Part shown: positions 1 to 64,000 of the stretch, in pieces | How positions within the stretch are numbered: position 1 is the stretch's first letter | Layout of the letters: every line of letters begins with the position of its first letter | Source: a phage | Length of the DNA stretch: 64,000 nt | Direction: 5' to 3' (one strand) | Assembly (NCBI GenBank): GCA_036253035.1 | Contig: GCA_036253035.1_4123.1 | Translations under genes and position numbers: made by a program | Notes under the pieces: model-generated | Databases searched by the model: none | The model's input: the letters and a program-made list of their open reading frames with translations, nothing else | What the model was told of the DNA's origin: nothing

Positions 1-310
1 AAAATCTTGTCCCTAGCGTAGTTTAAATCACCCTTGTATAAGTTAGAGTGCGTAACTAACTCACCAGTGTACATCCATGTCCTTGCACAAAATTCATTAT
101 ATTTTATTTCCATCTTAATCTCTACTATAATTAATAAGGTAAACTCCAATATAAGGAGAACGTTCGGCGGCGGGGTATTTTTTGTTTCAGGAAACATGAA
201 CTGTACTCTGAAAAACACAATATAAAACTTTATATTAAACATATACCTTAGCATGTTTTTCAGCGGAAATTTTTTTGACCCCCCCTGCGGCCTGTCAAAA
301 TGAAACGTCT

Positions 311-547
311 CTATTTATTCAGCCTAGAAACCTTGATTTCTTCAATCCTTTTCATTGCACAAAGCCTTCGACTCGTCCTCTCGTATATATTCAATACTCG
401 CTGTAATGCATTGTCCTGATATTCCCTCACTGTTGCACGCTCAGGATTGTGTACTAAACACGAACTCTTCAAAATCGAATCCATCATGAATTCAAAACCT
501 TTCATCGTATATGGACTCATTGTTTCTGGTTCTTCAAACGTAATCAT
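311..547 (-). CDS. hypothetical protein (78 aa)
   Basis: Track ORF; co-oriented and tightly packed with neighbouring minus-strand genes; no recognisable motif. Confidence 0.45.
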   Translation of the reverse strand: MITFEEPETMSPYTMKGFEFMMDSILKSSCLVHNPERATVREYQDNALQRVLNIYERTSRRLCAMKRIEEIKVSRLNK

Positions 548-737
548 TATACCAATCCCCTATTCCCTCTAACCTTCTAAGATATCTTGCGTAAATTATT
601 TCGAAATATCTGTGCAACGAAATTACGGATTGCTCATAATCATCATTCCTGTACATTGTGCATGTCAGAAAATCATTTAACCCAAAATCTAAACTGCACT
701 TGAACTTCTCCTTAGCAACATCTCTAAAATTATTCAT
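534..737 (-). CDS. hypothetical protein (67 aa)
   Basis: Track ORF; start ATG overlaps stop of upstream small ORF (coupled). Confidence 0.45.
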   Translation of the reverse strand: MNNFRDVAKEKFKCSLDFGLNDFLTCTMYRNDDYEQSVISLHRYFEIIYARYLRRLEGIGDWYNDYV

Positions 738-891
738 AATATGTCCTCTGTACAGCGTAGGTGTACTGTGAACTCAGCACCACCAATAGGTAATCAATAT
801 TGTAAGCACGATTTCCTCGTTGACTGGCACGACTGGAATAAAGAATATTATCCACATATGTATTGAACTGATCTTCAAATAACTCTTTCAT
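730..891 (-). CDS. hypothetical small protein (53 aa, below track cutoff)
   Basis: Manually translated ATG..TAA ORF filling the 737-913 gap; stop overlaps start of 534..737; weak GGGA RBS. Confidence 0.3.
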   Translation of the reverse strand: MKELFEDQFNTYVDNILYSSRASQRGNRAYNIDYLLVVLSSQYTYAVQRTYYE

Positions 892-912
892 TAGCATCAT
901 CCCATCACAAAA

Positions 913-1455
913 TCATACATTAACAACTTTATCGATGTAATCTTCTAACATATCAATATATATGGTATTGGTTCTAACTAAAAGGTATGCAAATCCAGAG
1001 AACTCCTGTGTATAATGCTTTACAGCGTACATACAACGAAGCTTATCATTGTCATACATTGTACTGTACTGAAACAAACTCTCGTCTGATAGCTCTAATA
1101 ACGCTTGGGCTTCACTTCTCGTGAACTTCATAGGGTCATGTACTGCATCACAAAAACAAACCTGTGTCTCGCTATTGAAACCCTGTGATAGATATATACC
1201 TTCACACTCGGAACGCACCGATACGGCATTATAACTATGTGTTGCCCCCATCATATCTGAACTCAAAACTAAAATCAACCCATTTTTATTTTTAATCAAC
1301 AAATCTGACTTAAGGGATTTGATCTCCGTATGGGAAATATCACCAAATCTTCCGGGAACCTCAAACTTATCAACGTTGTATACAATCTTTTGTACTTGCT
1401 CTTTTAAACGCTTAATTGCACTTCTGTCTTTTTCTAATGTATCTAATAAACTCAT
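913..1455 (-). CDS. hypothetical protein, EEFFQ-motif paralog family
   Basis: Motif ESLFQYSTMYDND; start moved to internal ATG (MSLLDT) preceded by AAGGAAAG, which removes overlap with upstream gene. Confidence 0.55.
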   Translation of the reverse strand: MSLLDTLEKDRSAIKRLKEQVQKIVYNVDKFEVPGRFGDISHTEIKSLKSDLLIKNKNGLILVLSSDMMGATHSYNAVSVRSECEGIYLSQGFNSETQVCFCDAVHDPMKFTRSEAQALLELSDESLFQYSTMYDNDKLRCMYAVKHYTQEFSGFAYLLVRTNTIYIDMLEDYIDKVVNV

Positions 1456-1465
1456 TGTACTTTCC

Positions 1466-1807
1466 TTACATATTTGTATCGAACAATACGGAACTGCGAA
1501 CGTCATTGATCGACAATTCATGTACATATATATTTTGTCTGAACAAAGGAACTAATTGAACTAAACTTTGTTGCATAATAATATGCATATGTACATTGTC
1601 ATATGCCGTTTCGTATTGGAAACGTGCTGCTTCATCTTCTATGAAATTAGGAACTTGGACTGGATTTTCAAAATTTGTTCTTGAACTGAACTGCACATCA
1701 TTGTCCTGTACTTTAATACCATATGCATTATCATCATCATATACATCTAATTCAATTAAACTACCATCACTTTTTATGTTTACCACACAAACCGAAAATC
1801 GACTCAT
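1466..1807 (-). CDS. hypothetical protein, EEFFQ-motif family (divergent)
   Basis: Track ORF; motif ARFQYETAYDN resembles family core. Confidence 0.5.
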   Translation of the reverse strand: MSRFSVCVVNIKSDGSLIELDVYDDDNAYGIKVQDNDVQFSSRTNFENPVQVPNFIEDEAARFQYETAYDNVHMHIIMQQSLVQLVPLFRQNIYVHELSINDVRSSVLFDTNM

Positions 1808-2319
1808 AAACCTATTTCCTCTAAATCTTTGACAAATGTATCATAATCCGATAATGACAAAAATATGTCTGTACTGATGTTCTGACGTAATGTATTAAAC
1901 AAATTATGTACCTGTAATAAATCAGGTGAATAAATCAGGGATTGCTGGAAATACGATTCTTCTGTATCTAATATATCCCTGCACTCAATTTCACGAACTC
2001 GTTGGTATATTGAATTTAATAATACATTTTCATCTTTGAGCATTGGAAGGTATCGGATGTACATGTTCTCCATCAACTCATCTTGGATTGAACCCCTGAA
2101 CTGCAACACGTATTCAAAACACATCACTACATCTTGTAGGTAATTGGCACTGTACTGATTACTATACACGATTTTATGACAACTGAACTCGGAATCATTT
2201 CTGAACCAATTGTTACCCTCTTTCCTGTACTTATGACTAAGCTTCCCATCCTCCAACGCTCGAATAAACTTCATAATGTTAATTGCAAAATCATATGAAT
2301 GATGCTTGTGTTGATGCAT
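1804..2319 (-). CDS. hypothetical protein, EEFFQ-motif family
   Basis: Motif EESYFQQSLIYSPD; 4-nt overlap with downstream gene. Confidence 0.6.
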   Translation of the reverse strand: MHQHKHHSYDFAINIMKFIRALEDGKLSHKYRKEGNNWFRNDSEFSCHKIVYSNQYSANYLQDVVMCFEYVLQFRGSIQDELMENMYIRYLPMLKDENVLLNSIYQRVREIECRDILDTEESYFQQSLIYSPDLLQVHNLFNTLRQNISTDIFLSLSDYDTFVKDLEEIGL

Positions 2320-2327
2320 TTTTTACC

Positions 2328-2522
2328 TCAATTCTGTCCGAAAAAATAACCAAAATGTTTAAAGCAAGAAAGCATTACTATGTTCATCACTCTATCATCA
2401 AATTCATCTTGTGTTTCTGCACATAATGTTTCACTGATATTCATATGTAATAATTCAAGCTGGAAACTATCGGTGAACCAATCAAACTTACGGTATTTTT
2501 GTTTAATATCAATTATAAGCAT
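2328..2522 (-). CDS. hypothetical protein (64 aa)
   Basis: Track ORF fitting gap between flanking genes. Confidence 0.4.
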   Translation of the reverse strand: MLIIDIKQKYRKFDWFTDSFQLELLHMNISETLCAETQDEFDDRVMNIVMLSCFKHFGYFFGQN

Positions 2523-2523
2523 A

Positions 2524-3147
2524 CTATATATCCAACCCTTTTACAACATCTACGAAATGTTCAAACACTTCTTTTGAAAAATAACCTCCTTCACAAAAAA
2601 GCATACTAAACGGTGGCAGCATGTCCGATAACTCTTTAGCTAAATTGATTTCTGCTCTTAACTCTTGAACATCAATGATATCATGTACTAAAGATAATTG
2701 AAACATGAATGCATCTACATCTTCATTCATTTCTGAATTGTAATATAACTCTTCAGGGAATTTGTCGGTTTCGTAATAATAAAAAACTTTATTGTTGAAC
2801 ACACCACTAATAGGAACATCATTTTCATCTTTCTTTGAAATGTTTGTTTCCCATGACTCGATGTTATTAGGAACAAAAAAATCATAGGCTGATTTAGAAC
2901 CCTGTACTGAATCCAACTTTATTCCATAATATTCCGTATCCATGTATTTCTGCTGCAATGTAATACCACGTGTACTGACATTCACTTGGAATATATCATC
3001 TTTATCTGGAACACTAAATGGAATACATAACACTGAATTCTCAGGGTATTTGGCAATGAATGCATCCAGCACTTTATTAAGCACTGGAATGGCAATTTTA
3101 CTGTACTGCATCAAATCATACATTTTAATTCTGGTCATATCATTCAC
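2524..3147 (-). CDS. hypothetical protein, EEFFQ-motif family
   Basis: Motif MFQLSLVHDIIDV. Confidence 0.6.
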   Translation of the reverse strand: MNDMTRIKMYDLMQYSKIAIPVLNKVLDAFIAKYPENSVLCIPFSVPDKDDIFQVNVSTRGITLQQKYMDTEYYGIKLDSVQGSKSAYDFFVPNNIESWETNISKKDENDVPISGVFNNKVFYYYETDKFPEELYYNSEMNEDVDAFMFQLSLVHDIIDVQELRAEINLAKELSDMLPPFSMLFCEGGYFSKEVFEHFVDVVKGLDI

Positions 3148-3667
3148 CTGTGTATGTTTTCACCCTTAGCGATTCAAAATCCCATACATCACTGATTGTA
3201 CCATTGTGCCTGTAATCATAATATTCTACTAATACATTATACAATAACTTCAACGATACAAATTCATGATTCCACGGAGCTTTATTCTCATGAACACATT
3301 TGGTGATATAAGGTATAATATATAAACTAAACAACACTAATGGTGAATGTATACATTGCATTTGAAAATATTCTTCTTCTTGCATACAATGTTCAGGAAT
3401 AATTAGATCATAATGTGTCTCAAATAAATGTAAACCTATTGTGGTTTTTTTCGTATCACATGCGTACCATATTGTACTATCCGAAATAAATGGAATGATA
3501 CCATTATTGTTTGCAATGTACATCATATGGTAAGAGCGATTTGTCTTGTTAAATATCTCGATACTTTCGATATTACTACAAATCATGTATTCAAGACAAT
3601 CAATGATCTTATCTTTAAATGCACCAATTTCATTGAATGTCATTGATTTCTGCACGTCACTGCTCAT
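3140..3667 (-). CDS. hypothetical protein, EEFFQ-motif family
   Basis: Motif EEEYFQMQCIHSPL. Confidence 0.6.
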   Translation of the reverse strand: MSSDVQKSMTFNEIGAFKDKIIDCLEYMICSNIESIEIFNKTNRSYHMMYIANNNGIIPFISDSTIWYACDTKKTTIGLHLFETHYDLIIPEHCMQEEEYFQMQCIHSPLVLFSLYIIPYITKCVHENKAPWNHEFVSLKLLYNVLVEYYDYRHNGTISDVWDFESLRVKTYTGE

Positions 3668-4206
3668 ATGTTCTCCTTAAAAAAATTCAAATACTCTTCA
3701 TTGAAAGCATATGTATCATCTTTTTTGTTATGCACCACATAATCATAAAGAGCTATGAATGCAGGGATTATGATCTTACATGATTTATTATTGTATTTGT
3801 ACTGCTCCAAATCAACGGTATTCAATTTAGCAATAAGCATAGCAACAAAGATATCTTCATGGCGGTGTACTGTACTGTACTGAAAATATTCATCCTCTCC
3901 AATATCAGGATGATATAACGGTATATCCAAATTATTACGAATTGACATTTTATATTTTTGTAATGCAGCTAAATGCATGAACCACAATCTATCTTCATTG
4001 AAATATGGAAAAATAATTTGGTCTGTGCTAACAAAAATTTCCTCATTTTTATCGTATTCCACAAGAGGTGCATACATTTTATTTTTTGCAGATCTAATAA
4101 TTAAATTAAAAATATAATGAATCTTATGAACTGCACTTGATGCATCTTCGTATGTACTTGGGATTATGAAACTCACTATATGTTCTCCTTTAAAATGATT
4201 ACACAT
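3664..4206 (-). CDS. hypothetical protein, EEFFQ-motif family
   Basis: Motif EDEYFQYSTVHRHE; start moved to internal ATG (MCNHF) to avoid 80-nt overlap; alternative GTG start with AAAGGAG RBS 30 nt further downstream. Confidence 0.5.
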   Translation of the reverse strand: MCNHFKGEHIVSFIIPSTYEDASSAVHKIHYIFNLIIRSAKNKMYAPLVEYDKNEEIFVSTDQIIFPYFNEDRLWFMHLAALQKYKMSIRNNLDIPLYHPDIGEDEYFQYSTVHRHEDIFVAMLIAKLNTVDLEQYKYNNKSCKIIIPAFIALYDYVVHNKKDDTYAFNEEYLNFFKENI

Positions 4207-4258
4207 GATAACAGCTTTGCACTTCTTTGTCAATACCAAAACGAAAAAAGCCCATATC

Positions 4259-4765
4259 TTACGATACAGGCGTGCTGGGAATGTTGATTTGGATTTCATT
4301 GTACAAATCATCAATATATAGACATGAAAAAAACACACTATCTTTTAATATATTGTTGTGATAAAGCATTTTAAATACTACATAAAAAAATAAATCAATA
4401 TCATCATGGACTAAATTCTGTTGAAACCACCACTCTTCCGTTAAATCTTCGGCATTAAAATCATCAGGAACTACAAGGGATGACATATCACCATCTTTTG
4501 TGTAATCAAACCACATGTCGTCATTCGGATAACGTTCATGCTTCTCTGGGTAACAATTGCTGGGATTAAATGTTAAAATATTAAACCCCGTAGAGCAACG
4601 TTCTTTGTTTAGAAATGTATTATTCCATACCTGATATTTTTCACCAACATCAAGCTCTTCTGTTACTGATTTTATTGCACATAATGTACTGTATATTGTT
4701 TCTATCTTGTGAACAAATTTAAAGGCAGCATCTAAGCTGAACTCTAAATCATACATGTACTGCAT
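4259..4765 (-). CDS. hypothetical protein, EEFFQ-motif family
   Basis: Motif TEEWWFQQNLVHDDIDL. Confidence 0.6.
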   Translation of the reverse strand: MQYMYDLEFSLDAAFKFVHKIETIYSTLCAIKSVTEELDVGEKYQVWNNTFLNKERCSTGFNILTFNPSNCYPEKHERYPNDDMWFDYTKDGDMSSLVVPDDFNAEDLTEEWWFQQNLVHDDIDLFFYVVFKMLYHNNILKDSVFFSCLYIDDLYNEIQINIPSTPVS

Positions 4766-5085
4766 AAAATTACCTCAACTAAAGCAAGGACTGTATTGAA
4801 TTCCAAATTACTTGTAATTCCTTGAAGGTACATATACTTTGCTACTACATATTTCTGTACTAAATTATAATTATTAAATTCCTCAAAATTGTAATTTAGA
4901 ACAAAATCTGTACTCAAAAATAACTTATGCATCTCTAATGCACTTTGATAATACGCGTACAACTCACTGATATCAATACTGGTTAAATTATATTGTTCAT
5001 ATCTATGATATGGGATGGCTTCAATTTCAATACTATAAAACCATTCTCTTAACTTATTAATATCAAATGTATTATTCAGCTTCAT
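4744..5085 (-). CDS. hypothetical protein
   Basis: Track ORF; partial family resemblance (YNFEEFNNYNLV). Confidence 0.5.
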   Translation of the reverse strand: MKLNNTFDINKLREWFYSIEIEAIPYHRYEQYNLTSIDISELYAYYQSALEMHKLFLSTDFVLNYNFEEFNNYNLVQKYVVAKYMYLQGITSNLEFNTVLALVEVILCSTCMI

Positions 5086-5629
5086 AACTCAATACCTCCA
5101 TTAAACACTCATACACACCATCAATCGCATAAGCACAAAAATTGAAATTAATTTTGTGATTCTTGTGTAATGGACTATTGTGTACTGTACTAATAAGGAC
5201 ATTATAAAACAACAAACGCACTGGCACAAGCAATGAACCTTGGAAAAATTCTTCCTCTGATTTATATGTATTGTACTCTATTGTTTTATTCGTTTCTGTA
5301 TCATATTTTACCATTACTAACGGGGCATTTTTATTATACCATGTGTACTCTAAATCATTCTTTCCAATAACAGCACCAGGTGCGAAATCCAAAAGACCAA
5401 TAACACTACTGGCATTTGGGGTATCAGGTGTATTGAATCGTTTATCAAAATGACTCGTGCACGCAATATATGTATTGTACTTCGATGGAATAATACCAAT
5501 ACATTTGTGAATATGACGCTTGTAATCTTTCTGTGCATTATATAAGGCTGCAACAATACAAGCTAACTTTTGTCCCATAAGGATTGCATTAGCGTAGGTG
5601 TACTGAATTTCATTGTACTTCCAGATCAT
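5072..5629 (-). CDS. hypothetical protein, EEFFQ-motif family
   Basis: Motif SEEEFFQGSLLVPV. Confidence 0.6.
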   Translation of the reverse strand: MIWKYNEIQYTYANAILMGQKLACIVAALYNAQKDYKRHIHKCIGIIPSKYNTYIACTSHFDKRFNTPDTPNASSVIGLLDFAPGAVIGKNDLEYTWYNKNAPLVMVKYDTETNKTIEYNTYKSEEEFFQGSLLVPVRLLFYNVLISTVHNSPLHKNHKINFNFCAYAIDGVYECLMEVLSYEAE

Positions 5630-5927
5630 GGAACATCCCCATTTTACCTGAATTATTTTGGATTATGAATTCATTAACCGCTTTCTGAATATTCCTTAAT
5701 AATAGCAAATCAAATCCATTTGTATCAAGCACAAATTGCATTTGGAAAAATTCTTCTTCTGATAATGTATTAAAATCGACAAAATTATCTATTATTACGT
5801 CATTATCCAAATGTGCCATGTACCATGTATTTCTATCGTGTCGTTTAATAAAATTCCATCCATCTGAATAATCGGATTCTAATTCTACATATACCCCTGA
5901 TACTGTATTAAGCATTTTATACTTCAT
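5610..5927 (-). CDS. hypothetical protein, EEFFQ-motif family
   Basis: Motif LSEEEFFQMQFVLD. Confidence 0.6.
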   Translation of the reverse strand: MKYKMLNTVSGVYVELESDYSDGWNFIKRHDRNTWYMAHLDNDVIIDNFVDFNTLSEEEFFQMQFVLDTNGFDLLLLRNIQKAVNEFIIQNNSGKMGMFHDLEVQ

Positions 5928-6462
5928 AACTATATCCTTGCATTAATAAATCATAAACTACATGGACTAAATTCAATTGAATATAAAATTTTAAACCTTT
6001 AATTAATGGATTCAAATGCATTGTACTGAATAACATTAGATACATCATCTCATGCGGTTTTGTGATTAATGATTTTTGAAATACTTCAGCTTCATCATAA
6101 GGGTCTATGAACTGAAATTTGTCTTCATCATAATTTGTATTGGAATGCTGATATATAAAATAATCATCATTGGTATTGTACCACAAATACCCTTCGAATC
6201 CTGTACTAACACCTTTGGTCAATGGGGATGCTGATACTGGATTTGAACTGATTAATGCACCTACATCAACCTTTCCTGATGCATCACTGTTCTCGATTTC
6301 AATATCAATGTAATTCCTTGCGATAACCTCTGTTAATGTCAAATATAAACTACCACCTGTCCTCTGACTCAGGATTCCATCTATCTGCGATATAGGATGG
6401 TTGTTATTTAGGATAAGCATTATTGTACTAATCTTGTGTGCTAATAATTCTATCTCATTCAT
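5917..6462 (-). CDS. hypothetical protein, EEFFQ-motif family
   Basis: Motif DEAEVFQKSLITKP. Confidence 0.6.
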   Translation of the reverse strand: MNEIELLAHKISTIMLILNNNHPISQIDGILSQRTGGSLYLTLTEVIARNYIDIEIENSDASGKVDVGALISSNPVSASPLTKGVSTGFEGYLWYNTNDDYFIYQHSNTNYDEDKFQFIDPYDEAEVFQKSLITKPHEMMYLMLFSTMHLNPLIKGLKFYIQLNLVHVVYDLLMQGYSYEV

Positions 6463-6470
6463 AATTCGCC

Positions 6471-6662
6471 TTATGGATTCGGGTGCAATAAATGATCTTG
6501 GTATATTAAATGCTCTTGCGATATTGTACTCAAATAATAACTAAAATTTTCAATACCACCATTTAAATGAATTTTATAATATAAATTTATACTCACCAAT
6601 AAAGAATCATTTAAAACATTTATCGTTTTTGTATTTTTGTGCTCTTTGTGCGGTGTGTGCAT
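6471..6662 (-). CDS. hypothetical protein (63 aa), uncertain
   Basis: Track ORF in AT-rich gap; ATG preceded by AAGAGAAG; low-complexity composition. Confidence 0.3.
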   Translation of the reverse strand: MHTPHKEHKNTKTINVLNDSLLVSINLYYKIHLNGGIENFSYYLSTISQEHLIYQDHLLHPNP

Positions 6663-6810
6663 TAATGTTCTTCTCTTAAAAAGCGTTTGATGGCATAATC
6701 TAAATAAAATTCATAACACATACTATCTCTGTTCTTTATCCATATTTTGTAATCGGATTTTATATTACGCAACAAATAATTTGTATTAATTGTGTAATAA
6801 TCTAATCGCC

Positions 6811-7197
6811 CTAATCGTTCCATTTAATAGGATACTCCTTTCCTTGTACTATGTACGACAAAATCCATCCGTAATGAATAGGATGATTTTTGTCTGAATC
6901 AGGAATAAAATATAAAGCTGTACTTGGATTATGACTGAATAAATCTTTATTGTCAAATGTAAAATGTGATAATATAATTTTCCTTGTAATTGGACGAATA
7001 ACATTCTTAACACTGAACTCTGATCCTTTGTATTTTTCCGATAATTCAAATAATGCATCTGTAATTAAATCACTGAACTCTTGAATTACAAAATTCTGAT
7101 AAAATGCATTAATCTCTTTAAACTCTGTATACATTTCACTTCTTGTATTCAAAAGGAATATTACTTGTTTAAGATCCTGTACTATTGTTGGGTTCAT
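6811..7197 (-). CDS. hypothetical protein (128 aa)
   Basis: Track ORF; preferred over alternate-frame 6849..7058. Confidence 0.5.
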   Translation of the reverse strand: MNPTIVQDLKQVIFLLNTRSEMYTEFKEINAFYQNFVIQEFSDLITDALFELSEKYKGSEFSVKNVIRPITRKIILSHFTFDNKDLFSHNPSTALYFIPDSDKNHPIHYGWILSYIVQGKEYPIKWND

Positions 7198-7435
7198 ATT
7201 TGTTTATCTCATTATGTACCTTAAGCATCAAAATTTGCATATGAATTTTTTGTTCAAGGTGCTTGATAAATTTCTGTGCCATTTCTTCTTGTTCCGATGT
7301 ACCAAGATAAAATAACAGATTAAATTCTGATAATCGCAAAGAAAAATCTTCATCACCACCCTTTAAACAAAAATCCCTGTACTTTGTAGCGTACAAATAT
7401 TGGTTTACTTTTTTATAATACCCTGTGTTTTGCAT
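7169..7435 (-). CDS. small protein, LGTNYQE-family outlier
   Basis: Motif FYLGTSEQEEMAQKFIKHL matches the 9.8-15.4 kb array family. Confidence 0.5.
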   Translation of the reverse strand: MQNTGYYKKVNQYLYATKYRDFCLKGGDEDFSLRLSEFNLLFYLGTSEQEEMAQKFIKHLEQKIHMQILMLKVHNEINKYEPNNSTGS

Positions 7436-7620
7436 ACGATCTCCGTTCGCAATGAACTTATATAATAATGAATGTATTGTTCCTGTGAACGTGTTCCAAG
7501 AAAAATAAACATATCAAACTCTGTTCTTTTTAAATTCAATGCATCTTTTGTTAAACTAGTACTGAATTCCCTGTACTTTTGGGTCTTCCATTCTTGATTA
7601 ATTGTCTTGTACATTGACAT
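7405..7620 (-). CDS. small protein, LGTNYQE-family outlier
   Basis: Motif IFLGTRSQEQYIHYYISSL. Confidence 0.5.
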   Translation of the reverse strand: MSMYKTINQEWKTQKYREFSTSLTKDALNLKRTEFDMFIFLGTRSQEQYIHYYISSLRTEIVCKTQGIIKK

Positions 7621-7918
7621 ATATGGTTCTTCCTTGTGTGCCTTGTATTAGCCTATCAAACACATCGAGCATCACTTTTTGAATATTAATTAGTACTGGC
7701 ATCGTGCAAATATCAATGTCATATACTAAGCTGTACTGGAATAATTCATCTTCCTGCATTTGTACTAAATTAGGTAAAGGATAATTGTCTGCCTCTTCAT
7801 CCTGGTACTTGAAATGCATAACACCATCCTTTTTGTACAATAGAATGTCAAGATCACCTAACTCATCAGCATAACCAAATATACATACATTAGATGTTTT
7901 TGCTATATTAAATTTCAT
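7598..7918 (-). CDS. hypothetical protein, EEFFQ-motif family
   Basis: Motif QEDELFQYSLVYDIDI. Confidence 0.55.
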   Translation of the reverse strand: MKFNIAKTSNVCIFGYADELGDLDILLYKKDGVMHFKYQDEEADNYPLPNLVQMQEDELFQYSLVYDIDICTMPVLINIQKVMLDVFDRLIQGTQGRTIYVNVQDN

Positions 7919-8724
7919 GATTTATATTGTTCCTTAAAAACACCACAATGATAATTTTTATTGTATTGTGTAATACTATAATCACACGGCATTGTCCCGC
8001 ACGAAGCTCTGTGTTTTAAACGTTCCAATACCTTATCGTAATCTTTACTGAAAATGCCATTTTCATTAGGCGTAGCAATCATTAATGCTTGCTCATATAA
8101 ATCTTTTGTTCTTGTTGAACCATGCGAATGTTTGTTAAAATAAAATACATATTCAACTTCCCAATTACTTCTTAAATAGGATATTCCGTAATTGGTAATC
8201 ATATAATAATGTAAATCCTTGTAATAATTGAATGTCTTATCTGTATTAATCAAAATATATGAAGAACTATCATTGTCCTTAATAACAAATAAACGACCAA
8301 TCTTATTTTCTTTATCTTTAACTAATTGTCTAATTTCATCACCTTCTTCAAATTTACGATGCACTTCAATTACAGATTTAGCAATCCCAGTCTGTACTAA
8401 AGATTCATATGCTGCGTACATAAAATCACTTACATGACCTAAACCAACATCTTCTTTTCTTGGTGTCTCTGTTGTATTGACAAACATATTCAATAACTTT
8501 TCAATTGAAAAATCAGTACTGCAATCTTTATTAATTTTAATTTTTTCTCGAATCTCTTCCTTTAATGCATTAATATATTGCTCTTGTGCTGCTTCCTGAT
8601 AATTTGTACCAAGATATAAACTCAAGGCAACTGAACCTTTGTAAGATGCTGATTTCTTTAAATCACCAGAACTAAATTTTTTCATAATCAAATTGGTTGC
8701 TTCAGATTCTGTTAAAAATTTCAT
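7915..8724 (-). CDS. hypothetical protein with N-terminal LGTNYQE-family module fused to larger C-terminal domain
   Basis: N-terminal 60 aa contains LYLGTNYQEAAQEQYINALKEEI; 269 aa total. Confidence 0.6.
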   Translation of the reverse strand: MKFLTESEATNLIMKKFSSGDLKKSASYKGSVALSLYLGTNYQEAAQEQYINALKEEIREKIKINKDCSTDFSIEKLLNMFVNTTETPRKEDVGLGHVSDFMYAAYESLVQTGIAKSVIEVHRKFEEGDEIRQLVKDKENKIGRLFVIKDNDSSSYILINTDKTFNYYKDLHYYMITNYGISYLRSNWEVEYVFYFNKHSHGSTRTKDLYEQALMIATPNENGIFSKDYDKVLERLKHRASCGTMPCDYSITQYNKNYHCGVFKEQYKS

Positions 8725-8832
8725 ATCATTGTACCTTATCTTAAAATTGAATAGGTAAACATGTTAACACTATTCAAATGGAGTGTCAACATTGATCTTC
8801 ATTCTGTGAATATTAAATTTCATATTCTTCTC

Positions 8833-9183
8833 TTATATGTGGAATTCACATACGTGTTGAACAAAATTCTTTGGAAGATGACAATGTGCAATCATCTGCT
8901 GTTGCACTTTCTTCATATCTTCTAATGTAAAACCTAAAGAATCATCGTGTACTAACATGTACTGAAACTCTTCTTCTTCAGAGATAGAACATAAATTCGG
9001 TACTGAAATTGTATTTGTTTTTCTTGCACCTAATTTCCAATGAAAAGAATTATTACATTTTCTGTACTCAAATATCTTCAACCCAGAACCCGTATTAAAA
9101 TCAGCTACTACAATGTAACATGAATTCTTACGTACAATACAATTGAATTTACGCATTATCTCCACCTCACTCCGTCTGTACAA
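8833..9183 (-). CDS. hypothetical protein, EEFFQ-motif family
   Basis: Motif SEEEEFQYMLVHDDSL. Confidence 0.55.
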   Translation of the reverse strand: MYRRSEVEIMRKFNCIVRKNSCYIVVADFNTGSGLKIFEYRKCNNSFHWKLGARKTNTISVPNLCSISEEEEFQYMLVHDDSLGFTLEDMKKVQQQMIAHCHLPKNFVQHVCEFHI

Positions 9184-9401
9184 GAGTACTGGTACGTTGT
9201 CGTTAGGGTAGGGACCATGTTCGTAATTGGCATGTTGTTAACAATAACCGTAACAGGCATAAGAATCGTCTCTACTCTACTCTGTCCTGTCCTTGTGCAA
9301 TTCATCTTCTGCATTTCATCTGAATCCATGAAATACAATACAAATGGTGCAATCCCAAGAACAATACACAAGACGATAAGGAAATTTAAAAAATTCAACA
9401 T
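9156..9401 (-). CDS. hypothetical protein with hydrophobic N-terminus
   Basis: ATG start; own promoter-like TTGACA-N17-TATAGT just upstream; N-terminal MLNFLNFLIVLCIVLGIAPFVLYF. Confidence 0.45.
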   Translation of the reverse strand: MLNFLNFLIVLCIVLGIAPFVLYFMDSDEMQKMNCTRTGQSRVETILMPVTVIVNNMPITNMVPTLTTTYQYSCTDGVRWR

Positions 9402-9430
9402 AATCTGTACCCTATGATTAACGTTGGTGC

Positions 9431-9459
9431 ACTATATCAGTAATGAAAAGTACTGTCAA
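9431..9459 (-). promoter_or_regulatory. sigma70-like promoter (TTGACA-N17-TATAGT)
   Basis: Minus-strand -35 at 9454-9459 and -10 at 9431-9436, upstream of gene 9156..9401. Confidence 0.45.
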
Positions 9460-9491
9460 GAACATTTGTACTCTCAGTACTATCAGAACTC

Positions 9492-9833
9492 TTAATACTC
9501 AATAATGTGTTCTTCATAATCACCATTAGGCTCCTGTTTAGATTCTTTCATTAGTACTATCATCTTATGTACTAATGGCATAGGGAACTCTAAATCCCAT
9601 ACTAATGATTCCTGGAAGTATTCCTCTGGTGATAAAGTACTTAAATCTTCAATGTCAATGTGTTCGTACATATTATTTTCGTAATTAGCAAAAGAGATAT
9701 ATAAACCTCCTGTTAAACTGTAAGTAACTGTGAATGGTTTACCTTTGTAGTCCATTACATCTTTACATAGACTACTTTTAACGTATATATTTTCATACGA
9801 TATGTATACCCTGAGTTGAATTTTAGTTTTCAT
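9492..9833 (-). CDS. hypothetical protein, EEFFQ-motif family
   Basis: Motif SPEEYFQESLVWDLEF; start abuts stop of last array gene. Confidence 0.55.
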   Translation of the reverse strand: MKTKIQLRVYISYENIYVKSSLCKDVMDYKGKPFTVTYSLTGGLYISFANYENNMYEHIDIEDLSTLSPEEYFQESLVWDLEFPMPLVHKMIVLMKESKQEPNGDYEEHIIEY

Positions 9834-10083
9834 TTTTATATTTCTTCGCTTTCTGAGTTTTGGAATTAATCAATTCAATTAAAGTAATTAAGTACAACTT
9901 CAAATAATAATCTTGTTCATTCGTACCTAATGATACAAATAACTTATGCTCATAAATTAATACCTGTTTCACTACAAAGGGACACTTAATCCTCTGTATA
10001 GGTTTAAGTAAATGATAGTACTTATTAAATCTATGATACATTTCTAATTCTGTCAGTACTTTCATATTAAACACATACTCCAT
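9823..10083 (-). CDS. LGTNYQE-family small protein
   Basis: Core VSLGTNEQDYY; tandem array member. Confidence 0.6.
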   Translation of the reverse strand: MEYVFNMKVLTELEMYHRFNKYYHLLKPIQRIKCPFVVKQVLIYEHKLFVSLGTNEQDYYLKLYLITLIELINSKTQKAKKYKNEN

Positions 10084-10288
10084 TAGCAGTAGCAGTACTT
10101 AAAGCACTCAAATACCTCTGTACGGCTTGCTCTTGATGATCTGTACCTAAAAGTATATACACCCATAATTCATTGTAGTGTACATCTTCTGTATAAGGGT
10201 TGTTGTAACTTTTTGATAATATAGCATCAAATTCAGATGCATAATCCCTTGTGAACTTAAACATATCTTGTTGTGTTATGATTCTCAT
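10067..10288 (-). CDS. LGTNYQE-family small protein
   Basis: Core LLGTDHQEQ; start overlaps upstream stop. Confidence 0.65.
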   Translation of the reverse strand: MRIITQQDMFKFTRDYASEFDAILSKSYNNPYTEDVHYNELWVYILLGTDHQEQAVQRYLSALSTATANGVCV

Positions 10289-10500
10289 AACTTTTCCTGT
10301 ATAAGCTTCTTAAGTATTTCTATGTGTGAATTAACAGTTCTTTCTTGATGCTGTGTTCCTAAGAGTGTCAGTACTATCATCTCTGAACGCAAAAGATTTT
10401 TTTCAAGTTCACTTATATCAGTTCTTGAATCAAGTGCCATATATTTGTGATTATTCTTCCTGAATAGTGCCAAGTACTCTTGATTTGATATTATCTTCAT
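10285..10500 (-). CDS. LGTNYQE-family small protein
   Basis: Core LLGTQHQER; 4-nt start/stop overlaps both sides. Confidence 0.65.
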   Translation of the reverse strand: MKIISNQEYLALFRKNNHKYMALDSRTDISELEKNLLRSEMIVLTLLGTQHQERTVNSHIEILKKLIQEKL

Positions 10501-10712
10501 AGTTTACTTTGAATTTCCATTAAAAGTGCTCTAATATGCTCATTGACAAATCTCTCTTGGGAATCTGTGTCTAGGGTGAGAAGCATTCTTAATTCTGAAC
10601 CTCTGATGGTATATTCTAAATCATTCTTTGATTCTCGCATAAGTTTCTGAAAGGATGAGAAGTGTAATCCCATGAGTTCAATGTATTCTGCTGTTCCTAG
10701 TGGTTTTGGCAT
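10497..10712 (-). CDS. LGTNYQE-family small protein
   Basis: Core TLDTDSQER; coupled. Confidence 0.65.
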   Translation of the reverse strand: MPKPLGTAEYIELMGLHFSSFQKLMRESKNDLEYTIRGSELRMLLTLDTDSQERFVNEHIRALLMEIQSKL

Positions 10713-10924
10713 TTTAGTTCAATCGCTCGTTTAAGTGTATTAATATAATCATTAATATTGCATTCTTGATAGTTAGTCCCTAGTGTAGCTTGAACATAGA
10801 TTTCATTTCTCTTAATAATTTTATCCATATCTGGTATATCTGATGTGTTAATAACAAACAACTTCAAAAACAATCCATTTATAATTGTTAGGTATTCTTC
10901 GTCGGTAATCATTCGCATTTGCAT
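10697..10924 (-). CDS. LGTNYQE-family small protein
   Basis: Core TLGTNYQEC; coupled. Confidence 0.65.
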   Translation of the reverse strand: MQMRMITDEEYLTIINGLFLKLFVINTSDIPDMDKIIKRNEIYVQATLGTNYQECNINDYINTLKRAIELKCQNH

Positions 10925-11130
10925 CTTCTCAGTACTGATTCTTTAAGTTCATCAATGTAGTACTCTACATATTCTTCTTGTAGGTTTGTTCCGAGATGTA
11001 ACAGTACTCTTAAATCTGCTCTCAGTACTTCTTTATCATCTTCATCTATATCAGACAGTGTTATGTTTAAGAATTTACTTGAACTCTCTATAAGTAATAT
11101 TACTGAATCACCTTTGCTTAAAATTTTCAT
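10909..11130 (-). CDS. LGTNYQE-family small protein
   Basis: Core HLGTNLQEE; coupled. Confidence 0.65.
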   Translation of the reverse strand: MKILSKGDSVILLIESSSKFLNITLSDIDEDDKEVLRADLRVLLHLGTNLQEEYVEYYIDELKESVLRRCKCE

Positions 11131-11338
11131 AATCTCTTTTTGCTTTCCTCGCCAAAAGGTACATATACGATTCTTCGTATTGTGCTTGGTAGTTTGTGTT
11201 TAAGAGTCGAAACAACTTCTGTTCTGCTAGAACTAGTTGCTTATCTTCATAACAACGATAGCGTATCAACTTTTTGTATTCGATGTTGATTACATCCATT
11301 ACTATAAGCCCATGTTCATCATCTGTCAAGTGTTTCAT
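11108..11338 (-). CDS. LGTNYQE-family small protein
   Basis: Core LLNTNYQAQ; coupled. Confidence 0.6.
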   Translation of the reverse strand: MKHLTDDEHGLIVMDVINIEYKKLIRYRCYEDKQLVLAEQKLFRLLNTNYQAQYEESYMYLLARKAKRDYENFKQR

Positions 11339-11564
11339 GTATCTTTTCCTTAATAGTGATTTTAAGAGATTTAATTATACGTTCAACGTGATACTCCTGC
11401 CTATCAGTTCCAAGAAGGTATGGTAGTGCTTGGAATAGAGCTTCCGCATTCTTTTCCTCTGGGGTTTGGTTTGGGTTGTGAGGAAGTTGATTTGTATATC
11501 TCTTGGCACTAACTAATCTCTCGACGTATTCATTATATGTTAAGTATATCATTTCATTTTGCAT
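11319..11564 (-). CDS. LGTNYQE-family small protein
   Basis: Core LLGTDRQEY; N-terminus MQNEMIY identical to next copy. Confidence 0.65.
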   Translation of the reverse strand: MQNEMIYLTYNEYVERLVSAKRYTNQLPHNPNQTPEEKNAEALFQALPYLLGTDRQEYHVERIIKSLKITIKEKIHETLDR

Positions 11565-11784
11565 TTACTTTTTCCTTAATACTCATCATAAGATGTTCAA
11601 TCATATTTTGAACCATAAATTCTTGTTTATCAGTTCCAAGAACGTATGGTAACTTCTGAAACAATACATTTGCAGATACTTCATATATTGATTGATTTGG
11701 AACGAACTTAAGATTAATGTTTTTTGTTTTTAACATCTTCTCTTGAAATTCTTCATTCGTTATGTATATCATTTCATTTTGCAT
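11554..11784 (-). CDS. LGTNYQE-family small protein
   Basis: Core VLGTDKQEF; N-terminus MQNEMIY. Confidence 0.65.
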   Translation of the reverse strand: MQNEMIYITNEEFQEKMLKTKNINLKFVPNQSIYEVSANVLFQKLPYVLGTDKQEFMVQNMIEHLMMSIKEKVNAK

Positions 11785-12000
11785 TTACATTCTCTCATAT
11801 ATATTTTGGGTTAAAAGGTCAATCCAGATTTCCACATATCGTTGTTGGTGTTGCGTCCCTAACAGTACACCCAACTTAGCTTCACACTCTAATAACAATC
11901 TGGTTTTGTATGGTAGACTTTGAAATCCTATTGTAGCATCTAATTTGGAAATTGCATAGTTGATGCGTATGAACCTTTCTTGTAATGTGATGTTAATCAT
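11785..12000 (-). CDS. LGTNYQE-family small protein
   Basis: Core LLGTQHQQR. Confidence 0.65.
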   Translation of the reverse strand: MINITLQERFIRINYAISKLDATIGFQSLPYKTRLLLECEAKLGVLLGTQHQQRYVEIWIDLLTQNIYERM

Positions 12001-12259
12001 TCCTAGTACACCTTAGTGGGCGGGTCATTTGATGAAAGTACAGCTTACCTCTGATTTCCATTAGTAATTCATTTAATACGAGTTGTACCTCTTGTTCTTG
12101 ATAGTTAGTTCCTAGCATAGCACCCATTATCAACTCACGTATCATAATCATCTTCTTGTCGTGTTTGATTTCTTCGCTGTAATAGATTTCGGTGCGTTTA
12201 GTTGAGATTTTTGCACGTCGCTCGTTATATTCATCTTTACTTAAATTGATCATTTTCAT
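11993..12259 (-). CDS. LGTNYQE-family small protein
   Basis: Core MLGTNYQEQ; start moved to ATG of MKMINLSKDEY (track start is TTG within upstream gene). Confidence 0.6.
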   Translation of the reverse strand: MKMINLSKDEYNERRAKISTKRTEIYYSEEIKHDKKMIMIRELIMGAMLGTNYQEQEVQLVLNELLMEIRGKLYFHQMTRPLRCTRND

Positions 12260-12260
12260 G

Positions 12261-12491
12261 TTAATTACCCTTACATTTATTTTCAATACTATTCATGAGT
12301 TCTTTAAGATAGTTTTTTACCTTACCTGCCTGATAGTTCGTCCCTAGAAAGTTGCACAACTCTGCTTCTATGATTTTGATTTTCCTGATATCAGGCTTCA
12401 ATCTTTTGTTATTGAATATTTGAATCCTTATATCTCTGGATGCATTTAAACGTTTTTGATATTCATGGTAAGTTAAATTAATCATTTTCAT
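12261..12491 (-). CDS. LGTNYQE-family small protein
   Basis: Core FLGTNYQAG; N-terminus MKMINL. Confidence 0.65.
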   Translation of the reverse strand: MKMINLTYHEYQKRLNASRDIRIQIFNNKRLKPDIRKIKIIEAELCNFLGTNYQAGKVKNYLKELMNSIENKCKGN

Positions 12492-12706
12492 TTACGTTTA
12501 ACCTCTCGCTGGAGGGAATCAATTAACATCAGTACCGCATTCTCTTGATAGTTTGTTCCTAAGACTGAAAGCATCTTTATCTCATTTACTAAAATCAACT
12601 TCTTTGAGGGTTCAATAATGTGACTATCATAAACGGCCTTACGTGCTGGATAAGTTTTCGCCAGTATAACATAAAATTCGTCTTTACTTAAATTAATCAT
12701 TTGCAT
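12488..12706 (-). CDS. LGTNYQE-family small protein
   Basis: Core VLGTNYQEN; N-terminus MQMINL. Confidence 0.65.
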   Translation of the reverse strand: MQMINLSKDEFYVILAKTYPARKAVYDSHIIEPSKKLILVNEIKMLSVLGTNYQENAVLMLIDSLQREVKRK

Positions 12707-12915
12707 TTACTTTTAACCTCTTTCTGTAGTGCATCGATCCATAGGTCTACATAAGTGTGTTGATAGTTTGTGCCTAAGAGTGTTAAGACATAAAGTTCAG
12801 TTATCATTATATACTTTCGTTCTTCGGCAATTTTTTTATCCTTTTGAATCATTCTCCTTCTGATTCCACAGGTTTGTAGAAGCTTAACATATTCGAAACC
12901 TATTAATTTTCTCAT
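12697..12915 (-). CDS. LGTNYQE-family small protein
   Basis: Core LLGTNYQHT; start moved to ATG of MRKLIGFEY abutting upstream stop. Confidence 0.6.
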   Translation of the reverse strand: MRKLIGFEYVKLLQTCGIRRRMIQKDKKIAEERKYIMITELYVLTLLGTNYQHTYVDLWIDALQKEVKSKCK

Positions 12916-13127
12916 TTTAAACTCACCGACTTCAGACGTAAGCTGCTTAACCATGCGTCTATGTAGATACTTTGATAGTTTGTCCCAATGAAGAGTAATA
13001 GCTTCATTTCAGCTATTATAACACATCGGTCCGCTTCTGCAATAGAATTATCTAAAAAAGTCCACGAGACTTTTCCTTGTATAGTTCTTAACCTATTGTA
13101 ATACTCATGCTCAGTCAGGATTTTCAT
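12912..13127 (-). CDS. LGTNYQE-family small protein
   Basis: Core FIGTNYQSI; start moved to ATG of MKILTEHEY, preceded by GGAGA. Confidence 0.6.
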   Translation of the reverse strand: MKILTEHEYYNRLRTIQGKVSWTFLDNSIAEADRCVIIAEMKLLLFIGTNYQSIYIDAWLSSLRLKSVSLK

Positions 13128-13374
13128 TCTCACGTCTCCATATCTCGGTTCTAATGTGTTGGCAGTGTGCATCGATGAACATATCTATAGATTTGGTAAT
13201 TGCTGTTTTATCAGTGCCTGTCATCAGTACAAGCATCTCTGCCTCACTATGAATTAAACGCATGATATCATAGGGTAATATTTCAGATACTGTATCATAG
13301 TGTTTTTGTCCTAGATTCTGTAATAGTTTAAAATACATTTTGTGATTTAGTCTTTGTTGCATTGTCTCTTCCAT
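13111..13374 (-). CDS. LGTNYQE-family small protein (divergent)
   Basis: Same size and position in array; core degenerated to LMTGTDKTA; start uncertain. Confidence 0.5.
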   Translation of the reverse strand: MEETMQQRLNHKMYFKLLQNLGQKHYDTVSEILPYDIMRLIHSEAEMLVLMTGTDKTAITKSIDMFIDAHCQHIRTEIWRRENENPD

Positions 13375-13598
13375 TCTCTTTGGGCTTGGCGGGTTTTATC
13401 TGATATTTCGTTTCTCAGTGCAGAGATATATCGTTGAGTGAACAGTTCTTGATAGTTTGTTCCAATGAATTTCATAAGATAAACATCACCGTTGATAACA
13501 TCCAATTCAGGTGCACCATGTAATGCATAGTTTTTTCTAAGGGTGTTAAGAAGAGAGAAGAGGGCAGTCTGATACTCAGTGCTTGATAAAGTCTTCAT
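13347..13598 (-). CDS. LGTNYQE-family small protein
   Basis: Core FIGTNYQEL; start moved to ATG of MKTLSSTEY. Confidence 0.55.
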   Translation of the reverse strand: MKTLSSTEYQTALFSLLNTLRKNYALHGAPELDVINGDVYLMKFIGTNYQELFTQRYISALRNEISDKTRQAQREWKRQCNKD

Positions 13599-13833
13599 AT
13601 TTTTCCACAATTCGTTCATTTAGTTTTATCTGTATAAGATCCATTAGTTGTTCAAGATAATCGGTACAATATTTCTCTTGATATTGGGTTCCCACAAAGT
13701 ACAGCAACCATAGCTCATGAACTTTAACTTTCATCTCGTTCCATGAAAGTTCACCGTCATCGTAGATTAGTCTTGCTTCTGGGGTGAGCTTTCGAATTCT
13801 AAGTGAATATTCATCGTTCGTCAAGTGTTTCAT
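13576..13833 (-). CDS. LGTNYQE-family small protein
   Basis: Core FVGTQYQEK; N-terminus MKHLTNDEY. Confidence 0.65.
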   Translation of the reverse strand: MKHLTNDEYSLRIRKLTPEARLIYDDGELSWNEMKVKVHELWLLYFVGTQYQEKYCTDYLEQLMDLIQIKLNERIVEKYEDFIKH

Positions 13834-13988
13834 TTACATTTATCCCTTATTAGATTTGTGAGTGCAACTATGTGTTCATGGACATAAAAATTCTGATGAG
13901 AAGTTCCAAGAAAGTACAGCATCCATCCCTCACTCTGCTCGACTTTTAGTTTAGTATCGAGTTGGTCAGATATGTTAATGAAAACCAT
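13830..13988 (-). CDS. LGTNYQE-family small protein, N-terminally shortened (52 aa, below track cutoff)
   Basis: Manually translated MVFINISDQLDTKLKVEQSEGWMLYFLGTSHQNFYVHEHIVALTNLIRDKCK; start and stop overlap both neighbours. Confidence 0.5.
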   Translation of the reverse strand: MVFINISDQLDTKLKVEQSEGWMLYFLGTSHQNFYVHEHIVALTNLIRDKCK

Positions 13989-14212
13989 TAGTTCTTTTCC
14001 TTTCTTTCTATTTGTTTCATAAGAACATTGATATACTCACCCGCAAACCTATTCTGATACTGCGTCCCCATGAATTCCAACATCCATACTTCAGCAACCT
14101 TTTCTTCAATTTCAGTCCATTGTAAGTACATCATAGTGAAGTAAATGGTGTTCTCTTTTTTTCTGGCACTCTTAGCACGGGCCTCGTATTCAAAGTTATT
14201 AATGATGTTCAT
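13988..14212 (-). CDS. LGTNYQE-family small protein
   Basis: Core FMGTQYQNR. Confidence 0.65.
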   Translation of the reverse strand: MNIINNFEYEARAKSARKKENTIYFTMMYLQWTEIEEKVAEVWMLEFMGTQYQNRFAGEYINVLMKQIERKEKN

Positions 14213-14426
14213 TACATTTGTCCATTATGTAATTAGTGAGTGCAACGATGTGCTCATGAACATAGCCTTCTTGGAAGTTAGTCCCCAGTACAGCCAACAT
14301 GCGAATCTCGGTGGTGTTTATCCTGTGTTCCCTTATAGATAAACATTCTTTTTGTGGAAGTGTAAAATATTTGTTTATTACAGCAATGATAATTTTATTC
14401 TTCTCTATATTACTTAAATGTTTCAT
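14199..14426 (-). CDS. LGTNYQE-family small protein
   Basis: Core VLGTNFQEG. Confidence 0.65.
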   Translation of the reverse strand: MKHLSNIEKNKIIIAVINKYFTLPQKECLSIREHRINTTEIRMLAVLGTNFQEGYVHEHIVALTNYIMDKCNEHH

Positions 14427-14638
14427 AGTTTGCTCCTGACGTATTTCTCAAGAGATGACAAATACTTTTCCTCATAATACTCCTGATAGTCTGTTCCCAA
14501 GAATGCACCCAAAAGTATTTCATTTTCCAATACCTCGGCTAAGTTTAAATCAGAAGTCTCTTCGTATATTATGAGGATTTCAAGTTGTCTGGCAGCGATG
14601 CGTTCAGTATATTGATATGATTTTTCTAGAATAATCAT
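14423..14638 (-). CDS. LGTNYQE-family small protein
   Basis: Core FLGTDYQEY; near-duplicate of next copy (MIIL...). Confidence 0.65.
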   Translation of the reverse strand: MIILEKSYQYTERIAARQLEILIIYEETSDLNLAEVLENEILLGAFLGTDYQEYYEEKYLSSLEKYVRSKL

Positions 14639-14847
14639 AGTTTACTCTTAATGTGGTTCTGAAGTGCAATAAAGTATTCTCCTACATAATACTCCTGAAA
14701 GTCTGTATCCAAAAATGCACCCATAAGTAAATCCTTCTCCATTACCCTTGATAAGTTAAGATCTGCATTTGAAAGGTATATAAGTAATATTTCAGCCTGG
14801 ACAGATTTAAAACGTTTCTTATATTCTTCAGGTGTTAATATAATCAT
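14635..14847 (-). CDS. LGTNYQE-family small protein
   Basis: Core FLDTDFQEY. Confidence 0.65.
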   Translation of the reverse strand: MIILTPEEYKKRFKSVQAEILLIYLSNADLNLSRVMEKDLLMGAFLDTDFQEYYVGEYFIALQNHIKSKL

Positions 14848-15053
14848 AGTTTACTCTTAATATCTTCTATTAAAAATCGAATCCAATCTTGAACATACTC
14901 TTCCTGATGGTTTGTGTTCAGTACAGCCAACATACGGATCTCTGCTCTTGCAACTTCAATTTCAGTTTTAGGAAGGTCTTTGCTGATATCCACCATTAAG
15001 TCCATGTATTTCAAGATAAGACCGTATGATTGGGTTCGTGTTATAGTTTTCAT
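14844..15053 (-). CDS. LGTNYQE-family small protein
   Basis: Core VLNTNHQEE. Confidence 0.65.
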   Translation of the reverse strand: MKTITRTQSYGLILKYMDLMVDISKDLPKTEIEVARAEIRMLAVLNTNHQEEYVQDWIRFLIEDIKSKL

Positions 15054-15250
15054 TGTTTCCTCGTGGACAAAATTTCATTTTTCAATGTATCCACATATTT
15101 CGTTACCCATGCATCCTGATAGTTAGTTCCCAATGTAATCAAAAGGTATAACTCCATTCGTTCTACGTGTGAGTCTGTATTATAAATCTTTGTGAAGTTT
15201 TTACGTAACAGTGCTTGATATTCTTTTTCGGTTAATTTACGCATTTTCAT
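15050..15250 (-). CDS. LGTNYQE-family small protein
   Basis: Core TLGTNYQDA. Confidence 0.65.
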   Translation of the reverse strand: MKMRKLTEKEYQALLRKNFTKIYNTDSHVERMELYLLITLGTNYQDAWVTKYVDTLKNEILSTRKQ

Positions 15251-15444
15251 AGTTTACTCGTTACATCTTCAATTAAATACCAAATCCAATCCTTGACATA
15301 CCTTTCCTGATAGTTAGTCCCAATGAATAGTGCCATAATTAATTCACGCTTATAGGCAATACCACGGTCATGTGACTTATACATTATCATAGCCATGTTA
15401 TTGATAAGTCTTTCGTGGTGTTCTGCTTGAGTTAAAATACGCAT
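15247..15444 (-). CDS. LGTNYQE-family small protein (first gene of array)
   Basis: Core FIGTNYQER; start moved to ATG of MRILTQAEH with AAGGGAG RBS 5 nt upstream; track start lies inside the promoter. Confidence 0.6.
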   Translation of the reverse strand: MRILTQAEHHERLINNMAMIMYKSHDRGIAYKRELIMALFIGTNYQERYVKDWIWYLIEDVTSKL

Positions 15445-15474
15445 AGGGACTCCCTTGAAAATAATATCAATCAT

Positions 15475-15502
15475 ATAATATATGAATTGTATAAAAAGTC
15501 AA
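15475..15502 (-). promoter_or_regulatory. sigma70-like promoter for the LGTNYQE array (TTGACT-N16-TATTAT)
   Basis: Minus-strand -35 at 15497-15502, -10 at 15475-15480; only promoter-like site upstream of the 26-gene array. Confidence 0.5.
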
Positions 15503-15693
15503 TAACATTTTATTCGTAATACCCCTTTATCGAAGTCGCTAAGGTTACCCGCCCTTTAGCCCCCTACGCATTTTGCCATAGTCCAATCCCTTTTATTTTA
15601 AAAAAGTCAAGGGATTACCTATGCATTTTTTTAACGCATTATTTTAAAAACGCCTTGACTTTTTTCTGAATCAGTACTAGATCCCTTTACGCA

Positions 15694-15903
15694 TTAATCC
15701 TTCGTTACGCTAACGATTATCTGTGTATCCCCGTAGTCCTGCCATACTTCCACGCCATCCGTCGCCCTGGTTAGTCGTGCTGTCATCTGCTTAACAGTCT
15801 TAGGCTTTAGTGGAACCTGTTGCAGTACTGTACGCATAGCATCACTGACGTTATCATGTACGCCAGCAATAGTACCTAGAACGCTGTATACTGTATAGAA
15901 CAT
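15694..15903 (-). CDS. hypothetical protein (69 aa)
   Basis: ATG with AGGAGG RBS 8 nt upstream. Confidence 0.6.
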   Translation of the reverse strand: MFYTVYSVLGTIAGVHDNVSDAMRTVLQQVPLKPKTVKQMTARLTRATDGVEVWQDYGDTQIIVSVTKD

Positions 15904-15971
15904 ATGTATGCCCTCCTGATATAGTTAAGGCCGCTAGAGAGCGGCCTATGATGTTTGGTGATGTGTAATGC

Positions 15972-16373
15972 TTACAGCCCTAAGATAGTGCGTGCTTCGT
16001 TACGTTCCGTCCATAGCTGCATGATGTGAGCAAGTAAGTCCTTACTAATGTATCCGGTGTTCATAGCTTCACGGATAGATACATCATAAGCACCGAACCC
16101 CGTGCGAACGATACGCACATCATTTAGGTTAGTGTTATAGATACCGCCAAGATCAACGGCTTCGAATACTGCATCAACTGAATACTCATTGTTACCATCG
16201 TTGAAGTTTTCTAGTGCAATAGTATTGGATACCGCCCAACGTTTGCAGTTTCCAATGATGCGGCATTGTTCCGGTTGGAGAGTGCCATTACTTACAGCGT
16301 ACTCCAGTGCATCTTTACCAAAAGTCCGAGCCAGTACTAAAACGTCAGCGAAGGAAGTGATTGAGAAGGTCAT
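15972..16373 (-). CDS. hypothetical protein (133 aa)
   Basis: Start moved to ATG of MTFSITSF with AAGGAG RBS; track N-terminal extension runs through 5' hairpin. Confidence 0.6.
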   Translation of the reverse strand: MTFSITSFADVLVLARTFGKDALEYAVSNGTLQPEQCRIIGNCKRWAVSNTIALENFNDGNNEYSVDAVFEAVDLGGIYNTNLNDVRIVRTGFGAYDVSIREAMNTGYISKDLLAHIMQLWTERNEARTILGL

Positions 16374-16462
16374 GATAAAACTCCTTAATTTAGGAGGGAG
16401 AACCATTTCCCCCTCTCTATGTAAAACATTATACTTGATTCTAAGTACAATGCAAGTACTTT

Positions 16463-16789
16463 TTACATTTTAATTCCTGGATTCAGGTAACGATGTGATC
16501 CGTATTCTGGATCGGTTTCGGTCCAGTACTGTAAATCGATAGTACCTTTAGCGTTAATCTTGTCTACCAGCTTATTCATCTTACTGTAGACTACTTCGCT
16601 AGGGATGTAGTGTAATCCTTTATTATAGAAGTAGTGGTTAGCTTCACTATCGTTTAAGATATAGCGTGCACCGTTTGCGGTTTGTGCAACAATGAAAGAG
16701 TATTCTACTTCCCGATCATTACCATCAACAGTAATGCGGTCGAAATTGGTACGGATGAAAGCTTTAACGATAGCGATTGAAGTACTCAT
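16463..16789 (-). CDS. hypothetical protein (108 aa)
   Basis: ATG with AGGAG RBS; upstream GC hairpin and TTGACA promoter. Confidence 0.6.
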   Translation of the reverse strand: MSTSIAIVKAFIRTNFDRITVDGNDREVEYSFIVAQTANGARYILNDSEANHYFYNKGLHYIPSEVVYSKMNKLVDKINAKGTIDLQYWTETDPEYGSHRYLNPGIKM

Positions 16790-16889
16790 GGTGAATCTCC
16801 TAACTTTGTGGGCCGTCGCACCATTGCCGCCCTACGAGATACATTATTGCAGTACTGATATACTTTGTCAATACTTTTTCTATTAAAAT

Positions 16890-17105
16890 TTATTTACAGA
16901 ACTGTAGCCCGACTGTGTTCGGATAGTACACACATCTTTCACGCTTACCGCTAAACGCAGATATCCAGGATAATTTGTATGCCACTGGTTCCGGTGCAAG
17001 AGGATTATTTGAATAATCGAGAACTTTAACAATTAAACGGTCCCCAACATACCAGCCAGTTGACTCTTTGATACGGTCGATAATTTCTTGTTTGGTTAAC
17101 GCCAT
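16890..17105 (-). CDS. hypothetical protein (71 aa)
   Basis: Start moved to ATG of MALTKQEI; track GTG start lies inside 5' hairpin. Confidence 0.5.
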   Translation of the reverse strand: MALTKQEIIDRIKESTGWYVGDRLIVKVLDYSNNPLAPEPVAYKLSWISAFSGKRERCVYYPNTVGLQFCK

Positions 17106-17322
17106 TTTATATCTCGCTCTTTTGGAGGTGGGCTGCACTATTGCCGCCCTACGAGATACATTATCTCAGTACTGATATACTTTGTCAATACTTTTTTTGA
17201 AATAGTTTTGAGTACTGGCATTACATCCACCAGCAGATAGTTACTCACCGTTATTAACTATCTTATAGATACTTCTCTGCACCCTGTGGGCTAGTTTTTG
17301 TCTATGCGTATATAATAGCAAA

Positions 17323-17352
17323 GGGACTGACCGGAGTCAATCCCTTTTTTTT
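17323..17352. terminator. intrinsic terminator hairpin (GGGACTGACCGGAGTCAATCCC + T8) with embedded minus-strand TTGACT-N17-TATTAT
   Basis: 9-bp stem with one mismatch, CGGA loop, T-run on plus side; member of 6-copy element family. Confidence 0.55.
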
Positions 17353-17363
17353 ATTCTTTTTTG

Positions 17364-17564
17364 TTAGATGATTCTCCAATCTTCTACCAGGATTTTAATA
17401 TACCGTACCAGTGATTCGAGTGATTCCACTTCCCGATAATCGGTAGCCGTTTGCACTGTACAAGTACAGCCGATCAAGCCATTGCCAAGCTCTTTGATCT
17501 GTACATCGATGCAGTTGGCTTTTGCTTCATTCAGTACTGCAACCAATTCGTTAGCGATTGACAT
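17364..17564 (-). CDS. hypothetical protein (66 aa)
   Basis: ATG with AGGAG RBS; 5' hairpin GCGGGAGAACTATTCCCCCGC and promoter upstream. Confidence 0.6.
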   Translation of the reverse strand: MSIANELVAVLNEAKANCIDVQIKELGNGLIGCTCTVQTATDYREVESLESLVRYIKILVEDWRII

Positions 17565-17652
17565 AATGTTTTACTCCTAAAGGTGCGGGAGAACTATTCC
17601 CCCGCTCTATGTAAAACATTATACATTATCTTGTAGTACTGTCAAATAGTTT

Positions 17653-17910
17653 TTATGAAATATCTTCGATATAGTCGGCCCATGTCATTTGTTCAGTACT
17701 ATCTAGTGCACCAGGATTATTTGGATCAAACCATTCGCCATCCCCTAAGTACATTGCAGCCGCTACCGCTTTATAGCCATTATAGGCGTTATTCCACTGC
17801 ATAGCACGATAGATACGGCCTTTGATTGGTGTCTGTACTGGTAATGTTTTATGGTCTTCTACGTAGGCCATAGCTTGAGGATTTACCCGATATTGTGTGA
17901 ACTGTTCCAT
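17653..17910 (-). CDS. hypothetical protein (85 aa)
   Basis: Start moved to ATG of MEQFTQYRV with AAGGGGA RBS; TTGACA-N17-TGTAAT upstream. Confidence 0.55.
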   Translation of the reverse strand: MEQFTQYRVNPQAMAYVEDHKTLPVQTPIKGRIYRAMQWNNAYNGYKAVAAAMYLGDGEWFDPNNPGALDSTEQMTWADYIEDIS

Positions 17911-17985
17911 TATGTTTCCCCTTGTAGTTAGTAAAGTTATTACATCAGTACTATCACGCATTGTCAATAGTACTGAAATAAAACT

Positions 17986-18210
17986 TTAGATTAGATTATT
18001 GATGCCGTTGATGGTAGACTCGCTTTCTTCTTTCTCCCATTGGCGGTAATACTTCCATGCTTCATGATAGGTGGCGATCAGTTCATCTTTTTGATCCTGA
18101 GTACATGCCAGTACTGAATCACTGTAAGCGGTGTTATAGATAGAATCAAATGATTTCTTCTCTTCTGCCAGGGTAGCTACTTCCCGCATCAGTTCATCAA
18201 AGTTAGCCAT
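17986..18210 (-). CDS. hypothetical protein (74 aa)
   Basis: ATG with AAGGAG RBS; 5' hairpin GGGGGAGGATATCTCCCCC. Confidence 0.6.
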   Translation of the reverse strand: MANFDELMREVATLAEEKKSFDSIYNTAYSDSVLACTQDQKDELIATYHEAWKYYRQWEKEESESTINGINNLI

Positions 18211-18293
18211 TTTAGTACTCCTTATTAGTGGGGGAGGATATCTCCCCCTATGTAAAACATTATACTTTGTTTTACTTACAATGCAAGTACTTT

Positions 18294-18485
18294 TTAAATT
18301 TTATTTCCGATATAGTCCGGCCTGTTCTTTTCGGTCATACGCTTAAGCATTTTTTGCATATGGCTTATTGCTTGTAGTGTATCCTCTTCCAGCGATGAAT
18401 CAAGATAATCAGGATCATTCTTCACCTTACAATGATTATGATAGCGTAGTACTGCCAGTACTTTTTTAACTTCTTCTACTGTCAT
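18294..18485 (-). CDS. hypothetical protein (63 aa)
   Basis: Start overlaps stop of upstream gene (ATGA). Confidence 0.5.
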   Translation of the reverse strand: MTVEEVKKVLAVLRYHNHCKVKNDPDYLDSSLEEDTLQAISHMQKMLKRMTEKNRPDYIGNKI

Positions 18486-18754
18486 AATAAGTATTCCACT
18501 TCGTTTGCTTTCAGGTTAGTATCAATCATCAGTGGTTTTTTGTAGTCCACAAAACGATTAGTTTTCTCGATAGCGAAGCCCATATAATCCAGTTTGCTTA
18601 CAGTACATTCATTCTTAAAAACTTCTTTCGCTGCATTGATGGCTGATTCAATTGATAACCGCCCATCTAAATTAATGTTACCAAATGATCCACCAGCAGA
18701 AGTAGGATTACCGTTCATATCTTTAATAATCATAGTAGCGGAGTAGCTGGACAT
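18482..18754 (-). CDS. hypothetical protein (90 aa)
   Basis: ATG downstream of promoter and hairpin. Confidence 0.6.
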   Translation of the reverse strand: MSSYSATMIIKDMNGNPTSAGGSFGNINLDGRLSIESAINAAKEVFKNECTVSKLDYMGFAIEKTNRFVDYKKPLMIDTNLKANEVEYLL

Positions 18755-18776
18755 AATTTTGTTTCCTTTTATTGGT

Positions 18777-18836
18777 GGGGAGAGCTATTCTCCCCTTGAT
18801 GTAAACTATTATACAGTACTGATATACTTTGTCAAT
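18777..18836 (-). promoter_or_regulatory. early-type promoter (TTGACA-N16-TATAAT) plus 5'-proximal GC stem-loop
   Basis: -35 at 18831-18836, -10 at 18809-18814, hairpin GGGGAGAGCTATTCTCCCC at 18777-18795 about 7 nt after predicted TSS; no U tract follows. Confidence 0.6.
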
Positions 18837-18838
18837 AC

Positions 18839-19060
18839 TTAATTACGTTTAAAATGATATGTACCGTTATCATCCTGTACGCCCCATACTGATTTACCAT
18901 CAACACCAGTGAAGCCGGATTGTAATTCAATATGGAAACCGTTAGCATCAACGACGAAAACTTTTTTATTTTCATCCCGATAGCATTGATATTCTTCACC
19001 TGCTTTAAATGCTGCATCATTCAGAAGATTTGAAGCGTGAACGCAGGTCATAGTAGTCAT
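18839..19060 (-). CDS. hypothetical protein (73 aa)
   Basis: Start moved to ATG of MTTMTCVHAS with AAAAGGA RBS; track extension runs through hairpin. Confidence 0.55.
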   Translation of the reverse strand: MTTMTCVHASNLLNDAAFKAGEEYQCYRDENKKVFVVDANGFHIELQSGFTGVDGKSVWGVQDDNGTYHFKRN

Positions 19061-19248
19061 CGTCTTGATTCCTTTTAGTACCAGGGAGAACCATTTCCCC
19101 CTCTCGATATAAAACATTATACGCTCATTGAGATAGTTTGCAAGTACTTTTTATAAAATAGTTTTCAGTACTGAATACTTATATAATAGATACACTTCCG
19201 CACCCTATGGGTCAGTGAGTTATCTCTCAATGAATATATAATAGCAAA

Positions 19249-19276
19249 GGGACTGACTGGAGTCAATCCCTTTTTT
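19249..19276. terminator. intrinsic terminator hairpin with embedded minus-strand promoter
   Basis: GGGACTGACTGGAGTCAATCCC + T6; same element family as 17323. Confidence 0.5.
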
Positions 19277-19284
19277 AATCTTTT

Positions 19285-19869
19285 TTATCGTGTTATAGTT
19301 ATCGCGTTAACATCACGTTTTTTATAGTACTGATTCCAGATATTGCGGGTTAAACCGTAATCAAGTACTTTAATCAAGCCGTTGCGATCCTGGCCGATAT
19401 TCTGTTTTCTGATATCTCTTATCGTTAGTGTGGATAATGTATCATCAACGTGATTGAGAGCATCAGCGAAATGGTGATGGCGTTCTACCGTATTACGTTT
19501 AATATTGTACTTTAACTCATTGCACGCGTTTACATGCTTTACACTGCCTTTGCTTGCAGTACTCAAACGATCCATAACAATAAACAGATTATCAGGATCG
19601 CATAAATGCATATGCACTTTAGCAAAGTACTGTTTAAGGTGCGGACGGTCATAATCTAAAAAATTCCATACCTTACATTCAGTTTCATTTTGTTCTACAC
19701 CCGCATCACAATTCGCGACCTTAATCACTAACCGATCATTTAAAGCGAATACAATACGGGAAGAACCCGCACCGACGATCTCCAGTCCAGCTAACCGACA
19801 AGCTGAAAGGATCTCTTTGTTGGTTTCCATTGCATGAAGTGAACGGATGAATTTAGTATAGTTACGCAT
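19285..19869 (-). CDS. putative protein kinase-like protein (194 aa)
   Basis: Gly-rich loop GAGSSRIVF, VIKVA lysine, catalytic-loop-like IRDIRKQNI, DFG-like VLDYGL; start moved to ATG of MRNYTKF with AAGGAG RBS. Confidence 0.55.
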   Translation of the reverse strand: MRNYTKFIRSLHAMETNKEILSACRLAGLEIVGAGSSRIVFALNDRLVIKVANCDAGVEQNETECKVWNFLDYDRPHLKQYFAKVHMHLCDPDNLFIVMDRLSTASKGSVKHVNACNELKYNIKRNTVERHHHFADALNHVDDTLSTLTIRDIRKQNIGQDRNGLIKVLDYGLTRNIWNQYYKKRDVNAITITR

Positions 19870-19900
19870 TGTGTTGACTCCTTGAGTTAATGAAACTATA

Positions 19901-20143
19901 TTACAGTACTTTACTATCAATGGCAACTACTTTTTTTACTTGAACTGCGTGGAATACTTCACGCGTATTTTTAGTACTGAATACTTTTGCCGTACCTTGT
20001 TCGACCGCAATACGATAGCGACCGTTAACGTCCACCATATTGATAAAGTCCGGTGTACTGAATGGAGTTACCCGGCATTTAAGAACGGTTAACAGTTCCA
20101 CCAGCGTTGTAGTCTCTTTGATACGTTTTTCTAAAGTAATCAT
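19901..20143 (-). CDS. hypothetical protein (80 aa)
   Basis: Start moved to ATG of MITLEKRI downstream of TTGACA-N17-TACTAT; track extension reads through the promoter. Confidence 0.55.
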   Translation of the reverse strand: MITLEKRIKETTTLVELLTVLKCRVTPFSTPDFINMVDVNGRYRIAVEQGTAKVFSTKNTREVFHAVQVKKVVAIDSKVL

Positions 20144-20196
20144 TTTGTTTTCCCCGTGTTGGTATGCATTCATAGTACTAAAACATTTGAGTACTG

Positions 20197-20451
20197 TCAA
20201 CGTGATATTAGTTTTATTTTTTTATTGTATTGTTGGTGTTCATATAGATTAATTTTTCCAGTACTCTCGATCACTATTCTATTGTTAGTGTCTACATCGA
20301 TAACACGTAGTTTCCCGTTGCTTAACTTCCTGGGTAATAGACTACCATTAATAAACTCATTAGCAAGCTGTACGGCCTTTGTGATGATTCTCTGTGGGGC
20401 TTTATAGTGTACCCGTAATACATTATCGTTTGATAGTTGAACCTTAATCAT
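20197..20451 (-). CDS. hypothetical protein (84 aa)
   Basis: ATG immediately downstream of terminator hairpin. Confidence 0.5.
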   Translation of the reverse strand: MIKVQLSNDNVLRVHYKAPQRIITKAVQLANEFINGSLLPRKLSNGKLRVIDVDTNNRIVIESTGKINLYEHQQYNKKIKLISR

Positions 20452-20463
20452 TTTGTTTATCCT

Positions 20464-20490
20464 ATAAAAAAGGCGGGAACTATTCCCGCC
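20464..20490 (-). terminator. rho-independent terminator (minus strand)
   Basis: GGCGGGAACTATTCCCGCC followed on minus strand by U6; downstream of gene 20514..20909. Confidence 0.6.
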
Positions 20491-20513
20491 GTGTTGTTAG
20501 TACTGCAAAGTTA

Positions 20514-20909
20514 TTAGATAACCTGGCGGCGTTTACTGTATACTGTTACACGGTTTCCTTTACGGTCATGACGGATCTCTTTCTGGTTACGAATCAGTTC
20601 ACTTGGACGCTTAAGGTTTGCCAGGTGATCCGCGTGAGTCCATGCATTTGCGTTAACTGTAACTTCAATATCAGAACCTTTCAAAAAGTCATCTTGAGCG
20701 TTCAGTACTTCAGCCAGTTCTTGAGCTTGCTTTAGTTCTGCTGCTGTAAGTACAGGCTCAGGTGAATTCACAATATCAGAGATCTCTTTGAACTGTACCG
20801 CCCAGCGTTGTCCTTTCGGTGCATCTTTGCCCATGTCTTTAAATGTTTCACCTTCTTCACGGGCAACGATGCGAGCTTGTTCACGGGTAGCGAAGAATTT
20901 AGTAATCAT
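20514..20909 (-). CDS. hypothetical protein; paralog of 33264..33530
   Basis: Shares FATRExARIxAR..TFKDMG..RWAV and C-terminal HDRKGNRVTVYS with 33264 gene; TTGACA-N17-TATAAT upstream. Confidence 0.65.
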   Translation of the reverse strand: MITKFFATREQARIVAREEGETFKDMGKDAPKGQRWAVQFKEISDIVNSPEPVLTAAELKQAQELAEVLNAQDDFLKGSDIEVTVNANAWTHADHLANLKRPSELIRNQKEIRHDRKGNRVTVYSKRRQVI

Positions 20910-21008
20910 GGTGTACATCCTATTAGTTAAGTTAATTAGTACTACAAGTTAGAGTCTATTATAAAGTACTATCTGGGCAATGTCAAATAGTACTTTAAAT
21001 GGATTCTA

Positions 21009-21332
21009 TTACATGTCTTTCTTACGTTTTACATCGTAGTAGCGAACTGTAATTTCTTTGTTGATCTCTTCCTCGATGCGGTGAATAACTTTTTCTTTCG
21101 GGTTGAAACCTATTACAGTTTCTTTAATGATCTCCAAGCCCGTGTATTCGCCTTGTGTACCGTAACCGTAAGTAAAGGTTTCATGTCCCAGGTCTTCCCA
21201 GCGGTCACCAATCAATGCAGACACGTAGCATGAGTGGTAAGTATTGCCGTGGCTATCAGTCCACCGATTAACTTTAATGTCAAAGGAAGTTACAATTTTC
21301 ATTTCTACTTTCTGGGTAAGGATCATAGTCAT
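21009..21332 (-). CDS. hypothetical protein; paralog of 28216..28560
   Basis: Shares GNTY(H/F)S, YGYG and C-terminal DVKRKKD with 28216 gene; AGAGAG RBS. Confidence 0.65.
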   Translation of the reverse strand: MTMILTQKVEMKIVTSFDIKVNRWTDSHGNTYHSCYVSALIGDRWEDLGHETFTYGYGTQGEYTGLEIIKETVIGFNPKEKVIHRIEEEINKEITVRYYDVKRKKDM

Positions 21333-21419
21333 TTTAATTTCTCTCTTTTAGTTAGGAGGGGAACCATTCCCCTGCCTTGATGTAAACTATTATACAGTAC
21401 TAAGATACTTTGTCAATAC

Positions 21420-21695
21420 TTAAGTATTGTAAATGTCGTGAATAGTGATAAAGTTTTTACGACCGTAAACATGTAAATCAGTATCAATGTAGTGCTTATC
21501 AAGTACATCCTCGACGCTTAAAGCCGTGTCGTGAATATCTTCATAGAATTGTGGATCTACAATCTTACTTAAATCATCCGGCGTTAACTTATCATTGAGC
21601 CATTGCACCGCCTGGATATCTGCATCACGTTTCCAGTCTTCCAGGTTAGTAGTCAGTACTTGCTCGATTTCGTTAGCTGTCAGTAGAATCCGCAT
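21420..21695 (-). CDS. hypothetical protein (91 aa)
   Basis: ATG with AAGAGAG RBS; 5' hairpin GTGGGGAACTATTCCCCAC. Confidence 0.6.
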   Translation of the reverse strand: MRILLTANEIEQVLTTNLEDWKRDADIQAVQWLNDKLTPDDLSKIVDPQFYEDIHDTALSVEDVLDKHYIDTDLHVYGRKNFITIHDIYNT

Positions 21696-21784
21696 TTTAA
21701 TTTCTCTCTTTGTTAGGTGGGGAACTATTCCCCACTTGATGTAAAATATTATACAGTACTAAAAACTATTGTCAAACTATTTTA

Positions 21785-21985
21785 TCAAATTGTTTCCCAT
21801 TTCATGTTACCCGCTTTACGCTGTGAAACAGGAATAAACATGTTATTAATGTTACTAATATAACCGACCTGTAAGTCACGCTGTGAACCATACGCCCGAC
21901 TTGCTGCATTTTTAGCACCGCGTTCTGATTTATAAACGCCGCTGGATACTGTAAAGCCTACTACACCGAAAGTAAAATGTTTCAT
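21785..21985 (-). CDS. hypothetical protein (66 aa)
   Basis: ATG with AGAGGA RBS; TTGACA-N16-TATAAT upstream. Confidence 0.6.
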   Translation of the reverse strand: MKHFTFGVVGFTVSSGVYKSERGAKNAASRAYGSQRDLQVGYISNINNMFIPVSQRKAGNMKWETI

Positions 21986-22270
21986 TTTGTATTCCTCTTT
22001 GTGGTTGATGTAAGTATTATACTCGTTTAATTTCTATTGTCAAACTATTTTATCAGGGGAGGTTTTCGTATGTCTTACTCCTGGACTACTTAACGGGGTT
22101 ACTTATTTCGTTCCCCGTCCTGATGTAAAACATTATACTTGATTCTAAGTACAATGCAAGTACTTTTTAAAAATAGTTTTCAGTACTTGATAGTACTAGC
22201 CACCAGCATATAATAGATACATTTATGCACCCTGTGGGTTAGATTGTTTCTATGCATATATAATAGCAAA

Positions 22271-22298
22271 GGGACTGACCGGAGTCAATCCCTTTTTT
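22271..22298. terminator. intrinsic terminator hairpin with embedded minus-strand promoter
   Basis: GGGACTGACCGGAGTCAATCCC + T6. Confidence 0.5.
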
Positions 22299-22306
22299 AA
22301 ATCTTT

Positions 22307-22456
22307 TTAAACTTGTTTTGGGTTGCGATATGTGATAGCGTTCGGGTACATTTGTTTAATGTTATTCCATGCCTGGTTAACATTGTAACCACTTGATCGA
22401 ATCAGTTGGTTACTTCCTACGCCCTGGAACACTACTTCGAATAAGAATTCTTTCAT
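22307..22456 (-). CDS. hypothetical small protein (49 aa, below track cutoff)
   Basis: Manually translated MKEFLFEVVFQG...; start overlaps stop of upstream small ORF. Confidence 0.4.
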   Translation of the reverse strand: MKEFLFEVVFQGVGSNQLIRSSGYNVNQAWNNIKQMYPNAITYRNPKQV

Positions 22457-22623
22457 GCTGCAATCCCCTCTGATTTACCTTTACGCCAGGCGTTAGCCAG
22501 TTCATTACGTTGCCATACATCCAATGCAATGTATAGTTTAGCAGTATCCCCTTTAGGGTATTCGCCAGTAGTGCCTAACCGATAAAACAGATCTTTCAGT
22601 ACTGATAATTCTACTTGGATCAT
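22453..22623 (-). CDS. hypothetical small protein (56 aa, below track cutoff)
   Basis: Manually translated MIQVELSVLKDLFYRLG...; ATGA overlaps on both sides. Confidence 0.4.
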   Translation of the reverse strand: MIQVELSVLKDLFYRLGTTGEYPKGDTAKLYIALDVWQRNELANAWRKGKSEGIAA

Positions 22624-22712
22624 TGTATTACTCCTGATTGTGTTAGTACTTCTACGATGGCATGAATGATCATAAGTACAGCTAACACAACAATCATCGG
22701 ATTCATTTGCAT
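22620..22712 (-). CDS. hypothetical hydrophobic peptide (30 aa)
   Basis: MQMNPMIVVLAVLMIIHAIVEVLTQSGVIQ; AAGGAG RBS 8 nt upstream. Confidence 0.35.
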   Translation of the reverse strand: MQMNPMIVVLAVLMIIHAIVEVLTQSGVIQ

Positions 22713-22729
22713 AAGCTGTACTCCTTCTA

Positions 22730-22942
22730 TTAATCTTTCAGCCAATGATCTTGAATGAATTTTTCACAGAATCCCTGTTTCATAGATTCTAACAGGCGTT
22801 CACGGTGAGCGGCGGCATATTGCTCAGTACTATGCGTTACGCCAGGTTGATAACGTGAAACACCGTCCGGTCCGATATATTGAACATCCCACGGTTTTTC
22901 GTTAGTATCAGACCATTTACGAACGATTAGTTGACCTTGCAT
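22730..22942 (-). CDS. hypothetical protein (70 aa)
   Basis: ATG with AGAGGAAA RBS; 5' hairpin with 8-bp stem; TTGACA-N16-TATAAT. Confidence 0.6.
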   Translation of the reverse strand: MQGQLIVRKWSDTNEKPWDVQYIGPDGVSRYQPGVTHSTEQYAAAHRERLLESMKQGFCEKFIQDHWLKD

Positions 22943-23025
22943 GTTTCTTTCCTCTTAGTGGGGAGAATCATTTCTCCCCTTCATGTAAACTATTATACAG
23001 TACTAGATTACATTGTCAATAGTTT

Positions 23026-23349
23026 TTATTCACCTTGTTTGAATTTAGTTTTCTCCATTGATTCCATGATTGCAACCAATACAGCATGGATCTCACTTAA
23101 CGCGGCATCACTAAAAGCATTAATGAATAGGCAATCATTCTCGCGAATATTTTTAATGTACTTATCAGCAGTGGTTGCGAATTCATTCAACGGCAGATCA
23201 AATGCTTTATCCCATAATGGATGGCGTAACTGTAACAGTACTGGATTATCACGGTCACCAGGTGAGAAAGTGCCTGTAATGAAACATACACCAGGGATAC
23301 TTTCGAATTGACAACGAACTTCTTTTGTGATAGTAGTATGAATATACAT
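23026..23349 (-). CDS. hypothetical protein (107 aa)
   Basis: ATG with AGAGGA RBS. Confidence 0.55.
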   Translation of the reverse strand: MYIHTTITKEVRCQFESIPGVCFITGTFSPGDRDNPVLLQLRHPLWDKAFDLPLNEFATTADKYIKNIRENDCLFINAFSDAALSEIHAVLVAIMESMEKTKFKQGE

Positions 23350-23376
23350 TTATTTTTATCCTCTATTAAATTAATA

Positions 23377-23565
23377 TTACAGTTTATGAATCAATTCTTT
23401 ATCTAAGCGATAGCGAACATTATTGATTGTAACTGCATTGTTTTTAATGCTACGCTGTACAGGTCCACCAGCAATAACAAACGTTGCCTTATTGCCCCGA
23501 ACGATGATAGCACTTCCAGGATTACCAAAATCATCTTGTACTAAAATACTTGATAAGTTTTGCAT
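23377..23565 (-). CDS. hypothetical protein (62 aa)
   Basis: ATG with AAGGAAA RBS; hairpin; TTGCAT-N16-TATAAT. Confidence 0.6.
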   Translation of the reverse strand: MQNLSSILVQDDFGNPGSAIIVRGNKATFVIAGGPVQRSIKNNAVTINNVRYRLDKELIHKL

Positions 23566-23644
23566 TTGTCTTTCCTTGTAGTGGGGAGAACTATTCTCCC
23601 CTTCATGTAAACTATTATACAGTACTTAAAACTAAATGCAAGTA

Positions 23645-24001
23645 CTAGGATAAAATCATTATAGGATATTCACAGTTAATCAGTACTTCAAAACCAAAAC
23701 TTTCATACCATTCTTTAAGATTAAACTCGTTATCTTCTCCCGTATCGCATTCTAAGATGATACAATCTGAATCATCGGCGGCATCAATAAAGGCATTCAT
23801 TAATTCAGTACCTTCACCGTTACCGCGATTATCGGGATCAACATAAAGAGAATCAATAAACGCTACACGATCATAATCAAGATCCGGTGCAACAATGCCA
23901 CGTTTAACAAACCAGTACTGCAATTGTGCTACTTTGCCTTGTACTTGATAGCCAGTGATCTCACCATTGTCTGTAGTACGCGTGATATGTTGTATACCCA
24001 T
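23645..24001 (-). CDS. putative GNAT-family N-acetyltransferase
   Basis: Motif-A-like SLYVDPDNRGNGEGTELMNAFIDAA; TTGACA-N16-TATAAT upstream. Confidence 0.5.
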   Translation of the reverse strand: MGIQHITRTTDNGEITGYQVQGKVAQLQYWFVKRGIVAPDLDYDRVAFIDSLYVDPDNRGNGEGTELMNAFIDAADDSDCIILECDTGEDNEFNLKEWYESFGFEVLINCEYPIMILS

Positions 24002-24064
24002 GATTTCAATCCTCAGTTAAGATATAAAATATTATACACTAACTAACAGCACTGTCAATACTTT

Positions 24065-24322
24065 TTATCTCATAGATCTATGCCAACAATTACGGGGATT
24101 GCGTTTGAATATGCTATCATGATCAGCCTGGCAAGTGATGCAGTACTTACACCCCTTAACGGCCAGGCGGCGATTCTCAGGGATTTTATCGCCGCAGTCG
24201 AGGCAATGTATCAGTGATTCTATTTGTGCGTTAATTTGCGTTCTAGCGTGGTTTACAGCGGCCTGAATCACTGCGTTAATCTCGTCTTGCTCGGCCCCGT
24301 CCTTCGCGAATCCAACAGCCAT
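24065..24322 (-). CDS. DksA/TraR-family C4 zinc finger protein
   Basis: CLDCGDKIPENRRLAVKGCKYCITCQ = C-x2-C-x17-C-x2-C with IP..RR signature. Confidence 0.65.
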   Translation of the reverse strand: MAVGFAKDGAEQDEINAVIQAAVNHARTQINAQIESLIHCLDCGDKIPENRRLAVKGCKYCITCQADHDSIFKRNPRNCWHRSMR

Positions 24323-24485
24323 TATTTTAACCTCATTATAAAAATACTATAGTACTGTAATGCTACAATAATACTACTAGTACTGATTTTATTCAAACCG
24401 TATGATACTACATATTCCCCAGCATTACCACGAATGGTAACGCCTTTGTACTTTCTATATAATTTCAACTACGTTTATTGCCTTT

Positions 24486-24556
24486 GATCAAGATTTGATC
24501 AGAATTATACGCCTTATGCTAAATTGATCCAGTACTTTTTTGATCATTTATTGATC
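24486..24556. promoter_or_regulatory. GATC cluster (5 sites in 71 bp) in long 5' leader
   Basis: GATC at 24486, 24497, 24526, 24542, 24553; two embedded in TGATCA palindromes. Confidence 0.5.
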
Positions 24557-24618
24557 GATATTATATAGTTACATTTGTGCACCCTATGGGTTAGTGACGT
24601 TCTCGTCTTGATGTAAGT

Positions 24619-24647
24619 ATTATGCCAGTACTGGCATAATTTGTCAA
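24619..24647 (-). promoter_or_regulatory. sigma70-like promoter (TTGACA-N17-CATAAT)
   Basis: -35 at 24642-24647, -10 at 24619-24624; leader contains conserved dyad ACCCATAGGGTGC. Confidence 0.5.
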
Positions 24648-24651
24648 TAGA

Positions 24652-24849
24652 TTATTTTAACTTTTTTCTGTCATTGATTAATGCTTTCAGTACTATACTA
24701 ATGATCTGCAATGATTCATCAATGACTATAAAATTATTTTCTTTCATTAGATGATAGTTACCATTGATTGTATATTCTAAGGAGTACTGTTTACGTTTAA
24801 TTTTTGATAATGTTTCTATTTGTTTTTGTACTGATTTCATGCTAATCAT
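24652..24849 (-). CDS. hypothetical protein (66 aa)
   Basis: Start moved to ATG of MISMKSVQ. Confidence 0.45.
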   Translation of the reverse strand: MISMKSVQKQIETLSKIKRKQYSLEYTINGNYHLMKENNFIVIDESLQIISIVLKALINDRKKLK

Positions 24850-24943
24850 TGTTAAACGTCCTGTAACGCATTCTAACGAGTTAAACGGTTTAGTACTGGC
24901 TAAAGGATTAAAGCCCACCAGCGTTAACCAGTGGGCTATAATC

Positions 24944-25087
24944 TTACATCTTGCGGATAATCTTAACAGTATCTTTCACCGATTTACCGTCTTGCTGACA
25001 TTGTTCGATCATCGCGTATTGTTCTGCGGTCAGATCCTCGCCAGTTTTTGCCAGTACTGCGTCGATGAATGAATCCAGTGCGATCAT
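24944..25087 (-). CDS. hypothetical small protein (47 aa, below track cutoff)
   Basis: Manually translated MIALDSFIDAVLAKTGEDL...; AGAGAG RBS; TTGACA-N16-TATAAT upstream. Confidence 0.4.
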   Translation of the reverse strand: MIALDSFIDAVLAKTGEDLTAEQYAMIEQCQQDGKSVKDTVKIIRKM

Positions 25088-25186
25088 TTTGTTTCTCTCT
25101 TAGGTTAAGTTAACTACTGTTTATAAAACTTATTATACAGTACTATCAAACTATGTCAATATCTTTAATAGTACTGGTAATATATT

Positions 25187-25366
25187 TTAGCGGTAGTCGT
25201 CGTATGCTTTATTCACCTGGCGAATGTAACTTTCAAAGGCTTCGTCTACCGTTTCATACTCCCGAACATAATCACCATAGGAAACTACATACATCCCTTT
25301 TTGATCTTCAAACGTCATGATGATAGAATCCAGGCCGATGATTTCAGTTTTTGCGATAATAGCCAT
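25187..25366 (-). CDS. hypothetical small protein (59 aa, below track cutoff)
   Basis: Manually translated MAIIAKTEIIGLDSII...; AAGGAA RBS; promoter upstream. Confidence 0.45.
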   Translation of the reverse strand: MAIIAKTEIIGLDSIIMTFEDQKGMYVVSYGDYVREYETVDEAFESYIRQVNKAYDDYR

Positions 25367-25449
25367 TTTAGTATTCCTTAGTAGTGTAGTTGATAAAAGT
25401 TATTATGCCAGTACTATCAATCATTGTCAATAGTACTGTGATAATATTT

Positions 25450-25662
25450 TTAGTTAATGATAGTCAGTGTAAAATTGTAATCCCCTGCCTGGTATAGTAC
25501 TTTGTCGCCGAATGTACCAACACGTTTCATATTGCAATAGATACCCATAACACTTTTTACATCTTTGATATTCCGAACGCCTGTGATATCCTTGTTGAAA
25601 TTTTCATGATCAGAAAATAAAACTTGTTTTGCATTTTTCAGTACAGTGCAGATATTAGCCAT
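25450..25662 (-). CDS. hypothetical protein (70 aa)
   Basis: ATG with AGAGAG RBS; 5' hairpin GGGGAGAACTATTCTCCCC; TTGACA-N16-TATAAT. Confidence 0.6.
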   Translation of the reverse strand: MANICTVLKNAKQVLFSDHENFNKDITGVRNIKDVKSVMGIYCNMKRVGTFGDKVLYQAGDYNFTLTIIN

Positions 25663-25755
25663 TTTGATTTCTCTCTGTTTGTGGGGAGAACTATTCTCCC
25701 CTTGATGTAACTTATTATACAGTACTATAATCTATTGTCAAACTATTTTTTAATA

Positions 25756-26097
25756 TTATTCAAAATCTTCTGGACCGGACTGATAATCATCTTCACCGTA
25801 TGCACTTTCTAACTTCTCGCCAGTGTGATCATCAGTTAGTGAGTCATCCTCATAGTTCACGTCTACGCCTACAATGTAAAACTGGCTATCGTCTGGATCA
25901 TTGAAATTAATTTTCTGAATGTTTACAATAACGGTATTGATGCCCAGGACACCGCCATCAGCAGTTACAAAGTACTGATATTTTTCACAACCGCCTGAAT
26001 TGAAACCGTAATTAATTTCGGCCCGACCATCATTTAAACGCAGTGCCTGGGCGATGATTTCATTTTCAAAGTTAGATTGAGCAATTGAGATAGTCAT
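25756..26097 (-). CDS. hypothetical protein with strongly acidic C-terminal tail
   Basis: C-terminus rich in D/E (DDDSLTDDHTGEKLESAYGEDDYQSGPEDFE); ATG with AAGGAAA RBS; hairpin. Confidence 0.6.
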   Translation of the reverse strand: MTISIAQSNFENEIIAQALRLNDGRAEINYGFNSGGCEKYQYFVTADGGVLGINTVIVNIQKINFNDPDDSQFYIVGVDVNYEDDSLTDDHTGEKLESAYGEDDYQSGPEDFE

Positions 26098-26281
26098 GAT
26101 TTGTTTCCTTATTACCAGGGGAAACCGTTTCCCCTTTCGATGTAAAACATTATACGCTTATTGAGATAGTTTGCAAGTACTTTTTAAAAATAGTTTTCAG
26201 TACTCAAACATTATATAATAGATACACTTATGCACCCTGTGGGCTAGTGAGCTATCTCTCAATGAATATATAATAGCAAAA

Positions 26282-26309
26282 TGGCTGACCGGAGTCAACC
26301 ACTTTTTTC
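26282..26309. terminator. intrinsic terminator hairpin (element family variant)
   Basis: GGCTGACCGGAGTCAACC + T6. Confidence 0.45.
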
Positions 26310-26537
26310 ATTTATTTTTAGCTTTTAGAATCGCCGCCTTTCGCGTCATGCCTTGCTTGATGTATTCCTGTACTTTCGCTTTACGTGCATTCGCTTTATT
26401 TGCTTTCGTAAACGCCGAACAACTTTTATAATTTAAGCCTGTTGGATTCATTTAAATCACCATAAAGAATAGATAGGTTACTAACAATGCCGCGATCAAT
26501 GCACCGACCAGGGCCGAACTATAGTAAGCTAATGATT

Positions 26538-26690
26538 TCATTTTTTAGCCTGAAAGTAATGTTTAATTTGTGCGGCGGTCAGTGCACAATTACGCAGGAA
26601 GTTTTCTGTATAACTGCGGCGAGTACTGAAAGAGAATTGACCTTTGCCGTTACCGATAGTAACATCAAACCGAGCGTTGTATTGTTTCAT
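26538..26690 (-). CDS. hypothetical small protein (50 aa)
   Basis: Start moved to ATG of MKQYNARF with AGGAGA RBS; track extension runs through hairpin. Confidence 0.5.
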   Translation of the reverse strand: MKQYNARFDVTIGNGKGQFSFSTRRSYTENFLRNCALTAAQIKHYFQAKK

Positions 26691-26776
26691 TTTGATTCTC
26701 CTGTTATTGGGGAGAACCATTTCTCCCCTCTATGTAAAACATTATACGCGTTTAAAAACTAATTGCAAGTATTATT

Positions 26777-27028
26777 TTAAACTTTGTATTTTAAACTTTG
26801 TGCGACTAATTTCGCACGGTCAATCATATTCTGCCATTTTTGGATCTCTTCTGGTAGAAAACGATATTCACCAATTACAATAGTGATACACTGGTCAGCC
26901 TTGTCGATGTATGTGGTATCAATCTCTACTTGAACGGGTACACGTTCGCCGTACTCAGTCCCTGGGATAATGCAATCATTATCATAAGTTACAGTAGTAG
27001 CAGTGTCTTTGATTAAAATTGTTTCCAT
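26777..27028 (-). CDS. hypothetical protein (83 aa)
   Basis: ATG with GAGGAAAG RBS; 5' hairpin AGGGGAACGTTTTCCCCT. Confidence 0.6.
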   Translation of the reverse strand: METILIKDTATTVTYDNDCIIPGTEYGERVPVQVEIDTTYIDKADQCITIVIGEYRFLPEEIQKWQNMIDRAKLVAQSLKYKV

Positions 27029-27110
27029 TATACTTTCCTCGTTAGGTGTAAGGGGAACGTTTTCCCCTTCATGTAAACTATTATACAGTACTAAAAACTA
27101 ATTGCAAGTA

Positions 27111-27257
27111 CTATTTTTTAGATTTACGCAAACTTTCTACCATCTCAGGAGTAAGGCCAGGCGGGTAGGAAACCACTTCATCAACGAAACGTAAAGGGAA
27201 TACCCCAGCGAAAGGTGAACGTGCTTTCTTAGTATTACTCTTTTTTGATGCTTTCAT
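27111..27257 (-). CDS. hypothetical basic small protein (48 aa, below track cutoff)
   Basis: Manually translated MKASKKSNTKKARSPF...; hairpin and TTGCAA-type promoter upstream. Confidence 0.45.
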   Translation of the reverse strand: MKASKKSNTKKARSPFAGVFPLRFVDEVVSYPPGLTPEMVESLRKSKK

Positions 27258-27326
27258 TTCATATTCCTTAATTAGTGGGGAGAATCATTTCTCCCCTTCA
27301 TGTAAAACATTATACGCGTTTAAAAA

Positions 27327-27536
27327 CTAATTGCAAGTACTATTTGAAAGTAAATGCTCATACGCTGCATTAACTACGTTTTCAATAACCGACTGTACAG
27401 AAAGATCCCCCACGTCCTGGCTATAGTAGAAATCGCTTACAGTGGTGTCATCGTATGCAAATACTTTACCAGGTACTGCATCAATCACATACATATTAAC
27501 CTTTAAGATGTCGATCTTATCCTGTACAGTAAGCAT
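27327..27536 (-). CDS. hypothetical protein (69 aa)
   Basis: ATG with AAAGGT RBS, adjacent to upstream stop. Confidence 0.5.
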   Translation of the reverse strand: MLTVQDKIDILKVNMYVIDAVPGKVFAYDDTTVSDFYYSQDVGDLSVQSVIENVVNAAYEHLLSNSTCN

Positions 27537-27541
27537 ATTAA

Positions 27542-27814
27542 TTAACCTTTTAAGTACTGGCTTAAGTAGTCTTGTTGATCTTCGGTGATTGCAGCCATCT
27601 TCCCTAGTACTGGATTGATGATATAATCCCCTGTAACGTCCTGTAACGCATTCTCAGGCGGTTTAACGGCTGGGGTAGCCATAGCCATTGCCTGGACTTG
27701 TTCGACGCTGTAACGCTCATAAAGGCGGCATTCTTCCGGTGTTAACATAGCATCAGTACGCTTCATCGGTTTAATGATGCTTTCGATCTCATTCAGTACT
27801 TGATTAACGTTCAT
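27542..27814 (-). CDS. hypothetical protein (90 aa)
   Basis: ATG with GGGGA RBS. Confidence 0.55.
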   Translation of the reverse strand: MNVNQVLNEIESIIKPMKRTDAMLTPEECRLYERYSVEQVQAMAMATPAVKPPENALQDVTGDYIINPVLGKMAAITEDQQDYLSQYLKG

Positions 27815-27865
27815 GGTATAATCCCCAATATAAGCGGCCTAAATCGACCGCTAACGATGTTTTGA

Positions 27866-28135
27866 TTAATAGGTGTATGGTTGACGCTCAAACAATGATT
27901 GCACGTTGTACGCCCCGCTAATGGGCTTTGCTGGCAAATCAATTTTATATTGTTCACGCTTAAAAATAATAAAACGGCAATTGTTTTTAACATCAAAATT
28001 GATTGAACGTTCCAATAGCTTTCCTTCGTGTACAAATACAAGATAACCGCTTGCTACTTGTTTTGTAGTACTGGTTGCAACCATTGACCGACGAACATGA
28101 GTACCTGCATCGATTAAAGTACTGATATTTTTCAT
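27866..28135 (-). CDS. hypothetical protein (89 aa)
   Basis: ATG with AGAGGA RBS; preferred over overlapping alternate-frame 27811..28041. Confidence 0.55.
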   Translation of the reverse strand: MKNISTLIDAGTHVRRSMVATSTTKQVASGYLVFVHEGKLLERSINFDVKNNCRFIIFKREQYKIDLPAKPISGAYNVQSLFERQPYTY

Positions 28136-28215
28136 TTTACTATCCTCTTAATTTGATTTAATTTCTTTCCCCTATGCAGACACTATATCAAAGTATCTGC
28201 ATAAAGTAAAGCTAA

Positions 28216-28560
28216 TTAAAGATCTTTTTTGCGTTTAACATCAGTTACCGAACTGTAAACAGTGATATTATTGTCACGGCAAAAACGGGAAAGATAAGAA
28301 CCGCGTAAAAACTCTTTATCTTCCATATTAATAACCTTGCTAAATTCTTCCATTGCTACAGTGTCAAAGTGATCCCCGTATCCATATTGGAACGGCACGT
28401 TTACTACTTCAATAAAATTACCATCAATTTCTACGTCTACACTTAAAGAGAAATAAGTGTTACCATATGAAGCCTGGAACCAACGCCGAGCGGCAATATG
28501 TACAACTTCAACAGAAGACAGGTTGATATTTTGTGCTGAGATAGTGTTGATGTTAGCCAT
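28216..28560 (-). CDS. hypothetical protein; paralog of 21009..21332
   Basis: Shared GNTY(H/F)S, YGYG, DVKRKKD; AGAGGAAA RBS; TTGACA-N17-CATAAT. Confidence 0.65.
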   Translation of the reverse strand: MANINTISAQNINLSSVEVVHIAARRWFQASYGNTYFSLSVDVEIDGNFIEVVNVPFQYGYGDHFDTVAMEEFSKVINMEDKEFLRGSYLSRFCRDNNITVYSSVTDVKRKKDL

Positions 28561-28641
28561 TTTAATTTCCTCTTAGTTGTCTTGATAAAATCTATTATGC
28601 CAGTACTATCAATCTATGTCAATAGTACTGTGATAATAATT

Positions 28642-28854
28642 TTACTTACTTTGCTTTGATGCTTTATGTTGTGCAACTGCCATCACTACATCAGTACGAA
28701 CAAAGTTAGCAACCGTATCAGTATAATATTTGATTGCATCGTCAATATCTGCGAACATCCGATACATTCCGCACCATGATACTTTATAACCCGCTTTCAC
28801 TTGTTCAAGTTTAACCAGTGAATTGTTTACTTTGATTTTTGTAATGATAGCCAT
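28642..28854 (-). CDS. hypothetical protein (70 aa)
   Basis: ATG with AGAGGAAA RBS; promoter/UTR is ~85-bp direct duplicate of the one upstream of 28216..28560. Confidence 0.6.
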   Translation of the reverse strand: MAIITKIKVNNSLVKLEQVKAGYKVSWCGMYRMFADIDDAIKYYTDTVANFVRTDVVMAVAQHKASKQSK

Positions 28855-28936
28855 TTTCTTTTTCCTCTTAGTTGTCTTGATAAAATCTATTATGCCAGTA
28901 CTATCAATCTATGTCAATAGTACTGTGATAATAATT

Positions 28937-29080
28937 TTACTTACTTTTTGCTTTCTTTACAGCTTCCACCTGGTCGGCCCACTCTTTACCCCATACTTGA
29001 GCGTTATAGTGATACTGACAAAGAGCAACGCCCCGTTTCAAACCAGTGATAGATTTTTTACCACATTGACAAGTTTTCAT
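28937..29080 (-). CDS. hypothetical Cys-containing small protein (47 aa, below track cutoff)
   Basis: Manually translated MKTCQCGKKSITGLKRGVALCQYHYN...; 5' hairpin and promoter upstream. Confidence 0.45.
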   Translation of the reverse strand: MKTCQCGKKSITGLKRGVALCQYHYNAQVWGKEWADQVEAVKKAKSK

Positions 29081-29166
29081 TTTTAGTTTCCTCTTAGTGG
29101 GGAGAATCATTTCTCCCCTTGATGTAATGTATTATACTTTATCTGATTTACTTTGCAAGTACTTTT

Positions 29167-29394
29167 TTAATTTAATTCATCCAGGCAAAGGATACGATCT
29201 ACACCTAAATCAGTTAAGCTAATAGACGGCACTTGATAGGTTTCAATGTATTCTACACTAGCCCACTGACCGAACTCATTCACCGCCCAGGTATTCATTG
29301 CAAAATGTAATTCCGCACCTTTCTTATTAGTAATTACAGCAACAGTGCTAGAAGTGCCAGTAGTGCCAGATACGTAAGTAATGATGATAGCCAT
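29167..29394 (-). CDS. hypothetical protein (75 aa)
   Basis: ATG with AGAAGGA RBS; TTGACA-N16-TATAAT. Confidence 0.6.
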   Translation of the reverse strand: MAIIITYVSGTTGTSSTVAVITNKKGAELHFAMNTWAVNEFGQWASVEYIETYQVPSISLTDLGVDRILCLDELN

Positions 29395-29463
29395 TTTTTA
29401 AATCCTTCTCAGTAGTTGATGTAAAATATTATACAGTACTTAAAACTATTGTCAAACTATTTT

Positions 29464-29616
29464 TTAAAGACTATCTACGATAGCTGCCGTTTCAATAATA
29501 GACTTACCTTTTTTTGAACATGCAATAACTGCTTTAAATTCCTTTGATGACCAATCTTTCTTGCTGCATACTGACATTACTTGTAACGTGAAACAATCCA
29601 GTTCATAAGTATTCAT
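29464..29616 (-). CDS. hypothetical small protein (50 aa, below track cutoff)
   Basis: Manually translated MNTYELDCFTLQVMSVCSKK...; GAGGA RBS; TTGCAC-N16-TATAAT. Confidence 0.45.
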   Translation of the reverse strand: MNTYELDCFTLQVMSVCSKKDWSSKEFKAVIACSKKGKSIIETAAIVDSL

Positions 29617-29848
29617 CTTTAAATCCTCAGTTAGTTAAGGTGTCTTGCCTTGATGTAACTAATTATACGCCTTTCTCTTAATCGTGCAAGTACTTTTTAT
29701 TACTTTTTGCAAAATACTTTAAACGCTCTCAATCGCATTCTAACGGCCTTAACTCCACCAGCTAGGGCGATGCATCAGATAATCAGTTTAATGCGTTAGA
29801 ATCGATTCTATGAGGTGCTGACGGCATGGAATACTATAGACACAAAAA

Positions 29849-29869
29849 AGCCCACTGTATAAGTGGGCT
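29849..29869 (-). terminator. rho-independent terminator (minus strand)
   Basis: AGCCCACTTATACAGTGGGCT followed on minus strand by U6; downstream of gene 29891..30373. Confidence 0.65.
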
Positions 29870-29890
29870 AGTGATTCAGTACTTTAAATG

Positions 29891-30373
29891 TTATGCTTCA
29901 ATTTTGCGGTGAGATTCGATCCATTCCTCGCGAGTCATACCGCTTTCTTTGATTGCATCCAGTACTACCGCAATGCAGTTACCGCGTACAGGAATCAAAT
30001 GTTCTTCCCCGTTATCAAGGACAACAGTAACACGTTCTTGAATCCATTTTTTAGGCTTAGATTCCGGCTTATCTTCACCGTACTTAACCGCCAGGGCTTT
30101 ATGTGCCATTTCAATAACCACTTCCAGATCTAAACCAGACACCGCCGCCTGAATACTTTCTATTGTTGCTTGCAGTTCTGCTTCACGGGCTTTTTTCTGT
30201 TCTTCCAGTTCTGCTACCTTTTTGGCTTGTAGTTCTTTCGCTTCACTGTAAGCAATGTTAAAATTGTTGCGTACTGCTTTCATGGTATCATTATCCAGGT
30301 CAGCCAGCAATTCAGCAGCAATAACAGTATCGTTAGAAATCAGTGCTTTCAGAAATGATTTTACATTAGCCAT
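29891..30373 (-). CDS. hypothetical coiled-coil-rich protein (160 aa)
   Basis: Start moved to ATG of MANVKSFL with GAGGA RBS; long conserved leader upstream. Confidence 0.6.
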   Translation of the reverse strand: MANVKSFLKALISNDTVIAAELLADLDNDTMKAVRNNFNIAYSEAKELQAKKVAELEEQKKAREAELQATIESIQAAVSGLDLEVVIEMAHKALAVKYGEDKPESKPKKWIQERVTVVLDNGEEHLIPVRGNCIAVVLDAIKESGMTREEWIESHRKIEA

Positions 30374-30574
30374 TTTATAAATCCTCAATTAAAGTTTAAG
30401 TTAGTTTATCAAAGTTTGTTTGACGTGTCCAGTTTTTCATTCGACTTACTGGCGGTCTACTTAATGTTCCCCGTCTTGATGTAATACATTCTACGCTTTT
30501 CCCTGGTAATGTCAACTACTTTTTTAAAACTATTTTCAAAGTATACCAGTACTACGATACTACAAAAACAAAAA

Positions 30575-30595
30575 AGCCCACTGTATAAGTGGGCT
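30575..30595 (-). terminator. rho-independent terminator (minus strand)
   Basis: Identical hairpin to 29849 copy, U-run on minus strand; downstream of gene 30613..30912. Confidence 0.65.
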
Positions 30596-30612
30596 AGTGA
30601 TTCAGTACTATA

Positions 30613-30912
30613 TTATAAACAATTAATTACGCCAGTGAATGTAACTTTCTCTGTATCCATTACAGTGACAGAACCGCGTTTACTTTTTGCATCGTAATAG
30701 ATGGTCGTGCTACCCTGATCATCTTCTTCATGGTACGGGCCATTAGCAAACATTGCAGGGGCCAGTTCCAGGGATTTGGTAACGATCTCAGCCGTTTCCT
30801 CGTTAGTCATTGCAACAGTGCACTGAATGAATTTTTCTTTCGGTACATCAACGGAAGCGTTAACAGCGAAAGAGGAAACAGATAAAGCCAGGGCGATGAT
30901 TGCAGTTTTCAT
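30613..30912 (-). CDS. putative secreted/periplasmic protein with N-terminal signal peptide
   Basis: MKTAIIALALSVSSFAVNA = basic n-region, hydrophobic core, AxA-like cleavage site; TTGATA-N16-TATAAT. Confidence 0.6.
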   Translation of the reverse strand: MKTAIIALALSVSSFAVNASVDVPKEKFIQCTVAMTNEETAEIVTKSLELAPAMFANGPYHEEDDQGSTTIYYDAKSKRGSVTVMDTEKVTFTGVINCL

Positions 30913-31024
30913 TTGTATATCCTTTGTTAGTACTAGGGAGTATTCCCGATTAGATGTAAAACATTATACGCATTTAAAAACTATTATCAAGTACTTTAAT
31001 ATAAAAGTATTTGAAAAAAAAGTC

Positions 31025-31053
31025 TTGACAACTGCATCCAGTACTGGCATAAT
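31025..31053 (+). promoter_or_regulatory. plus-strand sigma70-like promoter (TTGACA-N17-CATAAT)
   Basis: -35 at 31025-31030, -10 at 31048-31053; downstream transcript would carry dyad ACCCACAGGGTGC and end at hairpin 31134-31151. Confidence 0.5.
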
Positions 31054-31059
31054 ACTTAC

Positions 31060-31160
31060 ATAAAGACGAGATAGTCACTAACCCACAGGGTGCATAGATC
31101 CGTCTATTAAATGATTCAGTACTGCAAAATAAAGGGGATCGTTTGATCCCCTCTGTATTA
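31060..31160 (+). ncRNA. candidate small non-coding RNA (~100 nt)
   Basis: Region between plus-strand promoter and hairpin/U-rich tract; no ORF; contains family dyad motif. Confidence 0.3.
31134..31151. terminator. bidirectional terminator hairpin
   Basis: GGGGATCGTTTGATCCCC flanked by A/T-rich tracts on both sides; downstream of minus gene 31158..31379. Confidence 0.5.
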
Positions 31161-31379
31161 CTTAGTAAGATATAAACAAAAATCACCTTTCTTTGCTACG
31201 CCGCCAGTGTAACGCGATGAATAGTTAGAAACGTCTTGCACTTCTGCAATGACGAGCGTATCATCATTTATTTCGTCGCAAAAACATACTGCGGGATCTT
31301 CTACGCCAATATTGTCAGCATGTGCCCGCATAGATTTAACCAGTGCTTCAAGCTGGGAAAGAGTAGTGATATTAGCCAT
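31158..31379 (-). CDS. hypothetical protein (73 aa)
   Basis: ATG with AAGGAG RBS; hairpin; TTGCAA-N16-TATAAT. Confidence 0.6.
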   Translation of the reverse strand: MANITTLSQLEALVKSMRAHADNIGVEDPAVCFCDEINDDTLVIAEVQDVSNYSSRYTGGVAKKGDFCLYLTK

Positions 31380-31466
31380 TGTAAAACTCCTTATTAGTGG
31401 GGAGAACCATTTCTCCCCTTGATGTAAACTATTATACAGTACTGGAAACTAATTGCAAGTACTTTT

Positions 31467-31670
31467 TTAATTTAATTGCTTTAAAACATAATCAAAGACA
31501 CCACGCACATCATTGATCATCGCCTGGCGGTTAGCAGGTAACGCATCAGGATCGCCACTATCCCAGGCATTAATGAAGCCACCTAAATCATGGAATACTT
31601 TATTCCGTAACCCGATCAACTGCAATTCTTTTTCTTCAAGCTCTTTGATACGTTTAATTAAATCACTCAT
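31467..31670 (-). CDS. hypothetical protein (67 aa)
   Basis: Start moved to ATG of MSDLIKRI with GAGGA RBS. Confidence 0.55.
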   Translation of the reverse strand: MSDLIKRIKELEEKELQLIGLRNKVFHDLGGFINAWDSGDPDALPANRQAMINDVRGVFDYVLKQLN

Positions 31671-31687
31671 TAGATAATCCTCAGTAC

Positions 31688-31972
31688 TCAATTGTAAGAT
31701 CCGCAACGGTCGCAGTAGTGCCCGTCCTCGTCATCTTCTACCACTTGCCCGATGAAATGATCTACTTTCGCTTTCAGGTTATTATAATCGTTTTCTACTT
31801 CCTTTAAACGCTTCTGGTAGTATTCCAGTGCTTTAAGATATGCCGCATCAGTAGTTTTCTCCTGCATAGCTAAATTCATGCCACGCGTTTCATCGTACAG
31901 CCAAAAACCATCGGTGCACTCACTTATAGACAATGACTTGCTTAACACATTGTACTTTATTACTTTACTCAT
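31688..31972 (-). CDS. hypothetical protein with C-terminal CxxC (94 aa)
   Basis: ATG with GAGGA RBS; ends ...HYCDRCGSYN. Confidence 0.6.
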   Translation of the reverse strand: MSKVIKYNVLSKSLSISECTDGFWLYDETRGMNLAMQEKTTDAAYLKALEYYQKRLKEVENDYNNLKAKVDHFIGQVVEDDEDGHYCDRCGSYN

Positions 31973-32057
31973 TAGATAATCCTCAGTAAAGGCGGGAACT
32001 ATTCCCGCTCTCGATATAAAGTATTATACGTTAATCTAATTACTTTGCAAGTACTTT

Positions 32058-32294
32058 TTAGTGCTTTTTATAAAACATCTCAGCGGTGATATTTTTACCC
32101 GTTGGTTGTACTTTATCCAGGATCTTTTGGTGTGCACTACGCCCGAAAGAATAAGAACCGTAAACCGTTAGCCAGTAGTCGCCATTTTGGTTTACATGTA
32201 CCGCACAATAGGGAACGCCCCGCGAATCGTCACCAATGAAGTGTGATACTGTACCCGTTACGTTTGGTGTTGTAGTTTTGATTTGTTCGATCAT
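32058..32294 (-). CDS. hypothetical protein (78 aa)
   Basis: Start moved to ATG of MIEQIKTT with AGGAG RBS. Confidence 0.55.
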   Translation of the reverse strand: MIEQIKTTTPNVTGTVSHFIGDDSRGVPYCAVHVNQNGDYWLTVYGSYSFGRSAHQKILDKVQPTGKNITAEMFYKKH

Positions 32295-32352
32295 TTCTCT
32301 TACTCCTGGGATATAGGCGGGAACCATTCCCCGCCATTGATTCAGTACTGAA

Positions 32353-32964
32353 TTAATATGCGATAGATTCTACTACATCGTCGATAACGTTAAATTGATA
32401 TTCGTTACCCTCGATCAGTGCTACAATGTTTTCAGTAGTAAACTGGTCTTCATAAGCATTTTCTAAATCACGGTACAGCTTACAAGATAATTCTCGGATA
32501 GTATCAGTCAGTAAGTTTTCCAGATCCTCAGCTAATGCAGCCTGTTTTACAGTTAAATCAGTGTAGCGAGTATCAACGCAACCGCCTACCGTGTTTTCGT
32601 GTGCATAACGCGATTGGGAACGTTCTACACTCATTTCCAAATCATCTTCGTTCAACAGGTGACGGATGGAACGATATTTCGTTAACGCCTTAACCTTGCG
32701 TAAAAACTTCTCAGCGTCAACGTGGTCAGTACTGATTGATGCACCGTCACCTTGCGACCAAAAACCACTGTATTGCAATTCAGCTTCATCTATGCCGTAT
32801 TCTGGTAGTACTGTTTCTTTATAGTATTCCAGTACTGATTCAGCAAAGAAATTATCCTCACTTGCACGTTCCCGATCCCGAACCAGTTCGATAGCCGCCG
32901 TTTGTTGTTCTGCGTTCAGTTCAGAAAAAGCCATAACAAAAGTAGTAGTAGTGATAGTTTTCAT
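32353..32964 (-). CDS. hypothetical acidic protein (203 aa)
   Basis: Start moved to ATG of MKTITTTT with GAGGGT RBS; D/E-rich; conserved long leader upstream. Confidence 0.6.
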   Translation of the reverse strand: MKTITTTTFVMAFSELNAEQQTAAIELVRDRERASEDNFFAESVLEYYKETVLPEYGIDEAELQYSGFWSQGDGASISTDHVDAEKFLRKVKALTKYRSIRHLLNEDDLEMSVERSQSRYAHENTVGGCVDTRYTDLTVKQAALAEDLENLLTDTIRELSCKLYRDLENAYEDQFTTENIVALIEGNEYQFNVIDDVVESIAY

Positions 32965-33263
32965 TTTGTAACCCTCATTCATTAGTTGATGTAAGTATTA
33001 TACGCTTTTACTTTCTATTGTCAAACTATTTTATCAGGGGAGTTTTTCATACGTCTTACTCCTGGACTACTTAACAGGGAGTTACTTATTTCATTCCCCG
33101 TCCTGATGTAAAACATTATACGCCTTTAAACATAGTTTGCAAGTACTTTTTGAAAATAGTTTTTAGTACTTTCCTATAGATACACTCCCGCACCCTATGG
33201 GCTATCGCCTTGTGTCCGGCTTGTAAGTATTATCTCACTAAGCCGGATAACGGTCAAGTACTT

Positions 33264-33530
33264 TTATTCAAGTACTGCAATCTTTTTAGTACTGTACACT
33301 GTAACGCGGTTGCCCTTGCGGTCGTGCTTTATTTCTACCACGCGACGCGATACACTATCAGGACGCTTTAAAGCAGATAGCCAGTACTGAATTGATCGGG
33401 CTGTACTTTGCTTTACTACGGCCCAACGTTTACCACGTTCAGATTGTACGCCCATATCTTTAAACGTCGCCCCGTCCTGGCGTGCGGCAATCCGAGCAAG
33501 TTCACGCGTTGCAAAGTATATAATATTCAT
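33264..33530 (-). CDS. hypothetical protein; paralog of 20514..20909
   Basis: Start moved to ATG of MNIIYFATREL; shares FATRE..ATFKDMG..HDRKGNRVTVYS. Confidence 0.6.
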   Translation of the reverse strand: MNIIYFATRELARIAARQDGATFKDMGVQSERGKRWAVVKQSTARSIQYWLSALKRPDSVSRRVVEIKHDRKGNRVTVYSTKKIAVLE

Positions 33531-33612
33531 GCTGTTACCCCTATCGTTGTTGTATAAAAGAAATCTATTATAAAGTACTATCACCGTGCAATAGTACTTT
33601 TAATCTATTCTC

Positions 33613-33852
33613 TTACATTCCAACCATCGCCGCACGGATCGCAGTAGTGCTATACTTAAAGCCGTCCGGTGTTTTATCTTGTCCAGTCTGTTCTAAAAAT
33701 AGCATCATATGACGGGCCGCATCATTACGATTAGTGTTAGCGGCAATAAAGTCCTGGGCCAACCGGTATAATGATTCGTCGTTATTAATCCAAAGGCTTA
33801 CATTCCATTGAGTTTTGTTTTTGTGACCTAAGAACATTTTTGATTTAGCCAT
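33613..33852 (-). CDS. hypothetical protein (79 aa)
   Basis: Start moved to ATG of MAKSKMFLG with AGAGGA RBS. Confidence 0.55.
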   Translation of the reverse strand: MAKSKMFLGHKNKTQWNVSLWINNDESLYRLAQDFIAANTNRNDAARHMMLFLEQTGQDKTPDGFKYSTTAIRAAMVGM

Positions 33853-33945
33853 TTTTTTAATCCTCTTATATAGTGGGGAACTATTCCCCACCTGATGTAA
33901 AACATTATACGCTTTTAAACTTAGTTTGCAAGTACTTTATTAAAC

Positions 33946-34308
33946 TTATTCGTAAATCTTTCCACTATCAGCCCATACCAGGAAACGAGGCATATTATCC
34001 CATGCATCTTGTTTTAAGTTTAAGCCGTGCAATACTTCTGTACTTTCCATTCCTGGTACTGGCTTGCTATACACTGCAAACATTTCGCCCATGTACTGAT
34101 AAGCCATCGTTAAATCAGTCTGGATCATCTTATGTATCATTGCGTCCAGCATTGCAGTAGCTGCATACTGTTCACGCTTAAGCGGTAACATTGCAATCAA
34201 TTCCCGATAAGCTGCAATGTGAATCCGTACAGTCTCAGCGGGAAGATCTTTCATCTCTTCACGGAAAGAAACCAGGTTAAGCATGATAGTATTGATTTGA
34301 GTCGCCAT
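33946..34308 (-). CDS. hypothetical protein (120 aa); first gene of early minus-strand block
   Basis: ATG with AAGAGA RBS; hairpin CGGGAGCGTATCCCCCG; TTGCAA-N16-TAGAAT. Confidence 0.6.
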   Translation of the reverse strand: MATQINTIMLNLVSFREEMKDLPAETVRIHIAAYRELIAMLPLKREQYAATAMLDAMIHKMIQTDLTMAYQYMGEMFAVYSKPVPGMESTEVLHGLNLKQDAWDNMPRFLVWADSGKIYE

Positions 34309-34618
34309 CGTTTTAATCTCTTTTAAAAGTGAGTCGGGAGCGTATCCCCCGTCTCGATGTAAAACATTCTACACCTTTCCCAATACTTTGCAAGTACTTT
34401 CTACAAATACTTTTAAAATAGTTTTCTTTCTATATAGGGGAACTATCTTTCAGTACTGAATCAACCAAATCACTACTATACACCCCATAAAACGGCCTCA
34501 GCCGCTTTCTAACGCATTAATACACCTAAGCTATACATTTGCACCGCCACCAGCTAACCAGGGCTTTACGGGCCGTTTAAACGCGTTAAATTATTTTCAA
34601 TTATTTTGTTTTTAGCTA

Positions 34619-34646
34619 TTGACTCAGCACCGAAAAAGCGTATAAT
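34619..34646 (+). promoter_or_regulatory. plus-strand sigma70-like promoter (TTGACT-N16-TATAAT)
   Basis: -35 at 34619-34624, -10 at 34641-34646; reads into non-coding hub carrying family leader motifs. Confidence 0.5.
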
Positions 34647-35086
34647 TACTACATAGACGCGAGAAAGCGGATACCCCTGGGGGGTGCGGAATTACGCCCA
34701 AAATTCATATAATTTAAAAAGGATACACTCCCGCACCTTAGCAGGTCATAGCACTTTCTCAGTACTGAATAATAGTATCATAGTACGCCCCAGGATGGCA
34801 AGCAAATTAATTAAAACTTTTTGCGTTTAGGGTATTGCTTTATTTTTTCAGTACTGCTATAATATTTTCATCAAGTCGAGAAAGACTCAAGCCCACCGGG
34901 TGCATAGTTACGCCCAAAATTCAGTACTGAAAAAAATTTTAAAAATATCCGTCCAGGCCGTTGACATTGCCCCCAGTTTATAAGATAATGATTCCAGATT
35001 CAGAAAAATCTAACTCCAGATACTGCGGGGAAACTATCCCCACGCGGTAGGGGAACTATTGGAAAAAACAAAATAAAATTTTGATT

Positions 35087-35200
35087 TAGCCGTCTATACT
35101 TCCAGACGTGTAACCATCTAGCCGTTTAGCCGTCCAAACGTCTAGCCATCCAGCCATCCAGAAATCTAGCCGTCTAGCCGTCTAGATGGATAGCCATCTT
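35087..35200. repeat. iteron-like direct repeats, ~10 copies of TAGCC(G/A)TC
   Basis: ttagccgtctat / ctagccgtttagccgtcc / tctagccatccagccatccag / ctagccgtctagccgtctagatggatagccatc. Confidence 0.6.
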
Positions 35201-36051
35201 TACTTCCAGACTTCTGGAGGGCTAGACATATCTACGTCCAAAATCCATCCAGGGTAACTACGCCCAAAATCCGTCAGTACTATACCATAGATCTATCTTG
35301 TGAAAGGAGTATTCAGTACTGCCATCATAGCCCTCACTATGTTACCCTAGGAGGATGAAGACTATCATGTAGTACTGAATACTGTTAGAGGGAATCCACC
35401 AGCACAAGCTGGTGGCATAATGCTTTAGATTAAAATCAGTACTGACACCATTCTGTTAATATCAGTACTGTTATTACGATTTTCATATGAGGTTCAAAAA
35501 GATGTACCACCACAGGAGGAACTATCTTTTCTGTACTGTCTCACGACAGGAGGTAGAGTAAATGAATTGTTGGCAGCAACTCATCTCTCTATGTAGAACA
35601 TTATACAGTACTGAATCATAATGTCAATAACTTTCTTTCATTATTCAGTACTGATATTCTTGAGAACTACCCGTCTACAAACATCATTATATCCCACAAA
35701 TCATAAACGTCCCAACGTAAATTTCAACTTTCGAAGATCCAACTTTTATTTCATAGGTACTCCAAAATTTTTAGGATCGAGATTTAGGATGGAGTACTAA
35801 CCAACTTTTTGCTGGAGCCTCAAGGGGTAATGGAATTTTACCCCGAAGGGTAAAAGGGTAATTGTAATTAAGGTGAAAGTAATAATTCAGTACTAATCAT
35901 TGCGTGATTACTTTTGATTACATTTGATGTAATTTGCAAAATGGAAAAGGAGCTTGGAAACTACAAAGTACGGCAGACTTCCTCTGCCTACTTAGTGGCA
36001 TATCAGTACTGCTACGTTCTTGATTAAACGTGAACATTCCTGTACTCTAGT

Positions 36052-36140
36052 ACTCACTACTGATCACTACTGATCACTACAGTGATTATAAATGATTACT
36101 TAAATGTTTATATATGATTACTTATGACTACCTATGATTA
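36052..36140. repeat. short tandem direct repeats (CACTACTGAT x3; ATGATTAC x3)
   Basis: ctcactactgatcactactgatcactacagtgattataaatgattacttaaatgtttatatatgattacttatgactacctatgattac. Confidence 0.55.
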
Positions 36141-36255
36141 CGGGGTTTAGCCTGGGGAGAATCCTAGTGATCGCATTTGTCCAGGCTGAATTTTAACAAT
36201 TCGCCTGTACATAAAGGTTGTTCACTAGGAGCTTCCCCTGTCTACTTGTGTTTAA

Positions 36256-36447
36256 TTACTTCCTATATATAAGCATTAAGATATAGTAGTACTGATTATA
36301 CTGTACATTCTCTTTAATATTATAAGGGTCTATAGCAATCTCGGTACATCTGTTAAATGCATATCTATTAAATGCCAGTGGAATTATAGATCTAATCCAT
36401 ACTTGTTCATTTTCTTTTAGTTTACTTATATAGAAGTTTTTATACAT
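36256..36447 (-). CDS. MHKEYY-family small protein
   Basis: MYKNFYISKL...ILMLIYRK; last gene of tandem array. Confidence 0.55.
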   Translation of the reverse strand: MYKNFYISKLKENEQVWIRSIIPLAFNRYAFNRCTEIAIDPYNIKENVQYNQYYYILMLIYRK

Positions 36448-36462
36448 AGTATTCTCTATTAA

Positions 36463-36645
36463 TTAATATGATAGTACTAGTGTTAGTACTGAGCACAATT
36501 GTTCTTTATAGTTCTTAGGGTATATAGAATCTTTTATGCACTCATTGAAGTGCCATAGGTATAATCTTGGGTCGCATTCTTTATATATTCTTACGGGGAC
36601 GAATGTTAGTTTTCTTATATAGAATTCTTTATGTTCTTTATTCAT
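36463..36645 (-). CDS. MHKEYY-family small protein
   Basis: MNKEHKEFYIRKL... Confidence 0.55.
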   Translation of the reverse strand: MNKEHKEFYIRKLTFVPVRIYKECDPRLYLWHFNECIKDSIYPKNYKEQLCSVLTLVLSY

Positions 36646-36650
36646 ATTAG

Positions 36651-36836
36651 TTAGTGTCTGTATATAAGTAATAGTAAGAATACGTACTGCACATCTTCAT
36701 CTTTAGTATTGAGTACTGTACGTATTGCGTCATTAAACAAGAATATAGTACTTGGGTCATGAGAATTTAAAGGGGTTCTGGGTACGGCATGTTTGTAGTT
36801 CCCTTTAACAAATTGTGTGTAGTATTCTCTATGCAT
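36651..36836 (-). CDS. MHKEYY-family small protein
   Basis: MHREYYTQFVKGNYKH...LLLLIYRH. Confidence 0.6.
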   Translation of the reverse strand: MHREYYTQFVKGNYKHAVPRTPLNSHDPSTIFLFNDAIRTVLNTKDEDVQYVFLLLLIYRH

Positions 36837-36837
36837 A

Positions 36838-37023
36838 TTAGTACCTATATATTAGGGCGAGAATGTAGTACAATTCATATGGAATGTAATTTGGGGTGAT
36901 CGCACACTGTGTATGGTAAATGAATTGTTCGGTATTTTTCTTATCCTTGATATCTATTGGGATTAGTGGTATAAGCATTTGGGAGTTTAGATCCAGATGG
37001 CTTAAGTAGAATTCTTTATGCAT
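36838..37023 (-). CDS. MHKEYY-family small protein
   Basis: MHKEFYLSHL...ILALIYRY. Confidence 0.6.
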   Translation of the reverse strand: MHKEFYLSHLDLNSQMLIPLIPIDIKDKKNTEQFIYHTQCAITPNYIPYELYYILALIYRY

Positions 37024-37032
37024 ATTGTTCTC

Positions 37033-37221
37033 TTAGAATACGAAAGCTAGGTACAGGGTATGATACAGTACTCGATGATAGCTGTCAAAATCTAGTATAC
37101 ATGCTTTAGTGCACATAGTAAAATACACTTTATCATTTTGTGCATTGATACCGCGAGGTTTATCTAATAGATTAGTTCTGAGGTACATTGGGAAATATTT
37201 TGTGTAGTATTCTTTATGCAT
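37033..37221 (-). CDS. MHKEYY-family small protein
   Basis: Start moved to ATG of MHKEYYTKYFPMYL abutting upstream stop. Confidence 0.55.
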   Translation of the reverse strand: MHKEYYTKYFPMYLRTNLLDKPRGINAQNDKVYFTMCTKACILDFDSYHRVLYHTLYLAFVF

Positions 37222-37222
37222 G

Positions 37223-37405
37223 TTAGTACCTGAATATAAGTAGGATAGTGTTATATAGCTGGTCATAACTACTACTATTTTCTATACTTCGTTCTATGCA
37301 GTTATTGAATCCCAGTACTGCCAAATCGTTATCCAGGGGGACTTTGTATCTGGCGTAGTGTTCAAAAATGCTGGGGAGAAATTGTGTGTAGTATTCTTTG
37401 TGCAT
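37223..37405 (-). CDS. MHKEYY-family small protein
   Basis: MHKEYYTQFLPSIFEHY...ILLIFRY. Confidence 0.6.
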   Translation of the reverse strand: MHKEYYTQFLPSIFEHYARYKVPLDNDLAVLGFNNCIERSIENSSSYDQLYNTILLIFRY

Positions 37406-37406
37406 A

Positions 37407-37592
37407 TTAGTACCTATATATTAGTAAAAGGATGTGATACAGTACTCGATTATAGTCTTCAATATATATCGAGGATTTAGTGCACTGAATGAAGTAGTCT
37501 TTTTCGTAGTTTTTTTCTATACCCAATGGTTCTGTTGGTACAAGGTGTTGGAGATACATTGGGAGTTTCTCTATGTAGTATTCTTTATACAT
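37407..37592 (-). CDS. MHKEYY-family small protein
   Basis: MYKEYYIEKLPMYLQHLVPTEPLGI...LLLIYRY. Confidence 0.6.
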   Translation of the reverse strand: MYKEYYIEKLPMYLQHLVPTEPLGIEKNYEKDYFIQCTKSSIYIEDYNRVLYHILLLIYRY

Positions 37593-37593
37593 G

Positions 37594-37776
37594 TTAGTAC
37601 CTGAATGTTAACATTACTACGTAGTACAGCATATATGGATTATCATCGTATATGAGCGTGTACTTAGTACATTGTTGAAACATTATCTTTGCGTGATCTT
37701 TTATTCCTATTGGTTCTGTTGGTATATGGTGCTGGAGATGCATTGGGAGATGTTCCCTGTAGTATTCTTTATACAT
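37594..37776 (-). CDS. MHKEYY-family small protein
   Basis: Start moved to ATG of MYKEYYREHLPMHLQHHIPTEPIGI. Confidence 0.55.
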   Translation of the reverse strand: MYKEYYREHLPMHLQHHIPTEPIGIKDHAKIMFQQCTKYTLIYDDNPYMLYYVVMLTFRY

Positions 37777-38440
37777 AGTTTGTAATATACGTAATGAGGT
37801 GATGCATTTTCTTATTAGTACTGATAAGTTCCTGTACATGTTTTGTCAGATTGTACGCGTTTTTATAGAGTACTGGATTATCGATTACAGTACTGTACAT
37901 GAATAGTTCTTCTTCCTGTAGTTCTTTGTGTTCTAGTTCTTTGAGGAATTGTAGTACTGTATCAGTTTCTTCTGTACGTTGTGCTTGCCAGAAGTGCATA
38001 TTCTCGTGTACTTTTTCTGCATCAGTAGAGTATATGCCACCCATTTGGAATTGTGCTGTATTGACATCGTGGGAGGTGTTACAATTCCCGAAGAAGTATG
38101 TATTCCCGAAGTATAGCATTAAAGTGCACGGGGTATTATCCAACTGCATATTGATGATGAAGGATGCGTTCTTTAGTACCTTTGTGCTCGTATTAGTACT
38201 CAATACTTTTAAATCAGTATTATAGATATTCATATAATGAACAGCTATATTATTTTTCTTCATGTACAATTCAAGGTTCTTTGATACGTTAACTCCATTT
38301 GTACTGGATTTTTCCTTTTTATTTCGTTTCTTTAGTACATTCGGGTGATACGTATATGCAGATGTAACTGATTCTGCCTGAATACTATTGAGGTACTTAA
38401 AGTGCTTAAGGTATTGTTTGCTGTGTGCATTAAGTTTCAT
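37769..38440 (-). CDS. hypothetical protein, EEFFQ-motif family (dispersed copy)
   Basis: Motif EEELFMYSTVIDNPVLY inside the MHKEYY array. Confidence 0.55.
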   Translation of the reverse strand: MKLNAHSKQYLKHFKYLNSIQAESVTSAYTYHPNVLKKRNKKEKSSTNGVNVSKNLELYMKKNNIAVHYMNIYNTDLKVLSTNTSTKVLKNASFIINMQLDNTPCTLMLYFGNTYFFGNCNTSHDVNTAQFQMGGIYSTDAEKVHENMHFWQAQRTEETDTVLQFLKELEHKELQEEELFMYSTVIDNPVLYKNAYNLTKHVQELISTNKKMHHLITYITNYV

Positions 38441-38450
38441 TTGGTTTCCT

Positions 38451-38630
38451 TTATATAGATGCCAGGGCGAGGATTTCCCTGTAGGGATTATCTTGTGTTA
38501 GTACAGCATAAATGCAGCTATTGAGATTAATATTTTTAGTACTTTTTGTTCCTAGTTTGTAGTACTTCACGAAGGTGTCGTACATGAAACGGTCTTTTAT
38601 GGTTATACGTTCTCTATAGAATTGTTGCAT
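38451..38630 (-). CDS. MHKEYY-family small protein (59 aa, below track cutoff)
   Basis: Manually translated MQQFYRERITIKDRFMYDTF...; AAGGAA RBS. Confidence 0.45.
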   Translation of the reverse strand: MQQFYRERITIKDRFMYDTFVKYYKLGTKSTKNINLNSCIYAVLTQDNPYREILALASI

Positions 38631-38638
38631 AGTATTCC

Positions 38639-38821
38639 TTAAATAGCGATTAGTTTCATTACTTCTCTGTATGTGTACTTTTCGTTTTGTGCATCTCTTG
38701 TGACGACATATAGGAAGGTGTGTTTATCTTTTTTGTTCCCGCAATTGTAGAAAATATTGAACTTATTGAAGTTGAATCTTTCGGCGTGTTGTAGTTTAGT
38801 TAAATAGAATTCTATGTTCAT
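38639..38821 (-). CDS. MHKEYY-family small protein
   Basis: MNIEFYLTKL...KYTYREVMKLIAI. Confidence 0.55.
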   Translation of the reverse strand: MNIEFYLTKLQHAERFNFNKFNIFYNCGNKKDKHTFLYVVTRDAQNEKYTYREVMKLIAI

Positions 38822-38829
38822 TTTCTTCC

Positions 38830-39015
38830 TTACATTTCAATAAGTTTAATTACTGCTCGGTACGTGTACTTAGTTGTCAGTGCTTCTTTAATAGAAATAC
38901 AGAAGTAATGTTGTTTGTCTCTTATACTGCCGCGTTTGTAGTACCACACATGGGAGTTGTGACTGTACTTGTCTCTGTCGGATAGTTGTTGGTAGTAGTA
39001 GCTTATATGATTCAT
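38830..39015 (-). CDS. MHKEYY-family small protein
   Basis: MNHISYYYQQL...KYTYRAVIKLIEM. Confidence 0.55.
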   Translation of the reverse strand: MNHISYYYQQLSDRDKYSHNSHVWYYKRGSIRDKQHYFCISIKEALTTKYTYRAVIKLIEM

Positions 39016-39067
39016 TATAATGTAATTAGCCTTACTATATTAAAGTACTCAGTTCCTGTTGCACCTT

Positions 39068-39262
39068 TTAGAACTTAAAGATGAGGTTCAGGATAGAGCG
39101 GTACTTAGTTTCAGGGAACGTATGTTCTATTGCATAACGTGTCACCATCCTGAAATCGTAATTATAATACAGATTATCCTTTCTCATAGGTGGTGCTAAA
39201 GAGAATGATAGCTGTTCTTGTTTGGGTAGTTTACTACAATAGAAATCTTTATGATTATTCAT
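39068..39262 (-). CDS. MHKEYY-family small protein
   Basis: MNNHKDFYCSKL... Confidence 0.55.
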   Translation of the reverse strand: MNNHKDFYCSKLPKQEQLSFSLAPPMRKDNLYYNYDFRMVTRYAIEHTFPETKYRSILNLIFKF

Positions 39263-39464
39263 AGAAATATATTAGTCCTATTAAACCTGAGTACATAATA
39301 TTTTTGTTATTACATTCGATTGCTTCTAGAGTACTACGTATACAATTATTAAAGCAATCTCTGGCGTGTGGTGTATCTATACTTAAAGGTGATACACTCC
39401 TTAGAAACAATTGTTCTTCGTTGCTAAGGTATTTGGTGTAGAATTCTTTATGTTCAGTATTCAT
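39255..39464 (-). CDS. MHKEYY-family small protein
   Basis: MNTEHKEFYTKYL... Confidence 0.55.
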   Translation of the reverse strand: MNTEHKEFYTKYLSNEEQLFLRSVSPLSIDTPHARDCFNNCIRSTLEAIECNNKNIMYSGLIGLIYFYE

Positions 39465-39465
39465 A

Positions 39466-39669
39466 TTAGTACTCGATTAAAAGGGCAAGGATATAATAGT
39501 ATTGCATACTTTCTGCCCCTTGTAAAGCATTTCTTATGATATTACTCCTGTACGAGTTCAGGAGTTTAGGACAACGTTTGTAGTGTATAAAAGTATTTTG
39601 TGTATACAGTAGGCTTTCTCGTAGACCTTTTGTTGGTAGTGCATCGATGTAGTACTGTTCAATGTTCAT
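39466..39669 (-). CDS. MHKEYY-family small protein
   Basis: MNIEQYYIDAL... Confidence 0.5.
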   Translation of the reverse strand: MNIEQYYIDALPTKGLRESLLYTQNTFIHYKRCPKLLNSYRSNIIRNALQGAESMQYYYILALLIEY

Positions 39670-39893
39670 ATAGATAGCAGTACTAAGATTTTTGATAATT
39701 GTTTATTGCTATCCCCGCAGATGTTGCTGTGTAAAATACTCACAATGAGGGTATCAATTGCATTGTTCATCATAAGGGTGCATCCTGGACTATTATAATT
39801 TTTTAGCTCAATTAGCCACGAACTATCCGAGAGAAATTCCCCGTACTCTAGTTCATTTAGAGTATTGAGGTAGTACTTAAGAGTATTTGTCAT
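39666..39893 (-). CDS. small protein, first gene of MHKEYY array
   Basis: MTNTLKYYLNTL...; ATG with AAGGAGAA RBS downstream of promoter. Confidence 0.5.
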   Translation of the reverse strand: MTNTLKYYLNTLNELEYGEFLSDSSWLIELKNYNSPGCTLMMNNAIDTLIVSILHSNICGDSNKQLSKILVLLSI

Positions 39894-39918
39894 GTGTAGT
39901 TCTCCTTATATTCCTTCT

Positions 39919-39947
39919 ATAGTACACCAGTACTGAAAGGATGTCAA
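39919..39947 (-). promoter_or_regulatory. sigma70-like promoter (TTGACA-N17-TACTAT) for MHKEYY array
   Basis: -35 at 39942-39947, -10 at 39919-39924; divergent from plus-strand array promoter. Confidence 0.5.
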
Positions 39948-39959
39948 GGGTTTTCTTTT

Positions 39960-39995
39960 TGTATTAAATATAGTATAATGAATAAGGAGGGATTT
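39960..39995 (+). promoter_or_regulatory. plus-array promoter-like box (ATAGTATAATGAATAA) plus AGGAGG SD
   Basis: TATAAT at 39974-39979, no convincing -35; same module as between all downstream array genes. Confidence 0.5.
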
Positions 39996-41198
39996 ATGTT
40001 ACCTTTTGGAAGAATGATTAAGTACGCAAATATTGCACCAGGTCCAGAACCTGTAGAGTTCTCAGATGTTTTACAACAACATTATACAAACTGTATGTAT
40101 CTACATAACCCAACTAATACTTTATATGGTTATGGTAGTAATAACATGTATCAATTTGGTCTTGGGAATTCAGCAGCAGTTTCGTCATTTACAGTACTTG
40201 CAAGGAACTGTGCAGCCTTTTGGCTTGGTGTTCAAGGTTCATTGATGATTGATTTGGATAATAAAATATACTACACTGGGTCGGTTGGTGCATTTTCTGA
40301 TTATGGAGATGCAACACCTGTTAATGGTTATTTGACAACATGGACTGATGTTACTGTTGCATTTAATAAAATAGGTGTTATGGCTAATATGATCAAGAGT
40401 GTATATATAGGTGAAAGTACTAGAATATTATTAACCGATGGTAGAGTAATTGCGTGTGGAAGAAATACTAATGGTGAATGTGGCTCTGGTAATAAAAATT
40501 CCATCCCTACACTCACAGTTATGACTAATATGGGTGAAGTTACACATATGGCATGTTCATTACAAGGAACGCACTATATCAAATCAAATAAAGATGCATG
40601 GTTTTGTGGTAAGGATAACTTTGGTGAAAGTGGATGTGGTGGTAGTTCTGTTGTATATTTGAACAAATTCGTGATTAGTAATGTAGAACATATTAGTACT
40701 ACATACGATGTTACTTGGTGGTTTACTACTGGTGGGTCTGTATATTATAGCGGGGTTAACAGTACTGGACAAGCTGGTAATGGTACGACTACATCGGTAA
40801 ATCAGCTAACACCAATTAGGAACACATCGGTCACGGTTGATGTAAGTAAGTACAGTACTTTTATTTGTCCAAGTAATATGGGAAATGCATCAATTGGTGC
40901 ACCTATGGCACAATACGCACCATATGTTAGAAGTAGTGGTGCTAACTCATATGGTCAAGAAGGTAATGGAACTAATACATTAGTTAGAACTTGGAATATT
41001 TTTAATCTTAGTGCAATAAGTGGTGGTTATGACAATGTTCTTATGGCATCTAAAGATTGGAGCAGAACCATAATAATTACTAAAGATTATAAATTATATG
41101 CATGTGGTGGCTGGAATGGAAATGGTGGTAGATTGCCAGATGGCACTTATAGTATTACTACACTAACATTAATGCCAACGCAGTTATGGCAACAATAG
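39996..41198 (+). CDS. RCC1-like beta-propeller repeat protein with conserved N-terminal leader
   Basis: Starts MLPFGRMIKYANIAPGP; repeated G-x-N-x-x-G-Q/E-x-G-x-G motifs; AGGAGG RBS. Confidence 0.8.
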   Translation: MLPFGRMIKYANIAPGPEPVEFSDVLQQHYTNCMYLHNPTNTLYGYGSNNMYQFGLGNSAAVSSFTVLARNCAAFWLGVQGSLMIDLDNKIYYTGSVGAFSDYGDATPVNGYLTTWTDVTVAFNKIGVMANMIKSVYIGESTRILLTDGRVIACGRNTNGECGSGNKNSIPTLTVMTNMGEVTHMACSLQGTHYIKSNKDAWFCGKDNFGESGCGGSSVVYLNKFVISNVEHISTTYDVTWWFTTGGSVYYSGVNSTGQAGNGTTTSVNQLTPIRNTSVTVDVSKYSTFICPSNMGNASIGAPMAQYAPYVRSSGANSYGQEGNGTNTLVRTWNIFNLSAISGGYDNVLMASKDWSRTIIITKDYKLYACGGWNGNGGRLPDGTYSITTLTLMPTQLWQQ

Positions 41199-41206
41199 GA
41201 GGGAAT

Positions 41207-42316
41207 ATGTTACCTTTTGGAAGAATGATTAGGTATGGAAATATTGTCCCTGGTCCTAAAAAAATAATTAAAGTTGGTGCTTCTACCCAAGGCCAATTCT
41301 TATTGACTGATTCACATGATTTATATTACATAGGTAGAAATCAAGGTGGTGAATCTGGAAATGGTAATACCAACACGGTGTCTTCGTGGACATTAGTAAG
41401 TGCAGATGTTTCTAATTTTTTCGTGGGTGATCGTACACTTGTTATTATTAAAAATGATAATACGATATGGACATCAGGTCAAACGTACTGGTTCTCATCT
41501 TCTACAACTACTTCTTACAGTACTGTATTAGTTGAAAGAACTAATTGGTTTACCAATGCTATACCAGTAAGTGAAATTGCTAATATTGTATGTACAAATG
41601 GTTTAATATTTGTACTTAGCACTAATTCAGTACTCTATGGTGCAGGAGATAATGGATATCGTGGTTCTTTGGGTATTGGTTCCTCATCAATTTACACATT
41701 AACTCAATGTGCTACGAACGTTCGTAAAGTAATGACCAATGCGAATGATAGTATGTATCTTACATTAGATAATAAGCTATATAGTTCTGGATGGAATAGT
41801 AGTGGGCAGCATGGTACGGGGAACCAAACACAAATTAACACTTGGGGATTGCGTAGTTCTGGTGTAATCGATGCAGCCATTGGTGGTAATGCATTAAATT
41901 ACTATAATGGTACATCATATTTCGTATGTGGTCAAACTCCAAACTTTCTTAGTTCAGGCACGACTACATTCCGTGCCGTTCCTGTAAGTACTTTGCCTAA
42001 TAGTTCTCCGTTGTTTATGACGAATTCACCTGCCTTAAATACTGCTACACAAATGGTAATTACTAGTACATATCAGAAGGGTGTTGGGGCGAACCGTGGT
42101 TTGGGATTAAACAATTCTCAAACTGGTGCTATATATAGTGCTACCAATTTACAATTACCCGTTGAAGTTAGTGAGATTAGGGATGTTCTTTTTAGTGATG
42201 GTTTGACATCGATATTAACCAAAAATGGAGATGTGTATAGTACTGGATCGTATTACGCCATTCCAGGTGCAATCGAGGATGTTGCAGTCTTTACTAAAAT
42301 TGATTTACCAAAATAA
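41207..42316 (+). CDS. beta-propeller-like repeat protein with conserved N-terminal leader
   Basis: Starts MLPFGRMIRYGNIVPGP; Gly/Ser/Thr/Asn-rich repeats; coupled to upstream gene. Confidence 0.8.
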   Translation: MLPFGRMIRYGNIVPGPKKIIKVGASTQGQFLLTDSHDLYYIGRNQGGESGNGNTNTVSSWTLVSADVSNFFVGDRTLVIIKNDNTIWTSGQTYWFSSSTTTSYSTVLVERTNWFTNAIPVSEIANIVCTNGLIFVLSTNSVLYGAGDNGYRGSLGIGSSSIYTLTQCATNVRKVMTNANDSMYLTLDNKLYSSGWNSSGQHGTGNQTQINTWGLRSSGVIDAAIGGNALNYYNGTSYFVCGQTPNFLSSGTTTFRAVPVSTLPNSSPLFMTNSPALNTATQMVITSTYQKGVGANRGLGLNNSQTGAIYSATNLQLPVEVSEIRDVLFSDGLTSILTKNGDVYSTGSYYAIPGAIEDVAVFTKIDLPK

Positions 42317-42387
42317 CATAATGCCAGTACAGAGTACTGGCTTTCTTATTTGTATTAAATATAGTATAATGAATAAAGGAGGGAAAT
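42317..42387 (+). promoter_or_regulatory. intergenic module: terminator hairpin, T-run, TATAAT box, AGGAGG
   Basis: Hairpin GCCAGTACAGAGTACTGGC 42323-42341 + T-run; TATAAT 42365-42370. Confidence 0.6.
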
Positions 42388-43527
42388 ATGTTACCTTTTG
42401 CAAGAATGGTTAAGTACGGGAATATCGCACCTGAACTGATTCTACCTAAAAACAGGTTACAATGTTCTGCTGATGCCAAATTTTATTTACACACAAATGG
42501 CAATCTATATTGGTTTGGTTCTTCAGCATATGGACAAAGTGGTAATGGTTCATTGGACTCTTCAACTGAATGGACTCTTGTCAACTCAAATGTTACACGA
42601 TATTGGGGTGGGGTACAAGGAACAATTGCTATAAAGAAAGATGGTACTATTTGGTACACTGGTAGACGTACTGTTATTCCAATACTATCTTCAAACACTA
42701 ACGGCGTTTGGGTTGATATAACACAGAACTTTACTGATTTCGGTGTCAGTGCAGATGATATTGATAGTGTTGTGATATCTTCGTGTATGCGTGTATTTTT
42801 AAAAAATGGAAAGTGGTTCTACTGTGGTGCTGGTACTGGTGGTGTTTTTGGGAATGGATCAACTTCAAGCGTTTCACGATTCACCTATAGTACAATAGAA
42901 AATGTTATCAGTGCTGGTTGTGCAATATATAGTACTGGATTAGTACTAAATGATGGTTCATATTGGTATGCAGGTAGAACGTTTGTATCAGGAACGACGA
43001 CACAAAACTTGCTCACATTTACACAAGATACTTCGATTAGTAATGCAATTAAAGCAGTCAATACAAATGAAACTTCTTATATATTTCTTAATGATGGTAA
43101 TGTTAAAGTTGCATCTATTAACGACTATGGACAAGCAGGTACAGGAAATAGGTCAGTAGCCCCAATGAGTACATTAATTCCAAATTTATCATTCCAAGGA
43201 GAAGTGGAGTTGGTGGGTGAGCTTGGGACAAACCTTACCGGACCATCCTGTATAATTAATAATAATAATAAGTTATTTTCATGTGGCCTTAATTCAAATG
43301 GTCAATGTGGTATTGGTACAACTGATATGTATATAACATCATTCGCTGAAATGGATCTTACTGCATTAGAAGGTAGTAATCTTAGTAGTTTTTGTAAGAG
43401 CTATTCTTATACGATGTTAGTTGACGAATATAATAATTTATACACATGTGGTGTACCCAATCTTACTGGAATGTCTTCAACTACTGTACCAACAAGGGTT
43501 CCTGATTCACTTCTACCGTGGAAATAA
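42388..43527 (+). CDS. RCC1-like beta-propeller repeat protein with conserved N-terminal leader
   Basis: Starts MLPFARMVKYGNIAP; YGQSGNGS, YGQAGTGN, NGQCGIGT repeats. Confidence 0.8.
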   Translation: MLPFARMVKYGNIAPELILPKNRLQCSADAKFYLHTNGNLYWFGSSAYGQSGNGSLDSSTEWTLVNSNVTRYWGGVQGTIAIKKDGTIWYTGRRTVIPILSSNTNGVWVDITQNFTDFGVSADDIDSVVISSCMRVFLKNGKWFYCGAGTGGVFGNGSTSSVSRFTYSTIENVISAGCAIYSTGLVLNDGSYWYAGRTFVSGTTTQNLLTFTQDTSISNAIKAVNTNETSYIFLNDGNVKVASINDYGQAGTGNRSVAPMSTLIPNLSFQGEVELVGELGTNLTGPSCIINNNNKLFSCGLNSNGQCGIGTTDMYITSFAEMDLTALEGSNLSSFCKSYSYTMLVDEYNNLYTCGVPNLTGMSSTTVPTRVPDSLLPWK

Positions 43528-43598
43528 TATAATGCCAGTACACTGTACTGGCTTTCTTATTTGTATTAAATATAGTATAATGAATAAAGGAGGGAAAT
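43528..43598 (+). promoter_or_regulatory. intergenic terminator/promoter/SD module
   Basis: Hairpin 43534-43552 + T-run; TATAAT 43576-43581; near-identical to 42317 copy. Confidence 0.6.
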
Positions 43599-44747
43599 AT
43601 GTTACCTTTTGCAAGAATGATGAATTATGGGAATATTGCCCCTGGTAAGGATAGGCGTTTTAAAATATATTCAAGTGATTCTATGTATCTCCATGATACT
43701 TATACTAATAAGTTGTATGCATCTTCTGCGACGAATTGGGGTACTGGTACAGGTGTAGCATCGAGTAAATTTATTCTTTGTGCAGAGAATGTTAAACGAG
43801 TTCTATTGGAAGATAACAGTAGTAGTTGTCAAATGTATGAAGAGAAAGGTACTGGAAAAGTTTTTATCACTGGTAACACGAAGGCATTCACTGGTGTAAC
43901 TGATACAAAAACTTTGTGGACGGACTGTACTACGTGGATAACATCAGGTGGTATTAATGTTTCTGATATAAAATACATGAGTAGTTTTAATGATATGAAG
44001 GTGAATTTGATAACAAACGATGGTACGTTGTATTGTTGTGGAGTTAACAATAACTCGAACCTATCATCATTTGGTGATGGTACAAACATTAATTCTTTTA
44101 ACACATTCAAAAGGGTAGATACTATAACTTCGGTTAAAAAGGCAGTTGGTAACATATACCTAAAAGAAGATAATACTTTATGGGGTTGTGGTTTTAACTA
44201 TTACTATCAGTTAGGTACAGGTAATCAAACTTCTATTACTGGGGTGACGATGATTGCTTCAGATGTTATAGATTTTGATGTAAGTTATCAGAGTACATTT
44301 TTTATTAAATCGGATAATAATTTGTACGCTTGTGGTAAACAGTTCGGTGCACAATACGGGAACGAATTTGGCACAGGTGGTACTTCTTCATCTACCGATA
44401 TACAATACAAAACTCCGACATTATTGAGTTCAGGAGTTTATACTCTATATACGTGTGTTAGTAACATGGCATCACATATAGCTAAAGGTGATGAAGTTCT
44501 ATACGCATCTGGGTCGAATGGATTTGGTCAATTAGGTGTTGGTAATAATATTAATCAGTACTCATATACTCCTTCGTATACTTCGTTTAATAGTTCGTGT
44601 AATTTGGTACGCACTCCATCTGGTTCACTTATACTTACGGACACTGAGCAATTATATTATTGTGGGTATGCTATGGTAGTAATGGGGGGAATTGCTGGAC
44701 AAAACATTCTTAGTTATACAGAAGTTGATATGTCATTTATACAATGA
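43599..44747 (+). CDS. RCC1-like beta-propeller repeat protein with conserved N-terminal leader
   Basis: Starts MLPFARMMNYGNIAP; close paralog of 46888..48036. Confidence 0.8.
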   Translation: MLPFARMMNYGNIAPGKDRRFKIYSSDSMYLHDTYTNKLYASSATNWGTGTGVASSKFILCAENVKRVLLEDNSSSCQMYEEKGTGKVFITGNTKAFTGVTDTKTLWTDCTTWITSGGINVSDIKYMSSFNDMKVNLITNDGTLYCCGVNNNSNLSSFGDGTNINSFNTFKRVDTITSVKKAVGNIYLKEDNTLWGCGFNYYYQLGTGNQTSITGVTMIASDVIDFDVSYQSTFFIKSDNNLYACGKQFGAQYGNEFGTGGTSSSTDIQYKTPTLLSSGVYTLYTCVSNMASHIAKGDEVLYASGSNGFGQLGVGNNINQYSYTPSYTSFNSSCNLVRTPSGSLILTDTEQLYYCGYAMVVMGGIAGQNILSYTEVDMSFIQ

Positions 44748-44818
44748 TTTAATGCCAGTACTCTGTACTGGCTTTCTTATTTGTATTAAATATAGTATAA
44801 TGAATAAAGGAGGAATTT
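44748..44818 (+). promoter_or_regulatory. intergenic terminator/promoter/SD module
   Basis: Same ~70-bp module. Confidence 0.6.
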
Positions 44819-46006
44819 ATGTTACCTTTTGCAAGAATGATGAATTATGGGAATATTGCCCCAGTACCACTTCAAATTAAGAAAATAATCCCAACTGATT
44901 TAGATGTTGTGGTTCTGTATACGGATGGTCAACTATATGCACGTGGGAATAATAGTTTTGGGAAATTCGGTAGAGGAAACAACACTGCATTAAAATCATG
45001 GACATTAATTAGAGAAAACGTTAACGATTGCTGGCTTACACAAGGAACTTTATTAGTAAAAGACAATGACTCAAATTATTATTACTGTGGATATGGTAGT
45101 CATATTGGTTTATCAACTAGTACTACTACGTTTTTAAGTTATAACCAATATATTCAAAATTTGTACACACAAAGTTCAAGTACTTCAATTAAACAGATGT
45201 ATGGAGGTACTACGTGGTTTACTGTGTTAATGGATAATAATACAATATGGAGTACAGGGTGGAACAGTGCTAGACAATTCGCAGATGGTACAGGAACTAC
45301 TTATGAAATAACCGATGGTTCATTTGTAAAAGCGGTCACACCTAATGTTGATATTGCACAAATACAGTCAACAAATAACTGTGTATTGTTGTTTGATAAA
45401 CAAAATAATTTATATATTGGTGGTGTTACATCCGGTATAAGTTCCGCGACTACATGGACTTCATATAATGAATATACTTTATATCAACCAAATACAACAT
45501 ACACAAAAACGTTACAATACACAGGATGCTCAACTGGTGCAGTAAGTGCTTTAGTTGAAAATCCAAATACAGGAGCACGTCAGTTCCTTGTCGGTGGGTT
45601 AGCTAATAATGGGGCATGGGGAAATAACACTACATCTAGCTCTGTTAATGGAGTTTTAGGAAATAACAGTACTACGTTACCACCCGGTACTTTGTATTCA
45701 ATTCATACTGGATACCCACCACAATCTAGTATACTAATTACGAGTACTGGTGTATATGCAACTGGTTTAAATGCCAGTAGTTATGCTGGTTCATTGGGTA
45801 TTGGTACTAGTGCAACTGTTGGTAAGTTTACTGCATGTCCAATGCCTACACAAATAACATATTCTATGTATGATAAAATAAAAATATATAGAGGTTCATA
45901 TCGTACATTTCTAACTGATATGAAAAATATATATTCAACCGGAACTTATGATGATGGTGGTCCTAGTACAACTAGATATGTACTAGATACACCCCGACAA
46001 TTATAA
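44819..46006 (+). CDS. beta-propeller-like repeat protein with conserved N-terminal leader
   Basis: Starts MLPFARMMNYGNIAP. Confidence 0.8.
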   Translation: MLPFARMMNYGNIAPVPLQIKKIIPTDLDVVVLYTDGQLYARGNNSFGKFGRGNNTALKSWTLIRENVNDCWLTQGTLLVKDNDSNYYYCGYGSHIGLSTSTTTFLSYNQYIQNLYTQSSSTSIKQMYGGTTWFTVLMDNNTIWSTGWNSARQFADGTGTTYEITDGSFVKAVTPNVDIAQIQSTNNCVLLFDKQNNLYIGGVTSGISSATTWTSYNEYTLYQPNTTYTKTLQYTGCSTGAVSALVENPNTGARQFLVGGLANNGAWGNNTTSSSVNGVLGNNSTTLPPGTLYSIHTGYPPQSSILITSTGVYATGLNASSYAGSLGIGTSATVGKFTACPMPTQITYSMYDKIKIYRGSYRTFLTDMKNIYSTGTYDDGGPSTTRYVLDTPRQL

Positions 46007-46078
46007 TATAATAGCCAGTACTCAGTACTGGCTTTTCTTTTTGTATTAAATATATTATAATGAATAAAGGAGGGAATT
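46007..46078 (+). promoter_or_regulatory. intergenic terminator/promoter/SD module
   Basis: Same module (variant). Confidence 0.55.
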
Positions 46079-46816
46079 ATGTTACCTTTTGGAAGAATGA
46101 TTAAGTACGGGAATGAAATTGAATATAAGCCACATGGTGAACAATTAATCACGACAATAGGAACAACACAATTTACAGTTCCTGCTGGCGTTACCGAAAT
46201 ATCAGTATGTGTTATTTCGCCGGGTGGTCAACGTGGTGCTGGCGGCGGCTTATCGTGGCGTAATAATATTCCGGTTACTAGTGGTGAGTACTTAAGTGTT
46301 TCTCTTACACATCCCAACACTACTACAGCAGTTGAAAACGGTTTATATCGTGGAACTGAAAAACTATGTGTTAGCTTCACTGGTGAATATAGGGTTGGTG
46401 GACTAGGTGGGAAAGCTGCTAACGCTATTAATGATGGTGGTGGTAATGGGGGCAACGCTGGTGTAAGTGGTGGTGCAGTCATTGGTGGTGGTGCTGGTGG
46501 CTACACTGGTAAAGGTGGTAACGGAGATGCAATCACTGGTGAAAATGGTGCTGGCGGCGGCGGTGGTGGTGGTGCATTCTATAATACCTCGTTCATTGGT
46601 ACGGGTGGTGGTACTGGTATCATTGTTCAAGGTGCTAATGGTATTGGCGGTAGATACGATGGTTCATATAATGGTGGTGCTGGTAGTGGTGGTGCTGGTA
46701 AGATGTATGGTGGTGGTGGTAGTATATGGGATAATTTTTCTTATACGGCTGCTGGTGGTGGTGCTGTGCGAATAATATGGGGACGTGGGAGATATTATCC
46801 TAACAATTCAGTCTAA
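46079..46816 (+). CDS. glycine-rich repeat protein with conserved N-terminal leader
   Basis: Starts MLPFGRMIKYGN; C-terminal two-thirds dominated by GGxGG/GGAGG repeats. Confidence 0.75.
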   Translation: MLPFGRMIKYGNEIEYKPHGEQLITTIGTTQFTVPAGVTEISVCVISPGGQRGAGGGLSWRNNIPVTSGEYLSVSLTHPNTTTAVENGLYRGTEKLCVSFTGEYRVGGLGGKAANAINDGGGNGGNAGVSGGAVIGGGAGGYTGKGGNGDAITGENGAGGGGGGGAFYNTSFIGTGGGTGIIVQGANGIGGRYDGSYNGGAGSGGAGKMYGGGGSIWDNFSYTAAGGGAVRIIWGRGRYYPNNSV

Positions 46817-46887
46817 AATATAGGCCAGTACTTGATACTAGCATTCTTATTTGTATTAAATATAGTATAATGAATAAGGAGGGAAAT
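46817..46887 (+). promoter_or_regulatory. intergenic terminator/promoter/SD module
   Basis: Same module. Confidence 0.55.
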
Positions 46888-48036
46888 ATGTTACCTTTTG
46901 TTAGAATGATTAAGTACGGGAATATTGCACCTAACCCGCCTGATCCTAGTACACGTTTTAAAATATATTCCGGCGGTAGTGCTATGTATTTTCATGATAC
47001 ATACACGAAAAATTTGTATGCATCAGCGGCAGTCAGTCAGGGTACTGGAACTGGTGTTTCGTCGAGTAAATTTATTCTTAGTGCGACTAATGTTAAAAGA
47101 GTCCTTTTGGAAAATAACAGTAGTGGTTGTCAATTATATGAAGAAGACGGTACTGGAAAAGTGTTTATAACTGGAAGTCCGAGTGCGTTTTCTGGTTCAG
47201 GTGCATATTATAACACGTGGACAGATTGTACTTCATGGATAACATCCAGTGGTATTAATGTTTCTGATATAAAATACATGAGTAGTTACAGTGATCTTAA
47301 AGTGAATTTGATAACAACTGATGGTACTTTATATTGCTGCGGAACAAACAGCACATCAACCAGATCATCTTTTGGTAATGGCACAAATACAAATTCATTT
47401 AACGCCTTTGTTAAGATTGAAGCCATATCATCGGTAAAAAAAGCTGTTGGTAACATATACCTAAAAGAAGATAATACATTATGGGGTTGTGGTATTAACA
47501 CTTACTATCAGTTAGGGACAGGCAATCAAACTGCTAGTACTGGAGTTGTTAGAATACAGACTAATGTTATAGATGTCGATGTAAGTTATCAGAGTACATT
47601 TTTTATTAAAGATGATAATAAATTGTACGCTTGTGGTACACAATATGGACTATCATATGGTAATGAATTCGGCACAGGCACAACACTTAAGCAATACACA
47701 ACACCAACTTTATTGAATTCGGATGTACAGAATATATACTGTTGTGTTGGTAATATGGCTTCACATATTCTCAGATTTGGGACTACAATATTTGCAACTG
47801 GGGTTAACACTGGTGGGCAATTGGGTGTTGGTAATCTTACAAATCAGTTCTATTATACCAAGTCTTATGAAAATTTTAATAGTTCTTACAGTTTAGTACT
47901 GAATAACATCGGTAGTTTGATTCTCACAGATGAAGGTAAGTTATTTTATACTGGTTTTTCCAATCTAGTAATGGGTGGAAGTTCTGGGCAGTACACTACA
48001 AGATATACCGAAGTTGATATGTCATTTATACAATGA
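46888..48036 (+). CDS. RCC1-like beta-propeller repeat protein with conserved N-terminal leader
   Basis: Starts MLPFVRMIKYGNIAP; paralog of 43599..44747 (both end ...YTEVDMSFIQ). Confidence 0.8.
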   Translation: MLPFVRMIKYGNIAPNPPDPSTRFKIYSGGSAMYFHDTYTKNLYASAAVSQGTGTGVSSSKFILSATNVKRVLLENNSSGCQLYEEDGTGKVFITGSPSAFSGSGAYYNTWTDCTSWITSSGINVSDIKYMSSYSDLKVNLITTDGTLYCCGTNSTSTRSSFGNGTNTNSFNAFVKIEAISSVKKAVGNIYLKEDNTLWGCGINTYYQLGTGNQTASTGVVRIQTNVIDVDVSYQSTFFIKDDNKLYACGTQYGLSYGNEFGTGTTLKQYTTPTLLNSDVQNIYCCVGNMASHILRFGTTIFATGVNTGGQLGVGNLTNQFYYTKSYENFNSSYSLVLNNIGSLILTDEGKLFYTGFSNLVMGGSSGQYTTRYTEVDMSFIQ

Positions 48037-48107
48037 ATTAAAGCCAGTACTTGATACTGGCATTTCTTTTTGTATTAAATATAGTATAATGAATAAAGGA
48101 GGGAATT
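48037..48107 (+). promoter_or_regulatory. intergenic terminator/promoter/SD module
   Basis: Same module. Confidence 0.55.
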
Positions 48108-49271
48108 ATGTTACCTTTTGCAAGAATGGTTAAGTACGGGAATATAGCACCAGCACCACCGAAATTTAAAAAAATACTCGCCAATAACTACAACGTTGCA
48201 GTTTTAACAAGCAGTGGGGATTTATATGTACGTGGTCAGAATTCAAATGGTCTTTTGGGTTTAGGTCACAAAGAAACCGTTACTACATGGACGTTAAGTA
48301 CTTCTGGTGTTGAAGATTTTTGGTTAAGTACCACTTCTTTGGTTATTAAGAAATTCAACAATGAAATATGGTACAGTGGTTCGTCAACTACTGTTGGTAT
48401 GACAGGGGCAGCCGTATCAGTGTGGACTTCTGCTATGCCAACATTCAATACATTAACATTACCAATATTAGATATGGCAGTTAGTAATCAGACTACAAGT
48501 GTATTACTTTCAGATCGAACAATATGGAGTACTGGGGCAGGGGCAGAAGGTCAGTTAGGTAATGGGACAACAACTAACAACGTTAATACTAAATTCGTCC
48601 AGAGCACAGTCTCTACTGAAGAAGACCAATTACCATTTAAATTGTTTGCAAGTAATCTAATGCATGGTTATGTTACTGCTAACGGTTGGTTATACTATAC
48701 AGGCCGTGTCAATGCAATTAGCACTAGTGGTACTTCTCTATATACAGTATACACTAGTGCTCCTACGAGTCTAAGGAGTGTAATTAATATCGAGTACTAT
48801 GTAAATAATAACAATTCAATGGCGATGGCTATTGGTACTGATCCAAATGGAAAAACCATAATTGCCAATGGTGGGGCGAAAAGATTTGGTGCACAGGCAG
48901 ATGGAGTGAATAGTACTGATATAAGAGCATTTGCTGTTCAAACTGCTTCCCTAATGCCACCAGGTGATGTACTCAGTATGGCCCATAATACTTCATATTA
49001 TAACCAAGTTATTGCTACAACAGATGGTATATATTGTTGTGGCTACAACCAATCAACACAAGCTGGTATGTTAGGTGTTGGTACATCTACTAACGCATTA
49101 GTATATACCAAAGCAATCGTACCTGATGGTTTTGATTATAGTAAATCACAAATGTCAGGTGGGTATAACCGTACTTATATAACTGATGGTAATTTTGTAT
49201 ATAGTACTGGGGCTGATGTCACATATGGTGGTATTAATAGCTTAGTATTTGTAATAGATTCACCATTTTAA
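48108..49271 (+). CDS. RCC1-like beta-propeller repeat protein with conserved N-terminal leader
   Basis: Starts MLPFARMVKYGNIAP; ends ...SLVFVIDSPF like the frameshifted copy. Confidence 0.8.
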   Translation: MLPFARMVKYGNIAPAPPKFKKILANNYNVAVLTSSGDLYVRGQNSNGLLGLGHKETVTTWTLSTSGVEDFWLSTTSLVIKKFNNEIWYSGSSTTVGMTGAAVSVWTSAMPTFNTLTLPILDMAVSNQTTSVLLSDRTIWSTGAGAEGQLGNGTTTNNVNTKFVQSTVSTEEDQLPFKLFASNLMHGYVTANGWLYYTGRVNAISTSGTSLYTVYTSAPTSLRSVINIEYYVNNNNSMAMAIGTDPNGKTIIANGGAKRFGAQADGVNSTDIRAFAVQTASLMPPGDVLSMAHNTSYYNQVIATTDGIYCCGYNQSTQAGMLGVGTSTNALVYTKAIVPDGFDYSKSQMSGGYNRTYITDGNFVYSTGADVTYGGINSLVFVIDSPF

Positions 49272-49342
49272 AAAGAATGCCAGTACTTGATACTGGCTTT
49301 CTTATTTGTATTAAATATAGTATAATGAATAAGGAGGGAATT
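49272..49342 (+). promoter_or_regulatory. intergenic terminator/promoter/SD module
   Basis: Same module; track ORF start lies inside it. Confidence 0.55.
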
Positions 49343-50494
49343 ATGTTACCTTTTGGAAGAATGGTTAAGTACGGGAATATTGCACCAGTTCCGGTAGTTC
49401 CTACAATAAAAGATTTTAAGATTGGCTTTTCACATGAAGTGTTATTGGACAGTGAAGGTGATGTGTGGGGTATTGGATATAATACCGCTGGTCAGTTGGG
49501 ATTTCTGGACGCTAACACAAATTCAATAGGAATGTGGTCTAAGATACATGAGAATGTTAGATTAATTGGCGTTACTACCAATTATACTGTAGTTGTTACA
49601 AATGATAATAGAATACTTTACGCCGGAAATAACTTAATTTCTAGTACTACAACGCTTGGGTGGAACGATATAACGTCTAGTATGGGAGCGGTTGTAGTGG
49701 ATAGCATCGATGCATTATATTGCACAGATGGCATGATGCATATTAAAACTGCTGATGGTTCTTTATACGCATATGGACGTAATATGAACGCAAACGCTGG
49801 AGTTACTGGTGTTTCTGGAGTTATTAGTGTTGCAACTAAAGTTAGTGGTTTACCATCGGCTGTGAAAGATATACGATATACGTTTAGTTATGGTACAATA
49901 CTATGTCAATTAGATACCACCTCGGTATATGGATGGGGAAGAAATGTCAATGGTGAATTAGGTCAGGGGAACGCAGCCGCAGTTCCTACCCCATCCCAAA
50001 GGGCGGGTGCTTCTATTGCTATAGGTACTTCGTATAATGCTACTGCAATTGTTTCCGGTACTGCATCGTTGGTTACATGTGGTGGACAAAATGATGGTCA
50101 GTTAGGTAATGGTATTACTACTGCTGGTAATGTATACACATATGGTGCTAGAGCATACCCAAGCGATCTTAATAATATAAGAAGTCCAGTGGATTGCAGT
50201 ACAACTTATACATCTGCATTTATGAGTCCAGATGGCATATATTACACGGGTTCGAACCGAAGTGTGTTTGGTGGTCCGAGCGGGGCTGCCACTGTTGCAT
50301 TATATACCAAATGTAGTGATTTACCAATATTATATTCTAATATAACACAGTGGTGTAGTGGTACTATTGGTGGTGCGATATGTAGCAGTACTGAATTATA
50401 TCAGTGTGGGACCGGTAGATACATTGCCGGAGATGGGCAGAACGCAACTAGGTATGGGTTTAGAAAGACACCATTACCTTGGGATGTTTATTGA
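49343..50494 (+). CDS. RCC1-like beta-propeller repeat protein with conserved N-terminal leader
   Basis: Start moved to MLPFGRMVKYGNIAP after AGGAGG. Confidence 0.8.
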   Translation: MLPFGRMVKYGNIAPVPVVPTIKDFKIGFSHEVLLDSEGDVWGIGYNTAGQLGFLDANTNSIGMWSKIHENVRLIGVTTNYTVVVTNDNRILYAGNNLISSTTTLGWNDITSSMGAVVVDSIDALYCTDGMMHIKTADGSLYAYGRNMNANAGVTGVSGVISVATKVSGLPSAVKDIRYTFSYGTILCQLDTTSVYGWGRNVNGELGQGNAAAVPTPSQRAGASIAIGTSYNATAIVSGTASLVTCGGQNDGQLGNGITTAGNVYTYGARAYPSDLNNIRSPVDCSTTYTSAFMSPDGIYYTGSNRSVFGGPSGAATVALYTKCSDLPILYSNITQWCSGTIGGAICSSTELYQCGTGRYIAGDGQNATRYGFRKTPLPWDVY

Positions 50495-50566
50495 CATAAA
50501 GCCAGTACTCAAGTACTGGCATTTCTTTTTGTATTAAATATAGTATAATGAATAAAGGAGGAATTT
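50495..50566 (+). promoter_or_regulatory. intergenic terminator/promoter/SD module
   Basis: Same module. Confidence 0.55.
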
Positions 50567-51742
50567 ATGTTACCTTTTGCAAGAATGGTTAAGTACGGGA
50601 ATGTTAAACCAGCACCTTCGGGTGTACTGAAGATTGCTACATCTACAACACATGTGGGTATGTTGTTCGATAGTGGCAATTTATATCTACGTGGTAATGG
50701 TGCACAATATAGGCTAGGAAATGATAGTACTGCGTATTTACAAAATGGATGGATACAGTGTCCATATAAAGTTGCTAATGTTTGGTGTTTATCCGCAGGG
50801 ACCATTATACTTACGACTGAAGGAGAATTTTACTTAGCAGGACAAATGGGATACCTTGGTGTGGTCAAATCGCCTGTTCCAGGATGGACAAATATTACAT
50901 CAATATTGTCTACAATACCAAGCCTTACTACAGTTCAAGATATAGCTTCTACTGAGACTGTCGCTTCAAATGGTACTTTATTAATTATGTTAAGCAATGG
51001 TGATTTATACGGGATAGGTAGTAATACTGGAGGTGAACTGGGTGTTTCTGGTGCAAAAGCGACACCGATTAAGATTGATACTGGTGTTACTATGATTGCT
51101 GGTACACACTTTGGTGGTGCTTTACATTATGTTAAAAATGGTCAATATTACAGATGTGGTAATAACGCAAGTTATAACCTAGGTACAAGTGCATCTAAAC
51201 TATCCACATTTACAGTAAGTACTGATATATCTGGAACAGTTATTGGTATTTCATGTACTAATTTGACGACTTCAGTACTTACATCGAATAAGGGTAATAT
51301 TAGAGTATATACTGCTGGGATAAACACTGATTATTGTTTAGGAATTGGGTATGGAGACACGAAGGTTACAATGAGTCCATTTAGTGCTACTCCCGAAATT
51401 AGTGGTATTATACCAGATGCTGGGTCGATGAACAATCACAGTTTGAATTATTTTATAATGGCAATGACACAGAATGGTAAACTTTATACATGTGGTAGTG
51501 GTGTTCCTCTTGGTTGGCCTGTTACTACTGCATCAGAAAGATCTTATTACCACCAGGTACAATATGAGGATATGGATGTTGCACCAGATGTTAATGCATT
51601 TTCAGTTCAAGGTGGTTCTGGTGTGTTATACGCGTTAGTGGGGACTAATGAGGTGTACTGGTGTGGTAACGGGTCTATGTTTCAGGAACAGAGTCCAGGT
51701 ACACAACAAGTTAAAATGAAGAAAATGATTTTACCAGAATAA
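50567..51742 (+). CDS. beta-propeller-like repeat protein with conserved N-terminal leader
   Basis: Starts MLPFARMVKYGNVKP. Confidence 0.8.
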   Translation: MLPFARMVKYGNVKPAPSGVLKIATSTTHVGMLFDSGNLYLRGNGAQYRLGNDSTAYLQNGWIQCPYKVANVWCLSAGTIILTTEGEFYLAGQMGYLGVVKSPVPGWTNITSILSTIPSLTTVQDIASTETVASNGTLLIMLSNGDLYGIGSNTGGELGVSGAKATPIKIDTGVTMIAGTHFGGALHYVKNGQYYRCGNNASYNLGTSASKLSTFTVSTDISGTVIGISCTNLTTSVLTSNKGNIRVYTAGINTDYCLGIGYGDTKVTMSPFSATPEISGIIPDAGSMNNHSLNYFIMAMTQNGKLYTCGSGVPLGWPVTTASERSYYHQVQYEDMDVAPDVNAFSVQGGSGVLYALVGTNEVYWCGNGSMFQEQSPGTQQVKMKKMILPE

Positions 51743-51826
51743 AATGTGAAATACAATGCATGTACTCTGTACTGGCTTTTCTTATTTATATTAAATATAG
51801 TATAATGAATAAAGGGGAGTAAAATT
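51743..51826 (+). promoter_or_regulatory. intergenic terminator/promoter/SD module (variant)
   Basis: Hairpin variant + TATAAT + AAGGGGAG. Confidence 0.5.
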
Positions 51827-53014
51827 ATGTTACCTTTCGGAAGAATGTTTGATTATGGGAATATTAAGCCTGTACCTGAACCTGAAGAGTTTGATGAAGT
51901 TTTACAGCAACAATATTACAATACACTATATTTGCATAAACCCACTAATACATTATATGGGTACGGATTAAACAGTAACAAACAGCTTAGTTTATTAATT
52001 GTACCTACTGAATTTATGGTACTGAGTACTGATTGTAAAAAATATTGGACTGGTGTGTTTGGTACATTGATGGTAAGTCTTTCGAACAAAATATACTACT
52101 GTGGTAGTAGAATTGCGTTCCCACAAGCGACTACCGCATCTAACACCGATGGGTGGAAATATGTAACTGAGTACTTTGACGCTTTAGGTGTAGTTGGTGA
52201 TGATATTAAGAGTGTATATATAGGTGCGAGTACTAGAGTATTATTAAATGATGGTCGAGTTATGTGTTGTGGTAACAATGCTTATGCTGAATGTGGTACG
52301 GGTGTTACTGGAGCAATTAATACTTTACAATTTGTACCACAATTTGGTACTGATGTAAAGAGTATGTATTGTTCGACATATGGTACGCATTATATTAACT
52401 CCAGAAACGAATCATATTTTGTTGGAGAAAATACAAATGGTACTAGTGGTACTGGAACTGCTAATGATTCTATTGTAGCTGCACATACATTAACTGCACG
52501 TAACGTAAAACACATTAGTACTAATTACAATACGACTTGGTGGTTTTTTGAAAATGGTGATATATATTGGTGTGGTCTGAATAATATGGGTCAGGCTGGT
52601 AATAATAGTGTTACTAGTGGGTATACGTTGTTAGCTGTTAAGAATACTGTACTTTCTGGTACAATTGATCTCCCGACATTGAAATCTCCTAGTAGTTTAT
52701 CAACGGGCTATGTGGGAGCACCAATTGCTTCATATTCATCACGAATTAGAAATGGTGGAATAAATGATCTTGGTCAACTAGGGTTGGGTACAATAACACC
52801 GTTCGAACGATCATGGATAGATATGAATATTAGTATTATTGGTACATATGATGATGTATTGACAATATCCAAAGATATTAGATCATCAATGATATTAACA
52901 AAAGATTATAAATTATATGCATGTGGTGGATATAATTCAAATGGTCAATCATTACCTGATGGATCATATGTTACCAGTACATTAAAATTAATGGCAAATA
53001 TGCCGTGGTATTAA
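51827..53014 (+). CDS. RCC1-like beta-propeller repeat protein with conserved N-terminal leader
   Basis: Starts MLPFGRMFDYGNIKP; paralog of first array gene 39996..41198. Confidence 0.8.
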   Translation: MLPFGRMFDYGNIKPVPEPEEFDEVLQQQYYNTLYLHKPTNTLYGYGLNSNKQLSLLIVPTEFMVLSTDCKKYWTGVFGTLMVSLSNKIYYCGSRIAFPQATTASNTDGWKYVTEYFDALGVVGDDIKSVYIGASTRVLLNDGRVMCCGNNAYAECGTGVTGAINTLQFVPQFGTDVKSMYCSTYGTHYINSRNESYFVGENTNGTSGTGTANDSIVAAHTLTARNVKHISTNYNTTWWFFENGDIYWCGLNNMGQAGNNSVTSGYTLLAVKNTVLSGTIDLPTLKSPSSLSTGYVGAPIASYSSRIRNGGINDLGQLGLGTITPFERSWIDMNISIIGTYDDVLTISKDIRSSMILTKDYKLYACGGYNSNGQSLPDGSYVTSTLKLMANMPWY

Positions 53015-53024
53015 GGAGAGAGAT

Positions 53025-64000: not shown

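Follow-up and report, generated by a model that had tools for sequence, protein, structure and literature searches.

Two small, strongly acidic proteins, p1 (113 aa) and p2 (203 aa), both encoded on the minus strand of the window that we analyzed (a 64,000-nucleotide stretch of phage DNA), are in our tentative assessment best explained as independent early effectors that act stoichiometrically by binding a conserved host protein, probably one that itself binds nucleic acid, and we place the chances of this explanation a little under even. An initial annotation had proposed, from composition and context, that both proteins may be DNA mimics with an anti-restriction function. Both proteins belong to families in which non-acidic residues are conserved alongside the acidic ones, which argues for a specific binding or catalytic site, and not just for a polyanionic surface.

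The window derives from a 121Q/PBECO4-like (Asteriusvirus) jumbo coliphage: by megablast, the 9.5 kb around both genes show 96.5% identity to Escherichia phage 121Q and 86–93% identity to other Asteriusvirus jumbo phages. At least 80% of this 9.5-kb block is covered in only 1 of 191 related records, and we thus read the block as a cassette-level mosaic of exchangeable small genes. Both reading frames exist as the initial annotation had described them, at 25756..26097 (p1) and 32353..32964 (p2), and the calculation of pI and charge distribution that it had called for gives a pI of 4.05 and a net charge of −18 for p1 (23 D/E vs 5 K/R), and a pI of 4.36 and a net charge of −22 for p2. Each protein has a full-length HMM match to a PHROG of unknown function (phrog_18238 for p1, E = 3.9e-57; phrog_5162 for p2, E = 2.4e-79), and databases already list both as hypothetical proteins. 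For p2, the start that gives 203 aa is correct: a GAGGG Shine-Dalgarno sequence is found 7 nt upstream of the ATG at 32964, whereas the promoter at 33024..32997 would start transcription just ~8 nt from the other in-frame ATG, at 32982, which is too near. Among the 129 non-overlapping ORFs of at least 60 aa in the window, the most negative 50-aa segment is found in p1 (net −16) and the third most negative in p2 (net −12); both proteins are extreme outliers in local charge, in a window where only ~4% of crude ORFs reach 20% D/E. Neither protein has a paralogue within the 64-kb window.

The acidic charge of p1 is concentrated in its C-terminal half, as the initial annotation had noted in describing a long D/E-rich tail: the last 50 residues contain 17 D/E and 1 K/R, compared to 6 D/E and 4 K/R in the first 63 (hypergeometric P = 0.0014 for the clustering). 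The word "tail" does not stand, however, since residues 64–103, with the motifs NDPDD, VNYEDD and DDHTGE, are both conserved and ordered, with block mean pLDDT values of 87–94 in the AlphaFold2 model, and only residues 104–113 (DYQSGPEDFE; 25759..25788, minus strand) form a true, disordered tail (pLDDT <50). Overall, the model of p1 has a mean pLDDT of 83.6 (block means of 87–94 across residues 41–100) and is predicted to form a small α/β domain, with the acidic segment as a coil packed on a small sheet. The 22 close homologues of p1, aligned over residues 1–103, share invariant GFNSGG, NDP, V80-N81, L87, D90 and T92-G93, and the other positions of the motifs NDPDD, VNYEDD and DDHTGE hardly vary within the same set. 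Among close relatives the acidity of the tail is kept, while its length and sequence vary (0–20 mostly acidic residues after SAYGE). An SSB-like C-terminal acidic-aromatic tip is at most a minor possibility for this segment, as the tail is missing or different in most close relatives.

The conserved part of p1 corresponds to a much larger domain family. Profile searches with this acidic domain (residues 27–103; 25789..26019, minus strand; block mean pLDDT 77–94) recovered 401 representatives at 50% identity in an exhaustive search and, in a second one, at least 3,603 clusters at 90% identity, with the consensus GGYPxYYxTxDGGxL[S/C]xx[A/C]...DPDDxQWxVVxxxVN[WY]EDxxLxCDH[T/C]GxxIESAYxE. Most members are 90–130 aa long and end just after ...IESAY-x-E, and the domain is also embedded within some proteins of 300–830 aa. 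All of the 120 members listed are named "hypothetical protein", and only one of them carries any Pfam domain. A pattern scan for loci of this family, which used the narrower of our alignments (A4) as the broad alignment (A3) is too divergent for locus searching, gave 22 loci in IMG/VR vs a single one in 185,579 species genomes. By these searches, the family appears to be very large, unnamed and almost wholly viral. The residues kept across the family include the non-acidic G35, Y37, L51, W73, N81, L87, H91, I96, A99 and Y100. The median pI of the domain is 4.18 (5–95%: 4.05–4.93), with a median net charge of −10 over ~75 residues, and the p2 family has corresponding medians of 4.44 and −22; the acidity is therefore a family trait in both cases, and not a quirk of the copies in this window.

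The alignment of the p1 family also suggests a history for its fold. At the columns corresponding to residues 52, 55, 89 and 92 of p1, 41 of 150 representatives carry cysteine at all four, 66 retain C89 alone, 40 lack all of them, and intermediate states occur in just 3. That is, 27% of the family carries CxxC...CxxC exactly where p1 has GINT (residues 52–55; 25933..25944, minus strand) and DDHT (residues 89–92; 25822..25833, minus strand; CDHC in the Cys4 members). Such an all-or-nothing distribution marks a structural Cys4 zinc site with a history of repeated loss, and p1, with G52, T55, D89 and T92 at the four positions where 41 of the 150 relatives keep cysteine, is thus a zinc-less derivative. 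In its Cys4 members the family resembles the small zinc-ribbon and treble-clef proteins of phages, but p1 itself lacks both CxxC knuckles, with none of the four cysteines present, and the GGYPxYY, NWED and IESAY motifs are specific to its family. The Cys4 members of the family gave only sub-threshold matches to assorted zinc-ribbon Pfam models.

For p2, we found 189 homologues, in Asteriusvirus, RaK2-like, rV5-like, Erwinia, Yersinia, Acinetobacter, Caulobacter and Bacillus phages, and like that of p1 this family is almost restricted to viruses. When 78 family sequences are aligned, with identities down to ~25%, Q71, G72, D73, G74, A75, H122 and Y164 are invariant, and G57, S66, G67, F68, S70, Y120, L167 and E178 are nearly so. 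Most of these residues fall into two motifs, a near-invariant loop at residues 66–76 (SGFWSQGDGAS; 32737..32769, minus strand), which holds the invariant stretch from Q71 to A75, and a second motif at residues 120–125 (YAHENT; 32590..32607, minus strand), in which Y120 is conserved to 99% and H122 to 100%. Eighteen columns are occupied by D or E in at least 70% of the sequences, mostly on predicted helices. The AlphaFold2 model (mean pLDDT 92.2) predicts an α/β protein of a family separate from that of p1, and a Foldseek search against BFVD returned only uncharacterized relatives of p2 itself. We note that several records of 75–143 kb labeled "Campylobacter phage" (MG065690, MG065647 and MG065659) carry genes of rV5-like E. 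coli phages, including a p2 homologue of ~58% identity, and that the host label or the sample of these records may be wrong.

The genomic context of both genes is that of an early cassette region, as the initial annotation had supposed. Our promoter scan found 31 near-consensus sigma-70 promoters on the minus strand between 17.2 and 35.6 kb (17160..35627); over the entire window, the plus strand has 3. These cassette promoters consist of TTGACA or TTGCAA, a spacer of 16–17 nt and TATAAT, with one small gene per promoter, and the block that they define matches the ~20–21-kb direct terminal repeat of related phages. Each of the two genes has its own promoter within this array, TTGCAA-16-TATAAT for p1 (26149..26176, minus strand) and a perfect TTGACA-16-TATAAT for p2 (32997..33024, minus strand). 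Around 20 of the 31 promoters are followed by a conserved hairpin (GGGGAGAA...TTCTCCCC), a Shine-Dalgarno sequence and a small ORF; in the case of p1, the hairpin (GGGGAAA-CGG-TTTCCCC; 26118..26134, minus strand) lies between the promoter and the Shine-Dalgarno sequence. The element shared by the 5′-UTRs of these ~20 cassettes, TTTACATCAAGGGGAGAAATGGTTCTCCCC, could be an mRNA-stabilizing or processing signal.

Several other cassettes of this region merit brief mention. By local charge, the protein encoded at 23645..24001 (minus strand; 118 aa, pI 4.05, net −16) ranks second in acidity within the window; it belongs to the short GNAT acetyltransferases (Acetyltransf_1, E = 5.6e-10), has its own perfect promoter at 24058..24031, and is another candidate early effector. 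Also on the minus strand, a 160-aa gene at 29891..30373 is flanked by two copies of the same terminator-like hairpin (AGCCCACTTATACAGTGGGCT, then a run of T; 30575..30595 and 29849..29869), as if this cassette had been inserted together with its terminator. Two small minus-strand ORFs (25187..25366 and 28642..28854) both start with MAII(A/T)K, have an aromatic-rich middle and a DEA/DDA...Y C-terminus, and follow almost identical TTGACA-17-CATAAT promoters; these may be paralogous cassettes that have diverged.

The link between this array and the genome end comes from relatives with known termini. The related phage fEgEco12 has a direct terminal repeat of 20,993 bp, identified by PhageTerm and confirmed by digestion (PMC13070987). 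Its p2 homologue, at 3,540–4,148, lies inside this repeat, and is present in two copies in the record. In fENko-Kae01, the p1 homologue is found at 10.6 kb, within an annotated 19.7-kb repeat in which every gene reads inward, and in the phiCbK-like Caulobacter phage CcrPW it is the first rightward gene, ~3 kb from the end of an annotated 18.4-kb terminal repeat. When the distances between homologue and genome end in these relatives, and in other records with two copies of a homologue, are mapped onto the window, in which both the coding strand and the GC skew switch at 34–38 kb, the physical left end of the genome would fall near 36.5 kb, at the start of a direct terminal repeat of ~21 kb; the window itself seems to be drawn from a record that runs through this junction of left end and terminal repeat near 36,500. 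From the individual sigma-70 promoters, and from the presence of homologues inside the determined terminal repeats of relatives, we infer with good support that p1 and p2 are expressed pre-early, by the host RNA polymerase. In this respect their position is analogous to that of T7 gene 0.3 or of the first-step-transfer genes of T5.

The first-step-transfer genes of T5 lie in its terminal repeat, are transcribed by the host RNA polymerase and are involved in host shut-off. The block that carries p1 and p2 shares with the pre-early genes of T5 a long direct terminal repeat, dependence on host RNA polymerase and many small genes of unknown function; this likeness rests on location and gene type, with gene-level homology and two-step DNA transfer being no part of it. 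A similar logic, in which a small, acidic, early protein blocks a DNA-binding site of a host enzyme, is found in the RecBCD inhibitors T7 Gp5.9 and λ Gam and in the RNA polymerase inhibitor T7 Gp2, none of which is homologous to p1 or p2. Inhibition of RecBCD would be a plausible need for this phage, because a linear genome has exposed ends.

Taking these observations together, we propose the following scenario. The direct-terminal-repeat block would enter the cell first. Within minutes of injection, p1 and p2, two unrelated stand-alone accessory proteins with a host sigma-70 promoter each, would be synthesized, and their action would be stoichiometric. In p1, the active unit would be a compact acidic domain of ~75 residues with a floppy, acidic tip of 10 residues, derived from an ancestral fold held together by a Cys4 zinc site of which the p1 lineage has replaced all four ligands; in p2, it would be a strictly conserved, polar, pocket-like motif together with the many conserved acidic positions on its helices. 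In either case, the conserved acidic face and motif may bind a conserved host protein on a basic surface, one that probably contacts nucleic acid; both proteins would then be inhibitors that serve host takeover or counter-defense, with DNA mimicry as one possible form. What the data show directly are the genes, their charge and conservation, the size of the families, the disappearance of the Cys4 pattern, the promoters and the location. We infer the early timing from the promoters and from the termini of relatives, and inhibition through protein binding and the nature of the target likewise go beyond what is directly observed. Against the proposal, neither protein has similarity to any characterized inhibitor. 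In addition, an enzymatic or ligand-binding role would explain the conserved non-acidic residues of both families equally well or better, in particular in the case of p2.

An alternative to be taken seriously, if on the unlikely side, is that p2 is an enzyme or a binder of a small molecule, such as a signaling nucleotide, with S66/S70-Q71-G-D73-G-A, Y120-x-H122-E123-N-T125 and Y164 forming the site and the acidity being secondary. These site residues have stayed invariant or nearly invariant although the family has diverged to 25–30% identity, and in the model the motif residues are found in loops beside strands, as they would be in a pocket. However, p2 has no match to any enzyme family, and the 18 conserved acidic columns that extend across its helices more closely resemble a conserved interaction surface.

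For p1, we also considered a role in the phage's own DNA or RNA transactions, where it might assist replication, recombination or transcription or serve as an adaptor that binds metal. The acidity would then reflect a conserved site for a cation or partner, and not the inhibition of the host. We think this unlikely. Distant homologues are located near helicase, RecT, DUF3799 exonuclease, MazG and (divergent) terminase small-subunit genes, the domain is found fused inside proteins of 300–830 aa, and the ancestral Cys4 arrangement together with the conserved D, N, E and H residues is typical of metal-dependent small domains. When the neighborhoods of 27 diverse p1-family loci were clustered by BLASTP, however, no neighbor family was common to more than two loci, and the fused partners contain no domain recognizable by Pfam and so give no functional clue. 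Moreover, the gene lies in the terminal-repeat block of Asteriusvirus relatives and of a related Klebsiella jumbo phage, and in the terminal repeat of phiCbK-like phages, and the equivalent block of the window consists of host-promoter cassettes. In Pfam-annotated contigs, p1-family genes occur in arrays of small unknown genes, and the neighborhoods of the p2 family were equally without functional clue. Given the lack of a recurrent neighbor, these small-gene arrays, the cassette mosaicism and the near-exclusive viral occurrence, p1 and p2 behave as stand-alone viral accessory genes.

The proposal of the initial annotation, that p1 and/or p2 are anti-restriction DNA mimics, would mean that their carboxylates stand in for the phosphates of DNA and inhibit Type I R-M or BREX enzymes in the manner of Ocr and ArdA, here with new folds; on balance, we consider this improbable. 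Ocr (T7 gp0.3), which inhibits Type I R-M and BREX by mimicking DNA, forms an all-helical, elongated dimer, and ArdA is a three-domain protein of ~166 aa that also forms an elongated dimer. Like Ocr, p1 and p2 are small, very acidic, stand-alone proteins, encoded in the leading part of the genome behind promoters for the host RNA polymerase; like ArdA, a DNA mimic of the leading regions of plasmids and ICEs that is widespread among mobile elements, they are acidic and would be among the first proteins expressed on entry. Both families combine high net negative charge with low pI throughout, as expected of DNA mimics, and the charge per residue, −0.16 for p1 and −0.11 for p2, is within the range of known mimics. 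The pre-early position and the sigma-70 promoters are also consistent with such a role, as is the occurrence of ArdC-N and DUF932 genes near two distant p1 homologues. Finally, the DNA of a related phage can be restricted in vitro, with fEgEco12 DNA being cut as predicted by all of the restriction enzymes used (PMC13070987). The DNA of this phage therefore has no intrinsic protection, and protection at the protein level would help.

Several observations nevertheless stand against this proposal. Searches of Pfam, NCBIfam and the anti-phage defense HMMs of PADLOC gave nothing above threshold for p1 or p2, Pfam and NCBIfam were likewise empty for the scanned family members and for the fused or longer homologues of both proteins, and sequence and profile searches of the PDB returned only chance-level matches (ranaspumin, Lmo0741 and CMF34). 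With regard to Ocr, there was no Pfam match at E ≤ 1 and no PDB sequence or profile match at E ≤ 10, including to chain 1S7Z, and neither p1 nor p2 has an Ocr-type all-helical, elongated fold; the same is true of ArdA (PF07275), to which we found neither sequence nor fold homology, and which differs from the nearly virus-confined families of p1 and p2 in its distribution. Structure prediction, which the initial annotation had suggested, thus produced no fold match to Ocr, ArdA or any other solved mimic. DNA mimics are a functional class without a common fold, and because of this a negative fold search leaves mimicry unrefuted: these negatives lower the probability that either protein is an Ocr or an ArdA, but not that it works like a mimic. 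The surface of Ocr tolerates mutation, whereas in the p1 family conservation extends beyond charge to a defined motif, with N81, E83, L87, H91, I96, A99 and Y100 being kept far more strictly than the charge pattern. The acidic segment of p1 is, in addition, predicted to be a coil on the small sheet of an α/β domain with a lost zinc site, and not an elongated rod as in Ocr. Across the 27 loci, linkage to anti-defense genes is inconsistent, and neighbors of this kind are sporadic, with ArdC-N/MPTase 2.6 kb away at one locus and DUF932 adjoining at another. Nothing specific points to restriction as the target of either protein.

A more speculative form of the same idea, which we rate as quite improbable, is that the p1 domain is a new structural class of DNA-mimic or counter-defense protein, a miniature acidic domain built from a zinc knuckle. 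It would act on arrival of the genome end in the cell, by blocking a universally conserved host enzyme that handles DNA (Type I R-M/BREX, RecBCD or similar), and p2 would be a second, independent class encoded in the same block. The possibility that the acidic composition is incidental, or that the two ORFs are not real genes, is very remote: this AT-rich phage does have many acidic small ORFs (pI <5 in 19% of a crude distribution), but both genes have a promoter, a Shine-Dalgarno sequence, deep conservation and confidently predicted folds, both are extreme in local charge and keep their acidity in highly diverged homologues, and conservation effectively excludes that they are not real genes.

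Two of the database labels on homologues are misleading. The label "DNA ligase" (phrog_18452; CcrPW gp003, 2803..3210) was rejected, as the protein concerned is a 135-aa member of the p1 family without any Pfam or ligase domain, and the match between p1 and phrog_18452 is confined to the shared domain of ~75 aa; the label appears to have spread from CcrPW gp003 into PHROGs. The label "YeeU-like antitoxin" on the p2 homologue of K64-1 was also rejected, as there is neither a match to the CbeA_antitoxin Pfam model nor a YeeU fold. A further homologue is labeled "RNA polymerase binding protein". The removal of the ligase and antitoxin labels is a gain in itself.

Our literature search found no study on these genes or their PHROGs, and no Asteriusvirus transcriptome. 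Acidic early hypothetical proteins are common in phages, and in this sense p1 and p2 are reasonable but ordinary candidates. What is new here is the corrected anatomy of p1, in which a folded and conserved domain takes the place of the supposed tail, the very large, unnamed family to which it belongs, with a degenerate zinc site that was lost in the p1 lineage, and the assignment of p1 and p2 to an array of pre-early cassettes that can be linked to the terminal repeat. Should either protein turn out to inhibit an enzyme of host defense or DNA handling, the few known DNA mimics and anti-restriction proteins would gain a new fold, and there would be a first function both for a family of thousands of phage proteins and within the pre-early block in the terminal repeats of Asteriusvirus and RaK2-like jumbo phages, the genes of which are almost all unannotated.

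Elsewhere in the window, the plus strand carries a tandem array of ~14 paralogous ORFs of 245–406 aa (39978..57290). The five ORFs of this array that were scanned contain β-propeller repeats, RCC1-like in four cases and Kelch in one, which is an unusual expansion for a phage.

Follow-up and report, generated by a model that had tools for sequence, protein, structure and literature searches.

The window, by which we mean the whole stretch of 64,000 nucleotides that was analysed, belongs to an Asteriusvirus (121Q/PBECO4-like) jumbo phage. Its closest genomes carry the Asteriusvirus classification, and no genome identical to it was found in the searched collections. Four small minus-strand genes make up the slot described here. 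Gene N (29167..29394) encodes 75 aa, matches phrog_13850 and forms the next cassette upstream of gene A (28937..29080), which encodes 47 aa and has no family match. Gene B (28642..28854) is an ORFan of 70 aa matching phrog_35559, and gene C (28216..28560), of 114 aa, matches phrog_6246; both families are without assigned function. The B cassette is bracketed by two copies of an 87-nt minus-strand module, M7. Copy 2 (28861..28947) lies between A (upstream) and B (downstream), and copy 1 (28566..28652) between B (upstream) and C (downstream). In the repeat search the two copies were identical at 87 of 87 positions with a start-to-start spacing of 295 nt, and an exact match of this length cannot have arisen by chance. 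The first-pass annotation had reported that a promoter/UTR of ~85 bp upstream of 28216..28560 recurs upstream of 28642..28854, and this is what was found.

A third, diverged copy, which had been placed near 25380, was located on the minus strand at 25374..25460. It is 80% identical and has the same stem and promoter with a different UTR, a 59-aa gene (25187-25366) lying downstream and a 70-aa gene (25450-25662) upstream. The latter was tried as a paralogue of B and rejected, as the two gave no alignment. A dot plot of the window against itself, made by self-BLAST, showed off-diagonal matches at the claimed positions: 28550-28657 against 28844-28954 (94.6% over 111 nt with gaps), 25360-25456 against 28554-28648 (84.7% over 98 nt) and 25348-25456 against 28836-28943 (82.9% over 111 nt). 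A looser relative of M7 on the minus strand at 24606..24652 reads TTGACA-17-CATAAT, with the -10 box inside a perfect 22-nt palindrome, ATTATGCCAGTACTGGCATAAT (24619-24640); the repeat search found an inverted copy of this block on the plus strand at 31014-31112.

Read along the minus strand, M7 copy 1 comprises AGT AAG TAA (the final three codons of B), an AT-rich tract, a stem-loop, a promoter, a leader of ~30 nt and the Shine-Dalgarno (SD) site AAGAGGAAA, which stands at the 3' end and is followed by an ATG 4-5 nt on. In both identical copies AGTAAGTAAAATTATTATCAC stands before the stem and the -35 box. The putative sigma70-type promoter of copy 1 (28594..28622) has a -35 box TTGACA at 28622-28617, a 17-nt spacer and a TG-extended -10 box CATAAT at 28599-28594; that of copy 2 (28889..28917) has the same sequence. 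All three M7 copies score 11/12 with the TG, a score that expresses the match to the E. coli consensus only. The repeated unit was thus rightly annotated as a promoter/5'UTR module. We infer promoter activity of M7 from these boxes, and transcription would start near 28587 in copy 1 and near 28882 in copy 2.

The stem-loop of copy 1 (28601..28630, minus strand) is formed by CAGTACTAT and ATAGTACTG around a 12-nt loop holding the -35 box, and the stem-loop of copy 2 (28896..28925) is identical to it. The 9-bp stem, which carries one AGTACT in each arm, can be extended to a hairpin of ~25 bp taking in the -10 box. Folding gave -10.3 kcal/mol (z -3.5) as DNA and -20.3 kcal/mol (z -4.4) as RNA. 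Across 22 copies the arms are invariant and the loop is variable. Compensated arms occur in phage W70 (TAGCGCTAT/ATAGTGCTG) and in the IMG/VR locus L017 (TTATACTAT/ATAGTATAA). The latter lies on a 153-kb contig which, together with 121Q, was the only real match among 22 loci returned by a degenerate-pattern scan of IMG/VR for diverged M7; the remaining loci were rejected as chance matches with non-complementary arms. A consensus terminator scan did not call an intrinsic terminator at the M7 stem, which is AT-rich. The stem-loop may serve as an attenuator, a terminator or a processing site for read-through RNA.

Small ORFans form a block on the minus strand at 16-35 kb, punctuated by ~37 intergenic modules of which M7 is one subfamily. 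Every such module combines the stop codon of the gene before it and an AT-rich tract with a sigma70-type promoter, a stem-loop, a Shine-Dalgarno site and an ATG. A consensus scan of 16-35 kb predicted 37 promoter-like sites on the minus strand with scores of 10/12 or higher, and the repeat search gave at least 25 related module copies in 19-35 kb, i.e. many copies in an ORFan-rich region. Ten block genes were searched: no Pfam family was found in any of them, and nine matched PHROGs, all without assigned function, gene A being the one that matched none. Neither tRNAs nor Rfam families at gathering score were found in the window. Other Asteriusvirus genomes have been described with a direct terminal repeat of ~21 kb, to which the block corresponds, and the genes of the block are therefore presumably expressed early. 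The region is highly variable between Asteriusvirus genomes in the genome comparison. In the literature searched, neither promoter modules nor AGTACT were described for Asteriusvirus.

A sister module of hairpin type, Mhp (29081..29166, minus strand), lies upstream of gene A and consists of AGTAC-TTGCAA with the -35 box, a -10 box TATAAT, the hairpin GGGGAGAAATGATTCTCCCC and then the SD. The hairpin (GGGG..CCCC, downstream of the -10) covaries, four of its six pairs showing compensated changes among 16 copies. Mhp precedes A in the window, whereas E9.1 and PBECO4 have it immediately before B, so the module is not tied to one gene.

M7 was found in 51 phage records, at 3-10 places per genome, and is 95-99% identical in 32 of the records. 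The conservation spans 74-87 nt and takes in non-consensus positions, namely in the AT-rich lead, both stem arms and the leader; it even reaches into the unrelated upstream genes A and B, whose last three codons (AGTAAGTAA) it covers. M7 has few polymorphic positions. Gene B, in contrast, is found in 21 phage records only, at 83-89% identity, and its best database identity is at most 89.7%. A search for closer copies of the window's allele in IMG/VR gave 121Q only, and an exact 32-mer of B had no match in metagenome contigs. The linkers are thus better conserved than the cargo between them (95-99% in 32 records for M7 versus 83-89% in 21 records for B).

Seven related phages show five arrangements of the A/B/C slot: N-A-B-C in the window and A4, N-A-B-C' in 121Q, N-A-C in ph0011, SHEFM2K and UE-S1, N-B-C in E9.1, and X-B-C' in PBECO4. 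Here C' is a diverged member of the C family, found in 121Q (34-37% aa identity to C) and in PBECO4 (57.7% nt identity); the C slot of 121Q, PBECO4 and ELP-22 holds a 324-nt gene. In ph0011, SHEFM2K and UE-S1, B is missing at exactly the M7 position and exactly one M7 is kept. The alignment with ph0011 and SHEFM2K has a clean gap of one [B+M7] unit, leaving a single complete M7 and no scar. The ancestry of the slot is mosaic: segment up2 and gene A are each 99.3% identical to 121Q, A being absent from E9.1 and PBECO4, while C is 98.8% identical to A4, the adjoining M7 core is also A4-like, and B is at most 89.7% identical to anything. Mosaicism of the same kind was seen among all isolate genomes compared. 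Furthermore, genes B, A and N are found at 80-85% nt identity in the 137-kb Vequintavirinae phage W70, accompanied by modules of M7 or Mhp type.

Homology breakpoints against four relatives form 30 clusters, 27 of which are intergenic or within 30 nt of a gene end. By chance 13.5 +/- 2.7 were expected, and 27 was not reached in any of 10,000 random draws. There are exceptions to module-bounded exchange. At least one neighbouring indel, the gene at 23026-23349, is a promoter-less insertion (cassette 23028-23376) placed right after a stop codon, which is not module-flanked and has TAA(A) microhomology only. Additionally, the allelic swap between C and C' has its breakpoints at 28241 and 28544, within the conserved gene ends and not strictly in the module.

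The first-pass annotation had interpreted the locus as a recent segmental duplication, in a cassette block evolving by local duplication which had also produced clear paralogue pairs. The perfect identity of the two modules does point to recent recombination or homogenisation. No gene-bearing segment was copied, though: B and C gave no alignment and B against A gave E=0.33, so that A, B and C are unrelated, and the duplicated part is the 87-nt module only, near-identical gene copies being absent. The named pairs are homologues. The gene at 21009..21332 (minus strand) is 29% identical in amino acids to C (E=2e-10), both matching phrog_6246. The minus-strand genes at 20514..20909 and 33264..33530 are 36% identical (E=2e-21) and both match phrog_8127; the second of these, if started from the ATG at 33530, is 267 nt long, as are the genes annotated at the corresponding places in 121Q and ELP-22. 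At the DNA level the first pair gave no HSP even at E<=10 and the second only 69% over 186 nt, and the pairs are therefore ancient, not recent. The gene in the C slot of 121Q belongs to the family as a third member, with 34-37% identity to each of the two window copies; allele or cassette replacement fits it at least as well as duplication. The view of the block as evolving by local duplication was partly right: paralogues at 29-36% aa identity are too diverged to demonstrate it, and M7 is lineage-wide (51 records) and no new local product.

Modules of a similar kind, the promoter-early stem-loops (PeSLs), are known in the T4-like myoviruses RB49/phi1, T4/PST and KVP40/nt-1 (Arbiol, Comeau & Krisch 2010, PMC2839356; Comeau et al. 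2014, PMC4122927). We consider it probable that the 87-nt repeat is a PeSL-type regulatory linker and that single genes are shuffled as cassettes at such shared modules. Being better conserved than the intervening genes, the modules would provide movable stretches of homology in which recombination would insert, delete or swap single-gene cassettes, leaving the expression of the neighbours undisturbed. The two M7 copies are then the flanks of a single-gene cassette, B, which is present or absent in relatives, and not a gene duplication; this is a fairly ordinary case of cassette shuffling. The state of the window may have arisen when [B + one module] was newly inserted into a genome arranged C-M7-A, as in ph0011 and SHEFM2K, or alternatively by reassortment or homogenisation of pre-existing flanks. 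As M7 has few polymorphic positions, the identity of the 74-nt core could come from reassorted existing haplotypes and not from a new event. Homologous recombination as the mechanism, and likewise the direction and age of the event, are what we infer from these comparisons.

Duplication in situ, by replication slippage or unequal crossing-over, would have copied the module recently in a block that grows mainly by local duplication and obtains its paralogues in the same way. It agrees with 87 of 87 identical positions only 295 nt apart, with the existence of paralogous families and with other dispersed non-coding blocks of the window that self-BLAST found doubled at 85-86% identity (19054-19286 against 26091-26318 and 21980-22188 against 32959-33171). 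A tandem event would, however, copy an adjoining gene, yet B, C and A are unrelated; the paralogues, at 29-36% aa identity, have little or no DNA similarity; and the order A-M7-B-M7-C exists already in A4, and in 121Q with C' for C, so that the doubled module is not new to the window. With B at least 10% diverged from every known copy and its flanks 99% identical to different relatives, we regard this origin as quite unlikely. Gene conversion (concerted evolution) would instead start from an A4/121Q-like ancestor, A-M7-B-M7'-C, whose C-proximal copy and UTR were overwritten, with unchanged gene content, from the other M7 copy, from the copy in the second terminal repeat or from a co-infecting genome. 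The M7 copy beside C or C' in A4, 121Q and PBECO4 carries another UTR (CACATATTAATTTAAGGAATACTAAA), and the equivalent M7 pair of A4 and 121Q differs by 2-3 core mismatches in addition to its UTR. Both differences are erased in the window, C and the adjoining core are A4-like, and T4-type recombination-dependent replication makes short-patch conversion frequent. The window's linkage of UTR-1 to C is nevertheless already found in ph0011, UE-S1 and E9.1, so that simple reassortment suffices, and conversion leaves B as the most diverged segment unexplained. Conversion is compatible with module-mediated recombination, and a sub-case of it; as the explanation by itself it is possible but not very likely.

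Modules could also be strong early promoters kept similar by selection only, and no substrate of recombination, with random illegitimate recombination (moron-like accretion) of which only junctions at gene boundaries survive. Boundary breakpoints are also expected from such selection, a promoter consensus by itself forces similarity, and some breakpoints do lie within gene ends; the promoter-less cassette at 23028-23376, inserted exactly after a stop codon with nothing beyond microhomology, agrees with this view. What makes the explanation unlikely is that the conservation extends over 74-87 nt with non-consensus positions and the last three codons of A and B, that the empty site in ph0011 and SHEFM2K keeps one complete scarless module, and that B is flanked by this type of module in an unrelated subfamily of phages too. 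An assembly artefact, i.e. a mis-join or a collapsed repeat in a mixed population giving a chimeric C-M7-B-M7-A path, is very improbable. The exact repeat of 87 nt is longer than common k-mer sizes, the sequences to the left and right of each repeat are closest to different relatives and no identical genome was found in the searched collections, but the independently sequenced isolates A4 and 121Q share the gene order and like mosaicism occurs in all isolate genomes compared.

The palindrome AGTACT is ~9-11-fold over-represented genome-wide in Asteriusvirus. The excess holds within coding sequence too, in all three reading frames, and conservation of the AGTACT sites exceeds that of other hexamers. 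The motif, with CAGTACTG as its preferred form, makes both arms of the M7 stem and abuts the -35 or -10 box of many sister promoters. LexA and TrpR operators were considered as an explanation and rejected, since the partner half-sites they require appear to be absent. On a speculative reading, to which we give little weight, the modules are more than passive homology patches: a protein encoded by the phage would recognise AGTACT and bind, modify or nick the DNA there. It might set the timing of the early promoters or actively direct recombination to the modules, and would imply a dedicated system of cassette exchange and regulation common to jumbo Asteriusvirus and Vequintavirinae phages.

Cassette shuffling at shared modules would offer a concrete way to explain the turnover of small genes that are candidates for host takeover or anti-defence in therapeutic jumbo coliphages. 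For annotators it means that differences between isolates in the early block are modular.

Several known systems resemble parts of this picture. Phage T5 has a pre-early/early gene block in its terminal repeat. In the Rak2-like phage CBB, RpoD-like promoters with UP-like elements cluster among short hypothetical ORFs and in the terminal repeat (PMC5259590). The likeness lies in a first-injected terminal repeat packed with small ORFs of host-takeover type, each under a strong host-sigma70 promoter; these accounts cover transcription only, and cassette exchange at the promoters is not described there. The morons of lambdoid phages, described by Hendrix and colleagues, are single genes with their own promoter (and terminator) inserted between existing genes. 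They are not known to have conserved flanking sequences, and they probably come by illegitimate recombination. Morons are also discussed in relation to PeSLs (PMC2839356). The window shares with them the self-promoted single genes between pre-existing ones, and differs in that the flanks are a conserved, repeated module. Integron cassettes likewise carry one gene each and are exchanged at a repeated site that flanks them, possibly via circular intermediates, but the window has no integrase or attC-type site, exchange would need general homologous recombination, and each cassette is self-promoted. Halovirus HF2 carries intergenic repeats with promoters (PMC8707807) and so offers families of promoter-bearing intergenic repeats in a virus genome; its promoters are archaeal, the virus is unrelated, and the likeness concerns the promoter-bearing repeats.

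The closest likeness is to the PeSLs. Both are intergenic composites of ~100 bp with the same order, i.e. a stop codon in an AT-rich tract, sigma70-like -35 and -10 boxes, a variably placed stem-loop, an SD and an ATG, and both occur in many copies in ORFan-filled regions. PeSL stem-loops either overlap the -35/-10 boxes or lie downstream of the -10 (PMC2839356, PMC4122927), and both positions occur among the window modules. An ORFan between two PeSLs in one phage, with a single PeSL at the empty site of a relative, has been described (PMC2839356), and the close relatives compared here differ in the same way by single-ORFan indels, with two elements flanking and one at the empty site. Promoter boxes, stem-loop, SD with start codon, copy number and, with exceptions, element-bounded indels are thus common to both. 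The M7 stem is AT-rich with two AGTACT motifs, whereas PeSL stems are usually polyG/polyC, and the window block lies in a long direct terminal repeat. Recombination between PeSLs gives small circles, detected by inverse PCR, and their stem-loop terminates transcription in reporters. The window lineage is Asteriusvirus (~350-kb Rak2/121Q-like jumbo phages) and not Tevenvirinae, and the element also occurs in Vequintavirinae; this is a difference in host range, not in mechanism. The idea of promoter/stem-loop linkers as joints for the gain, loss and swap of early ORFan cassettes would thereby extend from T4-like phages to Asteriusvirus jumbo phages of ~350 kb, including the early region in their terminal repeat, with the same cassettes and linkers found in an unrelated phage subfamily.

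The first-pass annotation had claimed that a promoter and 5' UTR of about 85 bp is repeated almost verbatim upstream of two minus-strand genes, C (28216-28560) and B (28642-28854), with a third, diverged copy near 25380, and this description holds. The repeat search (family D7) delimited an 87-nt promoter-and-leader module, here called M7, whose copies at 28566-28652 and 28861-28947 are spaced 295 nt apart and identical at 87 of 87 positions, and whose third copy at 25374-25460 matches both at 80%. A self dot plot of the window, run as self-BLAST, gave off-diagonal matches at the same positions: 28550-28657 against 28844-28954 (94.6% over 111 nt, gapped) and 25360-25456 against 28554-28648 (84.7% over 98 nt).

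Every gene of this block is encoded on the minus strand. In that direction M7 reads AGT AAG TAA, which are the final codons of the upstream gene, then AATTATTATCA, CAGTACTAT, TGACATAGATTG, ATAGTACTG, a G and CATAAT, followed by AGATTTTATCAAGACAACT, AAGAGGAAA, 4-5 nt and ATG. In each of the three copies a consensus scan predicted a promoter, TTGACA-17-CATAAT plus a TG extended -10, that matches at 11/12; it made the same call in a fourth relative at 24619-24647, and called no intrinsic terminator in M7. Pairing of the two arms, each of which contains AGTACT, gives a 9-bp stem with the -35 box inside the loop, extendable to about 25 bp through flanking AT-rich tracts; the stem-loop folds at -10.3 kcal/mol as DNA (z -3.5) and at -20.3 kcal/mol as RNA (z -4.4). 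Comparison of 22 distinct copies, drawn from eight phages, shows a variable loop and invariant arms, and pairing is kept by two-sided changes in the diverged copies of W70 (TAGCGCTAT/ATAGTGCTG) and IMG/VR contig L017 (TTATACTAT/ATAGTATAA).

Only the module is duplicated. The genes adjoining it are all unrelated: C, B and A (28937-29080) share nothing with one another, and the 70-aa gene beside the third copy is unrelated to B. Local segmental duplication as the driver, which the first-pass annotation had proposed, is unlikely. Its two paralog pairs are true homologues, each with both members in one phage protein family (PHROG), but they are ancient. Identity is 29% for 21009/28216 (E 2e-10), a pair that gave no HSP at the DNA level, and 36% for 20514/33264 (E 2e-21), with DNA similarity of only 69% across 186 nt.

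The slot occupied by A, B and C was compared between the window and seven related phages, and five arrangements were found. With N being the gene at 29167-29394 and C' a diverged family member in place of C, the order is N-A-B-C in the window and A4, N-A-B-C' in 121Q, N-A-C in ph0011, SHEFM2K and UE-S1, N-B-C in E9.1, and X-B-C' in PBECO4. The multiple alignment shows a clean gap of one unit, B plus module, in ph0011 and SHEFM2K, with exactly one intact M7 left. A hairpin module (29081-29166) precedes A in the window and B in E9.1 and PBECO4, so a module is not bound to any one gene. Together with M7 and hairpin modules, N, A and B also occur at 80-85% nucleotide identity in Vequintavirinae phages of about 140 kb (W70, locus L005, 1165-2541; A7_1; A5-4), therefore the pool of cassettes and linkers is common to unrelated coliphage lineages. 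W70 (137 kb) has the order N-A-Z-B-Y, B being flanked on both sides by M7-type modules.

Nucleotide identity to the window shifts at each module. The up2 segment is 99.3% identical to 121Q; C is 98.8% identical to A4, 121Q having C' instead; B reaches at most 89.7% in any of the 21 records holding it; and A is 99.3% identical to 121Q and 98.6% to SHEFM2K. For M7, 32 records show 95-99% identity and 51 records carry it at 3-10 sites in each genome; the linkers are thus better conserved than their cargo. Breakpoints were taken from collinear BLAST of 18.2-34.3 kb against ELP-22, 121Q, UE-S1 and A4, and 27 of 30 clusters were intergenic or at most 30 nt from a gene end. Random placement of 30 clusters put 13.5 +/- 2.7 there, and 27 was not reached in any of 10,000 draws.

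On the interpretation with the best support, the modules serve as linkers for homologous cassette recombination, and the identical M7 pair represents the two flanks of cassette B. Recombination at these conserved linkers would insert, delete or swap single-gene cassettes. Breakpoints at boundaries would, however, also be expected if selection acted on random joins. Two further caveats are that a promoter-less 349-nt insertion (23028-23376) directly follows the stop codon of the upstream gene, where microhomology is limited to TAA(A), and that the C/C' swap has its breakpoints within conserved gene ends. The insertion holds a gene of 107 aa that has an SD of its own, is not module-flanked, and is missing from 121Q, UE-S1 and A4. 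At the C slot (window 28241, 28544; locus L004, 1200-1523) phages carry alternative, deeply diverged alleles, C and C' having 34% amino acid identity; C' of 121Q has 34-37% to both window family members, homology resumes within the conserved ends of the gene (~16 nt at the start, ~25 nt at the finish), and the end ...DVKRKKDL is common to all three C-family members.

The arrangement in the window is probably not an assembly artefact, since its gene order recurs in A4 and 121Q. Identity of the two flanks of B through the SD was seen in the window only, among the genomes examined; over the 74-nt core the B-flanking pair has 3 mismatches in A4 and 2 in 121Q, and in both phages the UTR beside C/C' differs from that of the partner copy. 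The single M7 of SHEFM2K equals both window copies through the SD, with differences only in a few bases between SD and ATG, and the C-proximal SD-to-ATG spacer of the window is that of ph0011, UE-S1 and E9.1. These sequences would fit an insertion of B plus module into a C-M7-A genome, and would fit just as well if existing haplotypes had been reassorted or had undergone gene conversion; the event may have been a gain or a loss of B. The first-pass interpretation is supported in part, in that the repeat is a promoter/UTR module and a recent event is plausible, but as cassette shuffling at a lineage-wide linker.

M7 is one subfamily within a much larger module set. Module families D1-D6 have 9-13 copies each in the repeat search, and 37 promoter-like sites with a score of 10/12 or more were counted on the minus strand of 16-35 kb. 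Most sister modules have a hairpin of the GGGGAGAA..TTCTCCCC type between -10 and SD, with compensated changes at 4/6 pairs in an alignment of 16 copies. The module-rich block begins at about 15.7 kb; the stretch 9800-15500 is operon-like, with tightly packed, overlapping minus-strand genes of 70-90 aa and no intergenic modules.

The window belongs to an Asteriusvirus of the 121Q/PBECO4 type (~350 kb), and 24-34 kb is matched best by BAU.Micro_ELP-22 (89% identity at 83% coverage) and 121Q (96.5% identity over 55%). Where genome ends are mapped, the homologous sequence is found 7-8 kb in from the left end; it is inside the annotated direct terminal repeat of vB_Ec-M-J and within the first 21 kb of fEgEco12, whose terminal repeat is 21 kb long (PMC13070987). 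RpoD-like promoters of the Rak2-like phage CBB are concentrated among short hypothetical ORFs and in the terminal repeat, regions read by the authors as early genes (PMC5259590). From this report and the terminal-repeat position, it is reasonable to regard the block as an early-gene block. Ten block genes tested gave no Pfam family and no PHROG of known function. An AGTACT-rich stretch of ~2 kb without a convincing ORF (34309-36250) matches un-annotated gaps in 121Q, A4 and UE-S1 and, by position, should adjoin either the physical end of the genome or the point where the direct terminal repeat stops.

Other repeats were also observed. Conserved non-coding blocks of ~100-230 nt, 75-85% identical, lie at 19054-19286, 22111-22317 and 26091-26318, with partial copies at 17265-17361, 24560-24594 and 33171-33205 and an inverted copy at 31078-31113. 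Each has a terminator-like hairpin enclosing the -35 box of a predicted promoter of its own (TTGACT-17-TATTAT) and a conserved GCACCCTGTGGGT motif, without an ORF, and is followed by the module of the next gene; they could be a small RNA or regulatory unit, and an Rfam search gave no match. The perfect 22-nt palindrome ATTATGCCAGTACTGGCATAAT (24619-24640, minus strand) overlaps the -10 of a predicted promoter. The 99-nt block around it (24560-24658) has a 79% inverted copy at 31014-31112, which places a similar promoter on the plus strand (31025-31053) in a gene-free gap. Between 39900 and 52000 a second intergenic repeat family (~110-120 nt, 85-95% identical) separates tandem plus-strand paralogous genes of ~380-400 aa (e.g. 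43526-44894 and 46817-48184, 75% identical), for which the annotation of the corresponding 121Q genes reads RCC1-like 'DNA condensation' proteins.

The window contains 237 copies of AGTACT where 20.4 +/- 4.4 are expected, ranging over 7558-64000 with none in 1-7557 and 12001-15672; the preferred form of this palindrome, CAGTACTG, is the commonest 8-mer. Within coding sequence 39 sites, in all three frames, compare with 8.5 +/- 2.7 under synonymous-codon resampling, and relatives keep AGTACT sites at 82-97% versus 59-85% for any hexamer. The first 350 kb of the unannotated relative EC22.5-2 (loci L035-L041) hold 913 sites where a first-order model predicts about 101, peaking at 56-69 per 10 kb in the cassette block, and CAGTACTG is there 46-fold over expectation. 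GTAC overall is 2-fold enriched in this sequence, and GGTACC and CGTACG, for which the same model predicts about 33 and 18 sites, do not occur at all, a pattern that resembles avoidance of palindromes next to the excess of AGTACT. No explanation for the excess was found in the literature searched. The sole link of the motif to the cassettes is that the M7 stem arms and many -35/-10 flanks are made of it.

No description of such modules was found in the Asteriusvirus papers searched. The closest known system is the promoter-early stem-loop (PeSL) of T4-like phages, a composite element of ~100 bp in which an AT-rich tract that includes the stop codon of the upstream gene is combined with a sigma70 early promoter, a variably placed stem-loop, and SD plus ATG; PeSLs concentrate in ORFan-rich hyperplastic regions, ORFan192 of RB49 has two flanking PeSLs where the empty site of phi1 has a single one, and PeSL mini-circles were demonstrated by inverse PCR (PMC2839356; PMC4122927). 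The window modules share every sequence-level defining feature of PeSLs but differ in lineage, being carried by Asteriusvirus and also by Vequintavirinae. They represent an ordinary, well-precedented kind of plasticity of phage genomes, here in a host group new for it.

What the first reader, a model, noticed from the sequence alone, without database searches (positions are those of the whole stretch)
30613..30912. Secreted or periplasmic early protein
Canonical Sec-type signal peptide (MKTAIIALALSVSSFAVNA, then SVDVPKEK) on a 99-aa early protein with its own promoter.
Basis: established knowledge. Interest (0 to 1): 0.4.

Follow-up and report, generated by a model that had tools for sequence, protein, structure and literature searches.

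The report
Small exported jumbo-phage early protein

Summary
The ORF is real and lies exactly at 30613..30912, on the minus strand. The window is a 121Q-like Asteriusvirus jumbo phage, and the gene is the ortholog of 121Q gp276.

**Export.** The N-terminus has every feature of a Sec/signal-peptidase-I signal: MK, a 15-residue uncharged core, then VNA|SV. It scores like OmpA, DsbA and PhoA in a rule-based scan. It is the only strong hit among 142 ORFs in the window. All 24 family members examined keep a signal peptide, four of them as lipoprotein signals. All have 2 or 4 cysteines in the mature part.

**Structure and family.** AlphaFold gives a confident six-strand all-beta domain for residues 27-99 and a disordered N-terminus. 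No Pfam, NCBIfam, PADLOC, PDB or viral-structure relative was found. It is not a T4 Spackle homolog, although one public record names its ortholog "protein spackle".

**Expression.** The gene is a monocistronic unit. It has a conserved sigma-70-type promoter, a Shine-Dalgarno sequence and a terminator. In phage G17 it lies inside the long terminal repeat. "Early" is inferred, not measured.

**Function.** Function is unknown. My best guess is an envelope-level superinfection-exclusion or inhibitor role. The family occurs only in phages, prophages and islands.

**Verdict.** Interest is modest.

The parts
30991..31022 (-). A/T-rich (80% AT) UP-element-like stretch upstream of the -35 hexamer
   Evidence: The 40 nt upstream of the -35 are 80% A+T, against 65% for the window.
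30963..30990 (-). Sigma-70-type promoter: -35 TTGATA (30990..30985), 16-nt spacer, -10 TATAAT (30968..30963)
   Evidence: 11 of 12 matches. The position of both hexamers is conserved in G17, PBECO4, UB and EJP2. Such sites are enriched on the minus strand, 46 against 16.4 expected.
30913..30956 (-). 5' UTR (about 44 nt; the start site is inferred). It holds a small hairpin GGGA-ATAC-TCCC (30947..30936) and the Shine-Dalgarno AAGGA (30924..30920), 7 nt before the ATG.
   Evidence: the SD and the start codon are unpaired in the fold. A hairpin at the same place has a different sequence in G17, PBECO4, UB and EJP2. In the window it is weak (z -0.5).
30856..30912 (-). Codons 1-19: signal peptide MKTAIIALALSVSSFAVNA (n-region MK, h-region T3-V17, c-region V-N-A)
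   Evidence: pLDDT is below 50 for residues 1-23. Synonymous divergence is unusually low here.
30616..30855 (-). Codons 20-99: predicted mature protein of 80 aa (8.8 kDa, pI 4.5, net charge -6), a six-strand beta domain
   Evidence: Block-mean pLDDT is 88-97 for residues 31-99. dN/dS is 0.07-0.16.
30820..30822 (-). Cys31 codon, invariant in the family, in beta strand 1
30703..30732 (-). Residues 61-70, HEEDDQGSTT. This is the family signature (Y)HEEDxxGSTT on the beta3-turn-beta4 hairpin.
30619..30621 (-). Cys98 codon, invariant in the family, at the end of the last strand. It is the presumed disulfide partner of Cys31.
   Evidence: The pairing is inferred; no distance was measured.
30613..30615 (-). 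Stop codon TAA
30565..30595 (-). Intrinsic terminator: AGCCCAC-TTATACA-GTGGGCT followed by TTTTTTGTTTTT
   Evidence: It is conserved in G17, PBECO4 and UB and annotated as a terminator in G17.

Best explanation
The gene is a monocistronic unit of a 121Q-like jumbo phage. Host RNA polymerase with sigma-70 probably transcribes it soon after DNA entry. This is inferred from the promoter type and from the gene's position in the terminal repeat.

The 99-aa precursor is taken through the Sec translocon. Signal peptidase I cuts it after Ala19 (VNA|SV). This is inferred from sequence rules and from conservation across the family.

The released protein is 80 aa, acidic (pI 4.5) and all-beta. It stays soluble in the periplasm. 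Its two invariant cysteines, C31 in the first strand and C98 in the last, are probably joined by DsbA into a disulfide that staples the small sheet or barrel. This is also inferred.

The biochemical role is unknown. The most likely role, at about 30%, is protection of the infected or lysogenic cell at the envelope. This could be superinfection exclusion or inhibition of a periplasmic or envelope protein, for example the tail-associated cell-wall hydrolase or the receptor of an incoming phage. Binding would use the conserved acidic hairpin HEEDxxGSTT. That would be the job T4 Spackle or T5 Llp does, done with an unrelated fold.

The confidence figure refers to the export part of this statement.
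For: - **Gene is real and constrained:**
- **Signal peptide:** the rule-based score of 4.25 falls within the range of seven known signal peptides. It is the only strong hit in 142 ORFs, and 0.06% of shuffles reach it.
- **Family-wide export signal:** a profile search of 1.84 billion representatives finds only 15 proteins. All of the small ones have N-terminal signals, four with a lipobox (LSGC or LTGC). Cysteine counts after the signal are always 2 or 4.
- **Structure:** the AlphaFold model has block-mean pLDDT of 88-97 for residues 31-99, six strands, and residues 1-23 disordered.
- **Independent annotation:** the Muenster homolog is annotated as secreted by an independent predictor.
- **Expression signals:** the promoter, SD and terminator are present, and the promoter and terminator are conserved. 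The ortholog is duplicated in the G17 terminal repeat. The Muenster homolog lies in its 20-kb terminal repeat. In phage CBB, RpoD-like promoters are concentrated in the region of short ORFs that its authors suspect to be the early genes, and some lie on its terminal repeat (PMC5259590).
- **Functional guess:** the family is found only in lytic phages, prophages and a small integrative island. In prophages it sits next to other exported small proteins. The mature proteins are acidic, net -1 to -7. T4 Spackle is likewise an early, 75-aa, one-disulfide periplasmic protein, and it binds a basic patch on gp5 lysozyme (PMC7677548).
Against: - No dedicated predictor (SignalP, DeepSig) was run, and there is no experimental evidence of export, cleavage or a disulfide.
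- The Cys-Cys distance in the model could not be measured.
- No expression timing data exist for any Asteriusvirus.
- Nothing ties the protein to a target. There are no matches in PADLOC, Pfam or NCBIfam.
- Known beta-type lysozyme inhibitors (PliC, MliC, Ivy, PliG, PliI) and T5 Llp do not appear among the structural hits.
- In prophages the gene sits on the late-gene side, just before the small terminase. That is not a typical position for a lysogeny-expressed exclusion gene.
Confidence: 0.75

Rival explanations
1. The protein takes part in lysis control rather than exclusion. It would act as a periplasmic antiholin-, spanin- or lysis-inhibition-type factor, functionally like the periplasmic domain of T4 RI.
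For: It is a small periplasmic phage protein. In the prophage relatives the gene sits just upstream of the small terminase, where lambdoid phages keep their lysis cassette. It is flanked there by other exported or lipoprotein genes.
Against: - No holin, endolysin or spanin family was detected in the neighbours.
- The protein has a cleavable signal, not a signal-anchor-release domain or a transmembrane anchor.
- It lacks the coiled coil of an i-spanin and the short proline-rich lipoprotein form of an o-spanin.
- In the jumbo phage it has a host-type promoter in a region of small early-type genes, not a late promoter.
Confidence: 0.1
2. The N-terminal hydrophobic segment is not cleaved. It anchors the protein in the inner membrane as a signal anchor, or the protein is not exported at all.
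For: No experimental cleavage data exist. My scan is rule-based and not a trained predictor. Two public records (UB, CMSTMSU) annotate a shorter CDS starting at Met35 that lacks the segment.
Against: - The uncharged core is only 15 residues and is followed by a canonical V-N-A|S site.
- Codons 1-34 are conserved under purifying selection and are preceded by AAGGA at the right spacing.
- Every distant homolog has a signal peptide, and some are lipoproteins, which must be exported.
- The paired invariant cysteines fit an oxidising compartment.
Confidence: 0.07
3. It is a host-fitness 'moron' that alters the host cell envelope for the bacterium's benefit, as lambda Bor does for serum resistance. 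It would have no role in phage-phage conflict.
For: Lipoprotein versions occur in E. coli, E. fergusonii and Citrobacter prophages.
Against: Most members are in strictly lytic phages (Asteriusvirus, Alcyoneusvirus, Vequintavirinae), where a long-term host benefit makes little sense. In prophages the gene is co-oriented with the phage lytic genes and has no evident separate promoter.
Confidence: 0.05

Closest known systems
T4 Spackle (gp61.3), periplasmic inhibitor of the gp5 tail lysozyme
   Same: Both come from a myovirus early-type gene. Both precursors are just under 100 aa with a cleavable signal peptide. The mature chains are 75 and 80 aa, each with one cysteine pair, and both are periplasmic (PMC7677548). 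One public record (fEgEco12) names the ortholog 'protein spackle'.
   Different: No sequence relationship exists beyond the signal peptide. The PHROG 1586 match has E=0.029 and covers residues 1-40 only. No PDB sequence hit to Spackle appears even at E up to 10. Spackle is an alpha-helical bundle, whereas this protein is predicted all-beta. A shared function is untested.
Bacterial periplasmic or lipoprotein lysozyme inhibitors (PliC/MliC, Ivy, PliI, PliG)
   Same: They are small beta-rich periplasmic proteins that exist in both soluble and lipoprotein forms. They act through a conserved loop between antiparallel strands (as described in PMC7677548). Here the most conserved motif also sits on a beta hairpin.
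T5 Llp and Cor superinfection-exclusion lipoproteins
   Same: They are small phage-encoded exported proteins, and Llp is disulfide-containing (recalled from memory, not checked here). They are made by lytic phages and prophages to block re-infection at the outer membrane. The prophage relatives in this family are lipoproteins.
   Different: The window protein has no lipobox cysteine. The only similarity is of a prophage homolog's lipoprotein signal to the Cor PHROG, over residues 1-36 at E=8e-4. No structural match to Llp was seen.
PHROG 31669 / 121Q gp276 (uncharacterised)
   Same: The match covers the full length at E=1.7e-62, and identity to gp276 is 99%.
   Different: Nothing differs, but the family has no known function. 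It is annotated only as 'hypothetical protein'.

Membership tests
Sec-dependent, signal-peptidase-I-cleaved signal peptide | Short, positively charged n-region | tested here: met
   The n-region is M-K (net +1) and there are no acidic residues before position 22.
Sec-dependent, signal-peptidase-I-cleaved signal peptide | Uncharged hydrophobic h-region of about 8-15 residues, shorter than a membrane span | tested here: met
   T3-V17 is uncharged, and the best 8-residue Kyte-Doolittle mean is 2.95. Known signal peptides give 2.25-3.02.
Sec-dependent, signal-peptidase-I-cleaved signal peptide | Small neutral residues at -3 and -1, and no proline from -3 to +1 | tested here: met
   The site is V(-3)-N-A(-1)|S(+1). 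It is conserved as VNA|S or ATA|S in all orthologs.
Sec-dependent, signal-peptidase-I-cleaved signal peptide | Actual translocation and cleavage | not testable with these tools
   This needs a reporter fusion, cell fractionation or N-terminal sequencing. A trained predictor (SignalP) is not available here.
Bacterial lipoprotein (signal peptidase II) | Lipobox [LVI][ASTVI][GAS]C at the end of the signal | tested here: not met
   There is no cysteine in residues 1-30. By contrast, homologs P0013, P0020, P0022 and P0023 do have LSGC or LTGC.
Tat signal peptide | Twin-arginine motif in the n-region | tested here: not met
   There is no arginine before residue 79.
T4 Spackle family (PHROG 1586) | Sequence similarity over the mature domain | tested here: not met
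   The match has E=0.029 over residues 1-40 only. No Spackle chain appears in the PDB sequence search at E up to 10.
T4 Spackle family (PHROG 1586) | Compact alpha-helical bundle fold | tested here: not met
PliC/MliC, Ivy, PliI, PliG lysozyme inhibitors | Pfam family match or fold match | tested here: not met
Pfam DUF4949 | Score at or above the gathering threshold (31.1 bits) | tested here: not met
   The score is 15 bits at E=0.028, and only 1 of 17 members matches.
PHROG 31669 (function unknown) | Full-length profile match | tested here: met
   The match is E=1.7e-62 over 1-99/99. The prophage homolog also matches, at E=8e-9.
Known anti-phage defence proteins (PADLOC) | Match to any model | tested here: not met
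   None of 17 members matches at E up to 0.1.

The most novel reading that the evidence does not exclude
The protein founds a new family of phage-encoded periplasmic inhibitors. The family would be a small disulfide-stapled beta protein that exists in soluble and lipoprotein forms. It would be shared by jumbo phages, Vequintavirinae and serine-integrase prophages. It would block an envelope step of competing phages through its conserved acidic HEEDxxGSTT hairpin, for example by inhibiting a tail-associated cell-wall hydrolase or masking a receptor. It would then be a structurally independent analogue of T4 Spackle or T5 Llp.
Probability: 0.25. Interest if true: 0.6.

Novelty: new member of a known kind. 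Interest (0 to 1): 0.3.

Why it matters
Jumbo phages of the 121Q/RaK2 group carry hundreds of small early genes with no known function. This is one of very few whose cellular destination can be read from the sequence. It is the only strong export signal among about 140 ORFs in this 64-kb window.

An early periplasmic protein points to something the phage does to the cell envelope right after infection. Superinfection exclusion is the classic example. The same domain recurs in unrelated lytic phages and in prophages, so it looks like a mobile, reusable module.

If it does block competing phages, it would matter for phage-cocktail design and would add a new fold to the known envelope-level exclusion factors. 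If not, it remains an ordinary secreted hypothetical protein.

Tried and rejected
- **Spackle homology.** One GenBank record and a weak PHROG hit suggest it. I rejected it because the similarity is confined to the signal peptide and the predicted fold is all-beta.
- **Pfam DUF4949.** The score is below threshold and only one member matches.
- **NCBIfam and PADLOC.** Only signal-peptide-driven noise, or nothing.
- **Upstream exported gene in prophages and islands as a tandem paralog.** The alignment looks in register by eye, but hhalign is not significant (E=0.2, and a signal-peptide-only match). I left this as a suggestion.
- **Rfam scan of the locus.** Nothing reached threshold.
- **Literature.** My first search, on Asteriusvirus early genes, was too broad and gave nothing useful. 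No paper mentions AGTACT together with jumbo phages.
- **T5-like context.** I expected one from the wording 'early protein'. The window is instead a 121Q-like jumbo phage.

Full report
**What is there**

The window carries an ATG-to-TAA ORF of 99 codons at 30613..30912 on the minus strand.

The surrounding 2 kb is 98.4% identical to Escherichia phage 121Q (Asteriusvirus, 348.5 kb) and 84-88% identical to about 37 other Asteriusvirus genomes. The ORF is the ortholog of 121Q gp276, annotated 'hypothetical protein', at 99% protein identity. So the context is a giant myovirus of the 121Q/PBECO4 group. The gene sits in a long array of small same-strand genes of unknown function.

**Is it a real gene?**

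Orthologs at 68-97% identity occur throughout the genus. Pairwise dN/dS is 0.08-0.17. The protein matches PHROG 31669 over its full length at E=1.7e-62.

A Shine-Dalgarno AAGGA lies 7 nt before the ATG and is unpaired in the predicted 5' UTR fold. Two public records (UB, CMSTMSU) annotate a truncated CDS from Met35. The conserved, constrained codons 1-34 and the ribosome-binding site argue for the long form.

**The signal peptide**

SignalP was not available, so I wrote a rule-based scan. It tests the von Heijne n/h/c regions and the -3/-1 rule, and requires no proline around the site.

- It recovers seven textbook signal peptides (OmpA, PhoA, MalE, TEM, DsbA, LamB, PelB) with scores of 3.55-4.62.
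- The query scores 4.25, with cleavage predicted after Ala19 (V-N-A|S).
- Of 142 non-overlapping ORFs in the window only two pass. The other is weak, at 2.89.
- Only 16 of 28,400 shuffled proteins reach 4.25.
- There is no lipobox cysteine and no twin arginine.
- The uncharged core is 15 residues, too short for a stable membrane span.

**Evolutionary support for export**

A word-indexed search found only the seven close orthologs. A profile search of 1.84 billion representative proteins found 15 hits in all.

The distant relatives are 26-38% identical and 96-153 aa long. All carry N-terminal signal peptides, and four of them carry lipoprotein signals (LSGC or LTGC). The mature chains always contain two or four cysteines.

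Three positions are invariant in the mature domain across the 17-sequence alignment: Cys31, Gly94 and Cys98. The signature (Y)HEEDxxGSTT...G.(I/V)T(I/V)MD...V..(S/T)G...C is strongly conserved.

A family that swaps between signal-peptidase-I and lipoprotein signals while keeping paired cysteines is very likely extracytoplasmic. Independently, the homolog in Klebsiella phage Muenster was deposited as 'putative secreted protein' on the basis of an InterPro signal-peptide prediction.

**Structure**

AlphaFold2 with the eight-sequence alignment gives block-mean pLDDT of 88-97 for residues 31-99. The model has six antiparallel strands (29-37, 43-50, 60-64, 67-74, 79-85, 90-98) and one short helix. 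Residues 1-23 fall below pLDDT 50.

Cys31 lies in the first strand and Cys98 at the end of the last. A disulfide between them would close the sheet. The HEED-GSTT motif forms the beta3-turn-beta4 hairpin.

Fold searches found no relative:
- Foldseek against the PDB gives nothing better than E=0.014 with TM below 0.36.
- BFVD returns the 121Q protein itself, three further uncharacterised viral proteins at E of 0.001 or better, and weaker uncharacterised matches.
- Pfam, NCBIfam and PADLOC give nothing above noise.

The mature protein is 8.8 kDa with pI 4.5 and net charge -6. All family members examined are net acidic.

**Expression signals**

On the coding strand the gene has these parts in order:
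- an 80% A+T UP-like stretch
- TTGATA-16-TATAAT at 30990..30963
- a 5' UTR of about 44 nt
- the ORF
- a terminator hairpin with a T-run at 30595..30565

The two promoter hexamers keep their positions in G17, PBECO4, UB and EJP2, although the sequence around them has diverged. A 5' UTR hairpin is present in all five with different sequences. The terminator is conserved in four of the five and is annotated in G17.

Strong sigma-70-like sites number 46 on the minus (coding) strand. First-order Markov random sequences give 16.4 +/- 3.9, and the plus strand has 16. Fourteen of the minus-strand sites are perfect 12/12 matches. The gene therefore has its own host-type promoter, as do many of its neighbours.

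In G17, whose record includes both terminal repeats, the ortholog occurs twice, at 14451-14750 and at 364600-364899. It therefore lies inside the roughly 20.7-kb direct terminal repeat. The Muenster homolog lies in that phage's 20,030-bp terminal repeat.

For the related phage CBB, the authors found RpoD-like promoters concentrated in the region of short ORFs. They proposed that this region holds the early genes, with some of the promoters lying on the terminal repeat (PMC5259590). 'Early' is therefore a reasonable inference, but it has not been measured for any Asteriusvirus.

**Where the family occurs**

The family was found in these places:
- Asteriusvirus (E. coli and Salmonella)
- Alcyoneusvirus/RaK2-like phages (Muenster, phiKp_21)
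- Salmonella jumbo phages (Munch, SE_PL, PHA46) and Erwinia phage Hallingskeid
- Vequintavirinae (A73, W70, A5-4) and other phages of about 141 kb (SSBI34, LTH01)
- as a lipoprotein or secreted protein, in a family of serine-recombinase prophages of E. coli, E. fergusonii and Citrobacter, just upstream of the small terminase
- in an island of about 8 kb next to conflict-system domains

In lytic phages it always sits in arrays of small hypothetical genes.

In prophages and the island, another small exported protein lies immediately upstream, abutting or overlapping it, with the same Cys...Cys layout. Homology between the two is not statistically supported. No member was seen outside mobile elements.

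**How it most likely works**

These steps are supported by sequence rules and conservation:
1. Synthesis as a 99-aa precursor.
2. Sec translocation.
3. Signal-peptidase-I cleavage after Ala19.
4. Release of a soluble 80-aa beta protein into the periplasm.

These steps are inferred:
1. Oxidation of Cys31-Cys98 by DsbA.
2. Transcription by host RNA polymerase in the first minutes of infection.

The function is a guess, at about 0.25-0.3. I propose an envelope-level conflict role: superinfection exclusion, or inhibition of a periplasmic or envelope protein, through the conserved acidic hairpin. This is by analogy with T4 Spackle. Spackle is early, 75 aa when mature, has one disulfide, and binds a basic patch on gp5 lysozyme (PMC7677548). 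The analogy extends to T5 Llp and Cor.

Membership in those families is rejected. Spackle is an alpha-helical bundle, and the sequence similarity stops at the signal peptide. The label 'protein spackle' on the fEgEco12 ortholog is probably an annotation artefact.

The rivals are a lysis-control role, an uncleaved membrane anchor, and a host-fitness moron. None is excluded, and each has less support.

**Verdict**

The protein is a new, uncharacterised member of a familiar kind of thing: a small phage-encoded periplasmic protein. It would become interesting only if a target or an exclusion phenotype were found.

Noticed in passing
whole window, densest from about 16000 to 40000: The palindromic hexamer AGTACT occurs 237 times, against about 22 expected from base composition. 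CAGTACTG occurs 49 times, against fewer than 1 expected. AGTACT and CAGTAC are by far the most over-represented hexamers in the window, at 11-12 times expectation, with the next at 5.7 times. 98 of the sites touch the 16% of sequence that is intergenic, and the remaining 139 are inside ORFs. In intergenic regions the motif sits between stop codons and terminators, upstream of UP-like elements, and directly against several -35 hexamers ('cacagtactaTTGACA'). The function is unknown; it could be an operator, a processing site, or a modification or packaging motif. No paper was found.
   Followed up: partly
window 31025..31165 (+): A strong sigma-70-like site lies on the opposite (plus) strand: TTGACA-17-(TG)CATAAT at 31025..31053. 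It points into the 245-bp spacer upstream of the gene. The roughly 100-nt stretch that follows ends at the GGGGATC-GTTT-GATCCCC hairpin and folds better than shuffles (-29 kcal/mol, z -3.3). It may be a small divergent RNA, or it may be chance. There is no Rfam match.
   Followed up: partly
window 30856..30912 (-) compared with 30616..30855 (-): The 19 signal-peptide codons are almost identical at the DNA level between lineages (dS about 0.15). The mature-protein codons are saturated (dS about 2), and the promoter and 5' UTR are also more diverged. This suggests either an RNA-level constraint on the signal-coding stretch or a recombination joint.
   Followed up: partly
window about 31000..32057: In G17, PBECO4, UB and EJP2 the gene directly follows the ortholog of the window ORF 32058..32327. 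In the window and in 121Q, about 1.1 kb carrying three extra small genes lies in between (31158..31379, 31467..31706, 31688..31972; 121Q genes 275-273). This is a lineage-specific insertion or deletion in the early-gene array.
   Followed up: partly
window 30575..30595 (-) and 29849..29869 (-): Two terminator hairpins with identical sequence (AGCCCACTTATACAGTGGGCT) follow consecutive genes. Several promoters also share identical upstream sequence, for example at 28917, 28622 and 25430. The intergenic regulatory modules appear to be repeated cassettes.
   Followed up: no
window-wide, minus strand: Strong sigma-70 consensus sites number 46 on the coding strand, against 16 on the other strand and 16.4 +/- 3.9 in random sequence. 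Fourteen are perfect TTGACA-N16/17-TATAAT matches. Host-type promoters are unusually dense, at nearly one per small gene between about 15 and 33 kb.
   Followed up: partly
L002 7049..8459; L008 7624..8462; L018 6699..7375: In prophages and an island, the family gene is preceded by an abutting or overlapping gene for another small exported protein, secreted or lipoprotein, with one Cys near the start and one near the end of the mature chain. In L002 a third exported lipoprotein lies further upstream. These may be tandem paralogs or a heteromeric partner, but hhalign does not support homology.
   Followed up: partly
public records: PP777464.1 (fEgEco12), MH383160.1 (UB), MH494197.1 (CMSTMSU): The annotation of orthologs is inconsistent. 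One is named 'protein spackle', which is probably wrong. Two are annotated as truncated CDSs starting at Met35, which removes the signal peptide.
   Followed up: yes
window 21785..21985 (-): A 66-aa ORF has a weak signal-peptide or membrane-anchor-like N-terminus (MKHFTFGVVGFTVSS...). It is the only other ORF in the window that passes the rule-based scan, with a score of 2.89.
   Followed up: no

Follow-up and report, generated by a model that had tools for sequence, protein, structure and literature searches.

The locus considered here occupied positions 31025-31160 of the window, by which we mean the whole stretch of 64,000 nucleotides of phage DNA that was analysed. A sequence-only reading had proposed that a plus-strand promoter, TTGACA-N17-CATAAT, lay here within a minus-strand early block, faced away from the nearest minus-strand promoter and produced a short RNA ending at a bidirectional hairpin. 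The promoter was present at 31025-31053 as it had been placed. It consisted of a -35 hexamer TTGACA (31025..31030) and an extended -10 element TGgCATAAT (31045..31053, with TG at 31045-31046 and CATAAT at 31048-31053), and this predicted sigma70 promoter combined an 11/12 hexamer match and the TG with a 17-bp spacing. Just 5' of the -35 hexamer there was a UP-element-like A8 tract (31014..31021, plus strand), a position that was AT-rich in the orthologs too. The orientation was also as described: the promoter stood back-to-back with the minus-strand early promoter TTGATA-16-TATAAT (30990..30963) serving gene 30613..30912, and ahead of it lay the convergent early gene 31158..31379 on the minus strand, encoding a hypothetical protein of 73 aa that corresponded to 121Q gp275. 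The spacer contained the element CCAGTACTGG, which recurred in minus-strand promoters of the phage such as those at 28917 and 28622. Its AGTACT box (31040..31045, not assigned to either strand) was the usual spacer element of the early promoters of this phage; of 34 strong promoters, 17 had it 15-16 nt past the start of the -35 hexamer. Judging from the promoter geometry, transcription was predicted to start at 31058..31061 on the plus strand, most likely at A31060, 7 nt past the -10 element, and CAT was conserved at the start-site position among family members.

The promoter match alone was not significant, because the plus strand of the window contained 5 matches of at least 11/12 in 64 kb, compared with 2.1 +/- 1.4 per strand expected by chance. 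What made the promoter credible was the comparison with related phages, where the hexamers and their spacing were invariant and the spacer sequence had diverged. Namely, in 15 representative phages from three clades the -35 hexamer was TTGACA or TTGACT with no other variant, the -10 hexamer was CATAAT or TATAAT, and the 17-bp spacing was constant, while the spacer sequence itself was unrelated between the three clades.

Downstream of the predicted start, a series of plus-strand elements was found. A small hairpin with a purine-rich loop, H1 (GAC / GAGAUA / GUC, 31065..31076), was followed by the invariant motif CUAACCCACAGGGUGC (31078..31093), which contained a hairpin H2, ACCC-ACA-GGGU, at 31081-31091. 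This was the dyad ACCC-ACA-GGGT (ACCCACAGGGT) that had been noticed inside the interval. Next came a downstream box CCGUCUAU (31100..31107) with the family consensus NYRUCURU, and a second AGTACT box in the transcribed region (31118..31123, again without strand) that was invariant in 15/15 orthologous units. An A-rich tract (31125..31133), which on the minus strand formed the U-tract of the convergent gene's terminator, led into the bidirectional terminator hairpin GGGGAUC-GUUU-GAUCCCC (31134..31151, GGGGATC-GTTT-GATCCCC in DNA), located where the sequence-only reading had put it and held in common with gene 31158..31379. The stop codon of this gene (31158-31160, minus strand) lay 6 nt past the hairpin, and an imperfect U-rich plus-strand tail, UCUGUAUUACUU (31152..31163), was likely to represent the 3' end region of the RNA.

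The terminator hairpin had 7 bp, of which 5 were G-C, and its plus-strand tail UCUGUAUU was interrupted, with 5 U in 8 positions; a consensus terminator scan did not list the plus-strand site at 31134-31151. This weak U-tract suggested that some read-through was possible and that the RNA end was perhaps not clean. Better plus-strand tails, UUUGUUUU and UUUGUGUU, were present in the RaK2 and Munch orthologs. Moreover, compensatory stem changes were observed across the orthologs, where the pairing was kept despite altered sequence (GGGGATC..GATCCCC, GGGGAG..CTCCCC). On the minus strand the hairpin had the tail UUUAUUUU and was annotated as a minus-strand terminator in phage G17. The 103-nt plus-strand RNA folded with -28.7 kcal/mol (z = -3.5) and the opposite strand gave z = -3.4; since both strands folded equally well, the folding energy was no guide to the strand.

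The region around the locus shared 97.9% identity with 121Q, an Escherichia phage of 348.5 kb (Asteriusvirus), in which the interval fell between gp276 and gp275 in intergenic DNA that carried no annotation; with some 35 further jumbo coliphages and Salmonella phages the identity was 83-88%. When the 151-nt interval was used as a query, 51 phage records were matched. The Klebsiella phages RaK2, K64-1 and Muenster showed about 77% identity over 31039-31160, and the Salmonella and Klebsiella phages Munch, 7t3, PHA46 and fENko-Kae01 about 75% over 31078-31160. The ortholog set was gathered by DNA matches, the route through neighbouring proteins having given 121Q only. Within a 1.5-kb neighbourhood, the unit of about 120 bp was the sole substantial alignment (E 2e-17 for RaK2 and 3e-10 for Munch), and the flanking proteins had no detectable homolog at the RaK2 and Munch loci. 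This comparison showed that the putative non-coding unit of about 95-100 nt was better conserved than its protein-coding neighbours. The flanking genes differed between clades, and in G17 an additional gene of 78 aa was found between the same promoter cassettes at this site.

It had been claimed that the interval had no ORF, and indeed no plus-strand ORF of at least 25 aa was found within 31064-31160. A minus-strand GTG ORF of 70 aa (30974..31186) overlapped the element in the window, and small minus-strand CDSs were annotated over it in SD-6_S16 and 7t3, which could speak for a small protein-coding gene. However, no ORF on either strand was conserved among the 15 orthologs. The stop-free segment through the motif varied in frame and in length, from 11 to 73 codons, and most orthologs lacked a start codon. 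The protein-coding reading was thereby refuted, and we regarded it as next to impossible. Since no ORF was conserved across the orthologs, the CDS calls in SD-6_S16 and 7t3 were probably spurious, and small CDS annotations over the element in some records may need correction.

The sequence of the dyad was not restricted to this locus. Its core, CTAACCCAYAGGGTGC, had 8 window matches at no more than 3 mismatches compared with 0.56 expected, and none of 100 shuffled sequences reached 8. The full motif, CUAACCCAYAGGGUGC, was present in 8 window copies and 2 diverged ones. A covariance model, for which we used 11 members of equal length, recovered exactly these 8 copies in the window at E <=3e-7 as well as a diverged convergent pair at 34652(+)/34769(-). 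Every window copy was located just 3' of a near-consensus sigma70 promoter. Among 68 distinct motif instances from the window and related loci, 54 had a promoter of at least 9/12 upstream, and the motif orientation relative to this promoter was identical in all 54. The 14 instances without a promoter came from unrelated metagenome contigs, suggesting that they were chance matches. Two classes could be told apart by the distance from the end of the -10 element to the motif, which was 16-18 nt in the short class and 21-25 nt in the long class. The sequence-only reading had taken the unit as a one-off, and that its dyad was the core of a multi-copy leader module had gone unnoticed.

Apart from the locus itself, six of the 8 non-diverged copies were on the minus strand. 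Four of them were co-oriented with genes: two short-class copies at 17263..17302 (34.9 bits in the covariance model) and 22211..22256 (44.1 bits), and two long-class copies at 19184..19234 (65.3 bits) and 26216..26266 (65.1 bits). For these four the -35 hexamer lay inside a 12-bp hairpin (17320-17347, 22268-22295, 19246-19273 and 26278-26305, respectively), which at the first of them was a terminator hairpin. Another long-class copy, 24563..24612 (42.8 bits), had a promoter of the same type as that at 31025-31053, and the long-class copy 33174..33226 (38.2 bits) was upstream of gene 32353..32982. A plus-strand copy, 34869..34919 (45.1 bits), was located in an ORF-free region near the genome end. 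The diverged convergent pair, 34652-34703 (plus strand, 16.8 bits) and 34717-34769 (minus strand, 14.3 bits), carried the variant hairpins ACCCC..GGGGU and ACCU-GCUA-AGGU, and had candidate promoters at 34619 (plus strand, 11/12) and 34801 (minus strand, 9/12).

The copies also differed in what followed them. Those co-oriented with genes had no terminator and were succeeded by a second promoter and a gene; at three Munch-like loci such a copy led straight to a ribosome-binding site. The terminator-ended copies, on the other hand, were all antisense to both flanking genes and lay 33-40 nt from the 3' end of the convergent gene, and convergent module pairs had one sense and one antisense partner. 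The locus 31025-31160 was the single stand-alone antisense copy in the window, and several of similar length were found in Munch-like genomes. The gene-co-oriented copies can be considered as putative mRNA leaders and the terminator-ended antisense copies as probable free short RNAs. The 5' half of the RNA of about 100 nt would thus be one copy of an RNA module that was apparently not previously described.

In 34/34 long-class members a stem H1 of at least 3 bp abutted the motif, compared with a mean of 9.9 and a maximum of 18 in shuffled leaders, and 17 different stem sequences were used. In a model-guided alignment of 66 matches, double-sided changes were observed at 4/4 pairs of H1; one pair was AU in 18 cases, CG in 15, GC in 9, UA in 2 and never unpaired. 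The paired cells amounted to 95.4% versus 77.2% in shuffles, and the covariation score was 0.328 versus 0.114 +/- 0.011 in shuffled data, where 0/500 reached 0.328, and at most 0.042 with slid partners. These counts came from an alignment that was itself fitted to the covariance model, a bias from which the stem test on the 34 members was free; unguided MAFFT/RNAalifold alignments mis-registered H1, which was remedied by the model seeded with equal-length members. There were 24 G.U pairs and only 3 A.C pairs, an excess suggesting that the structure was read on the promoter-sense strand. The H1 loops, 3-9 nt long, were 84% purine (62% A, 22% G). The short class had no H1, and its leaders carried a similar single-stranded GAAACAA-like string.

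The motif itself behaved differently. Its CCC, GGG, U and G were invariant, H2 was closed by an A-U pair in 41 sequences and by G.U in 17, and a double change from C:G to U:A was seen only rarely. Since H2 was nearly invariant, its pairing was neither backed nor contradicted by covariation, which makes a DNA-level reading of the motif conceivable. The box NYRUCURU, 6 nt past the motif, was conserved as sequence. Its form at the locus, CCGUCUAU, resembled the 8-bp iteron-like unit CCGTCTAG at 35091-35242. Two further interactions were considered and rejected. A helix enclosing the module, formed by the leader and the downstream UCU box, gave a best duplex mean of 4.80 versus 4.64 +/- 0.11 with permuted partners, and pairing of the downstream box with the leader, or a pseudoknot with the H1 loop, was not seen because box 5-mers did not covary with leader 5-mers. 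Taking these observations together, the module was very likely selected at the RNA level. The comparative evidence (promoter, H1 covariation and terminator compensation) also favoured the plus-strand RNA of about 100 nt that had been suggested, and we are reasonably confident that the promoter at 31025-31053 and the hairpin at 31134-31151 delimit a real plus-strand ncRNA of about 95-100 nt.

With a looser two-box pattern and the covariance model, all matches of at least 29.5 bits fell in jumbo contigs of 345-378 kb, and singletons in small viral contigs reached at most 26.6 bits. More than 100 model matches, duplicates included, were found in relatives. The predicted module family is confined to RaK2-like jumbo phages. 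An origin by host mimicry or from a prophage was rejected: at least 120 bacterial-genome matches were scattered over unrelated taxa, and the 100 that were scored all had at most 27.5 bits compared with 28-65 for true members. Rfam 15 gave no match to the whole window at gathering thresholds and, for 31020-31180 with E up to 10, a best score of 15.4 bits versus a 45-bit threshold; ARAGORN detected no tRNA and no tmRNA.

The ten window copies spanned 17.26-34.92 kb. The DNA at 35.04-35.24 kb of the window matched sequences 0.04-3.6 kb from the physical ends of phages with direct terminal repeats. In fEgEco12 a terminal repeat of 20,993 bp was confirmed by restriction (PMC13070987), and mapping of the window onto this phage placed the inferred repeat at about 14.9-36.0 kb (~21 kb). 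Accordingly, all ten copies were located within the terminal repeat, and in Muenster and fENko-Kae01 the units were annotated within it. The motif was unchanged across phages of Escherichia, Klebsiella, Salmonella and Cronobacter, suggesting that a conserved partner would be more fitting than a host-specific mRNA target.

Three promoter classes have been described for this phage group (RpoD-like early, TGAAACG -35 and ATAAATA late), and none of them includes the module motif (PMC5259590). In the literature that we searched, we found no transcriptome and no described RNA element for RaK2-like jumbo phages. A MotA-like middle-promoter box was also considered, and the geometry fitted, with the motif centre at about -31 from a -10-like TATCTAT. 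It was rejected because the group's candidate middle promoters have a different -35, TGAAACG (PMC5259590); that the motif kept a constant distance from the start site upstream of it, and that covariation was seen at the RNA level, also spoke against such a box.

The closest arrangement among early cassettes was that of the promoter-early stem-loops (PeSLs) of T4-type phages, which combine a strong sigma70 promoter with a stem-loop, sometimes over the -35, flank small genes of unknown function and promote their shuffling (Arbiol et al. 2010, PMC2839356; Comeau et al. 2014, PMC4122927). The copies described here were likewise repeated cassettes of about 100 bp, in which a sigma70 early promoter close to consensus was preceded by AT-rich DNA and accompanied by a stem-loop rich in G+C, and this combination recurred among small unknown genes. 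There was also a subclass with the stem-loop over the -35, as in four window copies, and a gene insertion between cassettes when G17 was compared with the window. PeSLs bring about the gain and loss of the ORFs that they flank through recombination (mini-circles); for the cassettes here, the additional 78-aa ORF of G17 and the differing flanking genes of the clades were indirect hints of such a process. However, in the copy at 31025-31160 the stem-loop was not adjacent to the promoter but about 80 nt 3' of it. Moreover, no conserved transcribed motif, covarying 5' hairpin or stand-alone antisense units have been described for PeSLs, whereas the module had all three.

We propose the following model. 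Host sigma70 RNA polymerase would initiate at about 31060 on the plus strand and halt at the shared bidirectional hairpin 31134-31151, producing an ncRNA of about 95-100 nt. The first ~50 nt of this RNA would be a promoter-proximal module specific to RaK2-like phages, composed of a purine-rich box in the H1 loop, the invariant H2 motif CUAACCCAYAGGGUGC and a RUCUA box, and the same module would serve as the 5' leader of about 7 early operons in the ~21-kb terminal repeat. It might function as a sequence-specific tag, recognised by a trans factor whose targets would be early RNAs or the polymerase making them; this factor might be encoded by the phage or be a conserved component of the host (RNA polymerase, a Nus factor, Hfq). 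From the stand-alone antisense copies the tag would then be released by itself, as a free and plentiful sRNA that titrates or delivers this factor, with no antisense pairing to the neighbouring gene. Counted as a difficulty was that most copies were putative mRNA leaders; a function in cis alone would give no account of the stand-alone ones. The function as a factor tag or decoy is put forward tentatively, as a suggestion that could well prove wrong. For the explanation as a whole (early unit, module and tag), weighted to its structural part, we see somewhat better than even chances. In Munch-like phages, the gene immediately 3' of the module was considered as an autoregulated partner and rejected: its product was a structural protein of the virion (PHROG 16530), and the window contained no homolog of it.

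The promoter-proximal position would also suit processive antitermination in cis, in the manner of lambda nut (boxA/boxB, N) and HK022 put, where the nascent module would modify its own polymerase for passage through the early terminators. We consider this rather unlikely, but it has several attractive features. The nut and put sites are also short structured RNA elements located just past early promoters and upstream of terminators, orientation-specific and nearly identical within one genome, and the module was promoter-proximal with a fixed orientation in 54/54 promoter-associated copies. HK022 put consists of two adjacent nascent-RNA stem-loops whose cis action on RNA polymerase needs no phage protein; in the long class, two neighbouring hairpins were predicted close to the RNA 5' terminus. 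Co-oriented copies were found at operon starts, right after strong terminator hairpins that contained their own -35, and the invariance of the motif across hosts would suit a partner with the conservation of RNA polymerase or of a Nus factor. The stand-alone copies, with their promoter, element and terminator about 75-95 nt on, were similar to lambda pR'-qut-tR' (6S RNA), where a strong promoter and a conserved element near the start are followed by a terminator after about 100-200 nt and a short default RNA is made. They would give a short RNA first and, after the factor appears, antisense read-through that helps to silence upstream early genes. In lambda pR'-qut-tR', however, the element is a DNA site with a sigma-dependent pause and the late genes lie beyond tR', whereas here an RNA-level hairpin covaried and only antisense early genes were found past the terminator at 31134-31151, for about 8.7 kb. 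The details of nut also did not fit. The boxA consensus is CGCUCUUA-like, and no CGCUCUUA-like sequence was found 5' of the hairpin in any of the module leaders listed. The boxB hairpin has a 5-bp stem and a purine-rich (GNRA-like) pentaloop bound by the arginine-rich N peptide, but H2 had a 4-bp stem with a 3-nt AYA loop; H1 had purine-rich loops, yet its stems varied within one genome and it was missing from the short class. Finally, at least 10 copies per genome would be atypical of nut or put sites, of which there are two, and several copies faced no gene. About as doubtful was a broader version, in which a promoter-proximal RNA tag on the first-transcribed ~21-kb repeat reprograms host RNA polymerase or recruits a conserved elongation or RNA-decay factor; sense copies would tag the early operons, and antisense copies would be conditional units that make a short RNA first and then, by read-through, silence upstream early genes through convergent transcription. 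Alternatively, the motif might be a DNA operator, with ACCC-N3-GGGT, possibly together with a CCGTCTA-like box, bound by a phage repressor that would sit at +10 to +35 and switch off early promoters of this class, and the RNA being a by-product. The invariance of the motif without covariation, a position relative to the start site that resembles lacO1, and the rare double changes (ACCU..AGGU), which keep the palindrome as well as the pairing, would agree with this, as would the likeness of the downstream box to the iteron-like unit of 35091-35242, which looks like an obvious protein-binding array. Nevertheless, the orientation was fixed in 54/54 copies despite the palindromic core, and the change of the closing A to G opposite an invariant T (17 cases) would be a G.U pair in the sense RNA and a broken palindrome in DNA. 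This strict orientation and the A-to-G variation disfavoured the operator; the adjoining H1 covaried at the RNA level, and the stand-alone units kept a terminator and a fixed length that a mere operator would not need. We therefore considered it improbable.

Equally improbable was an Hfq-dependent base-pairing sRNA, in which the invariant 12-16 nt would pair, as a seed, with a conserved mRNA of the host or the phage, and Hfq would contact the terminator tail together with the A-rich loop of H1. Such an RNA might be expected from the conserved segment near the 5' end, the predicted intrinsic terminator, and the H1 loops and short-class leaders with 62% A and AAYAA-like strings (GAAACAA, AGAACAA). 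On the other hand, the only complementary sites detected within the window were the modules themselves, and there were none in the rrn operon (a search for complementarity to host rRNA/tRNA in the rrnH operon found nothing). The same 'seed' occurred in many mRNA leaders, which would be odd for a trans-acting one, and it was predicted to be sequestered in a G+C-rich hairpin. The preferred reading, a tag bound by a trans factor, was also compared with cis-antisense regulation of gene 31158..31379, similar to that of cII by lambda OOP. Like OOP, the RNA would be a short ncRNA (about 77-100 nt) that a strong sigma70 promoter directs towards a convergent early gene, with an intrinsic terminator in or near the 3' end of that gene, and the weak plus-strand U-tract could permit read-through into gene 31158..31379. 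However, OOP overlaps about 55 nt of the cII coding sequence and pairs with it as an antisense RNA. Substantial complementarity to a coding region was not found here: the terminated RNA would reach only the stop codon of the gene, and its overlap with the mRNA, about 34 nt, was limited to the shared terminator and the 3' UTR, which made such a role unlikely. The neighbouring gene was not conserved where the unit was, and the conserved part of the RNA was the 5' module, which was also present on sense leaders, rather than the overlap. We consequently gave antisense regulation very little credence. The same low credence was given to a neutral by-product of cassette shuffling, that is, a functionless transcript from a PeSL-like promoter cassette inserted in the inverted direction. 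The early region was made of repeated promoter and stem-loop cassettes, as in T4-type phages (PMC2839356), and the extra ORF of G17 lay between such cassettes at the same site. Nevertheless, the inverted unit (promoter, module, AGTACT box and terminator) was kept in three clades while its neighbours were replaced, and Munch-like genomes had several such units, all antisense and of approximately equal length.

We grouped the module family with the early promoter cassettes and with the leader RNAs or small RNAs of phages. The RaK2-like jumbo phages (121Q, PBECO4, G17, RaK2, K64-1, Munch, GAP32 and CBB) are candidates for phage therapy, and their gene regulation is little understood. The new RNA element comes with a covariance model and ten mapped window copies and can be tested directly. 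Should the module prove to bind a factor or to modify RNA polymerase, it would provide a new handle on the early takeover of the host and possibly a portable regulatory part of 50 nt. Within the terminal repeat, the module marked a subset of the strongest early promoters.

The palindrome AGTACT occurred 237 times in the whole window against approximately 22 expected occurrences (for example, at 31040-31045, 31118-31123, and 30990-30995). It was nearly missing in the first 8 kb and became frequent from ~16 kb on. In 17 of the 34 strong promoters, it was located 15-16 nt after the start of the -35 hexamer and immediately before the -10 hexamer, and many -35 hexamers were also adjoined by AGTACT (AGTACTTGCAA). 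This palindrome was probably a promoter-linked element, specific to this phage group, that either binds a protein or sets promoter strength.

Promoter sequences were also combined with hairpins. We found composite terminator/promoter elements on the minus strand at 17320-17347, 19246-19273, 22268-22295, and 26278-26305, where a 12-bp hairpin AAAGGGATTGACTCCGGTCAGTCCCTTT included the -35 hexamer TTGACT of the next promoter and was followed by TGCTATTAT. They agreed with the subclass of promoter-early stem-loop (PeSL) cassettes of T4-type phages whose stem-loop overlaps the -35 hexamer. Another hairpin, GGGGAGAA-N4-TTCTCCCC, was repeated in minus-strand 5' UTRs (31399-31418 and 29087-29105) between early promoters and ribosome-binding sites and lacked a U-tract. 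It probably served as an mRNA-stabilising 5' hairpin.

Two further sequences in the Munch-like phages resembled host regulator boxes. The palindrome GCGAATGATAATCATTCGC was located between convergent pairs of the promoter-proximal RNA module (L007 ~8078-8100, L011 ~1290-1310, and L031 ~6095-6115), and its core AATGATAATCATT matched the core of the E. coli Fur box. Such a Fur-box-like core could place early promoters under iron-responsive control. Directly before the terminator of stand-alone units, that is, module copies ending at a terminator, we found TACTGTACAAATAAACAG (L004 1238-1258, with paralogs in L007 and L031), which conformed to the LexA-box pattern, CTGT-N8-ACAG. This fit may be coincidental, arising from the AGTACTG box together with the foot of the hairpin.

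Between the homolog of gene 30613..30912 and the candidate RNA unit, phage G17 (2097-2333 of its locus L002, compared with window positions 30913-30960) carried an insertion, namely an additional gene of 78 aa that had a promoter cassette of its own. We read this arrangement as a case in which a gene was gained or lost by way of such cassettes at the site of the RNA unit. Additionally, small minus-strand CDSs were annotated over the unit in SD-6_S16 (L038 101-265) and 7t3 (L045 89-199). These were probably mis-annotations because orthologs of the unit did not conserve the reading frame.

An iteron-like array of ~12 head-to-tail 8-bp units, (T/C)AGCC(G/A)TC, was present at 35091-35242, inside a nearly ORF-free stretch (34309-36255). 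The array unit CCGTCTAG was similar to the CCGTCTAT box in the candidate RNA, and three predicted plus-strand promoters (34619, ~34835, and 34961) were directed toward the array. Many phages whose genomes have direct terminal repeats carried similar DNA at a distance of 0.04-3.6 kb from their physical genome ends; among them were fHe-Yen9-04, fEgEco12, GAP32, jumbo phages of Erwinia and Xanthomonas, and T5-like phages of Vibrio and Aeromonas. The array may be an end-proximal site of packaging, injection, or replication. Other short periodic repeats near the inferred genome end (35905-35938, 36105-36138, and 36055-36075) comprised TGATTAC at ~10-bp spacing and two copies of CACTACTGAT.

Follow-up and report, generated by a model that had tools for sequence, protein, structure and literature searches.

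A conserved gene-free region at the chromosome end of an Asteriusvirus jumbo coliphage and its likeness to repeat region 3 of phage T5

A gene-free region at positions 34310-36255 of a 64,000-nucleotide stretch of phage DNA (hereafter the hub and the window, respectively) contains, judged by the mapped ends of related genomes, the physical end of the chromosome; virion DNA would close with 34310-35992, its last 1.7 kb. We consider it probable (roughly 60%) that the hub is a conserved non-coding terminal control region of the Asteriusvirus direct terminal repeat (DTR), similar to repeat region 3 of T5, and not an iteron origin.

Results

Chromosome ends and conservation of the hub

The source phage of the window is an Asteriusvirus jumbo coliphage of the PBECO4/121Q/G17 group; PBECO4, 121Q and G17 show 93-95% identity with the query. 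The ends of the relatives G17, fEgEco12 and fENko-Kae01 correspond to window positions 15542 and 35992, giving a DTR of ~20.4 kb (15542-35992). G17 carries two terminal copies of a 20,668-bp repeat, whose last letters ...CTCTGCCTACT are found at window 35992, and PhageTerm likewise gave a DTR of 20,668 bp for Sharanji (PMC11895373). The ends of fEgEco12 were set by PhageTerm and restriction digests (PMC13070987), and its end sequences are identical to those at window 15542 and 35992. Moreover, the homologous cut position is the PhageTerm end of fENko-Kae01 and the point at which the records of Serratia BF and XbC2 start. Since window 35992 is the right end of the DTR, the hub comprises the final 1.7 kb of the repeat (1.68 kb) and 263 bp outside it. 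The other copy of the hub would lie where the left repeat joins unique DNA. An earlier, sequence-only reading of the window described the hub as separating two gene blocks, a description that is incomplete in that the hub straddles the terminal-repeat boundary. That a physical genome end lies within the hub was the key fact not visible to that reading.

Terminal repeats of ~20 kb have already been reported for these jumbo phages (PMC13070987, PMC11895373). We found the conserved non-coding region at the DTR end described neither in the fEgEco12 and Sharanji genome papers nor in what Korf et al. 2019 say of terminal repeats and G17. The chromosome end within it provides a fixed start point for annotating such genomes.

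We attribute both the lack of genes in the hub and its strong conservation to the chromosome end that sits inside it. The layout is kept in the Asteriusvirus, Alcyoneusvirus, Eneladusvirus and Mimasvirus records examined and in unclassified relatives. The conserved order runs from the rightward, promoter-driven units U1 and U2 through a tandem array, an AGTACT-rich stretch that includes a strong leftward promoter, and a conserved box to the cut-site palindrome (Table 1). The hub core (34850-36004) is better conserved than the neighbouring genes, with 96-100% identity in three genomes and 70-88% in the flanks.

Table 1. Features of the hub, and the left DTR boundary, in window coordinates.
Feature	Position	Strand	Remarks
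Left DTR boundary, physical left end, AGGTTACCCGCC...	15542..15560		Outside the hub; same sequence at G17 position 1 and the fEgEco12 terminus
GC hairpin	34351->34335	-	Upstream of the last early DTR gene (33946-34308, -)
Promoter-like TTGCAA-N16-TAGAAT, AGTAC before it	34393->34366	-	Upstream of the last early DTR gene
U1a promoter TTGACT-N16-TATAAT	34619..34646	+	
U1a, conserved structured unit	34648..34771	+	Alignment A1, 11 sequences
U1b, degenerate second copy of U1	34835..34985	+	Repeat families D2, D13; covariance model 33 bits, E = 8.5e-8
U1b own promoter TTGCTT-N17-TATAAT	34835-34863	+	
U2 promoter TTGACA-N17-GATAAT	34961..34989	+	Kept in 10/10 aligned relatives
U2	35021..35070	+	Bulged hairpin (35021-35049), then conserved tail GGGGAACTATTGGAAAAAA; alignment A2
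Tandem array of 8-bp units	35088..35239		19 in-register units: 14 contiguous, one poor, then 4
Third copy of the ACGCCCAAAAT motif	35248..35273		Repeat family D2; other copies within U1a and U1b
GC hairpin CCACCAGC-ACAA-GCTGGTGG	35397..35416		No T-run; annotated as a terminator in G17; also in fENko-Kae01
Terminator-like hairpin	35437..35470	-	Two CAGTACTG copies, then a T-run
Perfect sigma-70 promoter TTGACA-N16-TATAAT	35600..35627	-	Leftward, away from the chromosome end; spacer carries CAGTACTG
Box GGTACTCCAAAATTTTTAGGATCGAGATTTAGGATGGAGTACT	35756..35798		Sequence kept across genera; 75-190 nt before the end
Imperfect 38-nt palindrome with the physical right end	35961..35998		...GGCAGACTTCCTCTGCCTACT before the cut, TAGTGGCA... 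after it
Tandem repeats just beyond the DTR	36054..36141		CACTACTGAT x2.7, then ATGATTAC-type units
Long hairpin GGGGTTTAGCCTGG...CCAGGCTGAATTTT	36142..36194	+	Ends in its own T-run; fold z-score -2.28

Promoters and structured units

The sequence-only reading held that the hub has no ORF of 60 aa or more, and the largest one found is indeed 59 aa (35621-35800, +). It was rejected as a gene, having no ribosome-binding site and no annotated gene at the equivalent position of fENko-Kae01. Some records annotate ORFs beneath the hub, and these were also discarded; their reading frames are not kept, and fEgEco12 g614, for instance, is broken in the window. A scan for tRNA and tmRNA found none. Searched with the whole window, Rfam had no match at gathering thresholds, and the hub alone gave only two chance-level matches at E up to 5.

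The promoter that the same reading had picked out upstream of U1a was found, together with two further strong promoters, that of U2 and the perfect leftward one. Three promoter sites of at least 11/12 occur in the hub vs 0.07 expected, and 0/500 dinucleotide shuffles reach three; weak promoter-like sites (12 in total vs 13.4 expected) are not above chance. At the place equivalent to the leftward promoter, fENko-Kae01 has TTGACA-N17-CATAAT. Before -35 hexamers, AGTACTTG[AC] is found at 21 minus-strand sites. The many AGTACT palindromes reported earlier number 16 in the hub, a density of 8.2 per kb, yet they are a window-wide feature, with 237 copies vs 20 expected. The window also holds 49 copies of CAGTACTG vs 1 expected, the hub being the densest 2-kb bin.

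The position of the U1a promoter is kept in fENko-Kae01, Muenster, fHe-Yen9-04, Serratia BF and the relatives L017, L021 and L023. U1a itself combines a GAGAAA loop on a stem of 3 bp with a long-range stem (GGGTGCGG/CCGCACC(C)) and a hairpin on the 3′ side, and has a covariance model score of 102.6 bits. Across the U1 alignment, whose 11 sequences come from few lineages and are fitted equally well by two alternative pairings, 89-90% of cells are paired vs 36-51% with the partners slid. Stem 1 shows compensatory changes in 3/3 pairs, whilst the folding energy of U1a is ordinary (z = -1.29). One IMG/VR match to the U1 pattern (L013) proved to be high-GC coding sequence and was discarded. For U2, 94.5% of cells are paired, compensatory changes are found in 7/11 pairs, 1/500 shuffles was as good and the fold z-score is -3.2. 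The U2 tail reads like a ribosome-binding site and start codon, with a mini-ORF of 3-22 codons.

Judged on these alignments, U1 and U2 have the marks of small structured RNA genes, namely a promoter kept in every relative read and base pairs maintained by compensatory change. They are two new candidate structured RNAs. Neither belongs to an RNA family described in Rfam (gathering threshold) and no clean intrinsic terminator follows either. We infer that both may be small RNAs or leaders transcribed by host RNA polymerase.

The tandem array

The roughly 10 direct TAGCC(G/A)TC repeats of the sequence-only reading are real, with 12.4 copies of period 8 found by TRF (35087-35185) and 19 units standing in one register. 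Their description as iteron-like fails, the repeats being contiguous 8-mers and not 17-22-mers. The repeat unit has the consensus AG(A/C)C(G/A)TCT, in agreement with the MetJ operator box AGACGTCT. Pooling of 143 in-register units from 9 phages returned AGACGTCT at every position, with A and C tied at position 3; the units of the window array match it at a mean of 5.84 of 8 positions. A met-box scan of 10 kb of E. coli recovered the metJ-metB and metF operators only, and the same scan of the 64-kb window recovered the hub array only. We infer from the match that the host repressor MetJ could use the hub array as a super-long operator.

Position 3 is C in about half of the array units and A in 8/8 of the natural E. 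coli boxes recovered. Moreover, the array has a 16-bp super-period, which could be the sign of a different binding protein. It overlaps no promoter-like site and begins ~95 nt downstream of the U2 start. Array copy number differs between the window, G17 and fEgEco12 by multiples of 8 bp, and in relatives GTACACCCAAAAT is found after the arrays. BLAST analysis with the array as query found no match in 5,426 E. coli genomes, which is uninformative, the query being too short and repetitive for 28 Gb of sequence. A strict three-box met pattern found only eight stretches in IMG/VR; the three that were read are two perfect GGATGGCT microsatellites and one T5-like contig.

The sequence-only reading had named absence of the repeats from related genomes as a ground for refutation; five related lineages carry the 8-bp array. 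At the same position, Klebsiella relatives carry Fur-box-like arrays in its place, with up to 17/19 Fur-box positions matching. The same array types are found near the ends of T5-like phages and one T7-like phage. The 8-bp type occurs in the T5-like phages AhSzq-1 and Pontus and in a 118-kb T5-like contig, and in T5-like phages of Aeromonas and Vibrio it lies beside LexA, DnaA and Fur-like boxes. Fur-like arrays are common to T5 and the Klebsiella jumbo phages, and the T7-like phage PGT2 has a met-box-like array 40-114 nt from its end. In three phage families, the distance from the array to a physical end is 0.1-1 kb. The hosts E. coli, Yersinia, Serratia, Vibrio and Aeromonas belong to orders with MetJ (PMC4239095), and all array-phage hosts but one are in MetJ-bearing orders; XbC2 is labelled a Xanthomonas phage, and Xanthomonadales are without MetJ (PMC4239095).

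Cut site and flanking repeats

The terminal-repeat boundary falls between 35992 and 35993 within the cut-site palindrome (fold z-score -3.67), where the ends of G17 and fEgEco12 are identical. Conservation drops sharply 12 nt past the cut. The box that precedes the palindrome may be what the packaging enzyme recognises. Beyond the boundary, two repeats had been reported at three copies each (36052-36140). Both are present, with 2.7 perfect copies of CACTACTGAT at 36054-36080 and ATGATTAC-type repeats at 36083-36141; the latter are kept in G17 and fEgEco12, but CACTACTGAT is lineage-specific, missing from both, and was rejected as a conserved element. Relatives have AGTACTG-containing decamer arrays at this position (12 copies of AGTACTGGAT in L023, with L021 and L018 similar). 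The long hairpin that follows shows 96-98% identity in G17 and fEgEco12 and may terminate transcripts that run rightward out of the DTR.

Discussion

The sequence-only reading compared the hub to a replication origin or regulatory centre. The second half of this is borne out: both strands of the hub carry conserved strong sigma-70 promoters, and it also has two conserved structured units and an array that resembles an operator. The first half finds no support in the anatomy, with contiguous 8-mers, no consensus DnaA boxes and flanking ORFs without a recognisable initiator domain. Consensus scans of the hub found no DnaA (TTWTNCACA), Fur or LexA boxes, and Pfam and PHROGs searches of eight flanking ORFs returned unknown-function families only, with no initiator, terminase or ribbon-helix-helix protein.

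In the terminal control region that we propose, the packaging enzyme would recognise the cut-site palindrome and the conserved box, leftward promoters would initiate the early transcripts of the minus-strand gene cassettes of the DTR, and U1 and U2 would be products of the host polymerase. The 8-bp array would serve as a MetJ operator, with Fur-box-like arrays used instead by the Klebsiella relatives, and either kind would place a protein-DNA block, or a sink for the repressor, close to the chromosome end. More tentatively, the tandem arrays found close to the ends of phage genomes with terminal repeats might be interchangeable 'host-repressor traps', which may be for MetJ in phages of E. coli, Yersinia, Serratia, Vibrio and Aeromonas and for Fur in T5 and Klebsiella jumbo phages. 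Such a trap could possibly form a block that governs the stepwise entry of the genome or the processing of its ends; possibly, too, soaking up the repressor could turn on the host's supply of methionine/S-adenosylmethionine or of iron. If the block function is true, these jumbo phages would have a T5-like two-step injection of their 20-kb repeat, and the T5 injection stop signal would be open to tests with metJ and fur host mutants. The array modules common to jumbo, T5-like and T7-like phages suggest a common, possibly exchanged, solution at DNA ends.

The arrays might instead bind a phage-encoded protein, such as the small terminase subunit, an end-binding protein or a ribbon-helix-helix protein, the region being purely a packaging site. 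Their closeness to physical ends in three phage families would fit this, as would the 16-bp super-period, the C at position 3 and the second kind of array, the AGTACTG decamers, immediately outside the cut site. However, the carriers (jumbo, T5-like and T7-like) belong to different families, and therefore a common phage-encoded binder is unexpected; moreover, the unit consensus is the met box, the T5-like arrays sit among clear LexA and DnaA boxes, and the alternative array type fits the Fur box. We find a phage-encoded binder rather unlikely. An origin primed by a transcript or an end, and not of the iteron kind, is less probable again. Here, as at T4 oriF/oriG, U1/U2 transcripts would form an R-loop in the short stretches of AT-rich DNA downstream of them; alternatively, the 3′ end at 35992 would invade the other repeat copy and prime recombination-dependent synthesis rightwards. 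The GC-skew inflection that had been suggested as a check is present, cumulative G-C reaching its minimum at 35763-36500, yet this is not decisive because skew elsewhere in the window follows transcription direction. The minus-strand small-ORF block at 36256-40300 breaks that rule (skew +0.154), which favours such an origin, as do the conserved promoters aimed at the end and followed by AT-rich tracts, and the replication, repair and recombination genes, including recombinase A, listed for Sharanji (PMC11895373). Nevertheless, the exceptional block is ~4 kb of paralogous small ORFs that may have a composition bias of their own, DnaA boxes and an initiator domain were not found, and T5, with the same kind of region, has its origins near the genome centre (bioRxiv 10.1101/866236).

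A classical iteron origin, in which a phage initiator would bind the TAGCCGTC repeats and melt the adjacent AT-rich region, we regard as very improbable, even though direct repeats, palindromes and promoters are grouped in a gene-free region and the skew minimum falls in it. Iterons are several 17-22-bp direct repeats in helical phase, whereas the hub has contiguous 8-bp units with no initiator gene adjoining; the same array type recurs close to the ends of unrelated phages, T5-like and T7-like, without a common initiator, and relatives have Fur-box-like arrays instead. The iteron origins of plasmids and lambda and the R-loop origins oriF/oriG of T4 do combine repeats and promoters in a non-coding region, as does the hub with its skew minimum; the iteron origins differ from it in repeat size and spacing, and in the initiator gene and DnaA boxes that it lacks.

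Among operators, those of MetJ in E. coli share with the hub array contiguous 8-bp units in one register, CTAG at unit junctions and, at metJ-metB and metF, a similar per-unit match (5-7 out of 8 in the hub array). They differ in length (4-unit runs at metJ-metB/metF vs 14+4 units in the hub), and the hub array, for which binding is predicted, is unlike natural met operators in its frequent C at position 3, its lack of promoter overlap and its siting in a phage chromosome end. T7 is said to carry short repeat arrays, SRL and SRR, reportedly described by Dunn and Studier in 1983, with the unit CCTAAAG and a terminal repeat of 160 bp, and its own RNA polymerase is used at the concatemer junction. 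It is like the hub in having short direct-repeat arrays next to or inside the terminal repeat and promoters near the ends, and unlike it in unit, repeat length and polymerase.

By analogy, the hub resembles repeat region 3 of T5, the closest known system, more than it does a replication origin. This presumed injection stop signal region (Davison, bioRxiv 10.1101/866236; annotation AY587007) is 1.2 kb long and lies mostly inside the left repeat, with a 270-bp overrun (bioRxiv 10.1101/866236) vs 263 bp in the hub. Each exceeds 1 kb, is free of genes, occupies the inner end of a long DTR, is dense in direct repeats, palindromes and arrays that resemble operators, and is conserved better than neighbouring genes. 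The two groups are also linked by their arrays, in that Vibrio/Aeromonas T5-like phages share the 8-bp array of the hub and T5 shares the Fur-like array of the Klebsiella jumbo phages. In contrast to T5 repeat region 3, the hub has no DnaA boxes (including pairs in inverted repeats), LexA boxes, Fur boxes or 'DRD' repeats; it has U1 and U2 and carries CAGTACTG, which was not seen in the T5 stretch examined. Moreover, genes adjacent to the hub are transcribed away from it, whereas those of T5 run towards repeat region 3, and these jumbo phages are not known to take in their DNA in two steps. The shared array modules would tie the T5 injection stop signal to the genetically testable host proteins MetJ, Fur, LexA and DnaA.

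A probable terminal control region at the physical genome end

The hub is a gene-free, non-coding stretch at 34310-36255 that forms the terminal control region of a long terminal repeat. The position of the end and a conserved layout are established by comparison with relatives; packaging recognition and early promoter function probably also reside here, as may any role of the hub in DNA entry. Used as a query (1,946 bases), the hub matches 42 phage records, among them the jumbo coliphages PBECO4, 121Q and G17 and Asteriusvirus relatives, with which it shares 93-95% identity. Every element listed in the sequence-only reading is present, and its claim that the region holds no ORF of at least 60 aa was borne out, the longest being 59 aa. 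Tandem Repeats Finder (TRF) recovered the repeats it had described, and its plus-strand promoter was confirmed (see table). A scan of the window for described RNA families and tRNA found none.

Phage G17 was deposited with both terminal copies, and its repeat was derived by comparing the two ends. This repeat is 20,668 bp long, with first bases AGGTTACCCGCC and last bases ...GGCAGACTTCCTCTGCCTACT, and these sequences occur at window 15542 and 35992. The termini of fEgEco12 were set by PhageTerm, with restriction digests in agreement (PMC13070987), and both of its end sequences exactly equal those of G17. Therefore, the repeat in the window spans 15542-35992. Moreover, the repeat of Sharanji, determined by PhageTerm, is equal in length to the 20,668 bp of G17 (PMC11895373). 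Relatives further removed also have an end at the homologous position: it is the PhageTerm end in Klebsiella phage fENko-Kae01, and the records of Serratia BF and XbC2 begin there (...GACTTCAGGARMAGATA before it, TAGCGGMAGGGGGT after it). The hub consists of the final 1.68 kb of the repeat and 263 bp of unique DNA, and the physical genome end lies inside it.

Features of the hub and of the related unit within the repeat (window positions)
Feature	Position	Strand	Support
Third U1-like copy, within coding part of repeat	31025-31174 including promoter; model match 31055-31174	+	25 bits, E = 2.6e-5
Promoter TTGACT-N16-TATAAT	34619-34646	+	
U1 copy	34648-34771	+	covariance model, 102.6 bits
U1 copy (U1b)	34865-34985	+	covariance model, 33 bits
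Promoter-like TTGACA-N17-GATAAT	34961-34989	+	
U2 bulged hairpin	35021-35049		94.5% of cells paired
Direct repeats, 8-bp period	35087-35185		12.4 copies (TRF)
Promoter-like, perfect TTGACA-N16-TATAAT	35627->35600	-	
Imperfect palindrome, 38 nt, holding the cut	35961-35998		fold z-score -3.67; 0/200 shuffles fold as well
CACTACTGAT repeats	36054-36080		x2.7 (TRF)
ATGATTAC-type repeats	36083-36141		TRF

Layout across relatives

Homologous regions were read in the phage records of fENko-Kae01, Muenster (Alcyoneusvirus), fHe-Yen9-04 (Eneladusvirus) and Serratia BF and XbC2 (Mimasvirus), and in the metagenomic jumbo-phage contigs L017, L018, L020, L021 and L023. An order of nine parts is common to all: the final early gene (minus strand); U1, a promoter with a structured unit; U2, a promoter, hairpin and tail CGCGGWAGGGGARCTAATGGAAAA; the tandem array; GTACACCCAAAAT, once or twice; 0.5-0.7 kb rich in AGTACT; the box GGTACTCCAAAATTTCTAGGATCGAGATTTAGGATGGAGTACT; the cut site; and, directly outside the repeat, AGTACTG-containing decamers in tandem, degenerate in the window (CACTACTGAT). 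Within Asteriusvirus, a comparison of the window with G17 and fEgEco12 shows 96-100% identity in the core (34850-36004) against 70-88% in the flanks. Identity collapses 12 nt past the cut, and the arrays differ only by multiples of 8 bp.

Directly outside the cut site, L023 has 12 perfect tandem copies of AGTACTGGAT (6210-6335); L021 and L018 have similar arrays outside the cut, and the window a degenerate version in the same position. Pectobacterium phage CBB carries a 91% identical 43-nt piece of U1b at 3001-3043 (GGGTGCATAG.TACG.CCAAAATTCAGTACT; window 34898-34932). Its U1-like unit is set 1.6 kb into the terminal repeat and is followed by genes, so the layout is not universal.

Structured units and promoters

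An alignment of 11 U1 sequences, folded with RNAalifold, gave a predicted 3-bp stem closing a GAGAAA loop (compensatory changes in 3/3 pairs) and a predicted long-range stem in which GGGTGCGG pairs with CCGCACCC. The proportion of paired cells was 89-90%, versus 36-51% once the 3′ partners were shifted by 1-3 columns; none of the shuffles attained the observed covariation score. Two alternative pairings fit as well as each other, so the fold is tentative in its details. A covariance model found three U1 copies in the window. The third comes with a promoter of its own, TTGACA-N17-CATAAT, whose spacer contains CAGTACTG; a GC hairpin (GGGGATC...GATCCCC) stands after the unit. For U2, 7/11 pairs show compensatory change, matched by 1/500 shuffles, and the folding energy is unusual (z = -3.2). 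Base pairing is maintained in both units. We infer that U1 and U2 are transcribed, because a sigma-70 promoter is kept directly upstream in every lineage. Every lineage also has, 3′ of the U2 hairpin (35050-35086 and homologues), AGGGGA(A/G)CTA then ATG GAA AAA (TTG in the window), which reads as a ribosome-binding site and start codon of a 3-22 codon mini-ORF, possibly a leader peptide. In some phages this mini-ORF runs into the array.

Strong promoter-like sites (at least 11/12 positions) number 3 in the hub versus 0.07 expected, three being reached by 0/500 shuffles; weak sites show no excess (12 versus 13.4 in shuffles). AGTACT reaches 8.2 per kb in the hub and is a property of the whole window (237 copies versus 20 expected), as is CAGTACTG (49 versus 1). 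AGTACTTG[AC] adjoins -35 hexamers at 28 sites (21/28 on the minus strand, mostly within the repeat) and CAGTACTG occupies the spacer of seven promoter-like sites; many AGTACT copies are parts of promoters. AGTACT has zero copies in 1-7557 and 11029-15673 and occurs about once per 270 bp elsewhere, which suggests that these two stretches are modules that differ from the rest in origin or in how they are regulated.

The promoter and hairpin stretch at 34313-34409 is 78-82% identical to ~145-kb phages over about 65-95 nt, and some of the matching records carry a Campylobacter phage label. Possible explanations are an early-promoter cassette common to these phages and mislabelling of the records. 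In the T5-like Aeromonas phage AhSzq-1, the jumbo-phage AAGTACTTGACA promoter form (2390-2445) stands beside a 28-unit array, hinting that non-coding modules are exchanged between phage families.

The tandem array and the question of an origin

In one register, the window array comprises 19 units that match AGACGTCT at 5.84/8 positions on average, and this sequence is also spelt by the commonest bases of 143 units pooled from nine phages (position 3 is an A/C tie). AGACGTCT is the box consensus for MetJ, whose operators consist of such boxes in tandem (PMC4239095). A scan for at least 3 tandem units, each matching at least 5/8, was benchmarked on the 10 kb of E. coli K-12 that surround metJ-metB-metL-metF. 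There it picked out the control regions of metJ-metB and metF (4 units each) and nothing else; in the 64-kb window it picked out only the hub array (14 + 4 units). In Klebsiella-type relatives, GAGAATCATTATCATT arrays occupy the array position and agree with the Fur box in as many as 17/19 positions. A repressor may bind the array. The window hub itself lacks consensus sites for DnaA, Fur and LexA. 'Xanthomonas phage XbC2' (OP292654) has a hub nearly identical to that of L017, with a met-box-like array, and its stated host order is without MetJ; one of the two, the label of the host or the interpretation as a MetJ array, has a problem.

The sequence-only reading had likened the repeats to the iterons of a replication origin. 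The evidence speaks against this: the units are contiguous 8-mers, the hub has no DnaA boxes, the eight flanking ORFs match unknown-function families only, and the array type occurs in phages of different families, where a shared initiator is unexpected. The GC-skew check it proposed gave a mixed answer. A cumulative G-C minimum does lie at 35763-36500, but in the rest of the window, 36256-40300 excepted, skew goes with the direction of the genes. This minus-strand block of small ORFs (tandem, ~60 aa) has positive skew (+0.154), opposite to all other minus-strand blocks in the window, which places the skew switch at the repeat boundary and not at the gene-direction change near 39.9 kb. Both the minimum and the positive block fit synthesis for which the chromosome end or U1/U2 transcripts act as primers; the base composition of a paralogous gene family (36256-40300) could account for the skew equally well, and we regard such a replication link as unlikely.

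Comparison with T5

A sensitive search with the hub, read here as a terminal control region, returned short matches near the ends of T5-like phages (Aeromonas AhSzq-1; Vibrio Pontus, Luma, Dax and pVp-1), one T7-like phage (PGT2, 40-114 nt from the end) and several jumbo phages. Arrays of the hub type, with 8-bp units, have 28 units in AhSzq-1, 15 in Pontus and 7 in PGT2, and in the T5-like phages they adjoin clear LexA boxes, DnaA boxes and one Fur-like box. Repeat region 3 of T5 spans 1.2 kb, mostly in the left repeat with a 270-bp overrun, and is thought to contain the injection stop signal (bioRxiv 10.1101/866236). Within this region are a LexA box (19/20), a perfectly matching DnaA box and Fur-like arrays. 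In T5 (AY587007 9330-9640), 'palindrome D' is the 19/20 LexA box and 'direct repeat C / palindromes E-I' are Fur-box-like (up to 16/19). Of the box types, the preprint discusses DnaA boxes only and 'Fur box' is absent from it (bioRxiv 10.1101/866236); among the papers searched, none relevant pairs 'Fur box' with T5 or the injection stop signal. In contrast to T5, the hub is without DnaA, LexA and Fur boxes, and the genes beside it run away from it, whereas T5 genes run towards repeat region 3. Because of these differences the hub falls outside the strict T5 family, and it is a new form of a known type of region.
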